A stretch of 32,000 nucleotides of DNA from Pseudomonadota bacterium (lineage in GTDB: Bacteria; Pseudomonadota; Gammaproteobacteria; Halothiobacillales; Halothiobacillaceae), in the NCBI GenBank assembly GCA_040758395.1, contig JBFLVP010000022.1:24968-56967 (forward strand). Reading direction: 5' to 3'. The notes beneath the pieces are model-generated. The model was not told where the DNA came from and made no database searches. It saw only the letters and a list, made by a program, of their open reading frames with translations. This document shows positions 1 to 32,000 of the stretch, in pieces. The translations under genes and the position numbers were made by a program. How positions within the stretch are numbered: position 1 is the first letter of the stretch; every line of letters begins with the position of its first letter.

Positions 1-217
1 GGTCCGGAACATTGGTCAGGTAGATGACGTTGTCCGGGCCCTTGTAGTGATAGATGTAGCCATCCGGCGCACGCTGCTTGCCGGTGCTCTTGTTGCAATC
101 ATTCGAGAACGATGCCACACCGTCGGCATTGACCGAGCGGCAAAGATCCGCCCAGCCTGGCTGAGAAAGCCCCAGCAGGCCAAACATCAGGCTGAGAAAG
201 AATCCTGGATGATGCAT
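1..217 (-). CDS. Secreted protein of unknown function, N-terminal 72 codons only (gene runs off the left edge); possibly DUF4124-like
   Basis: Missing from the ORF track because it is truncated. Hand translation from ATG (217-215, minus strand) gives MHHPGFFLSLMFGLLGLSQPGWADLCRSVNADGVASFSNDCNKSTGKQRAPDGYIYHYKGPDNVIYLTNVPD, with no stop down to position 2. The N-terminus is hydrophobic and signal-peptide-like. GC3 is high. There is no strong SD. Confidence 0.45.
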   Translation of the reverse strand, partial: MHHPGFFLSLMFGLLGLSQPGWADLCRSVNADGVASFSNDCNKSTGKQRAPDGYIYHYKGPDNVIYLTNVPD

Positions 218-262
218 GGCTGGTATCTTAACCCCCTTCCGTGAGCTGACAACTCATGTGCC

Positions 263-901
263 TCAATGCGCCAGGCCTGGGAACAGCTCACCCATCCCCT
301 TCGCCATCATCTCCACCGCCAGCGCGGCGAGGATCAGGCCCATCAGACGAGTGACGAGGTTGACCCCGATGGTCCCCAGCCGCTGGGCGATCCAGTCGCC
401 GAAACTGAAGACCACGCCCACCGCAAAGGCCACCAGGATGATGGCCGCCGCCAGCGCCACGTAGACATCGACGCCACCACCGTACTGGTGCGACTGGATG
501 ATGACGTTACTGATCGCCCCAGGCCCGGCCAGCAGGGGTACGCCCAACGGCACGACTGCGGCGGCATTGCGGTCGGGTGTTTCCTCGGCCTCCTCCGGGG
601 TCTGGCGCAGACCGACCTCCTGCGCGCGCAACATGGACAGCGCAAGGATCAAGAGGATCAGGCCGCCGCCGACCGAAAAGGACGCGAGGCTGATACCGAA
701 TATCCCCAGCATGCCCTCGCCTGCGATCAGCGATGCCATCAACACTGCCAGTACGGTAAATGCCGCCGTGCGCGCGGCCTTGAGGCTGCGCTGGCGTGTC
801 CAGCCCTGGGTGACCGCGAGGAAAAACGGCACGATCCCCACCGGCTCGACAATGGCGAACAGGCTGACGGTCATCTTGAGAAAATCGGTTGGCTCGATCA
901 C
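263..901 (-). CDS. MarC family (UPF0056) integral membrane protein
   Basis: Multi-TM ORF with the N-terminal LFAIVEPVGIVPFF motif typical of the MarC family. I placed the start at GTG 901 (VIEPTDFLK...) so that the conserved EP..G..P motif lies about 18 aa from the N-terminus, as in family members. The ORF-track start (979) and ATG 874 are alternatives. Confidence 0.85.
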   Translation of the reverse strand: MIEPTDFLKMTVSLFAIVEPVGIVPFFLAVTQGWTRQRSLKAARTAAFTVLAVLMASLIAGEGMLGIFGISLASFSVGGGLILLILALSMLRAQEVGLRQTPEEAEETPDRNAAAVVPLGVPLLAGPGAISNVIIQSHQYGGGVDVYVALAAAIILVAFAVGVVFSFGDWIAQRLGTIGVNLVTRLMGLILAALAVEMMAKGMGELFPGLAH

Positions 902-1028
902 GAGGCGACCCCATCCTGGCGCAATGGAGGAAATCTTAGCCTGAAACGCCCACATCAGTGTGAGGATTGGGCCTGTCACACAGGGCTGTTAGACTGCCGG
1001 CCCGTTCGGACTCTCGCCATACCATCCC

Positions 1029-2579
1029 ATGTTCCATCTGATTGCCTCGCGCGCGCCGCGCAACGCTCGTGCCGACATGCTCTCCGGCCTGACCGTCGCC
1101 CTCGCCCTGGTGCCGGAGGCGGTGGCCTTCGCCCTGGTCGCGCAGCTTCATCCGCTGATGGGCCTGTATGCCGCCTTCATCGTCGCACTGATCACGTCCA
1201 GCTTCGGCGGACGCCCCGGCATGATCTCGGCGGCGGCGGGCTCGCTGGCGGTGGTGATGGTGGCCCTCGTGGTCCAGCACGGACCACAGTATCTGCTGGC
1301 GGCCGTGGTGCTGATGGGCCTGATCCAGATCGGCGTGGGGATGCTCAAGCTGGGCAAGTTCATCCGCATCGTGCCGTATCCCGTGTTTCTCGGCTTCGTG
1401 AACGGATTGGCCATCGTGATCCTGCTGGCCCAGTTCGAGCAGTTCAAGATGACCACGCCGGAAGGTCTCAAGGTATGGATCAGCGGTAACGCGCTCTACG
1501 TCATGCTCGGCCTGATCGCGCTGACCATGGCCATCATCCATTTCTTCCCGCGCCTGACCAAGGCGGTGCCCGCGACTCTGGTCGCCATCATCGCCGTGAC
1601 TCTGCTCGTGGCTGCGATCGGGCTGGACACCCGCACCGTGGGCGACATGGCCTCGATTGCGGGCGGCCTGCCCGAGTTCGCCATCCCACAGGTGCCGATG
1701 ACCTGGGAAACCTTGTGGATCGTGCTGCCCTACGCTTTCGTCTTTGCCGGGGTTGGCCTGATCGAGTCGCTGCTTACCCTGCAACTGGTGGACGAGATCA
1801 CCGAGACGCGCGGCAAGCCGAACCGCGAATGCGTGGCGCTGGGCGCGGCCAACGTCACCAGCGGCCTCTTCGGCGGCATGGGCGGCTGCGCCCTGGTCGG
1901 ACAGAGCGTGATCAACGCGGAATCCGGCGGCCGCGGGCGCCTGTCCGGCATCACCGCCGCGCTGGCCCTGCTCGCCTTCATCCTCTTCCTCGCGCCGCTG
2001 ATCGAGCAGATCCCGCTGGCCGCGCTGGTCGGCCTGATGTTCATGGTGGTCATCGGTACCTTCGAATGGGGCACGCTGCACATGATCGGCAGGGTGCCCA
2101 AGCGGGAGATCGCCATCAGCGCGATGGTCGCCATCATCACCGTGGTGGTCGACCTCGCGGCGGCGGTCATCACGGGCGTCATTGTCTCCGCGCTGATCTT
2201 CGCCTGGGAGCATGCCAAGCACATCCGCGCCGAGACCGAATTCCGCGACGACGGCAGCAAGGTCTACCGCCTGATTGGCCCGCTGTTCTTCGCCTCGGTG
2301 CAGAACTTCCACGAGCTGTTCGATCCGAAGAGCGACCCGGACGAGGTCATCATCGATTTCGCCCGTTCGCGCGTGGCCGATCATTCCGCGCTGGAGGCCA
2401 TCGACAACCTGGCCGACAAGTACCGCGCCCTGGGCAAGATCCTGCACCTGCGTCACCTCAGCCCCGAGTGCCGGGAGCTGCTGCGCAAGGCGGGCGATCT
2501 GGTCGAAGTGAACATCTCCGAAGACCCGCGCTACCACGTGGCCGAAAACGACACAGCGGGCCAGCCCGCTCGGAGTTGA
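1029..2579 (+). CDS. SulP family inorganic anion (sulfate/bicarbonate) transporter with C-terminal STAS domain
   Basis: 516 aa. The N-terminus has [16 protein letters not shown] followed by many TM segments. The C-terminal soluble region ([12 protein letters not shown] ... [10 protein letters not shown]) fits a STAS fold. Confidence 0.9.
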
Positions 2580-2584
2580 GGCCA

Positions 2585-2614
2585 TGAAAAAGGCCGGGTT
2601 TCATGCCCGGCCTT
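2585..2614 (-). terminator. Rho-independent terminator (functionally bidirectional) between the convergent SulP gene and the 130-aa ORF
   Basis: The stem is AAGGCCGGG (2590-2598) / CCCGGCCTT (2606-2614), 9 bp with a 7-nt loop. On the minus strand the hairpin is followed by TTTTT (2589-2585). It starts 11 nt after the SulP stop. Confidence 0.6.
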
Positions 2615-2638
2615 GCAGGTAAGCTGATGCGTGGGGAA

Positions 2639-3031
2639 TCAGGCGTTACGCAAACCCTTGACCCACGCCTCCATCGCCTGGGTGGCGACCGGCATCGGCG
2701 GCTCGAGGAAGTTGATCACGAACTTGTCGCCCAGATCGGCCACGCCGATGGAGCGCGGACGGACCGCCATCACGTGCGGGTTGGGCAACGCGGTGCCGAA
2801 GCAGAACACGATCAGCTTGGCATCCAGGATGTTCGGCGCCACCTGGCCTTCGGGCAGGCCCTTGGTGTGGCCGTAGTGATCGAAGACACCGATGAACGCG
2901 GCAACGGGATGGGCATCGATCTTGGCCTTCAGGTGAGCGATGATCTCGTCGACGCTCTTGAAGCTGGTTTCGGACTTGCCGAGCTCGAGTTCGAAGATCG
3001 GGTATTTTTCCATCAGGACGGTCTGTTTCAC
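2639..3031 (-). CDS. Conserved-looking hypothetical protein (130 aa), family not recognised
   Basis: The GTG start at 3031 is preceded by GAGGAG 7 nt upstream. Codon bias is coding-like and the gene is followed by a terminator. It is divergent from the CDF transporter gene. Confidence 0.7.
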   Translation of the reverse strand: MKQTVLMEKYPIFELELGKSETSFKSVDEIIAHLKAKIDAHPVAAFIGVFDHYGHTKGLPEGQVAPNILDAKLIVFCFGTALPNPHVMAVRPRSIGVADLGDKFVINFLEPPMPVATQAMEAWVKGLRNA

Positions 3032-3052
3032 TGTGACGCTCCTCGATAAAGT

Positions 3053-3066
3053 TTATGTGCACATAA
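3053..3066. promoter_or_regulatory. 14-bp perfect palindrome TTATGTGCACATAA (candidate operator) in a 55-bp divergent promoter region
   Basis: It is exactly self-complementary. It lies between GTG 3031 (minus-strand gene) and ATG 3087 (CDF exporter) and overlaps the SD-proximal region of the minus-strand gene. A second small palindrome, AATTAATT, lies at 3071-3078. Confidence 0.4.
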
Positions 3067-3086
3067 CACGAATTAATTATTAACCC

Positions 3087-3992
3087 ATGTTGCCCACCGC
3101 GTCCAATCCCGACCACAACGCTCGGTTGCTCCGTCTGGCCACCCAGGCCAGCCTGGCGACCGCACTGACGCTGATCATGGCCAAGCTGGGCGGCTGGTGG
3201 TTCACGGACTCGGTCAGTCTTCTGGCCTCGCTGCTCGACTCCTCCGCCGACCTGGTCGCCTCCCTCCTCACCTTCCTGGCCGTGCGCTGGGCCCTGGTGC
3301 CGCCAGATCATGACCACCGCTTCGGCCATGGCAAGGCCGAAGCCCTCGCCGCGCTGGCCCAGTCCATGTTCATCCTGGGTTCAGCGGTCATGCTCGGCCT
3401 GCAGGGGGCCTGGCGACTGACCAATCCTCAGCCGATAGAGCAGACCGACGTCGGCTTCGGAGTCATGATCCTTTCGATGATCCTCACCGCCCTGCTGGTC
3501 AGCTTCCAGTTCGCCGTGGTGCGCAAGACCGGCTCGACCGCCATCCGTGCCGATGCCCTTCATTACGCCACCGACCTGCTGAGCAATCTCGCGGTCATCC
3601 TCGCCCTCCTGCTGAGCCTGTGGGACATGCACAGGGCGGATGCCATCATCGGCATCCTGATCGCACTCTACGTCGCCTGGAGCGCAATCAGCATCGCGCG
3701 CGATGCGCTCAACCAGCTCATGGATCGCGAGCTGCCGGACGAGATCGCCGAACAGGCCCGCGAACTCGCGCTCACGGTCGAGGGCGTGCACGGCATCAGC
3801 AGCCTGCGCAGCCGCCAGTCCGGAAGCGTCTACTTCTTTGAACTATATATCGTGCTTGACGACAACATCACCTTGCGCCGCTCGCACGACATCGGCGACC
3901 AGGTCAGGCATGTACTGTGCGCAGCCTTCCCGGGGGCCGACATCATGATCCACGAAGAGCCCGCCGGCGTCGTCGCCACCGAGGTTGGGTAA
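3087..3992 (+). CDS. fieF: Cation diffusion facilitator family metal efflux transporter (FieF/YiiP-like)
   Basis: 301 aa with six predicted TM segments. It has the SLLASLLDSSADLVAS and HDHRFGHGKAEA motifs and a C-terminal cytoplasmic domain (ELALTVEGVHGISSLRSRQSG), all typical of CDF proteins. Confidence 0.88.
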   Translation: MLPTASNPDHNARLLRLATQASLATALTLIMAKLGGWWFTDSVSLLASLLDSSADLVASLLTFLAVRWALVPPDHDHRFGHGKAEALAALAQSMFILGSAVMLGLQGAWRLTNPQPIEQTDVGFGVMILSMILTALLVSFQFAVVRKTGSTAIRADALHYATDLLSNLAVILALLLSLWDMHRADAIIGILIALYVAWSAISIARDALNQLMDRELPDEIAEQARELALTVEGVHGISSLRSRQSGSVYFFELYIVLDDNITLRRSHDIGDQVRHVLCAAFPGADIMIHEEPAGVVATEVG

Positions 3993-4040
3993 GTTCGCCG
4001 TGTGCGGCACAATAGCCGCCCCTCTTGAGCCCAGAATCGC

Positions 4041-5231
4041 ATGACCACCCCCATTCTGCCGAACCGCGACGTCCTCCTTTTCCACCTCAGCCACAACGAC
4101 CTCGACGGTTACGGCGCGCAGTACATGACCCGCGCGGCGGGCTTCCGCGCTCGCTATTACAACGCCGACTACCGCGACGTGCCGGCCACCCTGGAACGCA
4201 TCTTCGCGGACATGGCTCAGGTGAACGAACCGGCCATGCTGCTGATCACCGACCTGAACCTGACCGTCGAACAGGCCGACATGGTGGCCAGGCGCATCGC
4301 AGGCGAAGCCGTCGCCGTCGAGAAACCGGCCAAGCAGACGGCCAAGCCCGGCCTGCTGAGCGCCGACCTGGCCACCATGCTCAAGCAATCCATCACCCCT
4401 GAGCGGCCCAGGCACACGGTCATGCTGCTCGACCACCATGCCACCGGCGAGGACGCGGCCGCCAAGCATGACTGGTACTACCTGGACACCACCCGCTGCG
4501 CCAGCCGACTGGCCTTCGAGGCCGTCACCCCCTATCTGAGCGCGGCCGATCAGGCGCTGTATGGTGCGCGAGCCGACTTCATCGACGTCGGCGACCGCTG
4601 GCTGAAGGACGATGCGCGCTTCCACCGCTCCATCTTCCTGATCGGACTGATCATGGAGGACGACCAATTGGCCCCGCCGCTGAGCGAGCTCAAGCGCGAC
4701 TTCCGTTTCCATATCATGGATGCCTTCTTCCAGCGCATGGAGCAGGGCGCCAGCCTGGAGGAGCTTGAGCGTGGTGTCTACGACTACCGCAAGGACTTCC
4801 TGCGCGGCCGCATCGCCGACACCGCGGTCGACGACAGCGAGGCCCCGCTCAAGGACAAGTTCCACAAGCTCTGCGCCGAGGTCATCCCGCCCAGCGAGAT
4901 TCCCATGCTGCGTATCGACGGGTACCGCGCTGGAATCTTCTTCAACTGGCCGCACGACGTGTTCCGCGGCGTGGTCATGGAGTTGATGGAGAACCAGGGC
5001 AAGATGGACATGGCGATCCGTGTCGGCGGCAATGGCCGCATGTCGCTGCGCTCCAACAACGGCGTGGACGTGGGCATCATCTCCGGCCGCTATTTCGAAG
5101 GCGGAGGCCACCCCGGCGCGGCCGGCGGCGTGCTCAAGGACAACCGCCTGAAGGACGTCCAGCAGGCCATGCGCAGCATCAGCCAGACCATCACCGAGAA
5201 AAAGGGCCAGGTCGAAATCATCCCGGTGTGA
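4041..5231 (+). CDS. DHH/DHHA1 family phosphoesterase
   Basis: The ordered motifs are HNDLDG (I), ITDLN (II), LLDHHATG (III, DHH) and GGGHPGAAGG (the DHHA1 GGGH motif). Confidence 0.8.
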   Translation: MTTPILPNRDVLLFHLSHNDLDGYGAQYMTRAAGFRARYYNADYRDVPATLERIFADMAQVNEPAMLLITDLNLTVEQADMVARRIAGEAVAVEKPAKQTAKPGLLSADLATMLKQSITPERPRHTVMLLDHHATGEDAAAKHDWYYLDTTRCASRLAFEAVTPYLSAADQALYGARADFIDVGDRWLKDDARFHRSIFLIGLIMEDDQLAPPLSELKRDFRFHIMDAFFQRMEQGASLEELERGVYDYRKDFLRGRIADTAVDDSEAPLKDKFHKLCAEVIPPSEIPMLRIDGYRAGIFFNWPHDVFRGVVMELMENQGKMDMAIRVGGNGRMSLRSNNGVDVGIISGRYFEGGGHPGAAGGVLKDNRLKDVQQAMRSISQTITEKKGQVEIIPV

Positions 5232-5710
5232 GCATGCACGGCTCCAAGTACATCACCCCCGAGGGCCACCGGCGCCTGACCGAAGAACTCAACGACCTCT
5301 GGCGCGTGCAACGCCCCAAGGTCGTGCAGGCCGTATCCGAGGCCGCCGCGCTGGGCGACCGCTCCGAGAACGCCGAGTACATCTACGGCAAGAAGATGCT
5401 GCGCGAGATCGACCGCCGCGTGCGCTTCCTGCGCAAGCGGCTGGACGGCATGGTGGTGGTTTCCGAAACACCGTCCGATTCTTCCCGCGTGTTCTTCGGT
5501 GCCTGGGTGGTGCTGGAAGACGACGATGGGATGGAGCTGGAGGTTCGCATCGTCGGTCCCGACGAGTTCGACCCCAAGCGCAACTGGATCAGCCTGGACT
5601 CGCCCATGGCCCGGGCCCTGATGCGCCGTGCGGCGGGCGACGAGATCACCGTGCGCCTGCCGGGCGGGGAGCGCAGCTACTGCATCATCGAGGTGCGGTA
5701 CGGCGCTTAA
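5228..5710 (+). CDS. greB: Transcription elongation factor GreB
   Basis: Gre family signature: YITPEGHRRLTEELNDLW ... LGDRSENAEYIYGKKMLREIDRRVRFL ... ISLDSPMARAL. GTG 5228 overlaps the upstream stop (GTGTGA). ATG 5234 is an equally plausible start. Confidence 0.9.
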   Translation: MSMHGSKYITPEGHRRLTEELNDLWRVQRPKVVQAVSEAAALGDRSENAEYIYGKKMLREIDRRVRFLRKRLDGMVVVSETPSDSSRVFFGAWVVLEDDDGMELEVRIVGPDEFDPKRNWISLDSPMARALMRRAAGDEITVRLPGGERSYCIIEVRYGA

Positions 5711-5712
5711 AT

Positions 5713-5768
5713 CGTAGGCGCGAGCTTGCTCGCGATGACGGGAGATCGCGAGCAAGCCCGCTCCTACA
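5713..5768. repeat. REP-like composite palindrome / bidirectional terminator between convergent greB and mnmC
   Basis: The left arm is CGTAGGCGCGAGCTTGCTCGCGAT (5713-5736). The right arm (5745-5768) reverse-complements to TGTAGGAGCGGGCTTGCTCGCGAT, matching 21/24. The core 13 bp (5724-5736 / 5745-5757) is a perfect match with an 8-nt loop. The left arm also contains its own GCGAGC-TT-GCTCGC mini-hairpin; the right arm has only an imperfect version (GCGGGC-TT-GCTCGC). Confidence 0.55.
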
Positions 5769-7758
5769 GGGATTCATCCCCAGCCACCCAGGCCTGCCGG
5801 TGCTCCGGCGCCGAGCGCATCTGCCGATAATCGAAGCGCGCCGGATGCAAGGCATGCAGCAGATCCTCCGTCAGTGGCAACGGATCGCCGTTCAGCTCGC
5901 TTGCCAGCAGCTCGCCCAACAAGGCCGTCCACACCAGGCCGCGCGCGCCATGGCCGGTCGTCACCCACAGCCCTCTGAGCAAACGCGCCGTCGGGAAACG
6001 CCGCGCGGGCCAGCCGAGATGCAGCCCCTCGAACTCCCGCCGGAAGGCCTCGGCATCATGCAGCGGACCGGCCACCGGAAGCCGGTCAGGGGTGGCGCAG
6101 CGATGGCTGACCCGCCCCCCCAGCGAATCAGGCGACCTCTCCTCGACGTCAGGCAGGATGGCGCGCAGGCGATCGACATTGCCCTCATGATCCTCCCGGC
6201 GCGGCCCCGGATCGTGCACGCCGTGCGCAAAACTGGCGCCGAAGCAGTGCAGCCCCTCGCGCTCCGGGATGACATACCCCTCACGACAGGCCACCGCGCG
6301 CAGTCCCGCAAGGCTGTCCCTGGACGGCGACAGACTGATCTGCCCACGTACCGGCGCCAGCGGCAATGCCCCGGGCAGCAGATCGTTCAGGGCATGGGCA
6401 TTCGCCAGGATGACTGTCTCGCAGACCGCAAGCGAATGGCCGCCCTCGCCGACAACGACCCAGCCGCTCTCGTCCCGCTGCAACGCTGTGACAGACGCAC
6501 CGGTTTGCAGACGTATCCCCGGGTGATCCAGCAGCGCCCTCACAACAGCCGGGGGATGCACCCAGCCGCCGCCCGAAAACCACCAGCCGGGCTGCTCAAC
6601 CCGCGCACCGATGAGCTCCGAGCCTTCCTCCGCCTCGACCCAACGGGCGAATTCAGGCGGCAGGTTCAGGCTGGCGGCGATCTTGAGCTGTTGGGCGGCA
6701 TGCCGCGGATTGCGCGCCAAGCGCAGGACCCCGCAAGGATGCCAGTCGATCTCGGGGTGCGTCTGCGCCAGTCGGTCCAGCATCCGCCTCGCATACCCCA
6801 GTCCAAGGCTGGCGATGCGACTGAGCGCATTCCATTCCGCACTGAGCACTGGCAGCAGAATCCCCGCGTGATTGCCGGAGGCCTCCCGCGCGGGGTCGGC
6901 ATGGCGCTCGAGCACCTGCACGCACCAGCCTCGCTCAGCCAGCCGCCGGGCGACCGAGGCTCCGGCAATGCCCGCGCCGATGATCACCGCCTCACGCCCG
7001 CTGGGTGTCGCCCCACACGGGAACCACGGCGGACCGCGATCCGGCAAGGACTCCCCCGCCCAGTGCCCGACCAGCATCTCGCGCTTGCGGCCGAATCCGG
7101 GACGTTTCTCGCACACGAATCCAGCGGCAGCCAGACCGTCCCGTACCATGCGGGCACAGGTGAACGTCGCAAAGGTCGCTCCGGGCGCCGACAGGCGGGC
7201 CATGACCTCAAATAACGCAGGTTGCCACATGGCGGGGTTCTTCGCCGGAGCGAAACCATCCAGGAACCAGGCATCAACCCGCATGCGCGCAAACGGCAGG
7301 ATCTCCAGCGCATCGCCAAACAGCAGGGTGAGCACCACCCTCCCCCCGGCAAGCTCGAGCCGGTGTGTTCCAGGAATCAGATCCGGATATTGGGCAAGAA
7401 GCTCGGCCGCGAGTCCGGCCAGCGGATGATCCTGCGGGTACAGAATGGCGAGTTGATCCTTCCGAATGGGATGCTTCTCAACCGATACGATGTGCAGGAT
7501 CGCATCCAGTGGGGCTGTATCAAGGAAGGCCCGTGCGGCCACAAGCGCGTTCTGTCCCGTACCAAACCCCGTCTCGCCGATGACGAATCGCTGACAGGCT
7601 AGCCAGCGATCCGGCAAGCGATTGGCCCGCAAGAACACATGCCGGGTTTCAGCCAGACCACCGTCGGCCGAGTAGTAAACATCACCGTACGCCGAGCTAC
7701 GCGGCAGGCCGGCGGCATCAAGCTCGATCTCGGCCGGACACAAAGCCTCAACCTTCAT
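5764..7758 (-). CDS. mnmC: Bifunctional tRNA (mnm5s2U34) methyltransferase / FAD-dependent cmnm5s2U34 oxidoreductase MnmC
   Basis: 664 aa. The N-terminal SAM-methyltransferase half contains FVIGETGFGTGQN. The C-terminal half is a DAO-type FAD domain with VIIGAGIAGASVARRLAERG. This two-domain architecture is diagnostic of MnmC. Confidence 0.9.
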   Translation of the reverse strand: MKVEALCPAEIELDAAGLPRSSAYGDVYYSADGGLAETRHVFLRANRLPDRWLACQRFVIGETGFGTGQNALVAARAFLDTAPLDAILHIVSVEKHPIRKDQLAILYPQDHPLAGLAAELLAQYPDLIPGTHRLELAGGRVVLTLLFGDALEILPFARMRVDAWFLDGFAPAKNPAMWQPALFEVMARLSAPGATFATFTCARMVRDGLAAAGFVCEKRPGFGRKREMLVGHWAGESLPDRGPPWFPCGATPSGREAVIIGAGIAGASVARRLAERGWCVQVLERHADPAREASGNHAGILLPVLSAEWNALSRIASLGLGYARRMLDRLAQTHPEIDWHPCGVLRLARNPRHAAQQLKIAASLNLPPEFARWVEAEEGSELIGARVEQPGWWFSGGGWVHPPAVVRALLDHPGIRLQTGASVTALQRDESGWVVVGEGGHSLAVCETVILANAHALNDLLPGALPLAPVRGQISLSPSRDSLAGLRAVACREGYVIPEREGLHCFGASFAHGVHDPGPRREDHEGNVDRLRAILPDVEERSPDSLGGRVSHRCATPDRLPVAGPLHDAEAFRREFEGLHLGWPARRFPTARLLRGLWVTTGHGARGLVWTALLGELLASELNGDPLPLTEDLLHALHPARFDYRQMRSAPEHRQAWVAGDESL

Positions 7759-7840
7759 CAGTCATTCTCATGAGACTCGCATTTTTCTTATGGACCATCC
7801 AAGCGAAGGCATTTAAATTAGGTTACAAATACAAAGAAGC

Positions 7841-8224
7841 TTGTTTGATTACCGAAAAGCGGGACTGATCATCGTGCGCAAATACTCACGCATCCAGTTC
7901 GACACCGACGCTCAACTTGAGACCCCGCAGCAGCGCTTCGCTGTGCACATTATCGATATTTCAATCAAGGGCGTACTCCTCGAAGTCCCCGAGGATGCCC
8001 ATACCCCCGATAACGCACGCTTTTCCCTGCATATTCCCTTGTCCGACGAGAGCTTGGCCATCCACCTTCAAGCCGTTCCTCGCCATCGGGAAGGTCGACG
8101 TCTTGGCTGTGAGTGGGTCGCGATCGATCTGGACAGCATGACCAGCCTGCGCCGTCTGCTTGAACTGAACCTTGCCGACAACCGCCTGCTCGAACGCGAA
8201 CTCGGGCAACTTTGCCACGGCTGA
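7841..8224 (+). CDS. PilZ domain c-di-GMP receptor protein
   Basis: It has canonical RxxxR (RKYSR) and D/NxSxxG (DISIKG) motifs at normal spacing. There is no in-frame ATG start, so the start is either TTG 7841 (ORF track) or GTG 7874 (MRKYSRIQF...). Confidence 0.8.
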   Translation: MFDYRKAGLIIVRKYSRIQFDTDAQLETPQQRFAVHIIDISIKGVLLEVPEDAHTPDNARFSLHIPLSDESLAIHLQAVPRHREGRRLGCEWVAIDLDSMTSLRRLLELNLADNRLLERELGQLCHG

Positions 8225-8237
8225 AATACAGGTCACC

Positions 8238-9266
8238 ATGTACAACGACTACCCTGACACTCCGGAAGAAGCCGCTTCCAATCTGCGCCTTGTGCTGCAA
8301 ATGATGGGGCGCCACGAAATCCCTCCCAATCCGCGCAACTATGCACTCTGCTACGAATACATCCTTGCACGGAGCCCCTCCCTCAACAGAGCCATCGACA
8401 CTCAGCTCGAGCAACACGGGCGACTGTCTGAGGATGCCTCCCTCAGCCTGTTTGACGAGCACATCGCTCACGGCGCCATCGGCACCGTGCAGGGCGCCCA
8501 GGAAGAACTCAAGCGCATCCTGCGTTCGGTCATGCTTCAACTGCTCCATACCGGCAACGAATTCGCCCAATATGCCAACGGCCTGGGTACGCACATCGAG
8601 CGCTTGAGAGGCGACCCCGATGCCAGCCTTCTGCGCGAAATCACTCAGCATGTCGTCGATGACACACGTCAACTCGAAACCAGCAGCAAGTACTCGAGCA
8701 CACGCCTTTCCGGCGCAACGGAAGAAATCGAGCGGCTCCGCAAGGAACTGGACGAAGCAAGAAAGGATGCCAGCACCGACCCCCTGACCGGCCTCCTCAA
8801 CCGACGTGCTTTTACCACCGTCATCGCCAATGCCATCACCAAGCATCGCGCGGACCAGCAGCCGTTCTGTCTTCTGATGCTGGACATCGACCACTTCAAG
8901 GAAGTCAATGACACCTACGGGCATCTGGTCGGTGACAAGGTTCTGCGGTTTGTTAGCCGACTCCTGTCGCAAGTCCTCAAGGGACAGGACACTTTGTGCC
9001 GATTTGGTGGCGAGGAGTTCGCCGCACTGCTCCCGGATACCGGTCTTGATGGTGCGGAGCACGTGGCTGAAACCATCCGGAGTCGCCTGCTGAACAGTCA
9101 ACTCCGCCTGACGGAGAGCGGCCAGTCGCTGGGCGAAATCACCGCCTCCTTTGGCGTCGCCAAGTTCCGAGGCGACGAGACCATCGAGGAGATCATCCAG
9201 CGCACCGACCGTGCCCTGTATGAGGCCAAGCGCCTGGGCCGCAACCGGGTTTCGCGCGCGCAATAA
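8238..9266 (+). CDS. Diguanylate cyclase (GGDEF domain, GGEEF active site) with an N-terminal coiled-coil/sensor region
   Basis: Start set at ATG 8238 (MYNDYPDTPEE...); the ORF-track 5' extension overlaps the PilZ gene. The GGDEF core is DPLTGLLNRRAF ... DIDHFKEVNDTYGHLVGD ... RFGGEEFAALL. The I-site position reads KGQD rather than RxxD. Confidence 0.9.
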   Translation: MYNDYPDTPEEAASNLRLVLQMMGRHEIPPNPRNYALCYEYILARSPSLNRAIDTQLEQHGRLSEDASLSLFDEHIAHGAIGTVQGAQEELKRILRSVMLQLLHTGNEFAQYANGLGTHIERLRGDPDASLLREITQHVVDDTRQLETSSKYSSTRLSGATEEIERLRKELDEARKDASTDPLTGLLNRRAFTTVIANAITKHRADQQPFCLLMLDIDHFKEVNDTYGHLVGDKVLRFVSRLLSQVLKGQDTLCRFGGEEFAALLPDTGLDGAEHVAETIRSRLLNSQLRLTESGQSLGEITASFGVAKFRGDETIEEIIQRTDRALYEAKRLGRNRVSRAQ

Positions 9267-9269
9267 AAA

Positions 9270-9289
9270 GGCCGCCCCATGGGGCGGCC
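9270..9289. terminator. GC-rich hairpin after the cyclase gene, at the island's left junction
   Basis: GGCCGCCCC (9270-9278) pairs with GGGGCGGCC (9281-9289). It is preceded by AAAAA on the plus strand, which is TTTTT after the hairpin on the minus strand. It could therefore terminate both the cyclase gene and the island's minus-strand operon. Confidence 0.5.
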
Positions 9290-9370
9290 CCTGCAAGGTG
9301 GTGGGGGCAGCCACACTATCCGGCTCTAATGGCGCCACAGAAGCGTTCTTGCAGCGCGTGAATTTCGAGA

Positions 9371-9390
9371 TACCGTCAGAAATACCGTCA
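9371..9390 (+). promoter_or_regulatory. Left-end tandem TACCGTCA motifs (candidate integrase arm-type sites)
   Basis: TACCGTCA occurs at 9371-9378 and 9383-9390, with 12-bp periodicity. The 21-nt block matches the right-end block at 15633-15653 in 18/21 positions, in the same orientation. Confidence 0.5.
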
Positions 9391-9442
9391 CCGAGAAGGC
9401 GCTGCTGCCTTGTTATCCACTGTTACCAGCCTGTTCTCAGGG

Positions 9443-9607
9443 TCAGCGCTCGACAATCGGATCAGGCTTCGGGCCTTTCACGCGCTCAAGCCTGGGCTGC
9501 GGGTCGCCGGGTTTGGTGTCGTGATTCCTGGCCCGGTTGCGGGTTGCTGGGGTGCTGTCCGGCCTCATGGGGTTCTTCGGCTCGGTGGGGCCTTTGCGAT
9601 TGCTCAC
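9443..9607 (-). CDS. Hypothetical island protein (54 aa, basic, Pro-rich)
   Basis: The GTG start overlaps the upstream stop (GTGA) and is preceded by AGGAGA 5 nt upstream. Sequence: VSNRKGPTEPKNPMRPDSTPATRNRARNHDTKPGDPQPRLERVKGPKPDPIVER. No family recognised. Confidence 0.45.
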   Translation of the reverse strand: MSNRKGPTEPKNPMRPDSTPATRNRARNHDTKPGDPQPRLERVKGPKPDPIVER

Positions 9608-9816
9608 GGTCGTCTCCTGTGTTTGCGGGCTGCCTCGCGCTTCGCGTGCGCGGTGAGGATGTCCCAAAACTTGTCGAACTCGTTGTCGTCCATCATGTCC
9701 GGGTCCAAGCGCTCCAGCGGCGGCTCAGGGCCTGCGTTTGTCCCGGCGAGGGTCGATGATGCGGCCGCGCCCTTGCGAAGGCGCTCAATCTTGCGGCGAG
9801 GGTCGTCCATCGCCAT
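9604..9816 (-). CDS. Hypothetical island protein (70 aa)
   Basis: ATG start and high GC3. Sequence: MAMDDPRRKIERLRKG...DDNEFDKFWDILTAHAKREAARKHRRRP. It overlaps the upstream ORF by 32 nt. No family recognised. Confidence 0.5.
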   Translation of the reverse strand: MAMDDPRRKIERLRKGAAASSTLAGTNAGPEPPLERLDPDMMDDNEFDKFWDILTAHAKREAARKHRRRP

Positions 9817-9976
9817 GTTCCAGCTGTCGAAGCGCTTGGCGGACCTCGGCCAAGAGCAACAGCCCGACCTGGGCCTGAGAGTCGCCGAGGTCTGCTGATT
9901 GGCGAAGCCGCTTCAAGTAGCCCTCTCGCGTCGCCTTGTCGGGAATCAGGTTCGCACTGCCTGCGGGCCTAGCCAT
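9785..9976 (-). CDS. Hypothetical island protein (63 aa)
   Basis: ATG 9976 is preceded by GGAGG 7 nt upstream and overlaps the upstream stop (ATGGCTAG). Sequence: MARPAGSANLIPDKATREGYLKRLRQSADLGD.... The ORF-track version (start 10183) is an unlikely 5' extension. Confidence 0.45.
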   Translation of the reverse strand: MARPAGSANLIPDKATREGYLKRLRQSADLGDSQAQVGLLLLAEVRQALRQLEHGDGRPSPQD

Positions 9977-10283
9977 GTGAGCCCCTCCTGCGGCGCGATG
10001 CCTGCTCAGGTGCAGCCGGGGCCACATCCTCGGGCTCGGCCTTCTCAACGGGCGGAAGTTCGTCCGCAAGCTGCTGGATACCCGCTTGGGCGGCCTCAAG
10101 ATCATCGCCAAGGTGATGCCAGTTTCCCTCGGAAAGCAGCCAGAAACCCGGACGGTTGATCCCCTTCGGCGGACGGGAACCATTCTCGATGTCCCACAGC
10201 CAGAATCGGGTCACGCGCGTATATTTGACGCCACGGCTTTCGAGCATCGACTTGATTTCAGCAAGCCCGCGAGTGCTGGCCAT
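9969..10283 (-). CDS. Hypothetical island protein (104 aa), acidic/Pro-rich C-terminal half
   Basis: The ATG shares a base with the upstream TAA (TAATG), and GAGGAAGAG lies upstream as an SD. Codon bias is coding-like. No family recognised. Confidence 0.6.
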   Translation of the reverse strand: MASTRGLAEIKSMLESRGVKYTRVTRFWLWDIENGSRPPKGINRPGFWLLSEGNWHHLGDDLEAAQAGIQQLADELPPVEKAEPEDVAPAAPEQASRRRRGSHG

Positions 10284-10786
10284 TACTCTTCCTCAAAGAT
10301 GGGCTCGGAAAACGGGCCGTCTGCGATTCCGTCAGCTTTGCGCATATCGTCAAAGGCTTTATCCAGGTCCTCGTCAGAAATCTCACTCAGGATATTGCTC
10401 GGTGCCGATTCAAAACCACGCGACTTGGCGTAGGTATACATCGTCTCGGCGGGATTCCTTCCAGCCGCAACCTCGGCCCGAATCAGGCCGCCGACCTCGG
10501 ATTCCAGCGCGGCGTCCAGTTGCTCGTCGGTAAGCCCGAAAGCCTTGTATTCCTTCCGCCTGCCATCGACGACATGCTTGAGGGCGTCCGCGTAGTCCGG
10601 GCGCTGCGCCGCGAACTGTTTGGCCTGGCGGGCCACCTGGGCTTGAAGCTGCTGCATCTGCGCGGCCTGCGCCTGCTGCTGCGCGAAGGCATTCATCGCG
10701 TTGAGAATAGAATCCTGCTGGGCTTTCAGATAACCGACCGGATCATCTTCAAACCACTCTTGGTGACTCGTGTAATTGCGGGCCAT
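10283..10786 (-). CDS. Hypothetical island protein (167 aa): Gln/Ala-rich coiled coil plus a strongly acidic C-terminus
   Basis: Start set at ATG 10786 (MARNYTSHQEWF...), with GAGGT 7 nt upstream. The ORF-track start at 10837 would run through an upstream hairpin. It is the first gene of a five-gene coupled operon. Confidence 0.7.
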   Translation of the reverse strand: MARNYTSHQEWFEDDPVGYLKAQQDSILNAMNAFAQQQAQAAQMQQLQAQVARQAKQFAAQRPDYADALKHVVDGRRKEYKAFGLTDEQLDAALESEVGGLIRAEVAAGRNPAETMYTYAKSRGFESAPSNILSEISDEDLDKAFDDMRKADGIADGPFSEPIFEEE

Positions 10787-10810
10787 GGGAATACCTCGCT
10801 TTGAGAATAG

Positions 10811-10837
10811 GTGGGCGGAATTAACGTCGCCGCCCAC
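10811..10837 (-). promoter_or_regulatory. Leader hairpin immediately upstream of the small-ORF operon RBS
   Basis: GTGGGCGG (10811-10818) pairs with CCGCCCAC (10830-10837), an 8-bp stem with an 11-nt loop. It ends 24 nt upstream of ATG 10786. No U-tract follows it. Confidence 0.35.
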
Positions 10838-10845
10838 GACGGTTT

Positions 10846-10881
10846 GGCAATCGGCCTGGCAGGTAACTCAAGCCGATTGCC
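10846..10881. promoter_or_regulatory. 10-bp perfect inverted repeat (candidate operator) downstream of a TAATAT -10-like box
   Basis: GGCAATCGGC (10846-10855) pairs with GCCGATTGCC (10872-10881), with a 16-nt spacer. On the minus strand a TAATAT hexamer (10889-10894) lies just upstream. The corresponding -35 element (TTCGGT) is poor. Confidence 0.35.
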
Positions 10882-11046
10882 TGAATTCATATTACCGCAC
10901 TTTCACGATTTACCGAAGGTTAATGCCTGATTAACCCATACTGGTTTCTTGAGGCGCGAAAGAGGAATTAATGGGCGGACGAATCAGCATGTGCAGAGCG
11001 CTCAAAATGAGCACTTGAAAACCGCCGAAGCTCTCGCCGAGCAGTT

Positions 11047-11081
11047 CGGGCAAATGTTCGAAGCTTGCGGGCAAATGTTCG
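11047..11081. repeat. Two exact 14-bp direct repeats, CGGGCAAATGTTCG, 21 bp apart
   Basis: The copies are at 11047-11060 and 11068-11081, two helical turns apart. They lie in the 395-bp non-coding gap between the replication module and the small-ORF operon. Confidence 0.6.
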
Positions 11082-11234
11082 GACCCAGTTCTGGCAGCCT
11101 CGGGCGGTGAGTTTTGTGAGTTATTTCCGGCCCTGTTTATGTAAATGGCAGACTGGATGCTCCGCCAAGGGAAGGGACTTGTTCATGGTGGCCCCATAAG
11201 GGCTGGGCCTCGAAAAGTACCCGGATAAACTCCG

Positions 11235-11597
11235 TCAAGCCCCGCCTTTCAGGCTTACAGCCGCCCTGAAAGCGAAGGTTGCGGATTCGCCCGTCTGCAC
11301 TCTGCGCAGGAAGTCAGCGGCGGCGTCCGCGCTCTCGAAACAGGCGGAATCCATCAGGCGGCCACCGCGCACCAGCACGGCCCGGCTCGGCAAATCGGGG
11401 TCCGAGTTCCAGCCATCGGGATGGCCTGAATAGTCGTTGGAGCACAACCGCTTGAGCGCCGGGAGGTGGGCGCGGATCGCTGCCCGGTCGGCATCGGTCA
11501 AGCGTCTGGACGGATTCACCAAAAGCCGGTTTTTCGCATCAAGCCGAAAGTCGAAGCCGCGCTCGATCATGGCGAATAAAAATTCGGCGGCGGTCAC
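11235..11597 (-). CDS. Hypothetical island protein (120 aa); the N-terminus resembles a TubC_N-type docking motif
   Basis: The GTG start overlaps the helicase stop (GTGA), with GGAGGA 6 nt upstream. The N-terminus EFLFAMIERGFDFRLDAKNRLLVNPSRRLTDADRAAIRAHLPALKRL follows the G-hydrophobic-L...LT...R...I..H...L pattern of that small domain. This is recognition from memory only. Confidence 0.6.
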   Translation of the reverse strand: MTAAEFLFAMIERGFDFRLDAKNRLLVNPSRRLTDADRAAIRAHLPALKRLCSNDYSGHPDGWNSDPDLPSRAVLVRGGRLMDSACFESADAAADFLRRVQTGESATFAFRAAVSLKGGA

Positions 11598-13591
11598 CAG
11601 AATTCCTCCGGGTCATCCATATCTTCGCCAGTCCCGTTTTCTAGGTGGACATGGTGGACAGGTGGACAAGGCCAGTCAGAATGCGGGTTTGCGCCCGTCC
11701 ACCCGGTTTCATCAGTGGTGGACAGGTGGACAGCCTCGCCCCCCCTCGTGTCCACCTGTCCACCGTCCCCGTGGATATGGTGGACAGCCTCTAGCCCGCG
11801 TTGCGCCTGGGTTTGTCCACCCTGTCCACCTTGTCCACCCGATTTCGAGGGCTGCCCGGTTTCTTCATCGAACAAGATGGAATCCTTCACGGTGTACCAG
11901 CGGCCCCGGCCTAGCGGGGTGGATACTTGCGCCATCAGCTTTCGGTCATTGGTGAACAGGTGCCCAGCGCCCCGGATGGCCTGGGCAATGCTCTTCACGT
12001 CATGGCCCGGCGCGGCCTCAATCAAAGCCTCTTTGCTGAACATCCAGCGCCCCCCGGTCACGTCCCGGAATCCGGCGCGGTCGCGTACCTCGATCTCGCT
12101 CGCCGCGTCCTGAAAGCGTGCCCCATGTCGCAGGATGAAGGCGCGCACGGCCTCCAGGGTGCGTTCCCCGTCCGTGCCTGTAGCGTTGCTCCCCCATTGA
12201 GCGGCGACGGCTTGCACGGCCTGCCACACGCGGGCAGGGTTGACCGGGAGCACATCATGTCGGGCGGCGAACTCACCCGCCCATGCGATCAGGGCGAAGC
12301 GACGCAGGGCGCGGATTTGCTCGGGGGCGTGGTGCGGGCGTGTCATGTCCGCCGTGGCCTTGTCCAGGTGCTCCCGTACAGCGGCGCGGGCGGACTGGGC
12401 TGCGGGACAGGTGGCGATGATGGCGGACAGGACAGCAGGCCCCGCCGTGCCGTAGTTCACGGCGCAGGCCCGTTTCAGGTTTTGCACGAAGGCGGCGCGC
12501 TCATCCTCCGGCAGGTGGGCGGCGATGTCTTCCACCTCGATGTCCAGGGCGCGATGCAGCAGCCCGCCCTTGACCGGCCCGGTTTCGGACAGCTTGCCCT
12601 CGATGCTCATTTCCCCGGTGCTGATGGCGATGGTTCGCCATGCCCTGGGGGCCTTTAGCTGGCGGTCTGCCGACATGGCGGTTTTGCCCTGCCCTCCGGC
12701 TAGCTGATAGATCAGCGGGGCCATGTCCCGGTGTTGCCCGGCTCCAAGCTCATCCAAACACAGCGGAAGGTCGGCATGGGCTTCGGCCAAGCCCTCCAAG
12801 CCGTTGCCGGTAGTGTTCCAGCGGCGGACAAAGGACAAGGCCGGGGCCTCGGCAGGATCAACACCACAACCCCACACGGAAGCGGCAACCTGGGCAAGGG
12901 TGGTCTTCCCTCGGGACGTGGTGCCCCACAGGTGCACGATGAAGGAATCACCATCCCCCAGCAGCAGCCAAGGCGTGGCGAGCCCAGCGCAGACTGCGAA
13001 CAGGAGCGCGTCACTCCCGGCGATGCGTTCCCCTATCTCCCGTTGCCAGTCCTCCAGCGTGCCGGATGCGTGCACGGTCAAGGCGGTCGGGCTATACCGC
13101 TCCGGCTGGTAGACAACCTGGACGTTGCCTTCGGCAGTCAGCACGCGGTCGGGAAACACGAAGGCCATCCCCCCGTCCCGCCGATCCATCCAGCCAAGGC
13201 GCGGGGCGCTCGGGATGCGGTCCTCGGGCTTGAAGCTGGCGAGATAAGCCACCAGGCGGCGCTCTTTACCGGGGATGATGGCAAGGCCCATATTCGCCAG
13301 TTCGCGGGCAAGGATGGCGGGGTCCTCATGCAGGCGGGCGGCGGGGATGGCGAGCTGGCGGGCGTGCCCGTCATGATCCACGAAGGCCACCAGGCGGCCC
13401 CAATCTCCAGCGGTGCCGGTGGTCAGCCCGACAACCCACAGCGGGCCACACACAGCCTCCAGCTTGTGGCCTTCACCATCCTTGCCGGGCCTCACCTCGA
13501 ACACACCCGCGCCCCCTAGCTCCCAGCCATCCGGCGCGGCGATGCCATCCCACGGGCGCGGCGTAACTTCCACGTCTTCATCATGCAGCAT
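11594..13591 (-). CDS. DUF927-like P-loop replicative helicase / replication initiator
   Basis: Start set at ATG 13591 (MLHDEDVEV...), with AGGGGG upstream. Walker A is HLWGTTSRGKTTLAQVAASVWG and Walker B is LPLCLDELG. The overall layout resembles DUF927-family island and plasmid helicases. The low-complexity C-terminal tail is encoded by the octamer array. Confidence 0.85.
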   Translation of the reverse strand: MLHDEDVEVTPRPWDGIAAPDGWELGGAGVFEVRPGKDGEGHKLEAVCGPLWVVGLTTGTAGDWGRLVAFVDHDGHARQLAIPAARLHEDPAILARELANMGLAIIPGKERRLVAYLASFKPEDRIPSAPRLGWMDRRDGGMAFVFPDRVLTAEGNVQVVYQPERYSPTALTVHASGTLEDWQREIGERIAGSDALLFAVCAGLATPWLLLGDGDSFIVHLWGTTSRGKTTLAQVAASVWGCGVDPAEAPALSFVRRWNTTGNGLEGLAEAHADLPLCLDELGAGQHRDMAPLIYQLAGGQGKTAMSADRQLKAPRAWRTIAISTGEMSIEGKLSETGPVKGGLLHRALDIEVEDIAAHLPEDERAAFVQNLKRACAVNYGTAGPAVLSAIIATCPAAQSARAAVREHLDKATADMTRPHHAPEQIRALRRFALIAWAGEFAARHDVLPVNPARVWQAVQAVAAQWGSNATGTDGERTLEAVRAFILRHGARFQDAASEIEVRDRAGFRDVTGGRWMFSKEALIEAAPGHDVKSIAQAIRGAGHLFTNDRKLMAQVSTPLGRGRWYTVKDSILFDEETGQPSKSGGQGGQGGQTQAQRGLEAVHHIHGDGGQVDTRGGEAVHLSTTDETGWTGANPHSDWPCPPVHHVHLENGTGEDMDDPEEFW
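11644..11839. repeat. Dyad-symmetric array of TGTCCACC/GGTGGACA octamers (candidate origin iterons)
   Basis: GGTGGACA starts at 11644, 11653, 11661, 11717, 11725 and 11779. TGTCCACC starts at 11749, 11757, 11814, 11823 and 11832. A degenerate cGTCCACC starts at 11696. All six mirror pairs share one axis near 11741. Confidence 0.85.
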
Positions 13592-13925
13592 GGGCCACCC
13601 CCTTGGCTTTGAACGCGGCGAAGCCGTGCAAACGGCTGTTGATGGCGACGTGAACGGCCCCGGCATGGATCAAGCAACGGCCAAGACGTTGCAGCACCTC
13701 GGCGCGCTCGCCGGTGTCGATAACAAAGGCATGGCGGCTTTCGCGCACCACTCCCCAGTTGAAGCCCTCGGGCGCCTCGCCAGGGGGGAGGATCACCGCC
13801 TGGCCCCGCCAGTTGCGCGCCTCGCTCCAAGCCTGCGGCCCTGAAATGACGATGAGGCTCGCAAAGGGGGCGGATTGGTGCAGTGCCGCAATGGCGGCGA
13901 ATGGGGGGCGGCGTTGCCGCGTCAT
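13581..13925 (-). CDS. Hypothetical island protein (114 aa) between alpA and the helicase
   Basis: ATG 13925 lies 4 nt after the alpA stop, and the 3' end overlaps the helicase start by 11 nt, giving operon-style coupling. No family recognised. Confidence 0.6.
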   Translation of the reverse strand: MTRQRRPPFAAIAALHQSAPFASLIVISGPQAWSEARNWRGQAVILPPGEAPEGFNWGVVRESRHAFVIDTGERAEVLQRLGRCLIHAGAVHVAINSRLHGFAAFKAKGVAHAA

Positions 13926-13928
13926 GGC

Positions 13929-14183
13929 TTAACCCACCCCAGTTTTGAGGGGCTTGCCGCCCTGGGCGGCAGTGAACGAGCAGGACGCGCTGCCGCCACG
14001 CTGCTGGCAACGGGCTTCGATCCAGGCGTTAATTTCGTCGTCGCGCCAGGCGGCCACTCGTGGGCTGATTTTTACAGGCTTTGGTGCTGTTCCGAGACTG
14101 ACCCAGTGGTACCAGGTCGAGCGCGATACTCGCACTCGCGCCTGGACGTCGGGCCAGCGGAGGAATTGAACGGGTTGTTTCAT
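13929..14183 (-). CDS. alpA: AlpA family transcriptional regulator / excisionase-like DNA-binding protein
   Basis: Start set at ATG 14183, with GGAGA 7 nt upstream. FLRWPDVQARVRVSRSTWYHWVSLGTAPKPVKISPRVAAWRDDEINAWIEAR matches the Phage_AlpA helix-turn-helix pattern (SRST.Y......G.FP.P.K...R...W...E...W). Confidence 0.85.
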   Translation of the reverse strand: MKQPVQFLRWPDVQARVRVSRSTWYHWVSLGTAPKPVKISPRVAAWRDDEINAWIEARCQQRGGSASCSFTAAQGGKPLKTGVG

Positions 14184-14327
14184 GGGGCGTCTCCACACGG
14201 TTCCGGAGAGAACCGACTGGAATCCATGATGCCCGGCAGCGCTTGGCTAAAGCAAATCCTGAAAGGTGTTCAAAAACAAGGGCATACAGCGCTTAATACA
14301 CGTATCTACGCAAGGATACTATGGCAA

Positions 14328-14359
14328 TTGCTTATAGTTTGCTGCTGATCCATAAGCAA
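14328..14359 (-). promoter_or_regulatory. Candidate alpA-operon promoter built into an 8-bp inverted repeat
   Basis: TTGCTTAT (14328-14335) pairs with ATAAGCAA (14352-14359). Read on the minus strand this gives TTGCTT, a 17-nt spacer, then TATAAG (3/6 and 5/6 matches to the sigma70 consensus). It lies about 140 nt upstream of the alpA ATG and directly downstream of the int stop. Confidence 0.35.
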
Positions 14360-14367
14360 AACAGGTG

Positions 14368-15603
14368 TCAGGCCACGGACGGGAATCGGACCACCTCAGC
14401 CCCCGCTTTCAGCTTGCCCAGGTAGTCCGCCCACGCCTGCATCATCTTCCTGCGCTCCGGCAGGTGGGCGGTCCGGTTATAGGCCCTGCCGTTGGCATCC
14501 TTCACGGCGTGCGCCAACTGGTGCTCGATGAGGTCGATACGGAAGCCCAGCACCTCATCCAGCAGGGTGCGGGCGATGGCGCGGAAGCCGTGCCCGGTCA
14601 TCTCATCCTTGTGGATGTCCAGGCGGCGCATGGCGGACAGGATGGCGTTATCGCTCATGGGACGGGCGCGGGTGCGGGCGCTTGGGAAAACGTATTCACT
14701 CGCGCAGGTCAGGGGGTGAAGCTCGCGCAGAATCTCGACGGCCTGGCGGCTCAGGGGAACAACGTGCTCCGTCTTGGTTTTGCTTACGCGGTACACCCAT
14801 TCGGCGGCGTCCAGGTCCACATCACGCCAGCGCATGGTGCGCAGTTCGCCAGGACGGACGAAAACCAGCGGTGCAAGGCGCAGGGCGCAGGCCACGATGA
14901 AACCACCCTGATAGCCGTCCAGGGTGCGCAGCAAGGCCCCTACCCTTCGCTCGCGTTCCTTCGGCTCCAGGGTGCCATCAATGACGGCGGCAAGATGCTT
15001 TTCCCGTGCTGGCGGCAATGCGCCGCGCAGGTCGCCCGTGGGGTCGCGTTCGGCCCGTCCGGTCGCCACGGCGTAGCGGAAGATTTGCCCGCAGTTGCCC
15101 AGCACCCGGTGGGCGGTTTCCAGCGCCCCGCGTTCCTCGATTCGGCGAAGGTGAATCAGAAGCTCGGGCGCCTTGATGTCGGCAATGGGCTTGCTGCCCA
15201 ACCAGGGGAAGATGTCGCGCTCCAGTCGCTTGGTCATATTGTCCACATGGCGCGGGGACCAGGTGGGTGCGTACTTTGCCAGCCACTCGCGTGCGACTAC
15301 CTCGAAGCTGTTCGCGGCCCGCTCCTGTCCCGCTTGCTTGGCGGCCTTCCTGTGTTCGCCGGGGTCGATGCCTTGTGCAAGCTGCTCTCGCGCCTCGGTG
15401 TGTTTCCTGCGCGCTTCTTTCAGGCTCACGTCGGGGTAGGCCCCCAGGGCGAGGGTCTTTCGCTTGCCCATGTGGCGGTAGTCGTACCTCCACAGGCGTC
15501 CTCCCTTGGGGGTCACGAGAAGGTAGAGGCCCGCGCCGTCAGTCAGCTTGACGGGCTTGTCCGTGGGCTTGGCGTTGCGGATGGCGGTGTCGGTAAGGGG
15601 CAT
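14368..15603 (-). CDS. int: Tyrosine-type site-specific integrase, P4/CP4-57 family (DUF4102 N-terminal arm-binding domain)
   Basis: 411 aa. The N-terminus is LTDTAIRNAKPTDKPVKLTDGAGLYLLVTPKGGRLWRYDYR..GKRKTLALGAYPDVSLKEARRK. The catalytic region has HGFRAIARTLL and a C-terminal RAYNRTAHLPERRKMMQAWADYL. It lies next to the tmRNA 3' end. Confidence 0.95.
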   Translation of the reverse strand: MPLTDTAIRNAKPTDKPVKLTDGAGLYLLVTPKGGRLWRYDYRHMGKRKTLALGAYPDVSLKEARRKHTEAREQLAQGIDPGEHRKAAKQAGQERAANSFEVVAREWLAKYAPTWSPRHVDNMTKRLERDIFPWLGSKPIADIKAPELLIHLRRIEERGALETAHRVLGNCGQIFRYAVATGRAERDPTGDLRGALPPAREKHLAAVIDGTLEPKERERRVGALLRTLDGYQGGFIVACALRLAPLVFVRPGELRTMRWRDVDLDAAEWVYRVSKTKTEHVVPLSRQAVEILRELHPLTCASEYVFPSARTRARPMSDNAILSAMRRLDIHKDEMTGHGFRAIARTLLDEVLGFRIDLIEHQLAHAVKDANGRAYNRTAHLPERRKMMQAWADYLGKLKAGAEVVRFPSVA

Positions 15604-15661
15604 GACGGTATCTCGTCTGGCGGTAGCTCAAGTACCGTCAAAGATGCCGTCACATACCGCC
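15603..15661. promoter_or_regulatory. Right-end cluster of five TACCG(T/C)C(A) motifs (candidate integrase arm sites / int autoregulatory region)
   Basis: Direct copies: TACCGTCA 15633-15640, TGCCGTCA 15645-15652 and TACCGCC 15655-15661. Inverted copies: TGACGGTAT 15603-15611, which overlaps the int ATG, and GGCGGTA 15619-15625. Confidence 0.5.
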
Positions 15662-15704
15662 GGATTTCAAGAGGCGGCATCGCACACAGTCGGACGATGC
15701 GACA

Positions 15705-15730
15705 ATAAAAAACCCGCTAGAGTGCGGGTT
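15705..15730 (-). terminator. Rho-independent terminator downstream of ssrA
   Basis: On the minus strand the sequence reads AACCCGC-ACTCTA-GCGGGTT followed by TTTTTT. The stems are at 15724-15730 and 15711-17. It begins 36 nt after the tmRNA CCA end. Confidence 0.8.
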
Positions 15731-15765
15731 TCGTGGATGTCTTCGGATGTCGTCGGACTAAAATT

Positions 15766-16131
15766 TGGTGGAGGTGGGGGGAGTTGAACCCCCGTCCGCA
15801 AGCCCTCTGCTGTTGGCACTACATGCTTAGTCTCGCCTACTGGATTTAACCGCTCAGTCTCCGACGGACGGGATGCTGAACAGCGAGCCCTGAAGTTTTA
15901 GCCGCACGCTTTCGGGCAAAGCGCTTGGCGATTCTGTAATGGATGACCCCTGAATGGCCTTGCGGCCTCCGGACTTACAGACAAGAACCGGTCAGAGGCC
16001 CAGCCGGGTTAAGCGGCCAGGGAGTATACGTCGTCGTTGGCGTATATTTTTTTTGCGGCTGTTTCACGAGGTTTCCGCACCTCGGCATGCACCTCGAGCT
16101 TTGCAACCCACGTCGAAGCCAGGTCACCCCC
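15766..16131 (-). ncRNA. ssrA: tmRNA (transfer-messenger RNA, SsrA), 366 nt
   Basis: The 5' end GGGGGUGACCUGGCUUCGACG pairs with the 3' end ...GGUUCAACUCCCCCCACCUCCACCA, forming an acceptor stem with the G3:U pair plus a T-arm. The internal tag reading frame (16041-16009) is GCC AAC GAC GAC GTA TAC TCC CTG GCC GCT TAA, giving ANDDVYSLAA. Confidence 0.92.
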
Positions 16132-16145
16132 GAAGCATGTTAGGT

Positions 16146-16173
16146 ATGATGAGGCTTGGCGCGAAAAGTTCAA
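16146..16173 (-). promoter_or_regulatory. Possible ssrA promoter
   Basis: On the minus strand: TTGAAC (16173-16168), a 16-nt spacer, then CATCAT (16151-16146). It ends about 14 nt upstream of the mature 5' end, consistent with a short RNase P-processed leader. The -10 element is weak. Confidence 0.25.
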
Positions 16174-16212
16174 GGGCTGATTGAAGAACCTGTCTTCAAA
16201 ACGCCCACCGGC

Positions 16213-17154
16213 TCACACGAAAAAAGCAGGGGCGTGCTCAAGCAATTGCTCGCGGGTGAGCAGGAACACACCGTCCTCGCCATGCTCGAAATGCAGCCAG
16301 GTGAAAGGCACCTCGGGCCAGGTGGTTTCAACATGCACCATGCTGTTGCCGACCTCGACCATCAACACGCCACCGGCCTCCAGATGGTCCGGCGCCTCGC
16401 GCAAGATGCGGCGCACGATATCGAGCCCGTCCTCGCCCGCCGCCAAAGCCATGCGCGGTTCGTGCAGGTACTCGGGTGGCAGTTCGGCCATGTCGCGCGC
16501 ATCGACATAGGGCGGGTTGCTCACAATCAGGTCGTAGCGACGCCCCATCACCGGTGCGAAGAGATCACCCTCCAGAAGCTCAACCTGCTCCGTCAGCCCG
16601 AGCTTTTGACGATTGAGATGGGCAAGGTCGAGTGCCTCCGGAGACAGGTCAACCGCGTCAACCATCGCCTCCGGGAAGAAATGGGCACAGGCCAGCGCAA
16701 TGCAACCGCCACCGGTGCATAAATCGAGGACCCGCTGGACGCGGTCGCCTTCCACCCAAGGCTCGAAACCCTGCTGGATCAGCTCGCCAAAGGGCGAGCG
16801 CGGAACCAGGGCACGAGCGTCAACGTGAAACTCCAGCCCGGCAAACCACGCGCGGTTGACCAGATAGGCGGTTGGCACTCGCTCCACGCAACGGCGACGG
16901 AGGAGTTCGGCGACATGGTGCCGTTCGGTCGCGCTCAGGACCGAATCGAACCACTGCTGATCCAGATCCGGAGGCAGATCGAGGGCCTGCAGGACCAGAT
17001 AGGCGGCCTCATCCAGCGCATTGTCGGTGCCATGACCATAATGGACCTGGTGGCGCGAGAAGGCACTCATGGCCCAGCGCATGAAATCGCGCAGGGTGTG
17101 AAGATCCCTGGCGGCCTCGTCGAAACCCATCTCCTGCAATGGCTGCTTGTGCAT
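16213..17154 (-). CDS. prmB: 50S ribosomal protein L3 N5-glutamine methyltransferase
   Basis: 313 aa with VLDLCTGGGCIALA (SAM-binding motif) and the IVSNPPY catalytic motif. The N-terminal extension is typical of PrmB rather than PrmC. Confidence 0.88.
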   Translation of the reverse strand: MHKQPLQEMGFDEAARDLHTLRDFMRWAMSAFSRHQVHYGHGTDNALDEAAYLVLQALDLPPDLDQQWFDSVLSATERHHVAELLRRRCVERVPTAYLVNRAWFAGLEFHVDARALVPRSPFGELIQQGFEPWVEGDRVQRVLDLCTGGGCIALACAHFFPEAMVDAVDLSPEALDLAHLNRQKLGLTEQVELLEGDLFAPVMGRRYDLIVSNPPYVDARDMAELPPEYLHEPRMALAAGEDGLDIVRRILREAPDHLEAGGVLMVEVGNSMVHVETTWPEVPFTWLHFEHGEDGVFLLTREQLLEHAPAFFV

Positions 17155-17219
17155 GCTAGTCCCGTTCCCGCCCCTTCGGACGGTGTATCATCAAGTTTTC
17201 ATTCCGAGCCACGCAAACC

Positions 17220-18098
17220 ATGTCATCCAAGCTGCGTGACGCCCTGTTCGTCAGCCTGCAATATATCTTGCCTCACCACCTGATCTCACGCGCGGTCTAC
17301 GCCATGACCCGCTGGCGTACACCGTTGACCGCGCCCGCAATTCGAGCCTTCAGTAAGCATTTTGGAGTGAATCTGGAAGAGGCCGTGGAGAGTGACCCCT
17401 CCGCGTATCCAACCTTCAATGCCTTTTTCACCCGCCGACTGAAGCCCGGTCTCCGTGAATTTGCCGAAGGCGAAGACGTGGCCGCGTGCCCGGTGGATGG
17501 CACCATCAGCCAGTTCGGCCGCATCGAGGATGGCCGCATCTTCCAGGCCAAGGGGCATGACTATTCCCTGGTCGAATTGCTGGGTGGTGACCTCTCGCGG
17601 GCGGAGCCCTACCGCAACGGCCAGTTTGTCACCATCTACCTCTCACCGCGCGACTATCACCGTATCCACATGCCGCTGGCCGGCCAACTGACCCAGATGG
17701 TGCATGTGCCCGGTCGGCTGTTCTCGGTCAACCCGTTGACGGTCGCGCGGGTGCCACGCCTGTTTGCCCGCAACGAACGCGTCGCCGCGTTATTCGAAAC
17801 AGCCGAGGGGCCGATGGGCATGGTGTTGGTTGGGGCGATCAATGTCGCGGCCATCGAGACCGTATGGTCCGGCTTGGTAACCCCGCCACGCGGGCGGGAA
17901 ATCAGCGTATGGAACTATGGTGAGCAGGTCAGCGTCAATTTGCCGCGTGCAGCCGAGATGGGGCGTTTCAACATGGGATCGACCGTCATACTCCTGCTAC
18001 CACAGGATTTTGCCTTCCGCCCCGACCTGGCCCCCGGCATGCCGGTCCGCCTGGGTGAGGCCTTGGCCCAGCGCCTGCCCTGGCCAGAGTCCGCCTAA
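17220..18098 (+). CDS. psd: Phosphatidylserine decarboxylase proenzyme
   Basis: 292 aa with FFTRRLKPG, YLSPRDYHRIHMP and the self-cleavage motif FNMGSTVILL (the G-S-T site). Confidence 0.92.
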   Translation: MSSKLRDALFVSLQYILPHHLISRAVYAMTRWRTPLTAPAIRAFSKHFGVNLEEAVESDPSAYPTFNAFFTRRLKPGLREFAEGEDVAACPVDGTISQFGRIEDGRIFQAKGHDYSLVELLGGDLSRAEPYRNGQFVTIYLSPRDYHRIHMPLAGQLTQMVHVPGRLFSVNPLTVARVPRLFARNERVAALFETAEGPMGMVLVGAINVAAIETVWSGLVTPPRGREISVWNYGEQVSVNLPRAAEMGRFNMGSTVILLLPQDFAFRPDLAPGMPVRLGEALAQRLPWPESA

Positions 18099-18200
18099 AC
18101 CGCCGATGGTGGTGACCACGATGAACAGGCTGTGAATAACTCCACTCGAGCCGCATTGTAATCAACGTGGAGTAGCTATACTGGCCTTGAACATCGCGAT

Positions 18201-19979
18201 ATGGAATTGAACATGGATGCTGGCCTTACCGAGCAACTGCTTCACAGTCCTGACAAACTTCGCGAACACCTGGCCTCGCAGGCGAGCATGAGCCCGATGC
18301 GAGATGCACTTGCTCTGAGTGCCGTGCTCAGTTCATCCGAATTCGCGCTGTTGCATGGCAAGACATTGGTGGAGTGTCTTGAAGCCGCCTGGCCCAGCGC
18401 GTCGGAATGGCTGAAGTCCATCGAACGCAAGATCAACCTCGCCTGCAACCAGAGCAACTCTGAGGAATGCGAGGATCTGCATGCCCACAACCGACTCTCA
18501 TCCAGTCTGCTTGATGGTTATCAGCGCTCCATCGAGGAACTGCGGGGTACCCGTGAACCATGGTGGGGGTCCTCTCCCCGCTTGATTGCACTTACCCGTG
18601 CAGCAGATCTATTGGTTCGCACGGCCATCCTGAGACGGCAACTCTACAATGGGACACCCGATAAGCTGTGGCTCAGCCTGCATGCACTGATCCAGGAGGC
18701 TGAACGCACCCACCTGCTGACCAAATCATTTCAGCACGGGAATCGGGAAGCCGCTGAGCCCAGCCTGCAAGCACGTTACATTGCCTTTGCCCTGCTCAAC
18801 ACAGCTTCGCCCGAAGGGATGCCCGCGCACGAAATCCCCCCCCTTCACGCCTACCTCCTTCATCTTGCGAGCCAGACCACCCTCGGCGCCACCCTGCACA
18901 ATCAGCCCGGAAGTTTCCTCCTTCTCCACTTGGAGTGCGATGCACCACCGGTTCTGGAACATGACATTGCAACCCTGAACGCCATCGATGCCCGTCTGAT
19001 CGACCCCGCGCCAGTCATCCATGCCTTGCGCTTGATGCTCGCACAAAGCGATCAGGATCATCTTCTTGTTAGGGAATCGGCTGTCGTGCTCTCACGCGCC
19101 ACCATCGAGCGCTGTATCGAGCGATTGGGCGAGCGAGCGGAACGCAAGTCACAACGCTCGACGGCGAAAGGGATAGCCTGCCTGTGGTCTGGACGATGCA
19201 GTGTCATCCATCGCCTGCAACAGCGGGCAAACATCCCCCAGGCGTGGCGGGAATGTGTGAACGCTCCACCCGAGGCATCCCCTCCTCCCGAAGAAATCAT
19301 TCATCTCGATCGTGAAGGGGTGGATGCCCCACCGCGCGAAACGCTGCGACTAACCCCATTGCGTCGCTCACATTCCGCGGATGAGCTTTGGGAAATGGTG
19401 TCTCAGCGCCACCTCATCGAGGATAAACAGACCGGTGGCAAGACGTCAGATCACTCCCCTCAGCCCGCGGGTGATCTCAAACCATCCAAACTGATACATG
19501 GCATGTCACTCCTGGATGCGAGCCTTCAGGGCTTGCGCTTGCGGGGTCCAAGCCCAGCCGGCCAGCCCCTGAAGGTCGGCGATCCACTCTTGATCGAGTT
19601 TCCCGATGCAAGCCGTGATGGTTACGTCATTGGCGTACTGCGCTGGCAGAAGAGCCTTGGCGAGCAACATGTCGAGGTCGGCATCGAGGTTCTCGCTCAC
19701 AGTGCCCTCCCTTTGCGGGTCTCGGCTCCTCAGAGCAACACCACCGCCTGGTTCGATGCACTGATCATGACTCAGTCCATGCTGGGCAACGCCCCCTTGA
19801 TCATGTTGCCAAACAATAACTACCATGCGGGTTCAGTGATCATGACGTCCCATGAAGGCACGATGGTCCAATTGCGCCTGGGTCGCAAAATGTTGCAGAC
19901 CGCAGCCATTGCCGTGTTCCAGTTCCGCGGTGAACACCCGGCCGAGGACGAAGCCGCCTACTCCATGCCCCGCCCGTGA
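18201..19979 (+). CDS. Hypothetical protein (592 aa) with a C-terminal PilZ-like beta-barrel domain
   Basis: The C-terminal roughly 150 aa contain LLDASLQGLRL (DxSxxG), then VGDPLLIEF ... GVLRWQK ... VEVGIEVL, a PilZ-like pattern. There is no RxxxR at the canonical distance; the nearest, RETLR, is about 55 aa upstream. The stop overlaps the next gene's GTG (GTGA). Confidence 0.7.
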   Translation: MELNMDAGLTEQLLHSPDKLREHLASQASMSPMRDALALSAVLSSSEFALLHGKTLVECLEAAWPSASEWLKSIERKINLACNQSNSEECEDLHAHNRLSSSLLDGYQRSIEELRGTREPWWGSSPRLIALTRAADLLVRTAILRRQLYNGTPDKLWLSLHALIQEAERTHLLTKSFQHGNREAAEPSLQARYIAFALLNTASPEGMPAHEIPPLHAYLLHLASQTTLGATLHNQPGSFLLLHLECDAPPVLEHDIATLNAIDARLIDPAPVIHALRLMLAQSDQDHLLVRESAVVLSRATIERCIERLGERAERKSQRSTAKGIACLWSGRCSVIHRLQQRANIPQAWRECVNAPPEASPPPEEIIHLDREGVDAPPRETLRLTPLRRSHSADELWEMVSQRHLIEDKQTGGKTSDHSPQPAGDLKPSKLIHGMSLLDASLQGLRLRGPSPAGQPLKVGDPLLIEFPDASRDGYVIGVLRWQKSLGEQHVEVGIEVLAHSALPLRVSAPQSNTTAWFDALIMTQSMLGNAPLIMLPNNNYHAGSVIMTSHEGTMVQLRLGRKMLQTAAIAVFQFRGEHPAEDEAAYSMPRP

Positions 19980-22075
19980 ACAACGTAATGAGCAAACCAG
20001 CACCCTTGCGCCTGATCGCCTTTCACGATTCGATCAATGACGCTGTTGCCCTCGCCAGTCAGCTCCGCAATGCCGGTGTTCAGGCGCAAGCCCGCCATGC
20101 CGAGGATCTCCCTCAACTTCATGAACTCTTGCGCGAGGAAAACGCGGATCTTGTTCTGCACCTGCTCGAGTTGCCCGAACCCACCCTGGCCGAGGTGGTG
20201 CAAAGCCTCTCGACACGCCAACCCGCATTGCCCGTACTGGGCATGACGGAAGATTACAATATCGAGCGCCTTGGTCAGGCCATCCGTGACGGAGCGGTGG
20301 ACCTGATCGCTCTGGAGCACCCCCCTCATCTGCTTCACGTCATCCGTCGCGAGATGGAGGCTCTCAACTCCCGCCGCCGCCTTGTCCAGCTCGAGAGCAT
20401 GCACCAGGAGTCCGAGCGCCGCTGTCATGCCTTGATGGAAAGCTCCCGCGACGCCATAGCCTATGTCCATGGCGGCATGCACATCTACGCCAACGCGGTA
20501 TACCTTGAAAAGCTTGGGTTCAAGCGTCTGGAGGATATGGAAGGCACTCCACTGCTGGATCAGGTGGACCATCGCGATCACTCTCGGCTGCGGGAACTCA
20601 TGCGCGAGCAACCGGATGGCGAGGGCCAGTCGAACACGCTCGACGAGGTCGAGTTCAAGCGCCAGGATGGCAGCAGCTTCAAGGCCTCGGTCGAGATCTC
20701 GCCCGCCACCATCGAGGGGGAACCCTGCACCCAGGTGCTCATTCGCACCCGCGACGACACCAAGGCCCTGGAGGAGCAGATCAACTTCCTCAGCCAGCGC
20801 GATCTTCTGACCGGCCTCTACAACCGCCAGTACTTCCTCCAGCAACTCGAAGCAGGGCTCAACGCAGCACGCGAAGAGGAGCATCAGGCCGCCCTCATCC
20901 ACCTGCAAATCACCAACACGAAGGACATCAAGCACAAGCTTGGGGTGGCCGGCATGGATGTGCTGATCACCGAGGCCGGCAAACTGATCGAGAAAGTGGT
21001 CGGCCCCGAAACGCTGCTCTCACGTTACGGAGCCCATGCCTTTGCCGTCTTGATCGCCGATCATGACAGTCAGAATGCGGCCAGCTTCGCACGCAAGATC
21101 ATCAGCTGTCTGACCCAGCACATCTTCGAGGTTGGCGGACAGTCCACCACCGTCAAGGTTGCAGCCGGCATCGCCCTCCTTGACCAAGATACTCCGAGCG
21201 TCAACGAACTGCTCAACCGCGCCGAACGCGCCACCATGGATGCCGAAGCCCATCCATCCGACGATGTAGCGCTCTACAAGCCCAAGGAAGGCGAGGTTTC
21301 ACAGGGTGAGCAAGATGAGCAGTGGAATCGTCTTCTGCGGGATGCCCTGCGTGCCAACCGCTTCCGTCTATTGTTCCAGCCTCTCCTCAGCTTGCAGGGT
21401 GAGACCGGGCGCCAGCGCTATGAAACCTTCCTCCGCCTGCTTGACGAACAGGGGCAGCCGATCTCGCCGAGTGTGTTCATTGCCGCCGCCGAACGTACCG
21501 AGATCAGCCGCGCCATTGACCGCTGGGTCATACTCAACGCCCTGCAACAGATCGCGGAAGCGCGCCAGCGCCAGCTCCGCGTGCAGCTATTCGTGCGCCT
21601 TTCCTCACGCACCGTGGCCGACCCCGAATTCCCCGGCTGGCTCAGCGAACGCCTGATGGCCATGCAGATCCACGATGGCTCGCTGGCGGTTGAAATCAGC
21701 GAATCGGTTGCCGCCGACCATCTCAAGCAGACCAAGGACCTCCAGCGCCATCTTACCAGCATCAACTGCCCGATCCTGATCGACGGTTTTGGTCTGGGCG
21801 ATGACCCCTTCCGGGTGCTCAACTACCTTGATGTCCAATGGCTCAAGCTTGATCGCAGCCTGATGGAATCCTTCGCCAGCCAGAAGGCGAATCAGGAGAA
21901 AGTGCGCGAACTGATCCGTACCAACAAGGAGCGCAGCGGCAACCAGCTGATCGTGGCCAACGTCGAGGATGCCACGACGCTCCAGCTGGTACTTGGCGAC
22001 GGGGCGGACTTTGTCCAGGGGAACTTCATTCAGCCCCCTGTCGAACGACTCGATTTCGACTTCAACGCCTTCTGA
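19976..22075 (+). CDS. FimX-like c-di-GMP signalling protein: REC-like, PAS, degenerate GGDEF and degenerate EAL domains
   Basis: The GGDEF position reads RYGAHAF. The EAL domain keeps ETF-LRL, EISE, KLD and QG, but has VRLSS where the family has NLS, DGFG in place of DDFG, and ANVED in place of AEGVE. The PAS region is SRDAIAYVHGGMHIYANAVYLEKLGF. Alternative start at ATG 19988. Confidence 0.85.
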   Translation: MNNVMSKPAPLRLIAFHDSINDAVALASQLRNAGVQAQARHAEDLPQLHELLREENADLVLHLLELPEPTLAEVVQSLSTRQPALPVLGMTEDYNIERLGQAIRDGAVDLIALEHPPHLLHVIRREMEALNSRRRLVQLESMHQESERRCHALMESSRDAIAYVHGGMHIYANAVYLEKLGFKRLEDMEGTPLLDQVDHRDHSRLRELMREQPDGEGQSNTLDEVEFKRQDGSSFKASVEISPATIEGEPCTQVLIRTRDDTKALEEQINFLSQRDLLTGLYNRQYFLQQLEAGLNAAREEEHQAALIHLQITNTKDIKHKLGVAGMDVLITEAGKLIEKVVGPETLLSRYGAHAFAVLIADHDSQNAASFARKIISCLTQHIFEVGGQSTTVKVAAGIALLDQDTPSVNELLNRAERATMDAEAHPSDDVALYKPKEGEVSQGEQDEQWNRLLRDALRANRFRLLFQPLLSLQGETGRQRYETFLRLLDEQGQPISPSVFIAAAERTEISRAIDRWVILNALQQIAEARQRQLRVQLFVRLSSRTVADPEFPGWLSERLMAMQIHDGSLAVEISESVAADHLKQTKDLQRHLTSINCPILIDGFGLGDDPFRVLNYLDVQWLKLDRSLMESFASQKANQEKVRELIRTNKERSGNQLIVANVEDATTLQLVLGDGADFVQGNFIQPPVERLDFDFNAF

Positions 22076-22129
22076 CAATTCAGTTGCTAGACTCCTCTCA
22101 GAGCTTGTTCGACCGGGAGGAGTGCTGGC

Positions 22130-24844
22130 GTGACGTCTGCCACACGAACAGCCACGTCACAAGAGGGAACGAGCTGGCATGCGCTGACAACCACAGAGGT
22201 TCTTGATCAGCTTGGCACCTCCGATGCCAACGGACTTGCGCACGAAGTAGTCCGAGAGCGACTGGAACAGACCGGCCCCAACCGCCTCCCCTCGGCGCCA
22301 CGGCGTGGCGCCCTGACGCGCCTGCTTCTCCAGTTTCACAATCCTCTGATCTACGTCCTGCTCGCAGCGGGACTGGTCACCATTGCCCTCCAGCATTACA
22401 CGGACGCGAGCGTGATTCTCGCTGTCGTCATCATCAATGCCATCATCGGCTTCATTCAGGAAGGCAAGGCCGAAGAGGCGCTTGAAGCGGTGCGCAACAT
22501 GCTTGCAAGCCGCGCCACCGTGGTGCGCGAGGGCGAACGACTTGAGATCGATGCCACCGAACTGGTCCCCGGGGATATCGTGCTGCTTGAATCGGGAGGG
22601 CGTGTACCAGCCGACCTTAGGCTGTTGAAGGTCAAGAACCTCCGCCTGAACGAAGCCCCACTCACTGGGGAATCCGTCCCGGTCGAGAAGTCGACCGAAC
22701 CGCTCGAGCCCACCGCCGCTGTCGGTGATCGCACCAACATAGCCCACTCAGGCTGTGTGGTGACCTATGGCCAGGCCACAGGCGTGGTGGTCGCCACCGG
22801 AACCGCCACCGAGATCGGCCGCATCGGCACACTGGTTGCGGGGGTAGAAAGCCTCGCTACCCCACTCGCACGCCGGCTCGACCAGTTCGCCCGTCAGATC
22901 ACCCTGTTCATCCTGATGCTCGGCGTCCTGACCTTCCTTTATGGTCATTTCGTCAGCGACATGCCGATGCTCGAGATCTTCCTCGCAGTCGTCGGGCTCG
23001 CGGTCGCGGCCATCCCGGAAGGCCTGCCTGCCATCGTCACCATTACCCTCGCGATCGGCACCCGCATCATGGCCCAGCATCGGGCCCTGGTCCGGCGACT
23101 GCCGGCCGTGGAAAGCCTCGGCTCCATCACGGTGATCTGCACGGACAAGACCGGCACCCTGACTCGCAACGAGATGACCGTCGTCACCCTCATGCTGCCC
23201 GAAGCGGACATCAAGGTCAGCGGCGTCGGTTATGCCCCCGAGGGTGGATTCCATGAAGGCCAGACATCCCTGTCACCCGGTGCTTCCTCGGCGCTCATGG
23301 CCTTGGCGCGTTGCAGTCTCCTGTGCAATGACGCCCGCCTTTATCACCCCCCTGAAGATGGATGGATCCTCAGCGGCGACCCTACCGAGGGCGCCCTCCT
23401 CACCTTCGCGCTCAAGGCGGGTCTGGATCCGGACGATGAGCGAGCCAATGCCCCGCGCAGGGATGAGATCCCGTTCGAGTCGGACCGCCGTTTCATGGCC
23501 ACCCTGCATCACGACCATGAAGGGCATGCTTTCATCCTGCTCAAGGGTGCGCCGGAGAAGGTGCTCCAGATGTGTACCGAGGACACTTCCGGCCAAGGGC
23601 TTGATCACACACGCTGGGAGCAGCGCGTTGAGGATGCCGCGCGGCAGGGCCAGCGCGTGCTCGCCCTGGCGCGCTGCGATGCGCCGCCCTCGAGCTCAGC
23701 CCTGAACATGGATGAGATGCGGCCATGTTTCACCCTCCTGGGGCTCGTCGGCATGATCGACCCGGCACGGCCAGAAGCGATCGAAGCTGTCGCGGAATGC
23801 AAGCGAGCGGGTATCCGTGTACTCATGATCACGGGTGATCATGTCAGCACCGCCGCCGCGATCGGCAGGACCCTCAAGCTAAACGCGGGATACCCTCTCT
23901 CCGGCGACGAAATCGACGCATTGGACGACACCGAGCTTGCTCGCCGCCTGCAGGATACGGAGGTGGTCGCGCGGGCAAGCCCCGAACACAAATTGCGCTT
24001 GGTGGCCGCGCTACAGGCCCAGGGCGAACTCGTCGCCATGACCGGTGATGGGGTCAACGACGCACCCGCGTTGAAGGCTGCCGATATCGGCGTCGCGATG
24101 GGCTTGCGCGGAACGGATGCAGCGCGTGAAGCCTCCGCCCTGGTCCTGACCGACGACAACTTCGCCACCATCACCCGCGCCGTGCGCGAGGGGCGCACGG
24201 TCTTCGACAACATCAAGAAATCGCTCCTGTTCATCCTCCCCACGAATGGCGGGGAAGCCGGCGTCATCCTGCTCGCCATCTTCGCGGGGCTGGCGTTGCC
24301 CATCACCGCGGGGCAGATCCTCTGGATCAACATGGTGACCACGATCACCCTCGCCCTCGCCCTCGCCTTCGAACCGGCCGAGGGCGGGGTCATGCAGCGC
24401 CCGCCGCGCCCCCCCAGCGAACCCATCGTCACCCGCCTGCTTCTGACACGAATCATCTACGTCAGCATCCTGATGATTGGCGTGACCTTCATCGTCTACG
24501 AATGGGAACTGGCGCGCGGAAGCAGCATCGAGACCGCACGGACCGCGGTGGTCAACATGCTCGTCATGGGGGAGCTGGTCTACCTGTTCAACGCACGCCG
24601 CTTCACCTCCAGCGGCCTGACCGGAGAAACGCTCTACGGCAATCCGGTCGCCTTCTGGAGCGCCGTGATTCTCATCGCCCTGCAGCTGCTCTTCACCTAT
24701 ACCCCTCCGATGCAGCATCTCTTCCAGACCACGGCGCTGGATGCTGCTTCCTGGACTCTGATCATTGCTCTTTCCACCGCCAAGTTCCTGGCCGTGGAGG
24801 CGGAGAAAGGTCTGCTCCGTCACCTGGGCATCCGACGCATGTAG
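22130..24844 (+). CDS. Cation-translocating P-type ATPase (P2-type, Ca2+/Mg2+-ATPase-like)
   Basis: 904 aa. Motifs: TGES (LTGESVPV), the phosphorylation site ICTDKTGTLT, MITGDH and TGDGVNDAPALKAADIG, with 10 TM segments. The GTG start has GGGAGGAG 7 nt upstream. Confidence 0.92.
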   Translation: MTSATRTATSQEGTSWHALTTTEVLDQLGTSDANGLAHEVVRERLEQTGPNRLPSAPRRGALTRLLLQFHNPLIYVLLAAGLVTIALQHYTDASVILAVVIINAIIGFIQEGKAEEALEAVRNMLASRATVVREGERLEIDATELVPGDIVLLESGGRVPADLRLLKVKNLRLNEAPLTGESVPVEKSTEPLEPTAAVGDRTNIAHSGCVVTYGQATGVVVATGTATEIGRIGTLVAGVESLATPLARRLDQFARQITLFILMLGVLTFLYGHFVSDMPMLEIFLAVVGLAVAAIPEGLPAIVTITLAIGTRIMAQHRALVRRLPAVESLGSITVICTDKTGTLTRNEMTVVTLMLPEADIKVSGVGYAPEGGFHEGQTSLSPGASSALMALARCSLLCNDARLYHPPEDGWILSGDPTEGALLTFALKAGLDPDDERANAPRRDEIPFESDRRFMATLHHDHEGHAFILLKGAPEKVLQMCTEDTSGQGLDHTRWEQRVEDAARQGQRVLALARCDAPPSSSALNMDEMRPCFTLLGLVGMIDPARPEAIEAVAECKRAGIRVLMITGDHVSTAAAIGRTLKLNAGYPLSGDEIDALDDTELARRLQDTEVVARASPEHKLRLVAALQAQGELVAMTGDGVNDAPALKAADIGVAMGLRGTDAAREASALVLTDDNFATITRAVREGRTVFDNIKKSLLFILPTNGGEAGVILLAIFAGLALPITAGQILWINMVTTITLALALAFEPAEGGVMQRPPRPPSEPIVTRLLLTRIIYVSILMIGVTFIVYEWELARGSSIETARTAVVNMLVMGELVYLFNARRFTSSGLTGETLYGNPVAFWSAVILIALQLLFTYTPPMQHLFQTTALDAASWTLIIALSTAKFLAVEAEKGLLRHLGIRRM

Positions 24845-24901
24845 CCGCGCGATGTCCGGGCAGCGGTCCGCACTTCATCCGGACACCTTACACGGGGGGC
24901 G

Positions 24902-26569
24902 ATGAACATGGCGCACCCCTTTGCCGAACTTGCGCTGCTGCTCGTCATCACCGCCACGGTGGGGGCCATGGCGCTCCGGTTGCGCCAGCCCCTGCTGATT
25001 GCGTACATCATCGTTGGGATCGCCGTGGGACCCGCGGGATTTGAGCTGGTCCGGGCACATGACGAGATCGACCTGCTTGCCCAGGTGGGCGTCGCTGTCC
25101 TGCTCTTTCTTGTAGGCCTCAAGCTCGACCTTCAACATGTCCGTCACATCGGCCCCGTGGCGCTCGCCACCGGCCTGGGCCAGCTGACCTTCACCATTTT
25201 GTTCGGTTTCATGCTTGTGATGCTGCTCGGAAAGGATTGGGTGACGGCTCTTTACGTCGCGGTCGCGCTGACCTTTTCCAGCACCATCATCATCATCAAG
25301 CTGTTGTCCGACAAACGCGAGCTTGACTCCCTGCATGGTCGGATCGCGGTCGGCTTCCTCATCGTCCAGGACATCGCCGTGGTCCTTGCCATGCTGGTCA
25401 TGAGCGCCATGCGTGAATACGGCGCAGATGGGGCTAATGGGGCACTCACGATTGCAGCTGCGTTGCTTGGGCGGGTGGGCATCGCGGCGCTTCTCCTGTT
25501 CCTGGCCATGCGCTACCTGCTGCCCTCGCTGGTGAGGATCATGGCCCGCTCACAGGAACTGCTCCTGATCTTCGCGATCGCCTGGGGCACGGGACTGGCC
25601 GCGCTGGGTGAATGGGCGGGGTTCTCCAAGGAGGCAGGTGCCTTTCTCGCCGGCTTCTCGCTTGCCTCAACCCCCTACCGGGATGCGATGAGCGCGCGCC
25701 TGAGCGGGCTGCGCGACTTCCTGCTGCTGTTCTTTTTCATTGATCTTGGCGCCATGCTCGACTTCTCGACCCTGGACGCCGAACTTGGCACGGCCCTGGT
25801 GCTGGCCATCTTTGTCCTCATCGGAAATCCGCTCATCGTCATGACCATCATGGGCTTCATGGGTTACCGCAGACGCACCAGTTTTCTTGCCGGCCTGACC
25901 GTGGCACAGATCAGCGAGTTTTCCATCGTCTTCATCGCCATGGGCATCACGCTGGGACATGTCGGCCAGGACGCGCTCGGTCTGACCACGATGGTGGGCA
26001 TCGTCACCATCACCCTGTCCACTTACATGATCCTGCACTCGCAGATGCTGTTTGAACAGATCGCCCCCTGGCTCGGGCTCTTCGAACGCCGAGCCCCCCT
26101 GCGGGAAGACAGGGTCATGCGGCAGACCGAAGCGGATGGCGAACCAGAGGTTGTCATTTTCGGTCTCGGGCGTTATGGAAAACGCATGCTGCTTCAGCTG
26201 CACTCTCATGGCATACGCGTCATGGGAGTGGATTTTGATCCCGAGACCGTGGATGAACTGCGCAAACGCGCCTTGCCCGCGCGCTTTGGTGACGCGGAGG
26301 ACCCCGCGTTCATCGAGTCATTGCCCTTGCGCGGGGCAAGTTGGGTGGTCACGACCCTGCCGGATCGAGCCGTGAACCACGCCCTCCTGAGCTCCCTCAA
26401 GTCGGTGGGCTACGATGGACGAATCGCGGGCGTGGTCAGCGATGACATTCAGGCGAGTACGCTGCGCGAAGCTGGTGCGGAGCGGGTCATCAACCCGTTC
26501 AACGACGCTGCCGATCATGCCGCCGAAGCCCTTGCACGGACAATCCGATCAGAGGAGAACAAGCCATGA
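24902..26569 (+). CDS. Monovalent cation:proton antiporter-2 (CPA2, Kef-type) with a C-terminal RCK/TrkA-N domain
   Basis: 555 aa. The N-terminal part is a Na_H_exchanger-type membrane domain. The C-terminal part is a Rossmann-type domain with VVIFGLGRYGKRM. Confidence 0.9.
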   Translation: MNMAHPFAELALLLVITATVGAMALRLRQPLLIAYIIVGIAVGPAGFELVRAHDEIDLLAQVGVAVLLFLVGLKLDLQHVRHIGPVALATGLGQLTFTILFGFMLVMLLGKDWVTALYVAVALTFSSTIIIIKLLSDKRELDSLHGRIAVGFLIVQDIAVVLAMLVMSAMREYGADGANGALTIAAALLGRVGIAALLLFLAMRYLLPSLVRIMARSQELLLIFAIAWGTGLAALGEWAGFSKEAGAFLAGFSLASTPYRDAMSARLSGLRDFLLLFFFIDLGAMLDFSTLDAELGTALVLAIFVLIGNPLIVMTIMGFMGYRRRTSFLAGLTVAQISEFSIVFIAMGITLGHVGQDALGLTTMVGIVTITLSTYMILHSQMLFEQIAPWLGLFERRAPLREDRVMRQTEADGEPEVVIFGLGRYGKRMLLQLHSHGIRVMGVDFDPETVDELRKRALPARFGDAEDPAFIESLPLRGASWVVTTLPDRAVNHALLSSLKSVGYDGRIAGVVSDDIQASTLREAGAERVINPFNDAADHAAEALARTIRSEENKP

Positions 26570-27450
26570 CCCAACTGCGCAACCTGCTCGCGGCCAGTGA
26601 TCTTTCCGCCCCATCACGTCACGCCTTGGCCAGGGCGGCCATGATCGCGCGTGACAGCGGTGCGAACCTGCGCTTGCTCCATGTCCTGCGTGCCGGCTTG
26701 CCCGAGCCTCTGCAACGCCTGCTGGGGTCGGACGCTGATAGTGTGCTTGCCAGAGTGCGAGATACGACCTTCCAGGAATTGGGACAGCTGGCAAGCGACG
26801 TCTGCGAGCCATTGAGTGTCGCGCCAAGCCTCCGCATCACGACGGGGCCAGTGATCCATGACATTGCCACCGAGGCCGATGCCCATGACGCCGACCTCGT
26901 GGTTCTTGGCGCCCGCGGGATGGGCTTCATGCGGCACCTGCTATTGGGCTCCATCGCCGAACGCATGCTACGCAAGACGCTACGGCCTGTGCTGGTGGTC
27001 AAGCAGTTACCGCATGAGCGCTACCAGCGAGTGCTGGTTCCAGTGGACTTCTCCACTTACTCCCCTCTCGCCGTGAAGATGGCCCGCGCGGTCGCCCCCC
27101 GGGCGGAAATCATCCTCCTCCATGCTTTCGACAACTCACAGGAAGGTACGCTGCGTTATGCGGGGGTAGACGAATCGGTGATCCACCAATATCTGACGGA
27201 AGCACGAAGGGCGGCAATGGAGGAGCTGCGGCGCCTGGCGCTCGACACGGGGCTGGATTCGGAACGTCTGCAGCTTCAGGCGATCAACGGCCACCCCTCC
27301 ACCTGCATCCTTGAACAGGAGGAGGAGAAGGATGTCGACCTGATCGTCATCGGCAAACACGGCAGGGGGGTGAGCGAGGAGCTGTTGCTGGGCAGCGTGA
27401 GCAAGCATGTGCTTGCTGGAGCCCGGGGCGACGTGCTCGTCGTCCGCTAG
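26566..27450 (+). CDS. Universal stress protein, tandem Usp domains (UspE-like)
   Basis: 294 aa with two Usp repeats. Each ends in a G-x2-G-x9-G(S/T)-type ATP-binding motif (LGARGMGFMRHLLLGSIAERM and IGKHGRGVSEELLLGSVSKHV). The ATG overlaps the upstream stop (ATGA). Confidence 0.9.
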   Translation: MTQLRNLLAASDLSAPSRHALARAAMIARDSGANLRLLHVLRAGLPEPLQRLLGSDADSVLARVRDTTFQELGQLASDVCEPLSVAPSLRITTGPVIHDIATEADAHDADLVVLGARGMGFMRHLLLGSIAERMLRKTLRPVLVVKQLPHERYQRVLVPVDFSTYSPLAVKMARAVAPRAEIILLHAFDNSQEGTLRYAGVDESVIHQYLTEARRAAMEELRRLALDTGLDSERLQLQAINGHPSTCILEQEEEKDVDLIVIGKHGRGVSEELLLGSVSKHVLAGARGDVLVVR

Positions 27451-27468
27451 GGAGGCACGCCGGGCTTT

Positions 27469-28854
27469 TCAGCCTTCGCGCCGCCAGCGGGTACCATCCG
27501 CGCTGTCCTCCAGCACGATGCCCAGCCTCGAAAGCTCTTGGCGAATGGCGTCGGCGCGTGCGAAATCGCGCGCGGCACGGGCATCAAGGCGTTGTTGTAT
27601 GAGCGCTTCGATGGCCGCGTTATCCAGCCCTTCCCCGGATGCGGCACCGCCCTGGAGCCAGGCCTCGGCATCAGCCTGCAACAGGCCGAGTACCCCGCCA
27701 AGACGCTTGAGCGTGGCGGCTGCGCGATCACGCTCATCTCCGTCGCGCTTGTGGATCTCGCCCGCGAGTTCGAACAATACGGCCATGGCTTCCGGGGTGT
27801 TGAAATCATCATCCATCGCTGCGTGGAAGCGAGCGGCATGGTCCTCCAGCACAGCCAGGTCGGCCTTTACCTCGCCTGCATCGCGCAGCGCGGTATACAA
27901 GCGGGTCAGCGCACTGCGCGCGGTCTTGAGCTGCTCGTCACCATAGTTCAGCGGGCTACGGTAATGGCTGTTGAGGATGAAGAAACGGATCTCCTCGCCG
28001 CGGAAGTCCTTCATCACCTCGCGCACGGTGAAGAAGTTGTTCAGCGACTTCGACATCTTCTCCTCGTTGATGCGCACGAAGCCGTTGTGCATCCAGTAGT
28101 TGACGTAATGGCACCCGGTCGCCGCCTCGCTCTGAGCGATCTCGTTCTCGTGGTGGGGAAACTGCAGGTCCATGCCGCCGCCGTGAATGTCGAAACTATG
28201 CCCCAGGCAGGTGGTGGACATGGCCGAGCATTCGATATGCCAGCCCGGACGGCCTGGCCCCCAGGGCGATTCCCATGCAGGCTCGTCCGGCTTGGCCGCC
28301 TTCCAGAGCACGAAATCGAGCGGGTCATCCTTGGCCTCGCCAATCTCGACTCGCGCCCCGGCACGCAGGTCATCAGGATTCTTGCCCGACAAGCGGCCGT
28401 ATCCATCGAATTTGCTGACGTCGTAGTACACATCGCCATTGTCGGCGCGGTAGGCAAAACCCTTCTCGATCAATGCGCCGATCATCGACAACATCTCGGG
28501 GATGGAGCCGGTGGCGCGTGGCTCGTGGTCGGGGCGAAGGCAGCCGAGGGCATCAGCGTCCTCGTGCATGGCGTCGATGAAGCGCTGGGTCAGGGTGTCG
28601 ATGCCCTCGCCGTTCTCGGCCGCTCGCTTGATGATCTTGTCGTCGATGTCTGTGATGTTGCGTACATAGGTGACATCGAAGCCCAGGTGCTTCAGATAGC
28701 GATAGACCACATCGAACACTACCATGACCCGCGCATGCCCCAGGTGACAGAAATCGTAGACCGTCATCCCGCAGACGTACATGCGTACCTTGCCTGCTTC
28801 GATGGGTTTGAATTCCTGCTTTGCGCGAGTTTCGGTGTTGTAGATGTGGAGCAT
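27469..28854 (-). CDS. cysS: Cysteine--tRNA ligase
   Basis: Start set at ATG 28854 ([10 protein letters not shown]...). It has the class I HIGH motif (CHLGHARV) and KMSKS. The ORF-track 5' extension to 28905 is unlikely. Confidence 0.95.
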
Positions 28855-28996
28855 GGCTATCCGTGATGAAACAAAGAAAAAGGCCACACCTTGCGGCATG
28901 GCCATTTCATTTTAACAGTACTGTCAAGGCACGTTCTGGTCTGGACAGCATAAGACCGTGAGCGACACGTAAAGGCCGCTCAGGTCTGCGAAGTCA

Positions 28997-29012
28997 CCCC
29001 GCAAAAGCGGGG
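28997..29012 (-). terminator. Hairpin downstream of the RNA-binding protein gene
   Basis: On the minus strand: CCCCGC-TTTT-GCGGGG, 10 nt after the stop. No U-tract follows, so intrinsic terminator function is uncertain. Confidence 0.35.
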
Positions 29013-29022
29013 GGAATCCGGA

Positions 29023-29331
29023 TCAGAAGCGACGCGGACGCGGAGCGAAGCCGCCTTCGCGGCCACCGCCGGTGCGCGGACGCTCTTCGCGAGGACGGGC
29101 TTCGTTCACGCGCAGGGCACGACCGTCCAGCTCCTGGCCGTCAAGGGCCTTGATGGCAGCGAGGCCAGCTTCACGGTTCGGCATTTCAACAAAGCCGAAA
29201 CCCTTGGAACGGCCGGTTTCACGATCCATCACCACCTTGGCGGAAGCGATTTCACCGTGGCCTTCGAAAGCCTGGCGGAGGGCTTCGTCATCGGTGCGGA
29301 AGGACAGGTTGCCCACGTAAATGTTGATCAT
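29023..29331 (-). CDS. RRM-type RNA-binding protein with a Gly/Arg-rich tail
   Basis: Start set at ATG 29331 (MINIYVGNLSF...). RNP2 is IYVGNL and RNP1 is KGFGFVEM. The C-terminus is RPREERPRTGGGREGGFAPRPRRF. Confidence 0.88.
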   Translation of the reverse strand: MINIYVGNLSFRTDDEALRQAFEGHGEIASAKVVMDRETGRSKGFGFVEMPNREAGLAAIKALDGQELDGRALRVNEARPREERPRTGGGREGGFAPRPRRF

Positions 29332-29573
29332 ACAATCCAGTCTTGAACATGCGTCATGGAAAAACAGCATCAGTTCAACCCACGACGCGGCGAAAAACTG
29401 ACGTAACCCGAAGGTTTCAAACATGCCTGCCGAAGGCGCGTGCATGCGACATTCAGGTCAAGCAAGCCTATCCTAAGCCTTAAATCCGCAAGAGCGAAGC
29501 ATTTTCAACATTTAATTGCACATGCCGGACAAGGTATGATGCTTTTTTCCAACAGTTTTCGAGTGAATTCAGC

Positions 29574-30092
29574 ATGTCCAGCCAGCCGCGCATCAAGATT
29601 TCCACCCGTCTTGGCGACATCGTCGTCGAACTGAATGCCGAAGCCGCCCCGAAAACCGTGGCCAATGTGCTGGCCTATGTGGATGAAGGCTTCTACGACG
29701 GCACCCTGTTCCACCGTGTCATCCCGGGCTTCATGATCCAGGGCGGTGGACTGACCCCGGACATGGCCAACAAGCCGAACCATCCGCCGGTCGAGAACGA
29801 GGCCACCAACGGCCTGCCGAACGTGCGTGGCAGCATCGCCATGGCGCGTACTCCGAACCCACACTCAGCTACCAGCCAGTTCTTCATCAACCTGAAGGAC
29901 AACGCCTTCCTGAACTACACCAGCTCCACCCCGAACGGCTGGGGTTACTGTGTGTTCGGCAAGGTGGTCGAAGGCATGCATGTGGTCGACGCCATCGCCG
30001 CCGAACCGACGGGCATGCGCGCGGGCCACTCCGACGTGCCTCGTGAGGACGTGCTGATCGACAAGGTCGCACGCGTCGAGGCCGAAGGCTGA
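29574..30092 (+). CDS. ppiB: Peptidyl-prolyl cis-trans isomerase B (cytoplasmic cyclophilin)
   Basis: 172 aa. FHRVIPGFMIQGGG ... GSIAMART..PHSATSQFFIN ... GYCVFGKVVEGMHVVD is collinear with E. coli PpiB, and there is no signal peptide. Confidence 0.92.
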   Translation: MSSQPRIKISTRLGDIVVELNAEAAPKTVANVLAYVDEGFYDGTLFHRVIPGFMIQGGGLTPDMANKPNHPPVENEATNGLPNVRGSIAMARTPNPHSATSQFFINLKDNAFLNYTSSTPNGWGYCVFGKVVEGMHVVDAIAAEPTGMRAGHSDVPREDVLIDKVARVEAEG

Positions 30093-30115
30093 AATAGCGA
30101 CTCTGGGCGCCTCCC

Positions 30116-30880
30116 ATGGCGGAGACCCTCATCCTCGCCGACCTTCACCTGCGCGAGCAGGCGCCAGCGGTCACGCGCCGCCTGCTCGCGCTTGAATCCC
30201 GCCTGCTCCAGGCGGACGCAGTCTATATCCTGGGCGACCTGGTGGAGGTGTGGATCGGAGATGATGCGCCGATCCCCGCCGCCATCCAGTCCGTATTCGA
30301 ACTCTTGCTGCGCCTGTCCTCGGCGGGTATCCCACTGTATTTCCAGCACGGCAACCGTGATTTCCTGATCGGCAAGGCCCTGGCACGGCGGCTTGGGATG
30401 CGCCTGCTACCCGACCAGTTCGTGGTTGATCTTTACGGTCATCGCGCTGGACTTGTGCATGGCGACCAACTTTGCACCGATGACCTCCCGTACCAGCGCA
30501 TGCGCCGCAAGCTGCGCAATCCGATCCTTAAATTCATCCTGCGACATCTTCCTTTGCGTACCCGCCAGAAGCTGGCGGCGGACCTGCGCGAACGCAGCCG
30601 GATGGAAACCGGGCAGAAAACGGCCGCCAGCATGGATGTCAATGCAGGGGCGGTCGACGCACTGATGACAAAGCTCGATGTGGATGTGCTGATCCACGGC
30701 CATACTCATCGCCCCGCCATCCATCGCGTAGACCGTGATATCCGCGCCGTACTGGGAGACTGGGAGGATGGCGCGGTCCTGCTCAGCGCCAGCGTGGATG
30801 GATTGCGCCTTGAGCGGATCGAGGATTCAGGAGCGACTCAATTCCTGGCGCTGACGCGCTGGCCGGATCAGGCCATTTAA
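30116..30880 (+). CDS. lpxH: UDP-2,3-diacylglucosamine diphosphatase
   Basis: 254 aa with calcineurin-like metallophosphoesterase motifs in LpxH order: [29 protein letters not shown] and GHTHRP. Confidence 0.9.
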
Positions 30881-31488
30881 CCCATAGCCCGCCGTACCGG
30901 TCCGAAGCTTCGTCGATGCTCGGGACACGGACCATGTTCTGCCAGTGCGGCAAGGTGATCCGCGGTGGGGTAGCCCTTGTGGCGGTCGAAGCCATACTGC
31001 GGATAACGCTCGTGCAGCTCCAGGAGGGTCCGGTCACGCGCCACCTTGGCGAGAATGGAGGCCGCGCTGATACTTGGTTCCAGTGCGTCGCCGCCGACGA
31101 TGGCACGCGCTGGGCAGCTGAATTTCGGTGCTCGATTTCCATCCACAAGCACCTCCGATGGGGCAAGGCTCAGCCCCGCCACCGCGCGCTGCATGGCAAG
31201 CAGGCTCGCCTGCAGGATATTGATCTCGTCGATCTCCCTCGCGCTCGCTTCGGCAATGCACCAGGCCAGCGCGCGCTCCCGAATCTCGACGAACAGCTTT
31301 TCCCTGCGCCGTTCGGTCAGTTTCTTGGAGTCGTTCAGTCCTTCGACGGGCCTTGACGGATCGAGGATGACCGCCGCCGCGAATACAGCCCCGGCCAGTG
31401 GACCGCGCCCGGCCTCATCCACTCCCGCGATCAGCTTGACTGCATCATCCTCGGAAAAGGCAAACAGATCGTACGATTCAGAAGACAT
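30877..31488 (-). CDS. rnhB: Ribonuclease HII
   Basis: Start set at ATG 31488 (MSSESYDLF...). It has [23 protein letters not shown] with the DEAGRG catalytic motif, and DSKKLT. The stop overlaps the lpxH stop in a shared TTAA. Confidence 0.9.
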
Positions 31489-31543
31489 GGCAATGTGACC
31501 TATAATCCCGGGCTTCAAGCCCAAAGGCGGCACAGGATAACGA

Positions 31544-32000
31544 ATGTCCACATCTCAATCGAACGGGCTCAAATGCGCGGTGATCGGCACCGGCTATCTC
31601 GGCAAGTTTCACGCGGACAAGTATGCCGCACTGCCAGAGTGCCAACTGACGGCCATCGTCGACGTCAACCCGGAAGCTGCTGCCGCCACCGCTGCCAAAC
31701 ACGGCTGCCAGGGCCTCACCGACTACCGCGCATTGCTCGGCAAGGTTGACGCGGTCAGTATCGCCGTCCCCACCAGCCTGCACTTCGAGGTTGCGCGCGA
31801 CTTCCTCATGGCGGGTACCCACGTGCTGGTGGAAAAACCCGTCACCACCACGGTGGCCGAGGCCGACGAGCTGATCCGTCTGGCACGCGAGAACAACCGC
31901 GTGCTGATGGTCGGCCACCTGGAGCGCTTCAACCCCGCCATCCTCGCCCTCGAAGGCTTGCTGGACCAGCCCCGCTTCATCGAATCGACCCGCCTGGCGC
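31544..32000 (+). CDS. Gfo/Idh/MocA family NAD(P)-dependent oxidoreductase, N-terminal 152 codons (runs off the right edge)
   Basis: Missing from the ORF track because it is truncated. Hand translation: [54 protein letters not shown]...[30 protein letters not shown]. It has a GxGxxG Rossmann motif and the EKP motif. AGGA lies 6 nt upstream of the ATG. Confidence 0.75.

Follow-up and report, generated by a model that had tools for sequence, protein, structure and literature searches.

A small integrated island at the 3′ end of ssrA, probably a minimal phage satellite, encodes homologues of a putative phage head-scaffold family

Within the window (the whole 32,000-nucleotide stretch of DNA analyzed), a block of genes next to the tmRNA gene is, on balance, probably an integrated minimal phage satellite of the Gram-negative PICI/PICMI kind that is still functional and that would rival the scaffold of a helper podophage. 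Its gene set (an integrase, a regulator, a helicase of the self-loading type with its likely origin, and apparent cut-down copies of scaffold) corresponds to the needs of a minimal phage parasite. The first-pass annotation had described a small, self-replicating, satellite-like ssrA island excised by AlpA and Int. Its account of the island is supported by the insertion itself, the att sites, the helicase and iterons, and a second genomic context for the integrase module, whereas the satellite behavior (helper, induction, packaging) is what we infer.

An island inserted at the 3′ end of ssrA

The mobile island spans about 6.47 to 6.48 kb, from the tmRNA 3′ end at position 15766 to the terminator that follows a GGDEF gene, at about 9297, and all of its genes lie on the minus strand. 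The tmRNA gene, ssrA (15766 to 16131, minus strand; ARAGORN; Rfam RF00023, 207 bits), encodes the tag ANDDVYSLAA, and integration targets its 3′ end. A scan for terminators placed an island-supplied hairpin just 3′ of the tmRNA (15709 to 15732, minus strand), and the tmRNA is likewise trailed by a hairpin of this type in L007, a related genome, and in L011. The left boundary, formerly set at 9261, falls at about 9297 to 9300, with the chromosome resuming at 9296; positions 9261 to 9296 hold the GGDEF stop codon and a chromosomal terminator hairpin and are thus not part of the island. The host appears to be a sulfur oxidizer resembling the Halothiobacillaceae.

L007 is collinear with the window over about 21 kb, including both flanks, with 417 bp in place of the window's roughly 6.48 kb. 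Because this collinear locus holds only a 417-bp scar, which includes a 54-amino-acid (aa) int remnant, the island is a true insertion and not core synteny. The empty-site comparison proposed in the first-pass annotation therefore yielded a near-empty site.

The attL crossover region (15766 to 15771, minus strand) reads CCACCA on the minus strand and includes the core CACC (15767 to 15770) that is common to attR; identity between the window and L001, a locus from a second metagenome-assembled genome (MAG), ends at exactly 15771. The attR site (9297 to 9316, minus strand) reproduces the tmRNA 3′ end imperfectly, reading CTGCCCCCACC---ACC on the minus strand versus CTCCCCCCACCTCCACC, and sequence matching it also occurs at the L001 junction and in the L007 scar. 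With a 3-nucleotide (nt) gap relative to the tmRNA end and an exact core of only 4 bp, the imperfect match does not pin down the crossover, and partial decay of the site is possible.

Putative arm-type sites lie at both ends of the island. On the int side (15603 to 15652, no strand assigned), a motif is doubled at 15632 to 15640 and 15644 to 15652 with a 12-bp period, and an inverted copy at 15603 to 15611 overlaps the int start codon. The far end (9370 to 9390, no strand assigned) carries a doubled ATACCGTCA, also with a 12-bp period and co-oriented with the pair at 15632 to 15652; exact ATACCGTCA is confined to the two island ends. The doubled motifs are centered 81.5 bp (far end) and 126.5 bp (int side) from the core. 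In the attP of HE-PICIs, doubled motifs are reported at 81 ± 2 and 132 ± 2 bp, a layout that the predicted arm sites of the island match.

Searches of the island with Pfam, PHROGs, NCBIfam, and PADLOC returned no capsid, terminase, tail, or lysis families, no relaxase, and no Toprim or primase domain, the last in agreement with the first-pass annotation. Its suggestion of antiphage defense cargo drew no support from PADLOC, which detected nothing in the island. Rfam gave no hit to CI RNA, and neither TerS, HNH, nor a recognizable cos/pac site was found in the island. There is no prophage within the window, no helper phage is known, and IMG/VR contained neither a circular junction nor a relative of the island.

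Integration, regulation, and replication genes

Reading from the tmRNA, the single-strand order int, alpA, orf114, DUF927 helicase, orf120, gap, and small open reading frames (ORFs) is as first annotated, as is the 163-bp distance from the int start to the tmRNA 3′ end. The int gene (14368 to 15603, minus strand) encodes a 411-aa P4-type tyrosine integrase with Arm-DNA-bind_3, Phage_int_M, and Phage_integrase domains (Pfam PF13356, PF22022, and PF00589; phrog_1; NF007246). Upstream of alpA, reading of the sequence revealed an inverted repeat, TTGCTTAT/ATAAGCAA (14328 to 14359, minus strand), inside a promoter-like stretch, TTGCTT-N17-TATAAG, that may serve as the alpA promoter region. The alpA gene itself (13929 to 14183, minus strand) encodes an 84-aa AlpA-family regulator (Phage_AlpA, PF05930, E = 7e-10; phrog_66) that is likely an excision cofactor. 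Directly upstream of the helicase lies orf114 (13581 to 13925, minus strand), which has homologues with 36 to 40% identity in the same position in L003, L095, and L096 and, by sequence comparison, is a conserved partner gene of the helicase.

The DUF927 replicative helicase (11594 to 13591, minus strand; 665 aa; PF06048, E = 2.8e-60) contains the Walker A motif GTTSRGKTT and lacks a primase domain. It matches NCBIfam Cch1, below the cutoff of that model, as well as PDB entries 5DGK (SCCmec Cch) and 8TCH (a SaPI protein), and these matches relate it to the self-loading SaPI Rep and SCCmec Cch helicases. The helicase-only form of about 665 aa is the rule among the 17 closest homologues; in close relatives a primase is fused or adjacent to the helicase, and none is encoded in the island.

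Within its 3′ end, the helicase gene contains an array of 11 copies of GGTGGACA (11644 to 11839, no strand assigned; 0.007 copies expected), 6 forward and 5 reverse in a roughly symmetric arrangement, which is likely the origin of replication. The same GGTGGACA array occurs in L003, and the layout is kept with other sequences in L005 (GGTGGGCA) and L004 (YGGGGCA), the iteron sequence varying along with the helicase among relatives. The next gene, orf120 (11235 to 11597, minus strand), overlaps the helicase stop by 4 nt and has 58% identity to orf123 of L003; all relatives examined have a gene of 116 to 131 aa after the helicase.

Parts of the island recur elsewhere. L001 is 100% identical to the window from 15771 to 13430 and unrelated past 15771, and the identical int module thus occurs in two MAGs and in two genomic contexts; in L001, it abuts a block of DarT-Macro, DUF499/DUF1156/DUF3780, and VapC. 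The order int-alpA-orfX-DUF927-orfY is repeated in L003, L095, and L096, with parts of it in L004 and L005. Elsewhere, islands with a helicase of this family have different, unrelated cargo that includes no scaffold homologue.

Homologues of a putative scaffold family in the cargo operon

A noncoding gap of about 450 bp (10787 to 11234, minus strand) precedes the cargo operon; it contains CGAACATTTGCCCG twice (11047 to 11081) and a hairpin with a 13-bp stem (10846 to 10881), and its role may be that of a promoter, operator, or packaging site. Its earlier length of 395 bp was the distance to the start of the longest ORF, at 10837. Past the gap, the order is orf167, orf104, orf63, orf68, and orf54, with neighbors overlapping or abutting.

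Sequence and fold matches identify orf167 (10283 to 10786, minus strand) as a homologue of the central domain of a phage protein family with 1,480 hits and a typical length of about 300 aa. It has 33% identity to gp08 of Paracoccus phage KLEP18-1 over 114 aligned positions (E = 2e-16) and is without the N-terminal ~110 residues of the family. Its AF2 model (pLDDT, 86.8) has its best BFVD matches in the same family, two of which are named "Scaffolding protein." The family gene lies between the portal and major capsid protein genes in all three annotated podophages carrying one, and no entry in Pfam, PHROGs, or the PDB names the family; on gene position and source annotation only, it is a putative phage head scaffolding protein.

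The second homologue, orf68 (9604 to 9810, minus strand), resembles the C-terminal tail of this family, with a motif, MSDxEFDKxW, followed by a basic end. A hidden Markov model built from the last 50 residues of the scaffold family recovered orf68 with an E value of 1.4e-9 among 653 six-frame ORFs and 6e-8 among 28,121 ORFs, and it recovered the counterpart of orf68 in L090, orf70, at 1e-11. Both orf167 and orf68 thus appear to derive from the putative head-scaffold family. The earlier statement that the island has no structural genes holds for capsid, terminase, tail, and lysis families but is misleading in view of these two homologues, one of them the largest gene of the cargo and the other among its very small ones.

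L090 is another integrated element, adjoining the host gene ychF, in which the four-gene cargo module is diverged (30 to 49% identity) with its ORFs intact. Within this module, orf104 (9969 to 10283, minus strand) has 31% identity to orf144 of L090 in the same position and no match in Pfam, PHROGs, NCBIfam, PADLOC, or the PDB, and orf63 (9785 to 9976, minus strand) has 49% identity to orf57 of L090, the one homologue found. Of the five small ORFs first annotated, four are therefore conserved in L090, but orf54 (9443 to 9607, minus strand) has no homologue there; this doubtful gene, also called in L002, is backed by base composition alone, and GC3 does not clearly distinguish its strand from the opposite one. 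The core ORFs of the island are all intact, with coding-type GC3.

Proposed mechanism, alternatives, and known systems

The island resides at the ssrA 3′ end, where it supplies the tmRNA terminator, and its far side bears a degenerate version of the tmRNA end. By analogy with its families, a helper phage would turn on alpA, and AlpA and Int would release a circle of about 6.47 kb, with Int acting at the paired arm motifs that flank the CACC crossover at distances of about 81 and 127 bp. The DUF927 helicase would bind the 11 GGTGGACA iterons and start replication; as the island encodes no primase, priming would fall to the host or helper. The operon past the gap would then make orf167, a scaffold minus its N-terminal third, and orf68, whose 68 aa are essentially the scaffold C-terminal tail. 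By analogy with SaPI1 CpmB, both may compete with the helper podophage scaffold for coat protein, resulting in smaller capsids or blocked helper assembly to the benefit of the satellite. Packaging may proceed as multimers, as in PICMIs.

The same scaffold fragments could serve solely as an antiphage decoy that poisons podophage capsid assembly, carried by an integrative, self-replicating island that has no specific helper packaging and that moves, if at all, by generalized or lateral transduction, a route demonstrated for tmRNA islands that jumbo phages move. We consider this unlikely, although TerS and a pac/cos site are absent from the element, the identical int module of L001 adjoins the DarT-Macro, DUF499/DUF1156/DUF3780, and VapC block, and tmRNA-adjacent int/alpA islands that lack transfer genes and are moved by jumbo phages carry defense cargo (PMC12595487). 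Those islands, however, measure 20 to 70 kb, with a distally placed alpA and another 23-bp sequence at their ends, and PADLOC is blank for the island described here. Moreover, autonomous replication together with AlpA is the signature by which PICI and PICMI satellites are recognized, and in the satellites known so far, interfering with capsids and spreading the satellite are aspects of a single function.

Still less probable is a decaying remnant of a satellite or prophage stranded at ssrA, in which the split scaffold, the missing primase, and the imperfect attR would reflect erosion. Erosion of islands to scars does occur at this site, as L007 shows; relatives have a primase where the island has none, the scaffold homologue is truncated and "split," and orf54 is doubtful. 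Yet the split arrangement persists with intact ORFs in L090 at only 30 to 49% identity, which implies selection, and a helicase of about 665 aa without primase is the rule in the 17 closest homologues. The intact core ORFs, the complete iteron array, the int module that is 100% identical in two MAGs and two contexts, and the absence of any tail, terminase, portal, or capsid remnant also argue against erosion. Small islands with an integrase and a replicase can be mobilizable, and DUF927/Cch-type helicases also occur in SCC elements, which are not phage satellites; the island might hitch on a conjugative element, the helicase providing plasmid-like maintenance after excision. This is very improbable, as no relaxase, oriT-like feature, coupling protein, or conjugation family was found and the cargo derives from a phage head gene.

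Among the known systems closest to the island, a probable satellite, are the Gram-negative PICIs, which have integration, replication, and late zones and an origin downstream of pri (PMC10111431). Like PICIs of the EcCICFT073 type, it has int, alpA, and a replication gene in one direction with the likely origin at or near the 3′ end of that gene, a "late zone" with a gene apparently taken from a phage head module, AlpA in place of a master repressor, and an attP with doubled, co-oriented arm motifs about 81 and 127 to 132 bp from the crossover. It differs in being about half the usual size, with no Bro zone; in its helicase-only replication protein; in its late gene, a truncated scaffold and not a capsid protein, TerS, or Rpp; and in its Halothiobacillaceae-like rather than enterobacterial host and its ssrA site. 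PICMIs of Vibrionaceae, satellites with int, alpA, and a primase, are of the same size class and likewise combine a single replication protein with a few very small genes that have no assigned function; at 6.1 kb, PICMI115 is already smaller than the roughly 6.4 kb that the first-pass annotation had placed at the extreme small end (PMC10803314). Their primases are DUF3987/DUF5906 rather than DUF927, they integrate next to fis rather than at ssrA, and by definition they lack capsid-remodeling genes and package concatemers in full-size capsids, whereas the island has scaffold-derived genes.

In SaPI1, CpmB has a C-terminal motif in common with the helper scaffold and competes for coat protein (PMC5644958). 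The 72-aa CpmB and the 68-aa orf68 each share the C-terminal segment of a phage scaffold family, and both elements have a related Rep/Cch helicase (PDB 8TCH and 5DGK) with iterons next to or within its gene. Unlike SaPI1, the island has a Gram-negative host, no Stl-type repressor, TerS, or CpmA homologue, a second and larger scaffold-derived protein (orf167), and scaffold homology over an entire domain, not just a short motif.

P4-like satellites share with the island a P4-type integrase, an AlpA-like regulator, and 8-bp iterons for the replication protein. The P4 type I iteron is TGTTCACC, compared with TGTCCACC in the island. The island is without an alpha-type primase-helicase, Sid/Psu/Delta, and CI RNA, and the P4 scaffold (Sid) is external, whereas that of the island would be an internal scaffold mimic. 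The jumbo-phage tmRNA islands I23, I44, and I55 (PMC12595487) resemble the island in their tyrosine integrase directly past the tmRNA, their alpA, a short direct repeat over the last tmRNA bases, and the lack of autonomous transfer genes. Unlike the island, they are 20 to 70 kb long, with a distal alpA, RadC/YqaJ/Gp2-like core genes, and defense systems, and they lack the DUF927 helicase-ori module and the scaffold genes, both of which the island has.

Insertion at ssrA and gene content

Relatives of the flanking PrmB protein that are 75 to 80% identical belong to Halothiobacillaceae-like Gammaproteobacteria, which places the host; exact-protein look-ups of PrmB and of the flanking GGDEF protein returned no match. 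For ~21 kb, the window is collinear with one of these PrmB-relative genomes (L007), which has 417 bp at ssrA versus 6.48 kb in the window (15724..9245). The first-pass annotation had read the block as an inserted island, and the near-empty counterpart in this comparison of the mnmC-prmB interval confirms it, ruling out the alternative that the block is conserved core synteny. The 417 bp are themselves the scar of an earlier island, comprising (at L007:11730-12090) an island-type terminator after the tmRNA, a 54-aa integrase N-terminal remnant that stops in frame at an att-like CCCCGCCACCA, and the chromosomal terminator. This scar shows that islands at ssrA are lost by internal deletion. A terminator directly follows the tmRNA in four further loci (L008, L009, L010, and L012), and a neighboring species carries a different, larger ssrA island (L011:11700-19600) with an integrase of 79.5% identity, RadC, alpA, a 114-aa ORF, and a 947-aa DUF927 protein that has an N-terminal DUF6371 region. 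In this clade, ssrA is a common hotspot for int/alpA/DUF927 elements, and its full islands, tandem blocks, and scars form a natural series for the study of island turnover. Elsewhere in the window, positions 24844-27476 (~2.6 kb, containing a Na/H exchanger-TrkA_N gene and a 294-aa ORF) correspond to ~30 bp in the otherwise collinear L007 and constitute a second indel between the two.

The near end of the island lies at the 3' end of the tmRNA gene (15766..16131, minus strand; ARAGORN and Rfam). Between 13430 and 15771, L001 (GCA_040755075.1, JBFMBN010000078.1), from a second MAG, shows 100% identity to the window; the match breaks off exactly at 15771, which is five bases into the tmRNA, and L001 is unrelated past that point. 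The integrase has two NCBI accessions. At the far end, the minus strand reads GTGTGGCTGCCCCCACCACC up to the junction and TTGCAGG beyond it. It reproduces the tmRNA end imperfectly (CTGCCCCCACC, three gap positions, and ACC, versus CTCCCCCCACCTCCACC in the tmRNA), and the version shorter by 3 nt also occurs at the L001 junction and in the L007 scar. The exact core common to both ends is only CACC (9297-9300 and 15767-15770), such that the position of the crossover is approximate and the island measures ~6470 bp. The predicted attP junction, reconstructed by joining GGCTGCCCCCACCACC to AAATTTTAGTCC, had no exact match in IMG/VR.

The layout of arm-type sites, which are putative Int-binding repeats, is independent support for these ends. 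Three exact copies of the 9-mer ATACCGTCA occur in the 32 kb, all at the island ends, and allowing one mismatch gives two co-oriented doublets (9370/9382 and 15632/15644) of 12-bp period, centered 81.5 and 126.5 bp away from the core. In the HE-PICI integrase clade, a doubled motif of equal period lies 81 ± 2 and 132 ± 2 bp away from the attP center (PMC10111431). A fifth copy is inverted and overlaps the int start codon (15601-15611), so that bound Int could repress its own translation or transcription.

In L001, the identical int-alpA-orf114 module is preceded, in place of the tmRNA, by a different block (L001:1-8360) encoding a VapC/PIN toxin with an HTH partner, a DarT-Macro pair (DarTG), and a DUF499/DUF1156/DUF3780 cluster, which looks like a tandem or accreted defense island at the ssrA hotspot. 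Within it, L001:8137-8160 resembles a fragment of the tmRNA T-arm (ACGGACGCGGGTTCGATTCCG) and may be a second att remnant.

Every gene of the island lies on the minus strand, with the integrase and alpA at one end, as in Gram-negative PICIs. Reading leftward, these are int (14368..15603; 411 aa, with Arm-DNA-bind_3, Phage_int_M, and Phage_integrase domains), alpA (13929..14183; PF05930, E = 7e-10), orf114 (13581..13925), the DUF927 helicase gene (11594..13591), and orf120 (11235..11597); a noncoding gap is then followed by the tightly packed orf167, orf104, orf63, orf68, and orf54. G+C content by codon position gives a coding signal in every gene except orf54, for which it is ambiguous. Apart from the insertion ends and the identity of the cargo, this is the arrangement described in the first-pass annotation. 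Searches with Pfam, PHROGs, NCBIfam, and PADLOC detected no primase, relaxase, capsid, terminase, tail, lysis, or defense-system families in the island, and portal, like tail, lysis, and terminase, had no Pfam or PHROGs match. An anti-phage role had been suggested for the cargo, and PADLOC recognized no defense system in the island, its sole match being a weak one of mad1 to AlpA.

Between int and alpA, an inverted repeat (TTGCTTAT/ATAAGCAA) lies inside a promoter-like TTGCTT-N17-TATAAG, and the gap before the cargo contains two copies of CGAACATTTGCCCG and a hairpin. At the equivalent place in another locus, L090, the gap (L090:230-300) holds four tandem GTATTGAG-like repeats, and the two gaps have no sequence similarity or conservation. 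These repeats, different in sequence and equivalent in position, are possibly activator sites; together with the promoter-like stretch, they are consistent with regulated operons and nothing beyond.

The helicase and its iterons

The helicase matches DUF927 at an E value of 2.8e-60 and includes GTTSRGKTT, a Walker A motif. Among solved proteins, it is closest to the SCCmec Cch "active helicase" 5DGK (E = 2.6e-17) and the SaPI "pathogenicity island protein" 8TCH (E = 2.5e-15), and both the homology of the ATPase core and the presence of iterons by the gene place it in the SaPI Rep/SCCmec Cch family. The NCBIfam Cch1 score of 73.6 bits is far under the equivalog cutoff of 700, indicating that the helicase is a relative of Cch and not an ortholog. 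The 17 closest full-length homologs (65 to 89% identity) are all helicase-only proteins of ~665 aa, and relatives at ~50% identity carry fused Toprim, PriCT, zinc-finger, or Prim-Pol domains. In L004, a separate 316-aa Toprim primase is encoded immediately upstream of the helicase; in the island, no primase catalytic domain was detected with Pfam, PHROGs, or NCBIfam. No relative of the helicase was found in IMG/VR, and a scan of JGI metagenomes gave one weak, uninformative match.

Within the final 250 bp of the helicase gene, GGTGGACA occurs 11 times (6 copies forward and 5 reverse, roughly symmetric), compared with 0.007 expected, and the translated iterons make up most of the unusual C-terminal tail of the protein (GGQGGQGGQ...VHH...). 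The repeats covary with the helicase. A matching GGTGGACA array is present in L003 (89% helicase identity; L003:3276-3471), and the same layout is built from YGGGGCA in L004 (76%; L004:11750-11935) and from GGTGGGCA in L005 (74%; L005:2655-2860). Because the layout is kept while the repeat sequence changes, as expected of an initiator and its cognate origin, we take the array to be the probable replication origin. The series YGGGGCA, GGTGGGCA, and GGTGGACA, varying with the helicase, is a ready-made system for the analysis of initiator/origin specificity.

The two small genes flanking the helicase recur in its relatives. Homologs of orf114 (36 to 40% identity) occupy the equivalent position in L003, L095, and L096; PDB sequence and fold searches with orf114 gave only chance-level crystallin matches, and the possibility that it is a degenerate Toprim is unsupported (profile comparison probability, 1.7%). 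All relatives examined have a gene of 116 to 131 aa after the helicase, with clear sequence homology to orf120 only in L003 (58%). PDB sequence and fold searches with orf120 returned no match.

Cargo genes and their phage relatives

The description of the island as having no structural genes gives way to a more informative view of its cargo, in which orf167 and orf68 are homologous to a phage protein family. A tblastn search of phage genomes with orf167 gave one match, gp08 (289 aa) of the Paracoccus podophage KLEP18-1, with 33% pairwise identity over 114 aligned positions (E = 2e-16). In a word-indexed homolog search, orf167 and orf63 matched only themselves, and an exhaustive HMMER search was needed to recover the orf167 family, with 1480 relatives of typically 280 to 330 aa; orf167 alone had no match in IMG/VR. 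The alignment covers family residues ~110 to 250, so orf167 is without the family's N-terminal third. Three annotated phage genomes carry a member (KLEP18-1, Rhizobium phage RHph_Y1_10, and Podoviridae sp. ctDrO704), and each has it between the portal and major capsid protein genes, where a scaffold gene classically sits. An alignment-based AlphaFold model of orf167 is all helical (pLDDT 86.8), superseding a poor single-sequence AF2 model (pLDDT 63), and its six best BFVD matches are phage proteins of 270 to 335 aa, two of which are named "Scaffolding protein" at the source. Since Pfam, PHROGs, and the PDB supplied no name for these relatives, it is from gene position, composition, and source labels that we infer a phage scaffold family; PDB sequence and fold searches with this family and with orf104 gave no match.

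A profile built from the final 50 residues of the full-length family members contains the motif L..MSDxEFDKxW, and orf68 matches this profile at an E value of 1.4e-9 among the six-frame ORFs of the window and 6e-8 among the 28,121 ORFs of all fetched loci. By this match, orf68 is essentially the C-terminal tail of the putative scaffold family with a basic end; orf167 has only a weak version of the motif. Gene position and source names suggest that the family is the scaffold and that its tail may bind coat protein. Three short scaffold homologs (P0154, P0160, and P0169) are on contigs too short to provide gene context.

The cargo module recurs, in the same gene order, in L090, a 3-kb contig that ends at the host gene ychF: orf188 is 36% identical to orf167, orf144 is 31% identical to orf104, orf57 is 49% identical to orf63, and orf70 is 35% identical to orf68 and matches the C-terminal profile (E = 1e-11). 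The ORFs remain intact at this level of divergence, which points to selection on the module rather than to decay of a fragment. The small genes could otherwise be the remains of a large, decayed prophage, an origin that we reject given the conservation of the module in L090 and the lack of other phage genes in the island.

No homolog of the scaffold was present in any other DUF927 island examined. L003, the closest helicase relative (89%), encodes in place of the scaffold genes a 111-aa HNH endonuclease (L003:3931-4266) of the phrog_144/589 type, enzymes that adjoin terminase in cos phages, which suggests that members of this family exploit different helpers differently. The cargo of L004 includes a DUF5681 protein, that of L005 amounts to almost nothing, and those of L095 and L096 comprise a DNA_pol_B_exo2 block. 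DUF5681 proteins, whose N terminus has a GNGRF..G...GRP-type motif, are a repeated cargo of these small islands (L004:12442-12936 and L090:2192-2545). The only publication naming this family reports it in the virion proteome of a Salmonella phage (PMC8954984), and a packaging role is possible. Downstream of the related island in L096 (65% helicase identity), L096:15727-22004 encodes a TacA/TacT-like toxin-antitoxin pair and a Wadjet-like JetA/JetB/JetC cluster.

Proposed mechanism and comparison with known satellites

Judging from the families involved, AlpA would trigger excision and Int would carry it out, as in PICMIs and Gram-negative PICIs, and the helicase would load at the iterons as SaPI Rep does. 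The products of orf68 and orf167 might compete with the scaffold of a helper podophage, leading to a change in capsid size or a block to helper assembly. The analogy is with SaPI1 CpmB, which has a C-terminal helix-and-hook in common with the 80alpha scaffold and contests its binding site on the coat protein (PMC5644958). The satellite-like interpretation of the first-pass annotation is partly supported: the insertion with its ends and arm sites, the helicase homology, the covarying iterons, and the homology and conservation of the cargo are seen in the sequences, and everything functional is what we infer. Searches of IMG/VR were without a match, and no helper phage was identified.

We tentatively propose, judging it somewhat likelier to be wrong than right, that this is the first satellite lineage in sulfur-oxidizing Halothiobacillaceae-like bacteria to parasitize podophages by a "split scaffold," in which a protein with the central oligomerizing domain and a CpmB-sized peptide with the coat-binding tail force the assembly of small capsids for one or two 6.5-kb genomes. 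To our knowledge, detailed work on satellites covers only a small number of host groups, and few mechanisms for redirecting capsid size have been elucidated (P4 Sid; SaPI CpmAB, Ccm, and Rcm; PLE TcaP). If the proposal is true, the island represents a hijack of the internal scaffold that is independent of SaPI CpmB and recognizable by direct homology to the helper scaffold. Its 6.5 kb would show the minimal need to be an integrase, AlpA, a self-loading helicase with an in-gene origin, and two pieces of helper scaffold, and truncated scaffold homologs beside int/alpA/replicase modules would provide a sequence rule for finding satellites and their helpers. Follow-up is merited by the split scaffold mimic, by the in-gene origin and its covarying iterons, and by the unexplored host clade.

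Among known systems, the island differs outright from P4-like elements, which are defined by the alpha primase-helicase, sid, psu, delta, and the CI RNA: P4-like proteins had no match in Pfam or PHROGs, and C4/isrK-type RNAs had none in Rfam at an E value of ≤1. Like the I55-type tmRNA islands, with intY downstream of the tmRNA, it has int in that position, but those islands have a distal alpA or the 23-bp end TTCAGATTACCCCGGCTCCACCA, whereas here alpA lies beside int and the distal end is GTGTGGCTGCCCCCACCACC (PMC12595487). These tmRNA islands, which jumbo phages transduce, differ from it in size, alpA position, end sequence, and cargo. PICMIs have int, alpA, and a DUF3987 or DUF5906 primase, lie next to fis, and have no capsid-remodeling genes; this island has int and alpA with a DUF927-only replication protein, lies at the 3' end of ssrA, and carries the scaffold-derived orf167 and orf68, for which remodeling is the presumed role. 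The DUF927 Pfam family has been counted in the "Primase" family of PICIs (PMC10111431). In Gram-negative PICIs, pri/rep is followed by an origin downstream; in the island, a DUF927 helicase with no detected primase domain has iterons at the 3' end of its gene. As in those elements, the late zone has genes derived from phage morphogenesis (orf167 and orf68), without tail and lysis genes. The zone plan is that of a Gram-negative PICI, minus the primase domain and the usual size. The general class of element is thus already known, and the island would work like a Gram-negative PICI shrunk to the size of a PICMI.

What the first reader, a model, noticed from the sequence alone, without database searches (positions are those of the whole stretch)
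9443..10786. Five-gene, tightly translationally coupled operon of unrecognisable small proteins (the island cargo)
ORFs of 167, 104, 63, 70 and 54 aa are chained by start/stop overlaps: TAATG at 10283, ATGGCTAG at 9969-9976, a 32-nt overlap at 9785-9816, and GTGA at 9604-9607. Most have good SD sequences (GAGGT, GAGGAAGAG, GGAGG, AGGAGA). I recognise none of them. The first has a Gln/Ala coiled coil and a very acidic C-terminus (…SEISDEDLDKAFDDMRKADGIADGPFSEPIFEEE). That composition is shared by scaffolding and size-determination proteins of phages and satellites, but this is a compositional hint only. The last is a small basic Pro-rich peptide. Being the only non-replication, non-integration genes on the element, they must encode whatever the island does to a helper phage or to the host.
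Basis: partly seen in the sequence, partly recalled or inferred. Interest (0 to 1): 0.7.

Follow-up and report, generated by a model that had tools for sequence, protein, structure and literature searches.

The report
Satellite island carrying split phage-scaffold copy
The five small genes are real, and two of them are pieces of a phage head-scaffolding protein carried by a 6.5 kb integrated island, which suggests the island is a phage parasite that tampers with its helper's capsid assembly.

Summary
Five minus-strand ORFs of 167, 104, 63, 70/68 and 54 aa are chained by start/stop overlaps at the stated coordinates. All five have a coding-frame signal.

They are the distal operon of a roughly 6.45 kb island: P4-type integrase, AlpA, a DUF927 primase/helicase, a 120 aa gene, a 450 nt gap, then the operon. 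The island lies between the 3' end of ssrA (tmRNA) and a host GGDEF gene.

"Unrecognisable" is wrong for two of the genes:
- **ORF1** is homologous to the central core of an unannotated family of about 300 aa phage proteins. There are 1480 clusters at E<=1e-3. In six of six phage contexts the family member sits between the portal and the major capsid protein, which is the scaffolding slot.
- **ORF4** matches the C-terminal tail of the same family.
- The N-terminal ~114 residues of the phage protein are missing.

The same module recurs at 26-49% identity in other metagenomic contigs, several of which also carry integrase, primase or both. It consists of the truncated scaffold, an ORF2-like gene and an ORF3-like gene, sometimes with the tail ORF. 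In one related pair dN/dS is about 0.2. ORF2 and ORF3 are new families. ORF5 is not conserved.

Best reading: a minimalist phage satellite that competes with the helper's scaffold, as SaPI CpmB and Rcm do. This is inferred, not shown.

The parts
10283..10786 (-). ORF1, 167 aa. An N-terminally truncated phage scaffolding-protein homologue: coiled coil, helical bundle, then a degenerate C-terminal motif and an acidic tail.
   Evidence: 1480 homologues at E<=1e-3 in the representative library, mostly 280-320 aa, with ORF1 aligning to their residues ~100-250. A local HMM of 130 full-length members matches ORF1 over profile 115-243 at E 8e-47. AF2 pLDDT 87, all-helical.
9969..10283 (-). ORF2, 104 aa. 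A new small alpha/beta domain (residues 1-76) with a disordered acidic tail that ends in a basic stretch. Function unknown.
   Evidence: Homologues sit next to truncated-scaffold genes in L011, L012, L014, L015 and L017. Only 7 clusters in 5.8 billion proteins. AF2 pLDDT 73. No significant Foldseek hit in PDB or BFVD.
9785..9976 (-). ORF3, 63 aa. A helical protein with an N-terminal M-x-R-P-x-G-x-x-N motif. Possibly related to DUF5681, a putative small-terminase-like family, but this is unproven.
   Evidence: 49% identical to L011 1485-1658 and related to L012 2692-2979 and L017 3079-3420. hhalign against four DUF5681 proteins gives P 0.005 and probability 7%. No Pfam hit to DUF5681.
9604..9816 (-). 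ORF4, 70 aa (68 aa from ATG 9810). A free-standing copy of the scaffold family's C-terminal linker and tail motif (KIERLRKG...MDDNEFDKFW), followed by a basic tail.
   Evidence: Matches scaffold profile positions 247-304 at 33 bits: E 2e-11 among 7 sequences and E 8e-9 in a six-frame search of the window and loci L001-L016. phmmer with ORF4 alone hits the extreme C-termini of about 45 of 149 family members that had been selected through ORF1. The L011 homologue also matches, E 5e-8.
9443..9607 (-). ORF5, 54 aa. A basic, Pro-rich peptide. Its status as a gene is uncertain.
   Evidence: GTGA-coupled start with AGGAGA upstream. Weakest coding score of the five. No homologue in L011-L017, in phages or in any profile library.
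10787..11234 (.). Intergenic region upstream of the operon. Contains a tandem 14 nt repeat CGGGCAAATGTTCG x2 (11047-11060 and 11068-11081) and a 13 nt inverted repeat (10846-10858 / 10869-10881). Candidate control region or origin.
   Evidence: No sigma-70 consensus match on the minus strand. A comparable 620 nt gap precedes the truncated-scaffold gene in L012.
11235..11597 (-). 120 aa gene that follows the helicase gene. Unknown function. Conserved with the replication module, not with the operon.
   Evidence: Homologous ORFs follow the DUF927 gene in L003 and L004. No family hit.
11594..13666 (-). DUF927 primase/helicase-type replication protein. The gene caller starts it at 13591, giving 665 aa.
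   Evidence: Pfam DUF927 E 3e-60. PHROG DNA primase/helicase E 2e-50.
13929..14183 (-). AlpA-type regulator/excisionase, 84 aa. A 114 aa gene of unknown function lies at 13581-13925.
   Evidence: Precomputed Pfam Phage_AlpA on the identical contig L001. Coordinates were mapped from L001.
14368..15603 (-). P4-type tyrosine integrase, 411 aa.
   Evidence: Pfam Arm-DNA-bind_3, Phage_int_M and Phage_integrase.
15766..16131 (-). tmRNA gene (ssrA), the integration target. The island begins at its 3' end.
   Evidence: ARAGORN. Rfam RF00023 at 207 bits.
9265..9310 (.). Left junction. A hairpin terminator shared with the convergent GGDEF gene (9265-9290), and a 10-of-11 match, GGTGGGGGCAG (9300-9310), to the tmRNA 3' end (15773-15783).
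   Evidence: The match is not significant: 9% of shuffles do as well. The att site is therefore not established.

Best explanation
The operon is the helper-exploitation module of a minimalist phage satellite, about 6.45 kb, integrated at ssrA.

**What the genes are.** The first and fourth genes are two pieces of a captured podovirus scaffolding protein.
- ORF1 keeps the coiled coil, the conserved helical core (PDYxDA...GRNPAE..Y..A..RGF) and a degenerate copy of the C-terminal motif.
- ORF4 keeps the linker and the canonical C-terminal tail (M-D/S-D-x-E-F-D-K-x-W), plus a basic end.
- The N-terminal ~114 residues of the phage protein are absent.

**Proposed mechanism.** When a helper of the P22_portal / Phage_capsid_3 podovirus type replicates in the cell, the translationally coupled operon is expressed. 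ORF1 and ORF4 then compete or co-assemble with the helper's full-length scaffold on the coat protein. Procapsid assembly is redirected towards particles suited to the island, or is poisoned for the phage. This is how SaPI CpmB and Rcm act against their helpers' scaffolds.

**Other genes.** ORF2 and ORF3 are co-conserved partners of unknown activity. ORF3 may be a truncated DUF5681 (TerS-like) protein that acts on packaging. ORF5 is probably dispensable or not a gene.

**Shown and inferred.** Shown: the homology, the truncation, the split, the synteny, the purifying selection and the island context. Inferred: that the phage family is a scaffold (from gene position), that ORF1 and ORF4 bind coat protein, the effect on capsid size, and dependence on a helper.
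For: 1. **ORF1 homology.** 1480 clusters at E<=1e-3, typically 280-320 aa, with ORF1 aligning to their residues ~100-250.
2. **The family occupies the scaffold slot.** This holds in six of six phage contexts:
   - Paracoccus phage KLEP18-1, Rhizobium phage RHph_Y1_10 and Podoviridae ctDrO704, between portal and MCP.
   - L008: P22_portal, family member, Phage_capsid_3, in that order.
   - L019 and L020: just upstream of Phage_capsid_3.
   - A few members weakly hit head-scaffolding PHROGs.
3. **ORF4 independently matches the C-terminal tail.** One 307-position profile is covered by ORF1 (115-243, E 8e-47) and ORF4 (247-304, 33 bits). ORF4 alone finds the extreme C-termini of about 45 family members.
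4. **Truncated forms start at the same boundary elsewhere.** The profile start is 108-117 in four elements and about 130 in L014. They lie beside ORF2-like genes, ORF3-like genes or both (not in the 1.6 kb L013), and in three cases near an integrase. L011, L012, L013, L014, L015 and L017 are the elements. L011 has the same order, including an ORF4 homologue.
5. **Purifying selection.** dN/dS is 0.21, 0.21 and 0.18 for the ORF1-, ORF2- and ORF3-like genes of L012 against L017.
6. **Satellite architecture.** Integrase, AlpA, DUF927 primase/helicase, no structural or lysis genes, at ssrA.
7. **Precedent.** CpmB and Rcm are satellite proteins that share motifs with the helper scaffold and compete with it (PMC12409344).
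Against: - No helper phage was identified. The closest full-length scaffold is only 42-43% identical.
- The scaffold function of the phage family rests on gene position and weak PHROG hits. No Pfam family, solved structure or annotation supports it.
- No att direct repeat is significant, so recent mobility is unproven.
- No pac or cos site and no clear small terminase were found.
- At 6.45 kb the element could be packaged as concatemers in full-size heads, as PICMIs are, without any remodelling (PMC10803314).
- The sister islands L003 and L004 share the replication module but lack this operon, so it is an exchangeable accessory.
- ORF2 and ORF3 remain without function.
Confidence: 0.6

Rival explanations
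1. Defence only. The truncated scaffold pieces act as dominant-negative poisons of helper procapsid assembly. They protect the host population, but the island is not itself packaged or re-sized.
For: The homology evidence is the same as for the main explanation. No packaging signal or clear small terminase is found on the island. No significant att repeat is found, so mobility is unproven. Known capsid remodellers also inhibit the helper (PMC12409344).
Against: The module is consistently linked to integrase and primase genes typical of satellites. Some relatives also carry DUF5681 and terminase large-subunit genes, which points to packaging rather than defence alone. No PADLOC model matches.
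Confidence: 0.2
2. The ~300 aa phage family is not a scaffold. It would be another head-module protein, such as an internal or ejection protein or a portal-associated factor. ORF1 and ORF4 would then mimic that protein and interfere at a different step, for example portal incorporation or DNA ejection.
For: The family has no Pfam or functional annotation. Its main PHROG, phrog_24697, is of unknown function. No structural match to solved scaffolds. In some contexts, such as L020 and ctDrO704, other genes also lie between portal and MCP.
Against: Size, acidic N-terminus, long Gln-rich coiled coil, all-helical prediction and the position directly upstream of the coat gene are what is expected of P22/T7-type scaffolds. 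A few members weakly hit head-scaffolding PHROGs. In the KLEP18-1 record several neighbouring genes are annotated as structural proteins, while gp08 is only "hypothetical protein".
Confidence: 0.12
3. Decayed prophage remnant. ORF1 and ORF4 would be fragments of a broken scaffold gene with no present function, and the small ORFs between them would be spurious.
For: The two pieces together cover only part of the ancestral protein. ORF5 looks marginal.
Against: The same truncation point and the same gene order recur in elements only 26-49% identical, with intact frames, SD sequences and coupled starts. dN/dS is about 0.2. No portal, coat or terminase remnants flank the operon, and no N-terminal scaffold remnant lies upstream of ORF1. 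Neighbours are integrase and primase genes, not head genes.
Confidence: 0.04

Closest known systems
SaPI1 CpmB and SaPIpT1028 Rcm (capsid-size redirection proteins of staphylococcal PICIs)
   Same: A small, all-helical protein encoded by a satellite. It shares sequence motifs with the helper's internal scaffolding protein, especially at the C-terminal, coat-binding end, and is thought to compete with it (PMC12409344). It lies in the distal interference/packaging operon of an int-regulator-primase island.
   Different: No sequence relationship to CpmB or Rcm. Here the homology to the phage scaffold is extensive (about 130 residues, E 8e-47 against the profile) rather than a short motif. The copy is N-terminally truncated and split into two genes, ORF1 and ORF4, separated by two unrelated genes. 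The presumed helpers are podoviruses of Proteobacteria with a P22-type portal and a Phage_capsid_3 coat, not staphylococcal siphoviruses. Function is untested.
PICMI (phage-inducible chromosomal minimalist islands, Vibrionaceae)
   Same: About 6 kb, with an int-alpA-primase core plus a few small genes of unknown function. Found in environmental Gammaproteobacteria. Satellites of phages with genomes of roughly 40-50 kb (PMC10803314).
   Different: PICMIs integrate next to fis and use DUF3987/DUF5906 primases. By definition they lack capsid-remodelling genes and package as concatemers in full-size heads. This island sits at ssrA, uses a DUF927 protein and carries scaffold-derived genes.
P4-like satellites (Sid external scaffold, Psu, alpha primase-helicase)
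   Same: A P4-type integrase with an Arm-DNA-bind_3 domain, AlpA, a large primase/helicase-type replication protein, and integration at a small stable-RNA gene. Capsid size is redirected by a satellite-encoded scaffold-like protein.
   Different: No Sid, Psu or Delta homologues. Sid is an external scaffold unrelated to the helper's internal scaffold. This island is half the size of P4.
Internal scaffolding proteins of P22 (gp8) and T7 (gp9)
   Same: The parent phage family has the same length (~300 aa), the same helical and coiled-coil character, and the same gene position between portal and coat. By analogy with gp8, the conserved C-terminal tail is the likely coat-binding element (my own knowledge of gp8).
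   Different: No detectable sequence or fold similarity to any solved scaffold. ORF1 and ORF4 lack the N-terminal third.

Membership tests
Phage satellite (PICI / P4 / PICMI sense) | Site-specific integrase at one end, next to the attachment site | tested here: met
   A 411 aa tyrosine integrase (Arm-DNA-bind_3, Phage_int_M, Phage_integrase) lies 160 nt from the tmRNA 3' end.
Phage satellite (PICI / P4 / PICMI sense) | AlpA-type regulator and its own primase/replicase | tested here: met
   Phage_AlpA on the identical contig L001. DUF927 at E 3e-60 and PHROG primase/helicase.
Phage satellite (PICI / P4 / PICMI sense) | Small size and no capsid, tail or lysis genes of its own | tested here: met
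   About 6.45 kb between 9311 and 15765. The gene caller finds ten genes. None hits a structural or lysis family.
Phage satellite (PICI / P4 / PICMI sense) | Flanking att direct repeats | tested here: inconclusive
   The best candidate is a 10-of-11 match, GGTGGGGG[C/G]AG, at 9300-9310 against 15773-15783. Matches this good occur in 9% of shuffles.
Phage satellite (PICI / P4 / PICMI sense) | Induction, replication and packaging that depend on a helper phage | not testable with these tools
   Needs infection experiments. No helper was identified.
PICMI | Integration next to fis, a DUF3987/DUF5906 primase, and no capsid-remodelling genes | tested here: not met
   Integrated at ssrA. The replication protein is DUF927. 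Scaffold-derived genes are present. Definition taken from PMC10803314.
P4-like satellite | Sid, Psu and Delta genes | tested here: not met
   No Pfam or PHROG hit for any of the small ORFs.
CpmB/Rcm-type scaffold competitor | A satellite-encoded helical protein with sequence similarity to a phage internal scaffolding protein | tested here: met
   ORF1 matches profile 115-243 at E 8e-47 and ORF4 matches 247-304 at 33 bits. ORF1 is predicted all-helical. The scaffold role of the phage family is inferred from gene position in six contexts.
CpmB/Rcm-type scaffold competitor | Binds the helper coat protein and is necessary and sufficient for small capsids | not testable with these tools
   Requires a helper phage, interaction assays and EM.
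CpmB/Rcm-type scaffold competitor | Sequence homology to CpmB or Rcm themselves | tested here: not met
   A profile search of all PDB chain sequences at E<=10 returned only six unrelated coiled-coil proteins. That library should include the deposited CpmB chain (6B23, cited in PMC12409344), though this was not verified. Foldseek against PDB gave nothing significant. Rcm itself was not compared.
Unannotated podovirus scaffold family (phrog_24697-like, ~300 aa) | Full architecture: acidic N-terminus with the VP..AL..eR helix, the DDPxGYL coiled coil, the PDYxDA...GxNPAE...RGY core, a linker, and the MSDxEFDKxW tail | tested here: not met
   ORF1 has only the middle part plus a degenerate tail motif. 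ORF4 has the linker and tail. Profile positions 1-114 are absent from the island in all six frames. These are derived fragments, not ordinary members.
DUF5681 (PF18932; sits upstream of terminase genes) | A match of ORF3 to the family profile | tested here: inconclusive
   No Pfam hit for ORF3 or its homologues at E<=10. hhalign of 4 against 4 sequences aligns the RPxGSxN and A..G(D)..A...L motifs, but with P 0.005 and probability 7%. True DUF5681 genes occur as separate genes in L011, L014 and L017.

The most novel reading that the evidence does not exclude
This would be the first sighting of a previously undescribed, widespread lineage of minimalist satellites of P22/T7-like podoviruses in environmental Proteobacteria. 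These satellites would hijack capsid assembly with a captured copy of the helper's own scaffolding protein that is N-terminally truncated and sometimes split, working with two new partner proteins (the ORF2 and ORF3 families). It would be a capsid-redirection mechanism for podovirus helpers, for which none is known to me. It would also give the first functional handle on a large unannotated phage scaffold family of more than 1400 clusters.
Probability: 0.35. Interest if true: 0.75.

Novelty: new variant of a known kind. Interest (0 to 1): 0.6.

Why it matters
Capsid redirection by satellites has been worked out for only a handful of proteins: Sid, CpmA/B, Ccm, TcaP and Rcm. As far as I know, none of these acts on a podovirus helper.

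Marine and environmental mini-satellites such as VEIMEs and PICMIs are thought mostly to lack remodelling genes. A 6.5 kb island that carries a clearly homologous, truncated and split copy of a phage scaffold, conserved in several divergent elements, is a concrete counter-example that can be tested by expression.

It also shows how such remodellers can arise, by capture and truncation of the helper's own scaffold gene. It assigns a probable function to a large unannotated phage protein family. And it delimits which parts of that scaffold a parasite keeps: the coiled coil, the core and the C-terminal tail.

Tried and rejected
**Searches that found nothing**
- Pfam, PHROG, NCBIfam and PADLOC scans of all five ORFs and of the 120, 114 and 84 aa island genes gave nothing significant.
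- The word-indexed search of 5.8 billion proteins with ORF1 found only ORF1 itself. Only the exhaustive HMMER search revealed the family.
- Scans of genome contigs and viral contigs with ORF1 found nothing. The metagenome-contig scan gave one high-GC phage-like contig, L018, which I did not pursue.
- A PDB sequence-profile search with the family alignment returned only coiled-coil noise.
- tblastn of ORF2, ORF3 and ORF5 against 50,697 phage records found no match.
- Literature searches for the KLEP18-1 phage were unproductive.

**Leads tested and left unresolved**
- ORF3 as a DUF5681/TerS fragment: suggestive motifs but not significant.
- An att repeat at the island ends: no exact repeat of 12 nt or more, and the best imperfect match is not significant.
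- Short forms as a single clade: not supported. They are as distant from one another as from phage scaffolds, at 34-55% core identity.

**Readings rejected**
- Prophage remnant.
- Housekeeping genes.
- A known defence system.
Full report
**1. The observation**

- ORF1: 10786..10283, with GAGGT upstream.
- ORF1/ORF2: TAATG.
- ORF2/ORF3: ATGGCTAG at 9976-9969, with AGGAGG upstream.
- ORF3/ORF4: a 32 nt overlap, or 26 nt if ORF4 starts at ATG 9810 as an independent gene caller chose.
- ORF4/ORF5: GTGA, with AGGAGA upstream.

The same five genes (167, 104, 63, 68 and 54 aa) were called on two identical Logan contigs from the same population. Each ORF scores best in its own frame with a codon model trained on flanking host genes, and each has the GC2-low, GC3-high pattern. 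ORF5 is the weakest.

**2. Context**

The window carries one tmRNA gene at 15766-16131 on the minus strand. Going leftwards from its 3' end, the genes are:
- a P4-type integrase (14368-15603)
- AlpA (13929-14183)
- a 114 aa gene
- a DUF927 primase/helicase-type protein (11594-13591/13666)
- a 120 aa gene (11235-11597)
- a 450 nt gap
- the five-gene operon
- a hairpin terminator and a convergent host GGDEF gene, with a PilZ gene beyond it

This is the architecture of a small phage satellite of about 6.45 kb. I could not establish the att repeat. The best candidate, GGTGGGGG[C/G]AG at 9300-9310 against 15773-15783, is no better than 9% of shuffles.

Two Halothiobacillaceae MAG contigs carry 74-83% identical DUF927 proteins followed by the 120 aa homologue. 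One then has different cargo (L003) and the other has none (L004). The operon is therefore an exchangeable accessory module.

**3. ORF1 is a truncated phage scaffold homologue**

Profile libraries gave nothing for any of the five proteins, and the word-indexed search found only ORF1 itself. The exhaustive HMMER search of 1.84 billion representatives found 1480 proteins at E<=1e-3 and 76 at E<=1e-10. Most are 280-320 aa, and ORF1 aligns to their residues ~100-250.

None of these proteins has a Pfam domain or a functional name. Their genomic position is consistent.
- In Paracoccus phage KLEP18-1, Rhizobium phage RHph_Y1_10 and Podoviridae ctDrO704 the homologue lies between the portal and the major capsid protein.
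- On a 38.7 kb Logan phage contig the order is P22_portal, family member, Phage_capsid_3, then SU10_adaptor further downstream.
- On two further phage contigs it lies just upstream of Phage_capsid_3.

That position is the scaffolding-protein slot of P22/T7-type head modules. Other features fit a scaffold:
- The length of about 300 aa, an acidic N-terminus and a long Gln-rich coiled coil.
- The all-helical AF2 model of ORF1, with pLDDT 87: a helix at 16-61, a helical bundle at 65-122 and a C-terminal helix at 138-151.
- Weak hits of a few members to head-scaffolding PHROGs.

There is no similarity to any solved structure. The scaffold assignment is therefore by position, not by demonstrated function.

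**4. ORF4 is the tail of the same protein**

I built a 307-position HMM from 130 full-length family members.
- ORF1 matches positions 115-243 (E 8e-47). It also has a degenerate copy of the tail motif, LSEISDEDLDKAFDDM.
- ORF4 matches positions 247-304 at 33 bits. This covers the linker motif (KIERLRKGAAASSTL) and the signature M-D/S-D-x-E-F-D-K-x-W.

The ORF4 match is not circular, because those 130 proteins were selected through ORF1. It holds in a six-frame search of the window and loci L001-L016 (E 8e-9). ORF4 alone, by phmmer, hits the extreme C-termini of about 45 of the 149 proteins.

No trace of profile positions 1-114 exists upstream of ORF1. The island therefore carries the C-terminal two-thirds of a scaffold, split into two genes with ORF2 and ORF3 between them.

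**5. The module is conserved in other islands**

Several short homologues (158-190 aa) start at the same boundary as ORF1. Their contigs show the same operon.
- **L011** (JGI, 3 kb): genes of 188, 144, 57, 70 and 74 aa joined by the same kinds of overlaps. The first four are homologous to ORF1 (36%), ORF2 (31%), ORF3 (49%) and ORF4 (41%, and it also matches the scaffold tail). The fifth gene is unrelated to ORF5. A weak DUF5681 gene follows.
- **L012 and L017**: short scaffold, ORF2-like, ORF3-like, DUF5681, integrase.
- **L014** (72.8 kb contig): P4-type integrase, HTH_17, PriCT_2/AAA_25 primase fragments, short scaffold, small ORFs, ORF2-like, DUF5681, fragmented terminase large subunit, then host pgsA-uvrC.
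- **L015**: short scaffold, a 61 aa gene, ORF2-like.
- **L013** (1.6 kb): a short scaffold form with no ORF2-like or ORF3-like gene on the fragment.

The ORF2 family has only seven clusters in 5.8 billion proteins.

Between L012 and L017, dN/dS is 0.21, 0.21 and 0.18 for the three conserved genes. ORF1 to ORF4 therefore belong to gene families that evolve under purifying selection in relatives. ORF5 is unsupported beyond its coupled start.

The short forms do not form an obvious clade. They are as far from each other as from phage scaffolds, so the data are compatible either with an old capture or with repeated captures.

**6. ORF2 and ORF3**

ORF2 is predicted (pLDDT 73) to have a compact alpha-beta-alpha-beta-beta-alpha domain over residues 1-76, followed by a disordered acidic tail that ends in a basic patch. 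No significant fold match was found in PDB or BFVD.

ORF3 is a short helical protein. Its N-terminal RPxGSxN motif and a later A..G(D)..A...L motif resemble DUF5681, the family found upstream of terminase genes in the phage contig L008 and in island L014. The profile-profile comparison is weak, at P 0.005 and probability 7%, and true DUF5681 genes coexist with ORF3-like genes in L011 and L017. I treat this as a lead only.

**7. Mechanism**

The best-supported explanation is that the operon is the helper-exploitation module of a satellite. ORF1 and ORF4 would act as scaffold competitors or co-assemblers that redirect or poison procapsid assembly of a podovirus helper.

The closest precedents are SaPI1 CpmB and SaPIpT1028 Rcm. 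These share motifs with their helper's scaffold and are proposed to displace it on the coat protein (PMC12409344).

Phages carrying the family have genomes of about 39-46 kb. A 6.45 kb island would fit smaller capsids as one to a few copies, or full-size capsids as about six copies. The latter is the PICMI solution, which needs no remodelling (PMC10803314). The presence of scaffold-derived genes argues that this lineage does interfere with assembly, but size redirection specifically is the least secure step.

Rivals are interference without transfer, a non-scaffold role for the phage family, and a prophage remnant. The last is largely excluded by synteny, intact frames and dN/dS.

**8. Comparison and novelty**

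The element works like a CpmB/Rcm-type system, but it is not a member of those families by sequence. It fails the PICMI definition on fis, primase type and absence of remodellers, and it fails the P4 definition because it has no Sid, Psu or Delta.

I classify it as a new variant of a known kind: a satellite capsid-interference module derived by truncating and splitting a podovirus scaffold, with two new partner families.

The marine-satellite papers report that most such elements encode no capsid-like structural genes (Eppley et al. preprint; PICMI). These islands would be a contrast.

**9. Verdict**

The operon, its role as island cargo and the scaffold hint are right. "Unrecognisable" and the five-gene unity are not.
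- Confidence that ORF1 and ORF4 are scaffold-family fragments: about 0.9.
- Confidence that the phage family is a scaffold: about 0.8.
- Confidence that the operon manipulates helper capsid assembly: about 0.6.
- Interest: 0.6.

Noticed in passing
window 10787-11234: The 450 nt gap upstream of the operon holds an exact tandem 14 nt repeat (CGGGCAAATGTTCG at 11047-11060 and 11068-11081, 21 nt apart). It also holds a 13 nt inverted repeat (10846-10858 / 10869-10881) about 60 nt before the ORF1 start. This could be an operator, an iteron origin or a packaging site. No sigma-70-like promoter was found on the minus strand.
   Followed up: partly
window 9265-9290 and 15707-15731: Both island junctions carry a hairpin followed, on the minus strand, by TTTTTATTG. 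One lies just after the tmRNA 3' end inside the island. The other lies at the far end next to the GGDEF gene. This looks like a duplicated or replaced ssrA terminator. The alignment score is within the shuffle range.
   Followed up: partly
window 11640-11800 (C-terminal part of the DUF927 gene): Short DNA repeats (TGGTGGACAGGTGGACA at 11652 and 11716, GTGGA[CT]ATGGTGGACAG at 11645 and 11771) encode a repetitive Gly/Gln/His-rich C-terminal tail (GGQGGQ...GGQVD...EAVHH...PPVHHVHLEN). The tail is also present in the L003 and L004 homologues.
   Followed up: no
L009 (Logan SRR12996298 contig; protein P0209, seen on 139 contigs, named in Pseudomonas): A full-length (329 aa) but distant member of the scaffold family sits in an element that has a resolvase, a VapE-like/DUF5906 primase and an HTH_17 gene. 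It follows a 1085 aa protein, and no major capsid gene is nearby. This may be a different, widespread Pseudomonas satellite that carries a whole scaffold gene.
   Followed up: no
L014 7369-10432 (ENA ERZ25039549 contig_70635): A larger island combines a P4-type integrase, primase fragments, a short scaffold, an ORF2-like gene, a DUF5681 gene and a terminase large subunit split into 90, 67 and 331 aa ORFs. The splits probably come from frameshifts in a long-read assembly. Some relatives of this module therefore bring their own terminase.
   Followed up: partly
L003 12417-13215 and L004 2894-3900: Sister islands share the DUF927 and 120 aa module at 74-83% identity. L003 carries unrelated cargo (226 aa and 68 aa genes). 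L004 has none, and a tRNA-like sequence follows the 116 aa gene. Cargo turnover appears rapid on a conserved replication backbone.
   Followed up: partly
L013 224-385: A 53 aa ORF immediately upstream of, and overlapping, the short scaffold gene matches positions 74-114 of the scaffold profile very weakly (E 0.76). It may be a separately encoded remnant of the N-terminal region.
   Followed up: no
window 10283-10330 and L011 1000-1051: ORF1 and its closest short relative P0002 share a C-terminal ending absent from the phage scaffolds (EPIFEEE against RKIFDES). It could be a satellite-specific interaction peptide.
   Followed up: no
window 15766-16131: The tmRNA tag peptide is ANDDVYSLAA. The record is a MAG labelled only "Pseudomonadota bacterium". 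The nearest DUF927 relatives are in Halothiobacillus and Halothiobacillaceae MAGs, which hints at the host lineage.
   Followed up: no

Follow-up and report, generated by a model that had tools for sequence, protein, structure and literature searches.

A mirrored iteron array within a DUF927 helicase gene as the probable cognate origin of its helicase

The 32-kb stretch of DNA analysed here as a whole (the window) carries an array of twelve octamers with two-fold symmetry that lies entirely within the gene of a DUF927 helicase. In our reading, this array is probably the cognate iteron origin of the MCM-like self-loading helicase, of the Cch/SaPIbov1-Rep type, that is encoded by the island. According to this proposal, the C-terminal winged-helix-like domain of the helicase would bind the octamers, each half-array of six sites would nucleate one hexamer, and the two oppositely oriented halves would load two hexamers, leading to bidirectional unwinding. 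In the clade of the window, the halves are fused into one dyad, embedded where the helicase ORF encodes a linker. The comparisons below establish the array, its conservation and joint change, its inheritance together with the C-terminal domain, the fold family and the disorder of the encoded peptide, while we infer the binding, the number of hexamers, the melting and the firing of the origin. An earlier note on this DNA had already proposed the array as a candidate origin bound by the adjacent helicase, a claim that holds as regards octamer clustering in homologous islands and covariation with the C-terminal domain of the helicase.

The octamer array and the gene that contains it

The coordinates of the features are collected in Table 1. 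On the plus strand, GGTGGACA starts at 11644, 11653, 11661, 11717, 11725 and 11779, and minus-strand copies (read as TGTCCACC on the plus strand) start at 11749, 11757, 11814, 11823 and 11832, the twelfth site at 11696 being degenerate (cGTCCACC). The array is real and far above chance: the whole window contains 12 exact octamers, 11 of them within the 196 bp of the array, compared with an average of 1.28 per 32 kb in shuffled controls, none of which exceeded 4. The remaining exact octamer stands isolated at 28213. One-mismatch matches are scattered along the window, and no second (crr-like) iteron cluster was found in it.

Table 1. Positions of the array, the helicase gene and the neighbouring island features in the window
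Feature	Position	Strand	Remarks
Iteron array, 12 sites	11644..11839	.	11 exact GGTGGACA/TGTCCACC and 1 degenerate copy
Central spacer GCCTCGCCCCCCCTCG	11733..11748	.	16 nt; 14/16 G or C, not AT-rich; length differs among relatives
Half-array adjoining winged-helix coding region	11749..11839	-	FFF-R-FF on coding (-) strand
Distal half-array, mirrored	11644..11732	-	RR-F-RRR on coding strand
A-tract GAAAAC	11636..11641	-	Directly after last iteron; (G/A)AAAAC kept in almost every relative
Second A-tract CGAAATCG	11840-11847		Before first iteron
DUF927 helicase gene, putative self-loading initiator-helicase (Rep)	11594..13591	-	665 aa from Met at 13591
Coding region of C-terminal winged-helix-like domain	11873..12172	-	Residues 474-573, AF2 model
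Acidic C-terminal tip GEDMDDPEEFW	11597..11629	-	Conserved
120-aa ORF downstream of helicase	11235..11597	-	GTG start overlaps helicase stop (GTGA)
AlpA-family regulator/excisionase gene	13929..14198	-	Pfam Phage_AlpA E = 7e-10
Tyrosine integrase gene	14368..15603	-	Pfam Arm-DNA-bind_3, Phage_int_M, Phage_integrase
tmRNA gene (ssrA)	15766..16131	-	ARAGORN; integration target adjoining integrase gene

The start-plus-end sums of the six mirror pairs were 23483, 23483, 23482, 23482, 23481 and 23481, in such a way that a single two-fold axis is located around 11741, with two opposed, mirrored sets of six sites each. The flanks and spacers of the array also form an inverted repeat (I1), with arms of 43 nt that are 74% complementary. 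The positions of all twelve octamers, the pair sums with their axis and the partial mirroring of the flanks had been described in the earlier note, and all were reproduced on recheck; the 18-mer given there as spacer takes in the first TG of the next octamer. On the coding strand, the half adjoining the winged-helix region presents GGTGGACA at 11839-11832, 11830-11823 and 11821-11814, an inverted copy at 11779-11786, and two further copies at 11764-11757 and 11756-11749, so that its sites start at relative positions 0, 9, 18, 53, 75 and 83. The sites of the distal half lie at 11725, 11717, 11696 (degenerate, GGTGGACg), 11661, 11653 and 11644.

The entire array is found within the helicase ORF, a position overlooked in the earlier note; it supplies codons 585-650 of the 665, and 50 nt remain between its end and the stop codon (the longest ORF would start at 13666, and a protein identical to the 665-aa product, P0001, is annotated). 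It is not intergenic, and it is translated as the coding sequence of a disordered tail. Translation passes through the octamer in each of the three frames, yielding GGQ, VD, WT, VH, ST and CP, and the resulting peptide was predicted as disordered in the AF2 model, according to which it forms a linker between the winged-helix-like domain and the acidic tip. Acidic tips ending in F, L or W are present in relatives with and without an array-encoded tail, and since the conserved tip is encoded beyond the array, the ORF must read through it.

The GGQGGQGGQ encoded in this disordered tail could suggest that the repeats are a by-product of a low-complexity protein sequence (GGQ repeats), or simply of chance, without any role for the DNA as such. 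However, the inverted copies encode the unrelated peptides VHHVH, CPP and LST, with three frames in use, the observed octamer count was never reached in the shuffles, the half-array DNA is better conserved than the catalytic core between distant relatives, and plasmids carry the same arrays outside ORFs. We consider this explanation effectively refuted.

The protein itself matches Pfam DUF927 (PF06048) with E = 2.8e-60, and a phmmer search against the PDB returned 5dgk (Cch; 2.8e-17) and 8tch (SaPIbov1 Rep; 2.6e-15). The same two structures were found by Foldseek with the AF2 model (E = 2e-24 for 5dgk and 2e-19 for 8tch, MCMs coming next), and the model matches both of them across its whole folded length. 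By these matches the helicase is of the DUF927/Cch-fold type, and it would be expected to form a hexamer. Its C-terminal domain contains helices at residues 520-526 and 532-541 and a β-hairpin at 554-569 in the model, and it would be the domain that recognizes the iterons.

Iteron words and C-terminal domains among relatives

The same twelve-site layout, placed about 50 nt before the stop codon, was found in 14 relatives with 48-89% protein identity, the most clustered octamer of each locus being at the same place and arranged as FFF-R-FF|RR-F-RRR. Octamer clusters in homologous islands, one of the checks proposed in the earlier note, are thus present at the same position and with their layout kept. 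The word itself differs between relatives (GGTGGGCA of type B, GGTGTACA of type D, CTAGGGCA, TGGGGCA, CCGGGACA of type F and GGGGGACA), in such a way that all copies on both arms are replaced together by one new word. The geometry of the half-array (0, 9, 18, 53, 75, 83/84) is practically constant among them. When the window is compared with Chromatiaceae relatives that have the same octamer, the half-array DNA is 75-76% identical, and the ATPase-coding body 52-53%.

The distance between both halves is variable, from 16 nt in the window to 1.9 and 4.3 kb in relatives. In seven loci (L021, L023, L012, L013, L017, L018 and L019) the entire helicase gene, or more, lies between the halves, whose inner geometry is unchanged, and in L021, L023 and the distant relatives a distal-type half is found by itself directly behind the stop codon of the helicase. 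As judged by these comparisons, what is conserved as a unit is the half-array of six sites (3 direct, 1 inverted and 2 direct) rather than the two-fold axis described in the earlier note. Two small circular non-mobilizable DUF927 plasmids carry equivalent arrays outside ORFs, beginning 6 nt past the gene in one case and about 80 nt past it in the other, and it is at this position that they have their only strong repeat cluster. An intergenic ori directly downstream of the rep ORF, which is not the case in the window, was found in a Legionella plasmid relative.

A dyad of this kind could also act as a nucleic-acid structure, an mRNA hairpin or a DNA cruciform affecting translation, mRNA stability or termination, with base pairing behind the covariation of the arms. 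The predicted RNA hairpin of -124.9 kcal/mol (z = -7.9 versus shuffles) and the joint change of both arms between relatives would fit this idea. But a helix does not need an octamer repeated six times per arm, with all twelve replaced in each lineage; moreover, the spacers are only partly complementary (74%), and in two loci (L009 and L010) the right spacer is a direct, not an inverted, copy of the left one. The seven loci with distant halves and the change of the word together with a protein domain also argue against it, so that a structural role is disfavoured and, in our opinion, highly improbable.

The link between word and protein domain is seen in natural recombinants. In four protein pairs the identity is 97-100% as far as residue 480-540 or so and 40-60% beyond, and the iteron types of their members are different; conversely, P0003 and P0006 have the C-terminal domain and the iteron in common, with N-terminal parts that differ more. 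At the DNA level, the divergent block of the recombinants begins where the C-terminal domain does and stops where the array stops; beyond it the sequences are again 98-100% identical, across the stop codon and all of the following gene. The iteron type switches only when the block with the C-terminal domain is exchanged, suggesting that this domain sets the specificity for the ori. The covariation between octamer and C-terminal domain that had been proposed as a check in the earlier note is therefore shown by natural cassette swaps. The differences between iteron types A, C and D are concentrated in the hairpin of the domain, and a comparison of 19 loci pointed to the hairpin region only, with no residue-level recognition code derivable. 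The window and L011 have a common octamer despite only 46% identity in the DNA coding for the C-terminal domain, so no simple residue-to-base code can be read.

These recombinants also bear on the idea that the octamers are sites for another protein, such as a centromere-binding partition protein, the arm-binding domain of the integrase, a terminase (pac site) or the host DnaA. Short arrays of direct and inverted repeats are also typical of plasmid centromeres and integrase arm sites, the integrase of the island has an arm-binding domain, and TGTCCACC and the DnaA box have TCCAC in common. Against this, the DNA on both sides of the unit formed by the C-terminal domain and the array, including the downstream gene, is 98-100% identical across the type switch. 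In addition, some 2.5 kb separate the array from int, and the presumed att site at ssrA is still more distant; neither par nor terminase genes were recognized in the island; the words of relatives (CCGGGACA, CTAGGGCA) are unlike the DnaA box; and no DnaA boxes were detected within about 1.8 kb of the array. Sites for a different protein are in consequence a very unlikely explanation.

Island context and other candidates for the origin

The tmRNA, int, AlpA and DUF927 genes follow each other in this order, all on the minus strand, which fits the int-alpA-rep-ori order of Gram-negative PICIs. In these elements, inserted at a specific att site, the genes run in one direction as int - alpA - pri/rep - ori (PMC6092414). 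From this gene order, the island is probably a small, ssrA-integrated, PICI-like element. No primase was recognized in it, the 114-aa ORF upstream of the helicase showed no significant similarity to the Toprim protein found at that place in L024, and the remaining ORFs gave no Pfam or PHROG matches, phage-related genes for packaging or interference, like induction by a helper phage, being further marks of Gram-negative PICIs. Capsid genes are carried by the related loci L023 and L029, and no relatives were found among the IMG/VR viral contigs searched. The far border of the island and its att repeat were not found, a search for a repeat of the tmRNA 3' end giving just an 11-mer that is not significant. 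The 120-aa ORF downstream of the helicase was rejected as the determinant of specificity, its homologue remaining 98-100% identical across the iteron-type switch; it showed no BLASTP correspondence with the array-bearing ORF of L021.

With respect to unwinding, the AT-rich patch at 11574-11585 proposed for this function in the earlier note did not stand: it is absent from the closest relatives (L001, L025 and L026), three other 30-mers in its surroundings are less stable, and it is therefore unsupported as an unwinding element. A weak terminator-like match was observed at the same positions, within the count expected from shuffles. No AT-rich unwinding element was found in or beside the array, nor a conserved segment of low stability within it. 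The least stable DNA nearby corresponds to the 10838-11234 gap, which was considered as an alternative origin and rejected, because it offers only a two-copy 14-mer and a lower GC content, and the similarity to the closest relatives ends before it.

The same data are relevant to the possibility that the array is bound by the C-terminal domain mainly for control, either by autoregulation, the bound protein blocking the transcription or translation of the tail and downstream genes, or by handcuffing of arrays to limit the copy number, with replication starting elsewhere. The ORF around the array is transcribed, a downstream gene with coupled translation follows after 50 nt, and there is no accompanying AT-rich unwinding element, the least stable DNA being in the gap; in relatives, moreover, the halves lie on either side of the helicase gene, like P4 ori and crr on either side of the alpha operon. 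However, in the best-studied relatives, the SaPI/PICI Reps, the iteron sets themselves are the origin, the DUF927 plasmids have their sole strong repeat cluster at this position, and the gap, with no more than a two-copy 14-mer, is not conserved in the closest relatives. We regard a mainly regulatory array as unlikely, and control and origin roles are not mutually exclusive.

Comparison with known replication systems

The closest parallel to an array acting as the origin of its own helicase is given by the Reps of the SaPI/PICI class, in which a C-terminal WHD binds 6-12 short iterons in two opposed sets adjoining rep (PMC9371898; PMC7581432; PMC6092414). SaPIbov1 Rep and SCCmec Cch both belong to the DUF927 type. 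In modules of this class Rep and ori together drive autonomous replication, and the ori is bound and melted independently of ATP. The window is like these systems in the fold family, in the C-terminal winged-helix-like domain, in the short iterons (up to 12) in two opposed sets, in the joint variation of Rep and ori specificity between elements, and in the int-alpA-rep-ori order. It differs in that its array lies inside the rep ORF and is translated, whereas the SaPI/PICI ori is intergenic, directly after rep; in its units of 8 nt with a fixed 3+1+2 syntax, compared with 5-6 nt; and in its centre, 14/16 G+C, in contrast to the AT-rich melting region between the iteron sets of SaPI/PICI. A further difference is that the island is without recognizable primase and that the two sets of its relatives can be kilobases apart.

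A further parallel is phage P4, whose type 1 repeat is TGTTCACC/GGTGAACA, and whose crr occupies 4291-4590, with 46 nt between it and the 3' end of alpha (4636-6969, minus strand). These data agree with what the earlier note stated about P4, namely an octamer one base different and a crr beside the 3' end of alpha: GGTGAACA differs from GGTGGACA of the window in one base. The parallel is closer in syntax than that note knew, because in the P4 ori, too, six sites follow the order FFF-R-FF with the same polarity, in about 100 bp. P4 also has a cluster (crr) at the 3' end of the helicase gene, and with this second cluster the iterons bracket the replication operon, as in the split loci L021 and L023. 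By contrast, the window has one fused array and no separate ori and crr, its spacings are 0, 9, 18, 53, 75 and 83 versus 0, 10, 21, 43, 86 and 96 in P4, and the P4 iterons lie between genes, surrounded by AT-rich DNA. The alpha protein, a D5-type primase-helicase, binds the origin with a C-terminal domain. Its Pfam domains (Zn-ribbon/Toprim/D5_N/DUF5906/Pox_D5) do not include DUF927, and no homology to alpha was detected, with a BLASTP E of 1.6 and a probability below 1% in hhalign with the profile of the C-terminal domain. The resemblance to P4 is an analogy only.

A broader idea, which we offer tentatively and with more doubt than conviction, is that the half-array is a portable hexamer-loading pad with one site per subunit, whose syntax would be common to the MCM-like DUF927 helicases and the unrelated P4 alpha, either by convergence or by exchange of an origin-binding module that has diverged beyond detection. 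Two such pads would work whether fused or kilobases apart. The fusion inside the ORF could then couple the occupancy of the origin to the synthesis of full-length helicase and the downstream gene, as a feedback.

Self-loading helicases such as SaPI Rep, SCCmec Cch and P4 alpha are simple models of how rings are placed on double-stranded DNA without a loader, and the arrangement of two hexamers at an origin is still a question in the literature (PMC9371898). The elements compared here provide a fixed grammar, with the twelve-site layout across Halothiobacillaceae, Chromatiaceae, Nitrospira-type elements and plasmids, together with natural specificity variants (at least 7 iteron words, each paired with an exchangeable C-terminal domain) and natural spacing variants (halves fused in some elements and split in others), making the stoichiometry, orientation and specificity of loading directly testable. 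They also indicate that origins can hide inside genes, where searches of intergenic DNA alone miss them, and the array gives a simple sequence signature for replicative islands in metagenomes.

An origin within the gene of its own initiator is known from lambdoid phages, in which the ori lies within gene O, its iterons are translated and the iteron number alters the protein length (PMC7466680). As in the window, iterons bound by the initiator are found inside the ORF of this same initiator. Unlike the DUF927 protein, O is not a helicase, and no relation between them was found; in the lambda ori, between four and six iterons of 19 bp precede an AT-rich tract, in the middle of the gene, and there is no 3'-end dyad of octamers.

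At the origins of SV40 large T antigen and papillomavirus E1, two-fold short words direct the assembly of two opposed self-loading hexamers. The array has in common with them the short recognition words and the two-fold symmetry, whereas these proteins are eukaryotic viral SF3 helicases with an N-terminal origin-binding domain, and their origins are non-coding, with 4-6 sites and flanking AT or palindromic melting elements. The same analogy is drawn in the literature (PMC7581432). The array is most likely an origin of a known kind, being unusual in its place, inside the helicase gene, and in its layout.

The octamer array and the gene that encloses it

The octamer GGTGGACA or its complement was found in 11 exact copies within 11644-11839, together with a degenerate twelfth copy (cGTCCACC at 11696), and elsewhere in the whole 32-kb window a single isolated exact copy was detected at 28213. 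Dinucleotide-preserving shuffles of the window contained 1.28 copies on average and never more than 4, so that the array described from the sequence in an earlier note is borne out, and chance is excluded as its source. The start-plus-end sums of the six mirror pairs of sites (23481-23483) also agree with the single two-fold axis near 11741 claimed in that note. The central spacer is 16 nt long (GCCTCGCCCCCCCTCG), with G or C at 14 of the 16 bases, and a repeat finder returned matching inverted repeats in the array, including 43-nt arms that are 74% complementary.

The whole array lies within the gene of a DUF927 protein (E = 2.8e-60). The solved structures nearest to it in sequence are those of the SCCmec helicase Cch (5dgk) and of SaPIbov1 Rep, a replication initiator-helicase (8tch). 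An AlphaFold model built with 67 homologues was confident over residues 1-575, and matched 5dgk (E = 2e-24) and 8tch (E = 2e-19) along its length, followed by MCM subunits. The protein is therefore a member of the DUF927/Cch/SaPIbov1-Rep helicase family. The array codes for residues 585-650 (…GGQGGQGGQ…AVHH…GGQVDT…AVHLSTT…GWTG…PCPPVHHVHL…), which are predicted to form a disordered tail because they fall in the stretch 576-665, where pLDDT is <50. As GGTGGACA in the window is read from either strand and in each of the three frames, the encoded peptides are unrelated. The protein ends in an acidic tip, and similar tips (SDEERF, TDSEAF, GEVEL) are kept in relatives with or without an array-encoded tail. 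The reading frame stays open through every array among the relatives, consistent with a need to reach this tip. In SSB and in T7 replication proteins a similar C-terminal tip serves to recruit partners, and we speculate that the helicase tip might recruit host replisome proteins. The conserved HLFTN motif of the C-terminal domain (residues 474-573) is encoded by CACCTGTTCACCAAT, which contains an exact P4 iteron, TGTTCACC (11951-11958); this is probably a coding coincidence, since CACCTGTTCACCAAT is kept in relatives whatever their iteron type.

The helicase is preceded, on its own strand, by a 114-aa ORF and the genes for AlpA, a tyrosine integrase and tmRNA. The pairing of the last two marks an ssrA-integrated island, and Gram-negative PICIs have the same int-alpA-rep order (PMC6092414). 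No att repeat was found, and no stretch of ≥12 nt from the 3' end of the tmRNA recurs as a direct repeat. No primase gene was recognisable in the island, or in the closest relative, L025, and primase supply differs across the family, with a separate Toprim_3 gene (5054-6004) directly upstream in L024 and an N-terminal Toprim/PriCT-2 fusion in the Chromatiaceae DUF927 proteins (L008-L011, 1030-1170 aa). Between its genes the island has just one gap of any size, 10838-11234, in which GC is the lowest (0.54) and the 30-mers are the least stable of the neighbourhood; it probably acts as a promoter or operator for the genes that follow. Homologues of the 120-aa ORF in many relatives start with a recurring pattern (~LLxxLxxRGxxLxxDDxGRL), and neither this ORF nor its homologues matched any protein family.

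Features of the island and its surroundings (window positions)
Feature	Position	Strand	Remark
MnmC-like bifunctional gene	5764-7758		Methyltransf_30 and DAO domains; beyond the island, presumably chromosomal
457-aa ORF	7965-9338		between the MnmC-like gene and the island; no family match
14-nt direct repeat CGGGCAAATGTTCG, two copies	11047-11081		21 nt apart, in the intergenic gap
Small 120-aa ORF	11235-11597	-	GTG start overlaps the helicase stop codon
DUF927 helicase ORF	11594..13666	-	encloses the entire array
Acidic tip DDPEEFW	11597-11629	-	helicase C-terminal end; terminal residue aromatic
P0001, annotated form of the helicase	start 13591	-	665 aa
17-nt exact direct repeat CTCCGGCAGGTGGGCGG	12506-12522; 14455-14471		in the helicase gene; in the integrase gene
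Tyrosine integrase and tmRNA genes	14368-16131	-	integrase gene directly downstream of the tmRNA gene (tag peptide ANDDVYSLAA)

Conservation and exchange of the array among relatives

Genome and metagenome scans, plus look-ups of individual homologues, yielded 26 related loci, and arrays were mapped in the 14 relatives in which the 3' end was present (Halothiobacillaceae MAGs, Thiocystis, Thiocapsa, Marichromatium, Allochromatium and metagenomes; protein identity 48-89%). The most clustered octamer of the whole locus fell at the 3' end of the DUF927 gene in 13 of these 14; in the other, L005, the 3'-end word ties at the 8-mer level and wins at the 7-mer level. The layout on the coding strand is constant, FFF-R-FF followed by RR-F-RRR (F, octamer on the coding strand; R, inverted copy), and ends 35-90 nt before the stop codon. 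The search of related islands proposed in the earlier note thus returned a cluster at the same position in 14 relatives, with a word that varies.

Iteron words of the window and its relatives
Word	Loci
GGTGGACA	window, L001, L007, L011
GGTGGGCA	L002, L014
GGTGTACA	L004
CTAGGGCA	L003
TGGGGCA	L005 (L024 also of this type)
CCGGGACA	L008, L010, L015, L016
GGGGGACA	L009

The sites change in concert: in each locus most of the ~12 are that locus's own word, exact or with one mismatch, copies being mostly exact for GGTGGACA, GGTGGGCA and GGTGTACA and single mismatches commoner in the other types. The half-arrays have practically constant site starts (0, 9, 18, 53, 75 and 83/84) and a conserved spacer in the inner F-spacer-R unit, and A-tracts are found at both outer ends of the array; the gap between the halves differs. 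The ~27-nt spacer of each half-array (11669-11695 and 11787-11813, and their equivalents in L001-L014) is conserved as well, the left one reading …CAGCAAC..GCGGGCTAGAGCC (peptide QQPxGLE) and the right one GCGCAAACCCGCATTCTGAC (peptide ANPHSD); selection on these spacers may act on the DNA or on the peptide. When the window was compared with the Chromatiaceae loci L011 and L007, all with GGTGGACA, half-array DNA was 75-76% identical, against 52-53% for the ATPase-coding body and 46% for the region coding for the C-terminal domain. This difference and the unrelated peptides exclude a repetition at the protein level, and selection appears to act on the array DNA.

In four pairs of homologues identity is 97-100% as far as about residue 480-540, and just 40-60% from there on. 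Iteron types differ within each pair, as judged from DNA and tail peptides for P0002/P0003 and P0005/P0006 and solely from the encoded tail peptides for P0007/P0011 and P0009/P0013. The reverse case is P0003 and P0006, which have their iteron in common and show 100% identity over residues 472-560, with N-terminal parts only 77-90% identical. At the DNA level, L024 (TGGGGCA) and L002 (GGTGGGCA) are ~100% identical until the C-terminal domain begins, 50-65% across this domain and the array, and again 98-100% from just past the array to the end of the downstream gene, acidic tip and stop codon included; L025 and L026 show the same pattern. A divergent block bounded in this way by near-identical DNA points to an exchanged cassette made of exactly the C-terminal domain plus the array. 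Such exchange ties the specificity of the iterons to the C-terminal domain of the helicase itself, excluding neighbouring genes, and is the covariation that the earlier note had suggested looking for. Types A, C and D differ mainly in a β-hairpin after the LFTN motif, and no recognition code could be derived from their comparison. The boundaries of the cassette argue against binding of the octamers by a partition protein, an integrase arm domain, a terminase or DnaA, as do the lack of such genes on the island, the distance of the array from att and the absence of DnaA boxes.

Half-arrays as separate units

In homologues lacking the tail, the two halves are apart and keep their inner geometry. 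L021 has FFF-R-FF inside the ORF, in the linker after the N-terminal domain, and RR-F-RRR at a distance of 1.9 kb, just past the stop codon; L023 has its left half after the integrase gene and its right half, 4.3 kb from it, after the helicase gene. The equivalent of the 120-aa ORF contains the right half-array in both. In L012, L013, L017 (Nitrospira-type), L018 and L019 (39-40% identity) the halves closely flank the DUF927 region, the downstream one being mirrored. This unchanged geometry indicates that the half-array is the unit and that two six-site pads are fused in the dyad of the window. In its fused form the array could physically act as an RNA hairpin or cruciform, and it folds at -124.9 kcal/mol (z = -7.9), but such a structure leaves unexplained the identical repeated words, the split relatives, and L009 and L010, where the left spacer recurs on the right as a direct copy.

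Comparable arrays accompany DUF927 genes on autonomous replicons. The top repeat cluster of Legionella fallonii plasmid III (circular, 14.6 kb) is TGGGACA, arranged as FFF-R-FF-RRR, 6 nt past the DUF927 stop codon, and Methylobacterium nodulans pMNOD05 has an RR-F-RRR set of GGTGTGACA after that stop codon. Some DUF927 elements have capsid genes, such as L023 (Phage_capsid_4 gene at 7865-8977) and L029 (PP003922.1, 10.2 kb, 'Pseudomonas phage vB_Pae_U10'), the latter made up of int, excisionase, primase, DUF927 and a GpN-like capsid gene; both look like phage satellites rather than phages.

A candidate origin and its likeness to known systems

SaPI Rep proteins are both initiators and helicases, use a C-terminal winged-helix domain for ATP-independent binding of iterons, and are probably loaded as two hexamers at origins with 6-12 iterons in two sets of opposite orientation (PMC9371898; PMC7581432). 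From protein homology and the analogy between arrays, we propose that the DUF927 helicase would bind the octamers through residues ~474-573, that each six-site pad would nucleate one hexamer, and that the opposed pads would place two helicases in opposite orientation, with melting and firing presumably at the array. A purely regulatory role of helicase binding, as roadblock or handcuffing, is a less likely alternative, and regulation may also coexist with origin function. Neither an AT-rich centre in the array nor a conserved unwinding element was found; the AT patch at 11574-11585, formerly suggested for the latter role, is missing from the closest relatives and lies outside the three least stable 30-mers nearby.

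The core of the earlier reading, a helicase origin, is supported, with four details corrected: the array is inside the helicase ORF, the half-array is the unit, the AT patch is unsupported, and the relation to P4 is a likeness without membership. The data support the array as a translated, GC-rich, twelve-site dyad, a candidate origin of an MCM-like, self-loading helicase. No prior description of such an origin was found in the literature searched, and its interest should be moderate to high for specialists in replication and mobile elements.

Array and helicase would work like a SaPI/PICI Rep-ori module, although the latter has an intergenic ori immediately 3' of rep and an AT-rich centre, both lacking here. 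For iterons within the initiator's ORF, the lambdoid ori within gene O is a precedent, in which extra iterons add residues (PMC7466680). The P4 record confirms the octamer, which differs from that of the window by one base, and the position of crr next to the 3' end of alpha (46 nt past it), both named in the earlier note. In P4 ori, three copies of GGTGAACA (9310, 9320 and 9331) are followed by an inverted one at 9353 and by another two at 9396 and 9406, which matches the FFF-R-FF order and polarity of the window's half-array. Because P4 alpha, a Zn-ribbon/Toprim/D5_N/DUF5906/Pox_D5 protein, has no detectable similarity to the helicase or its C-terminal domain, the array is not a member of the P4 system but would work like P4 ori, with which it has in common a conserved six-site grammar, combined here with a natural cassette exchange of specificity.
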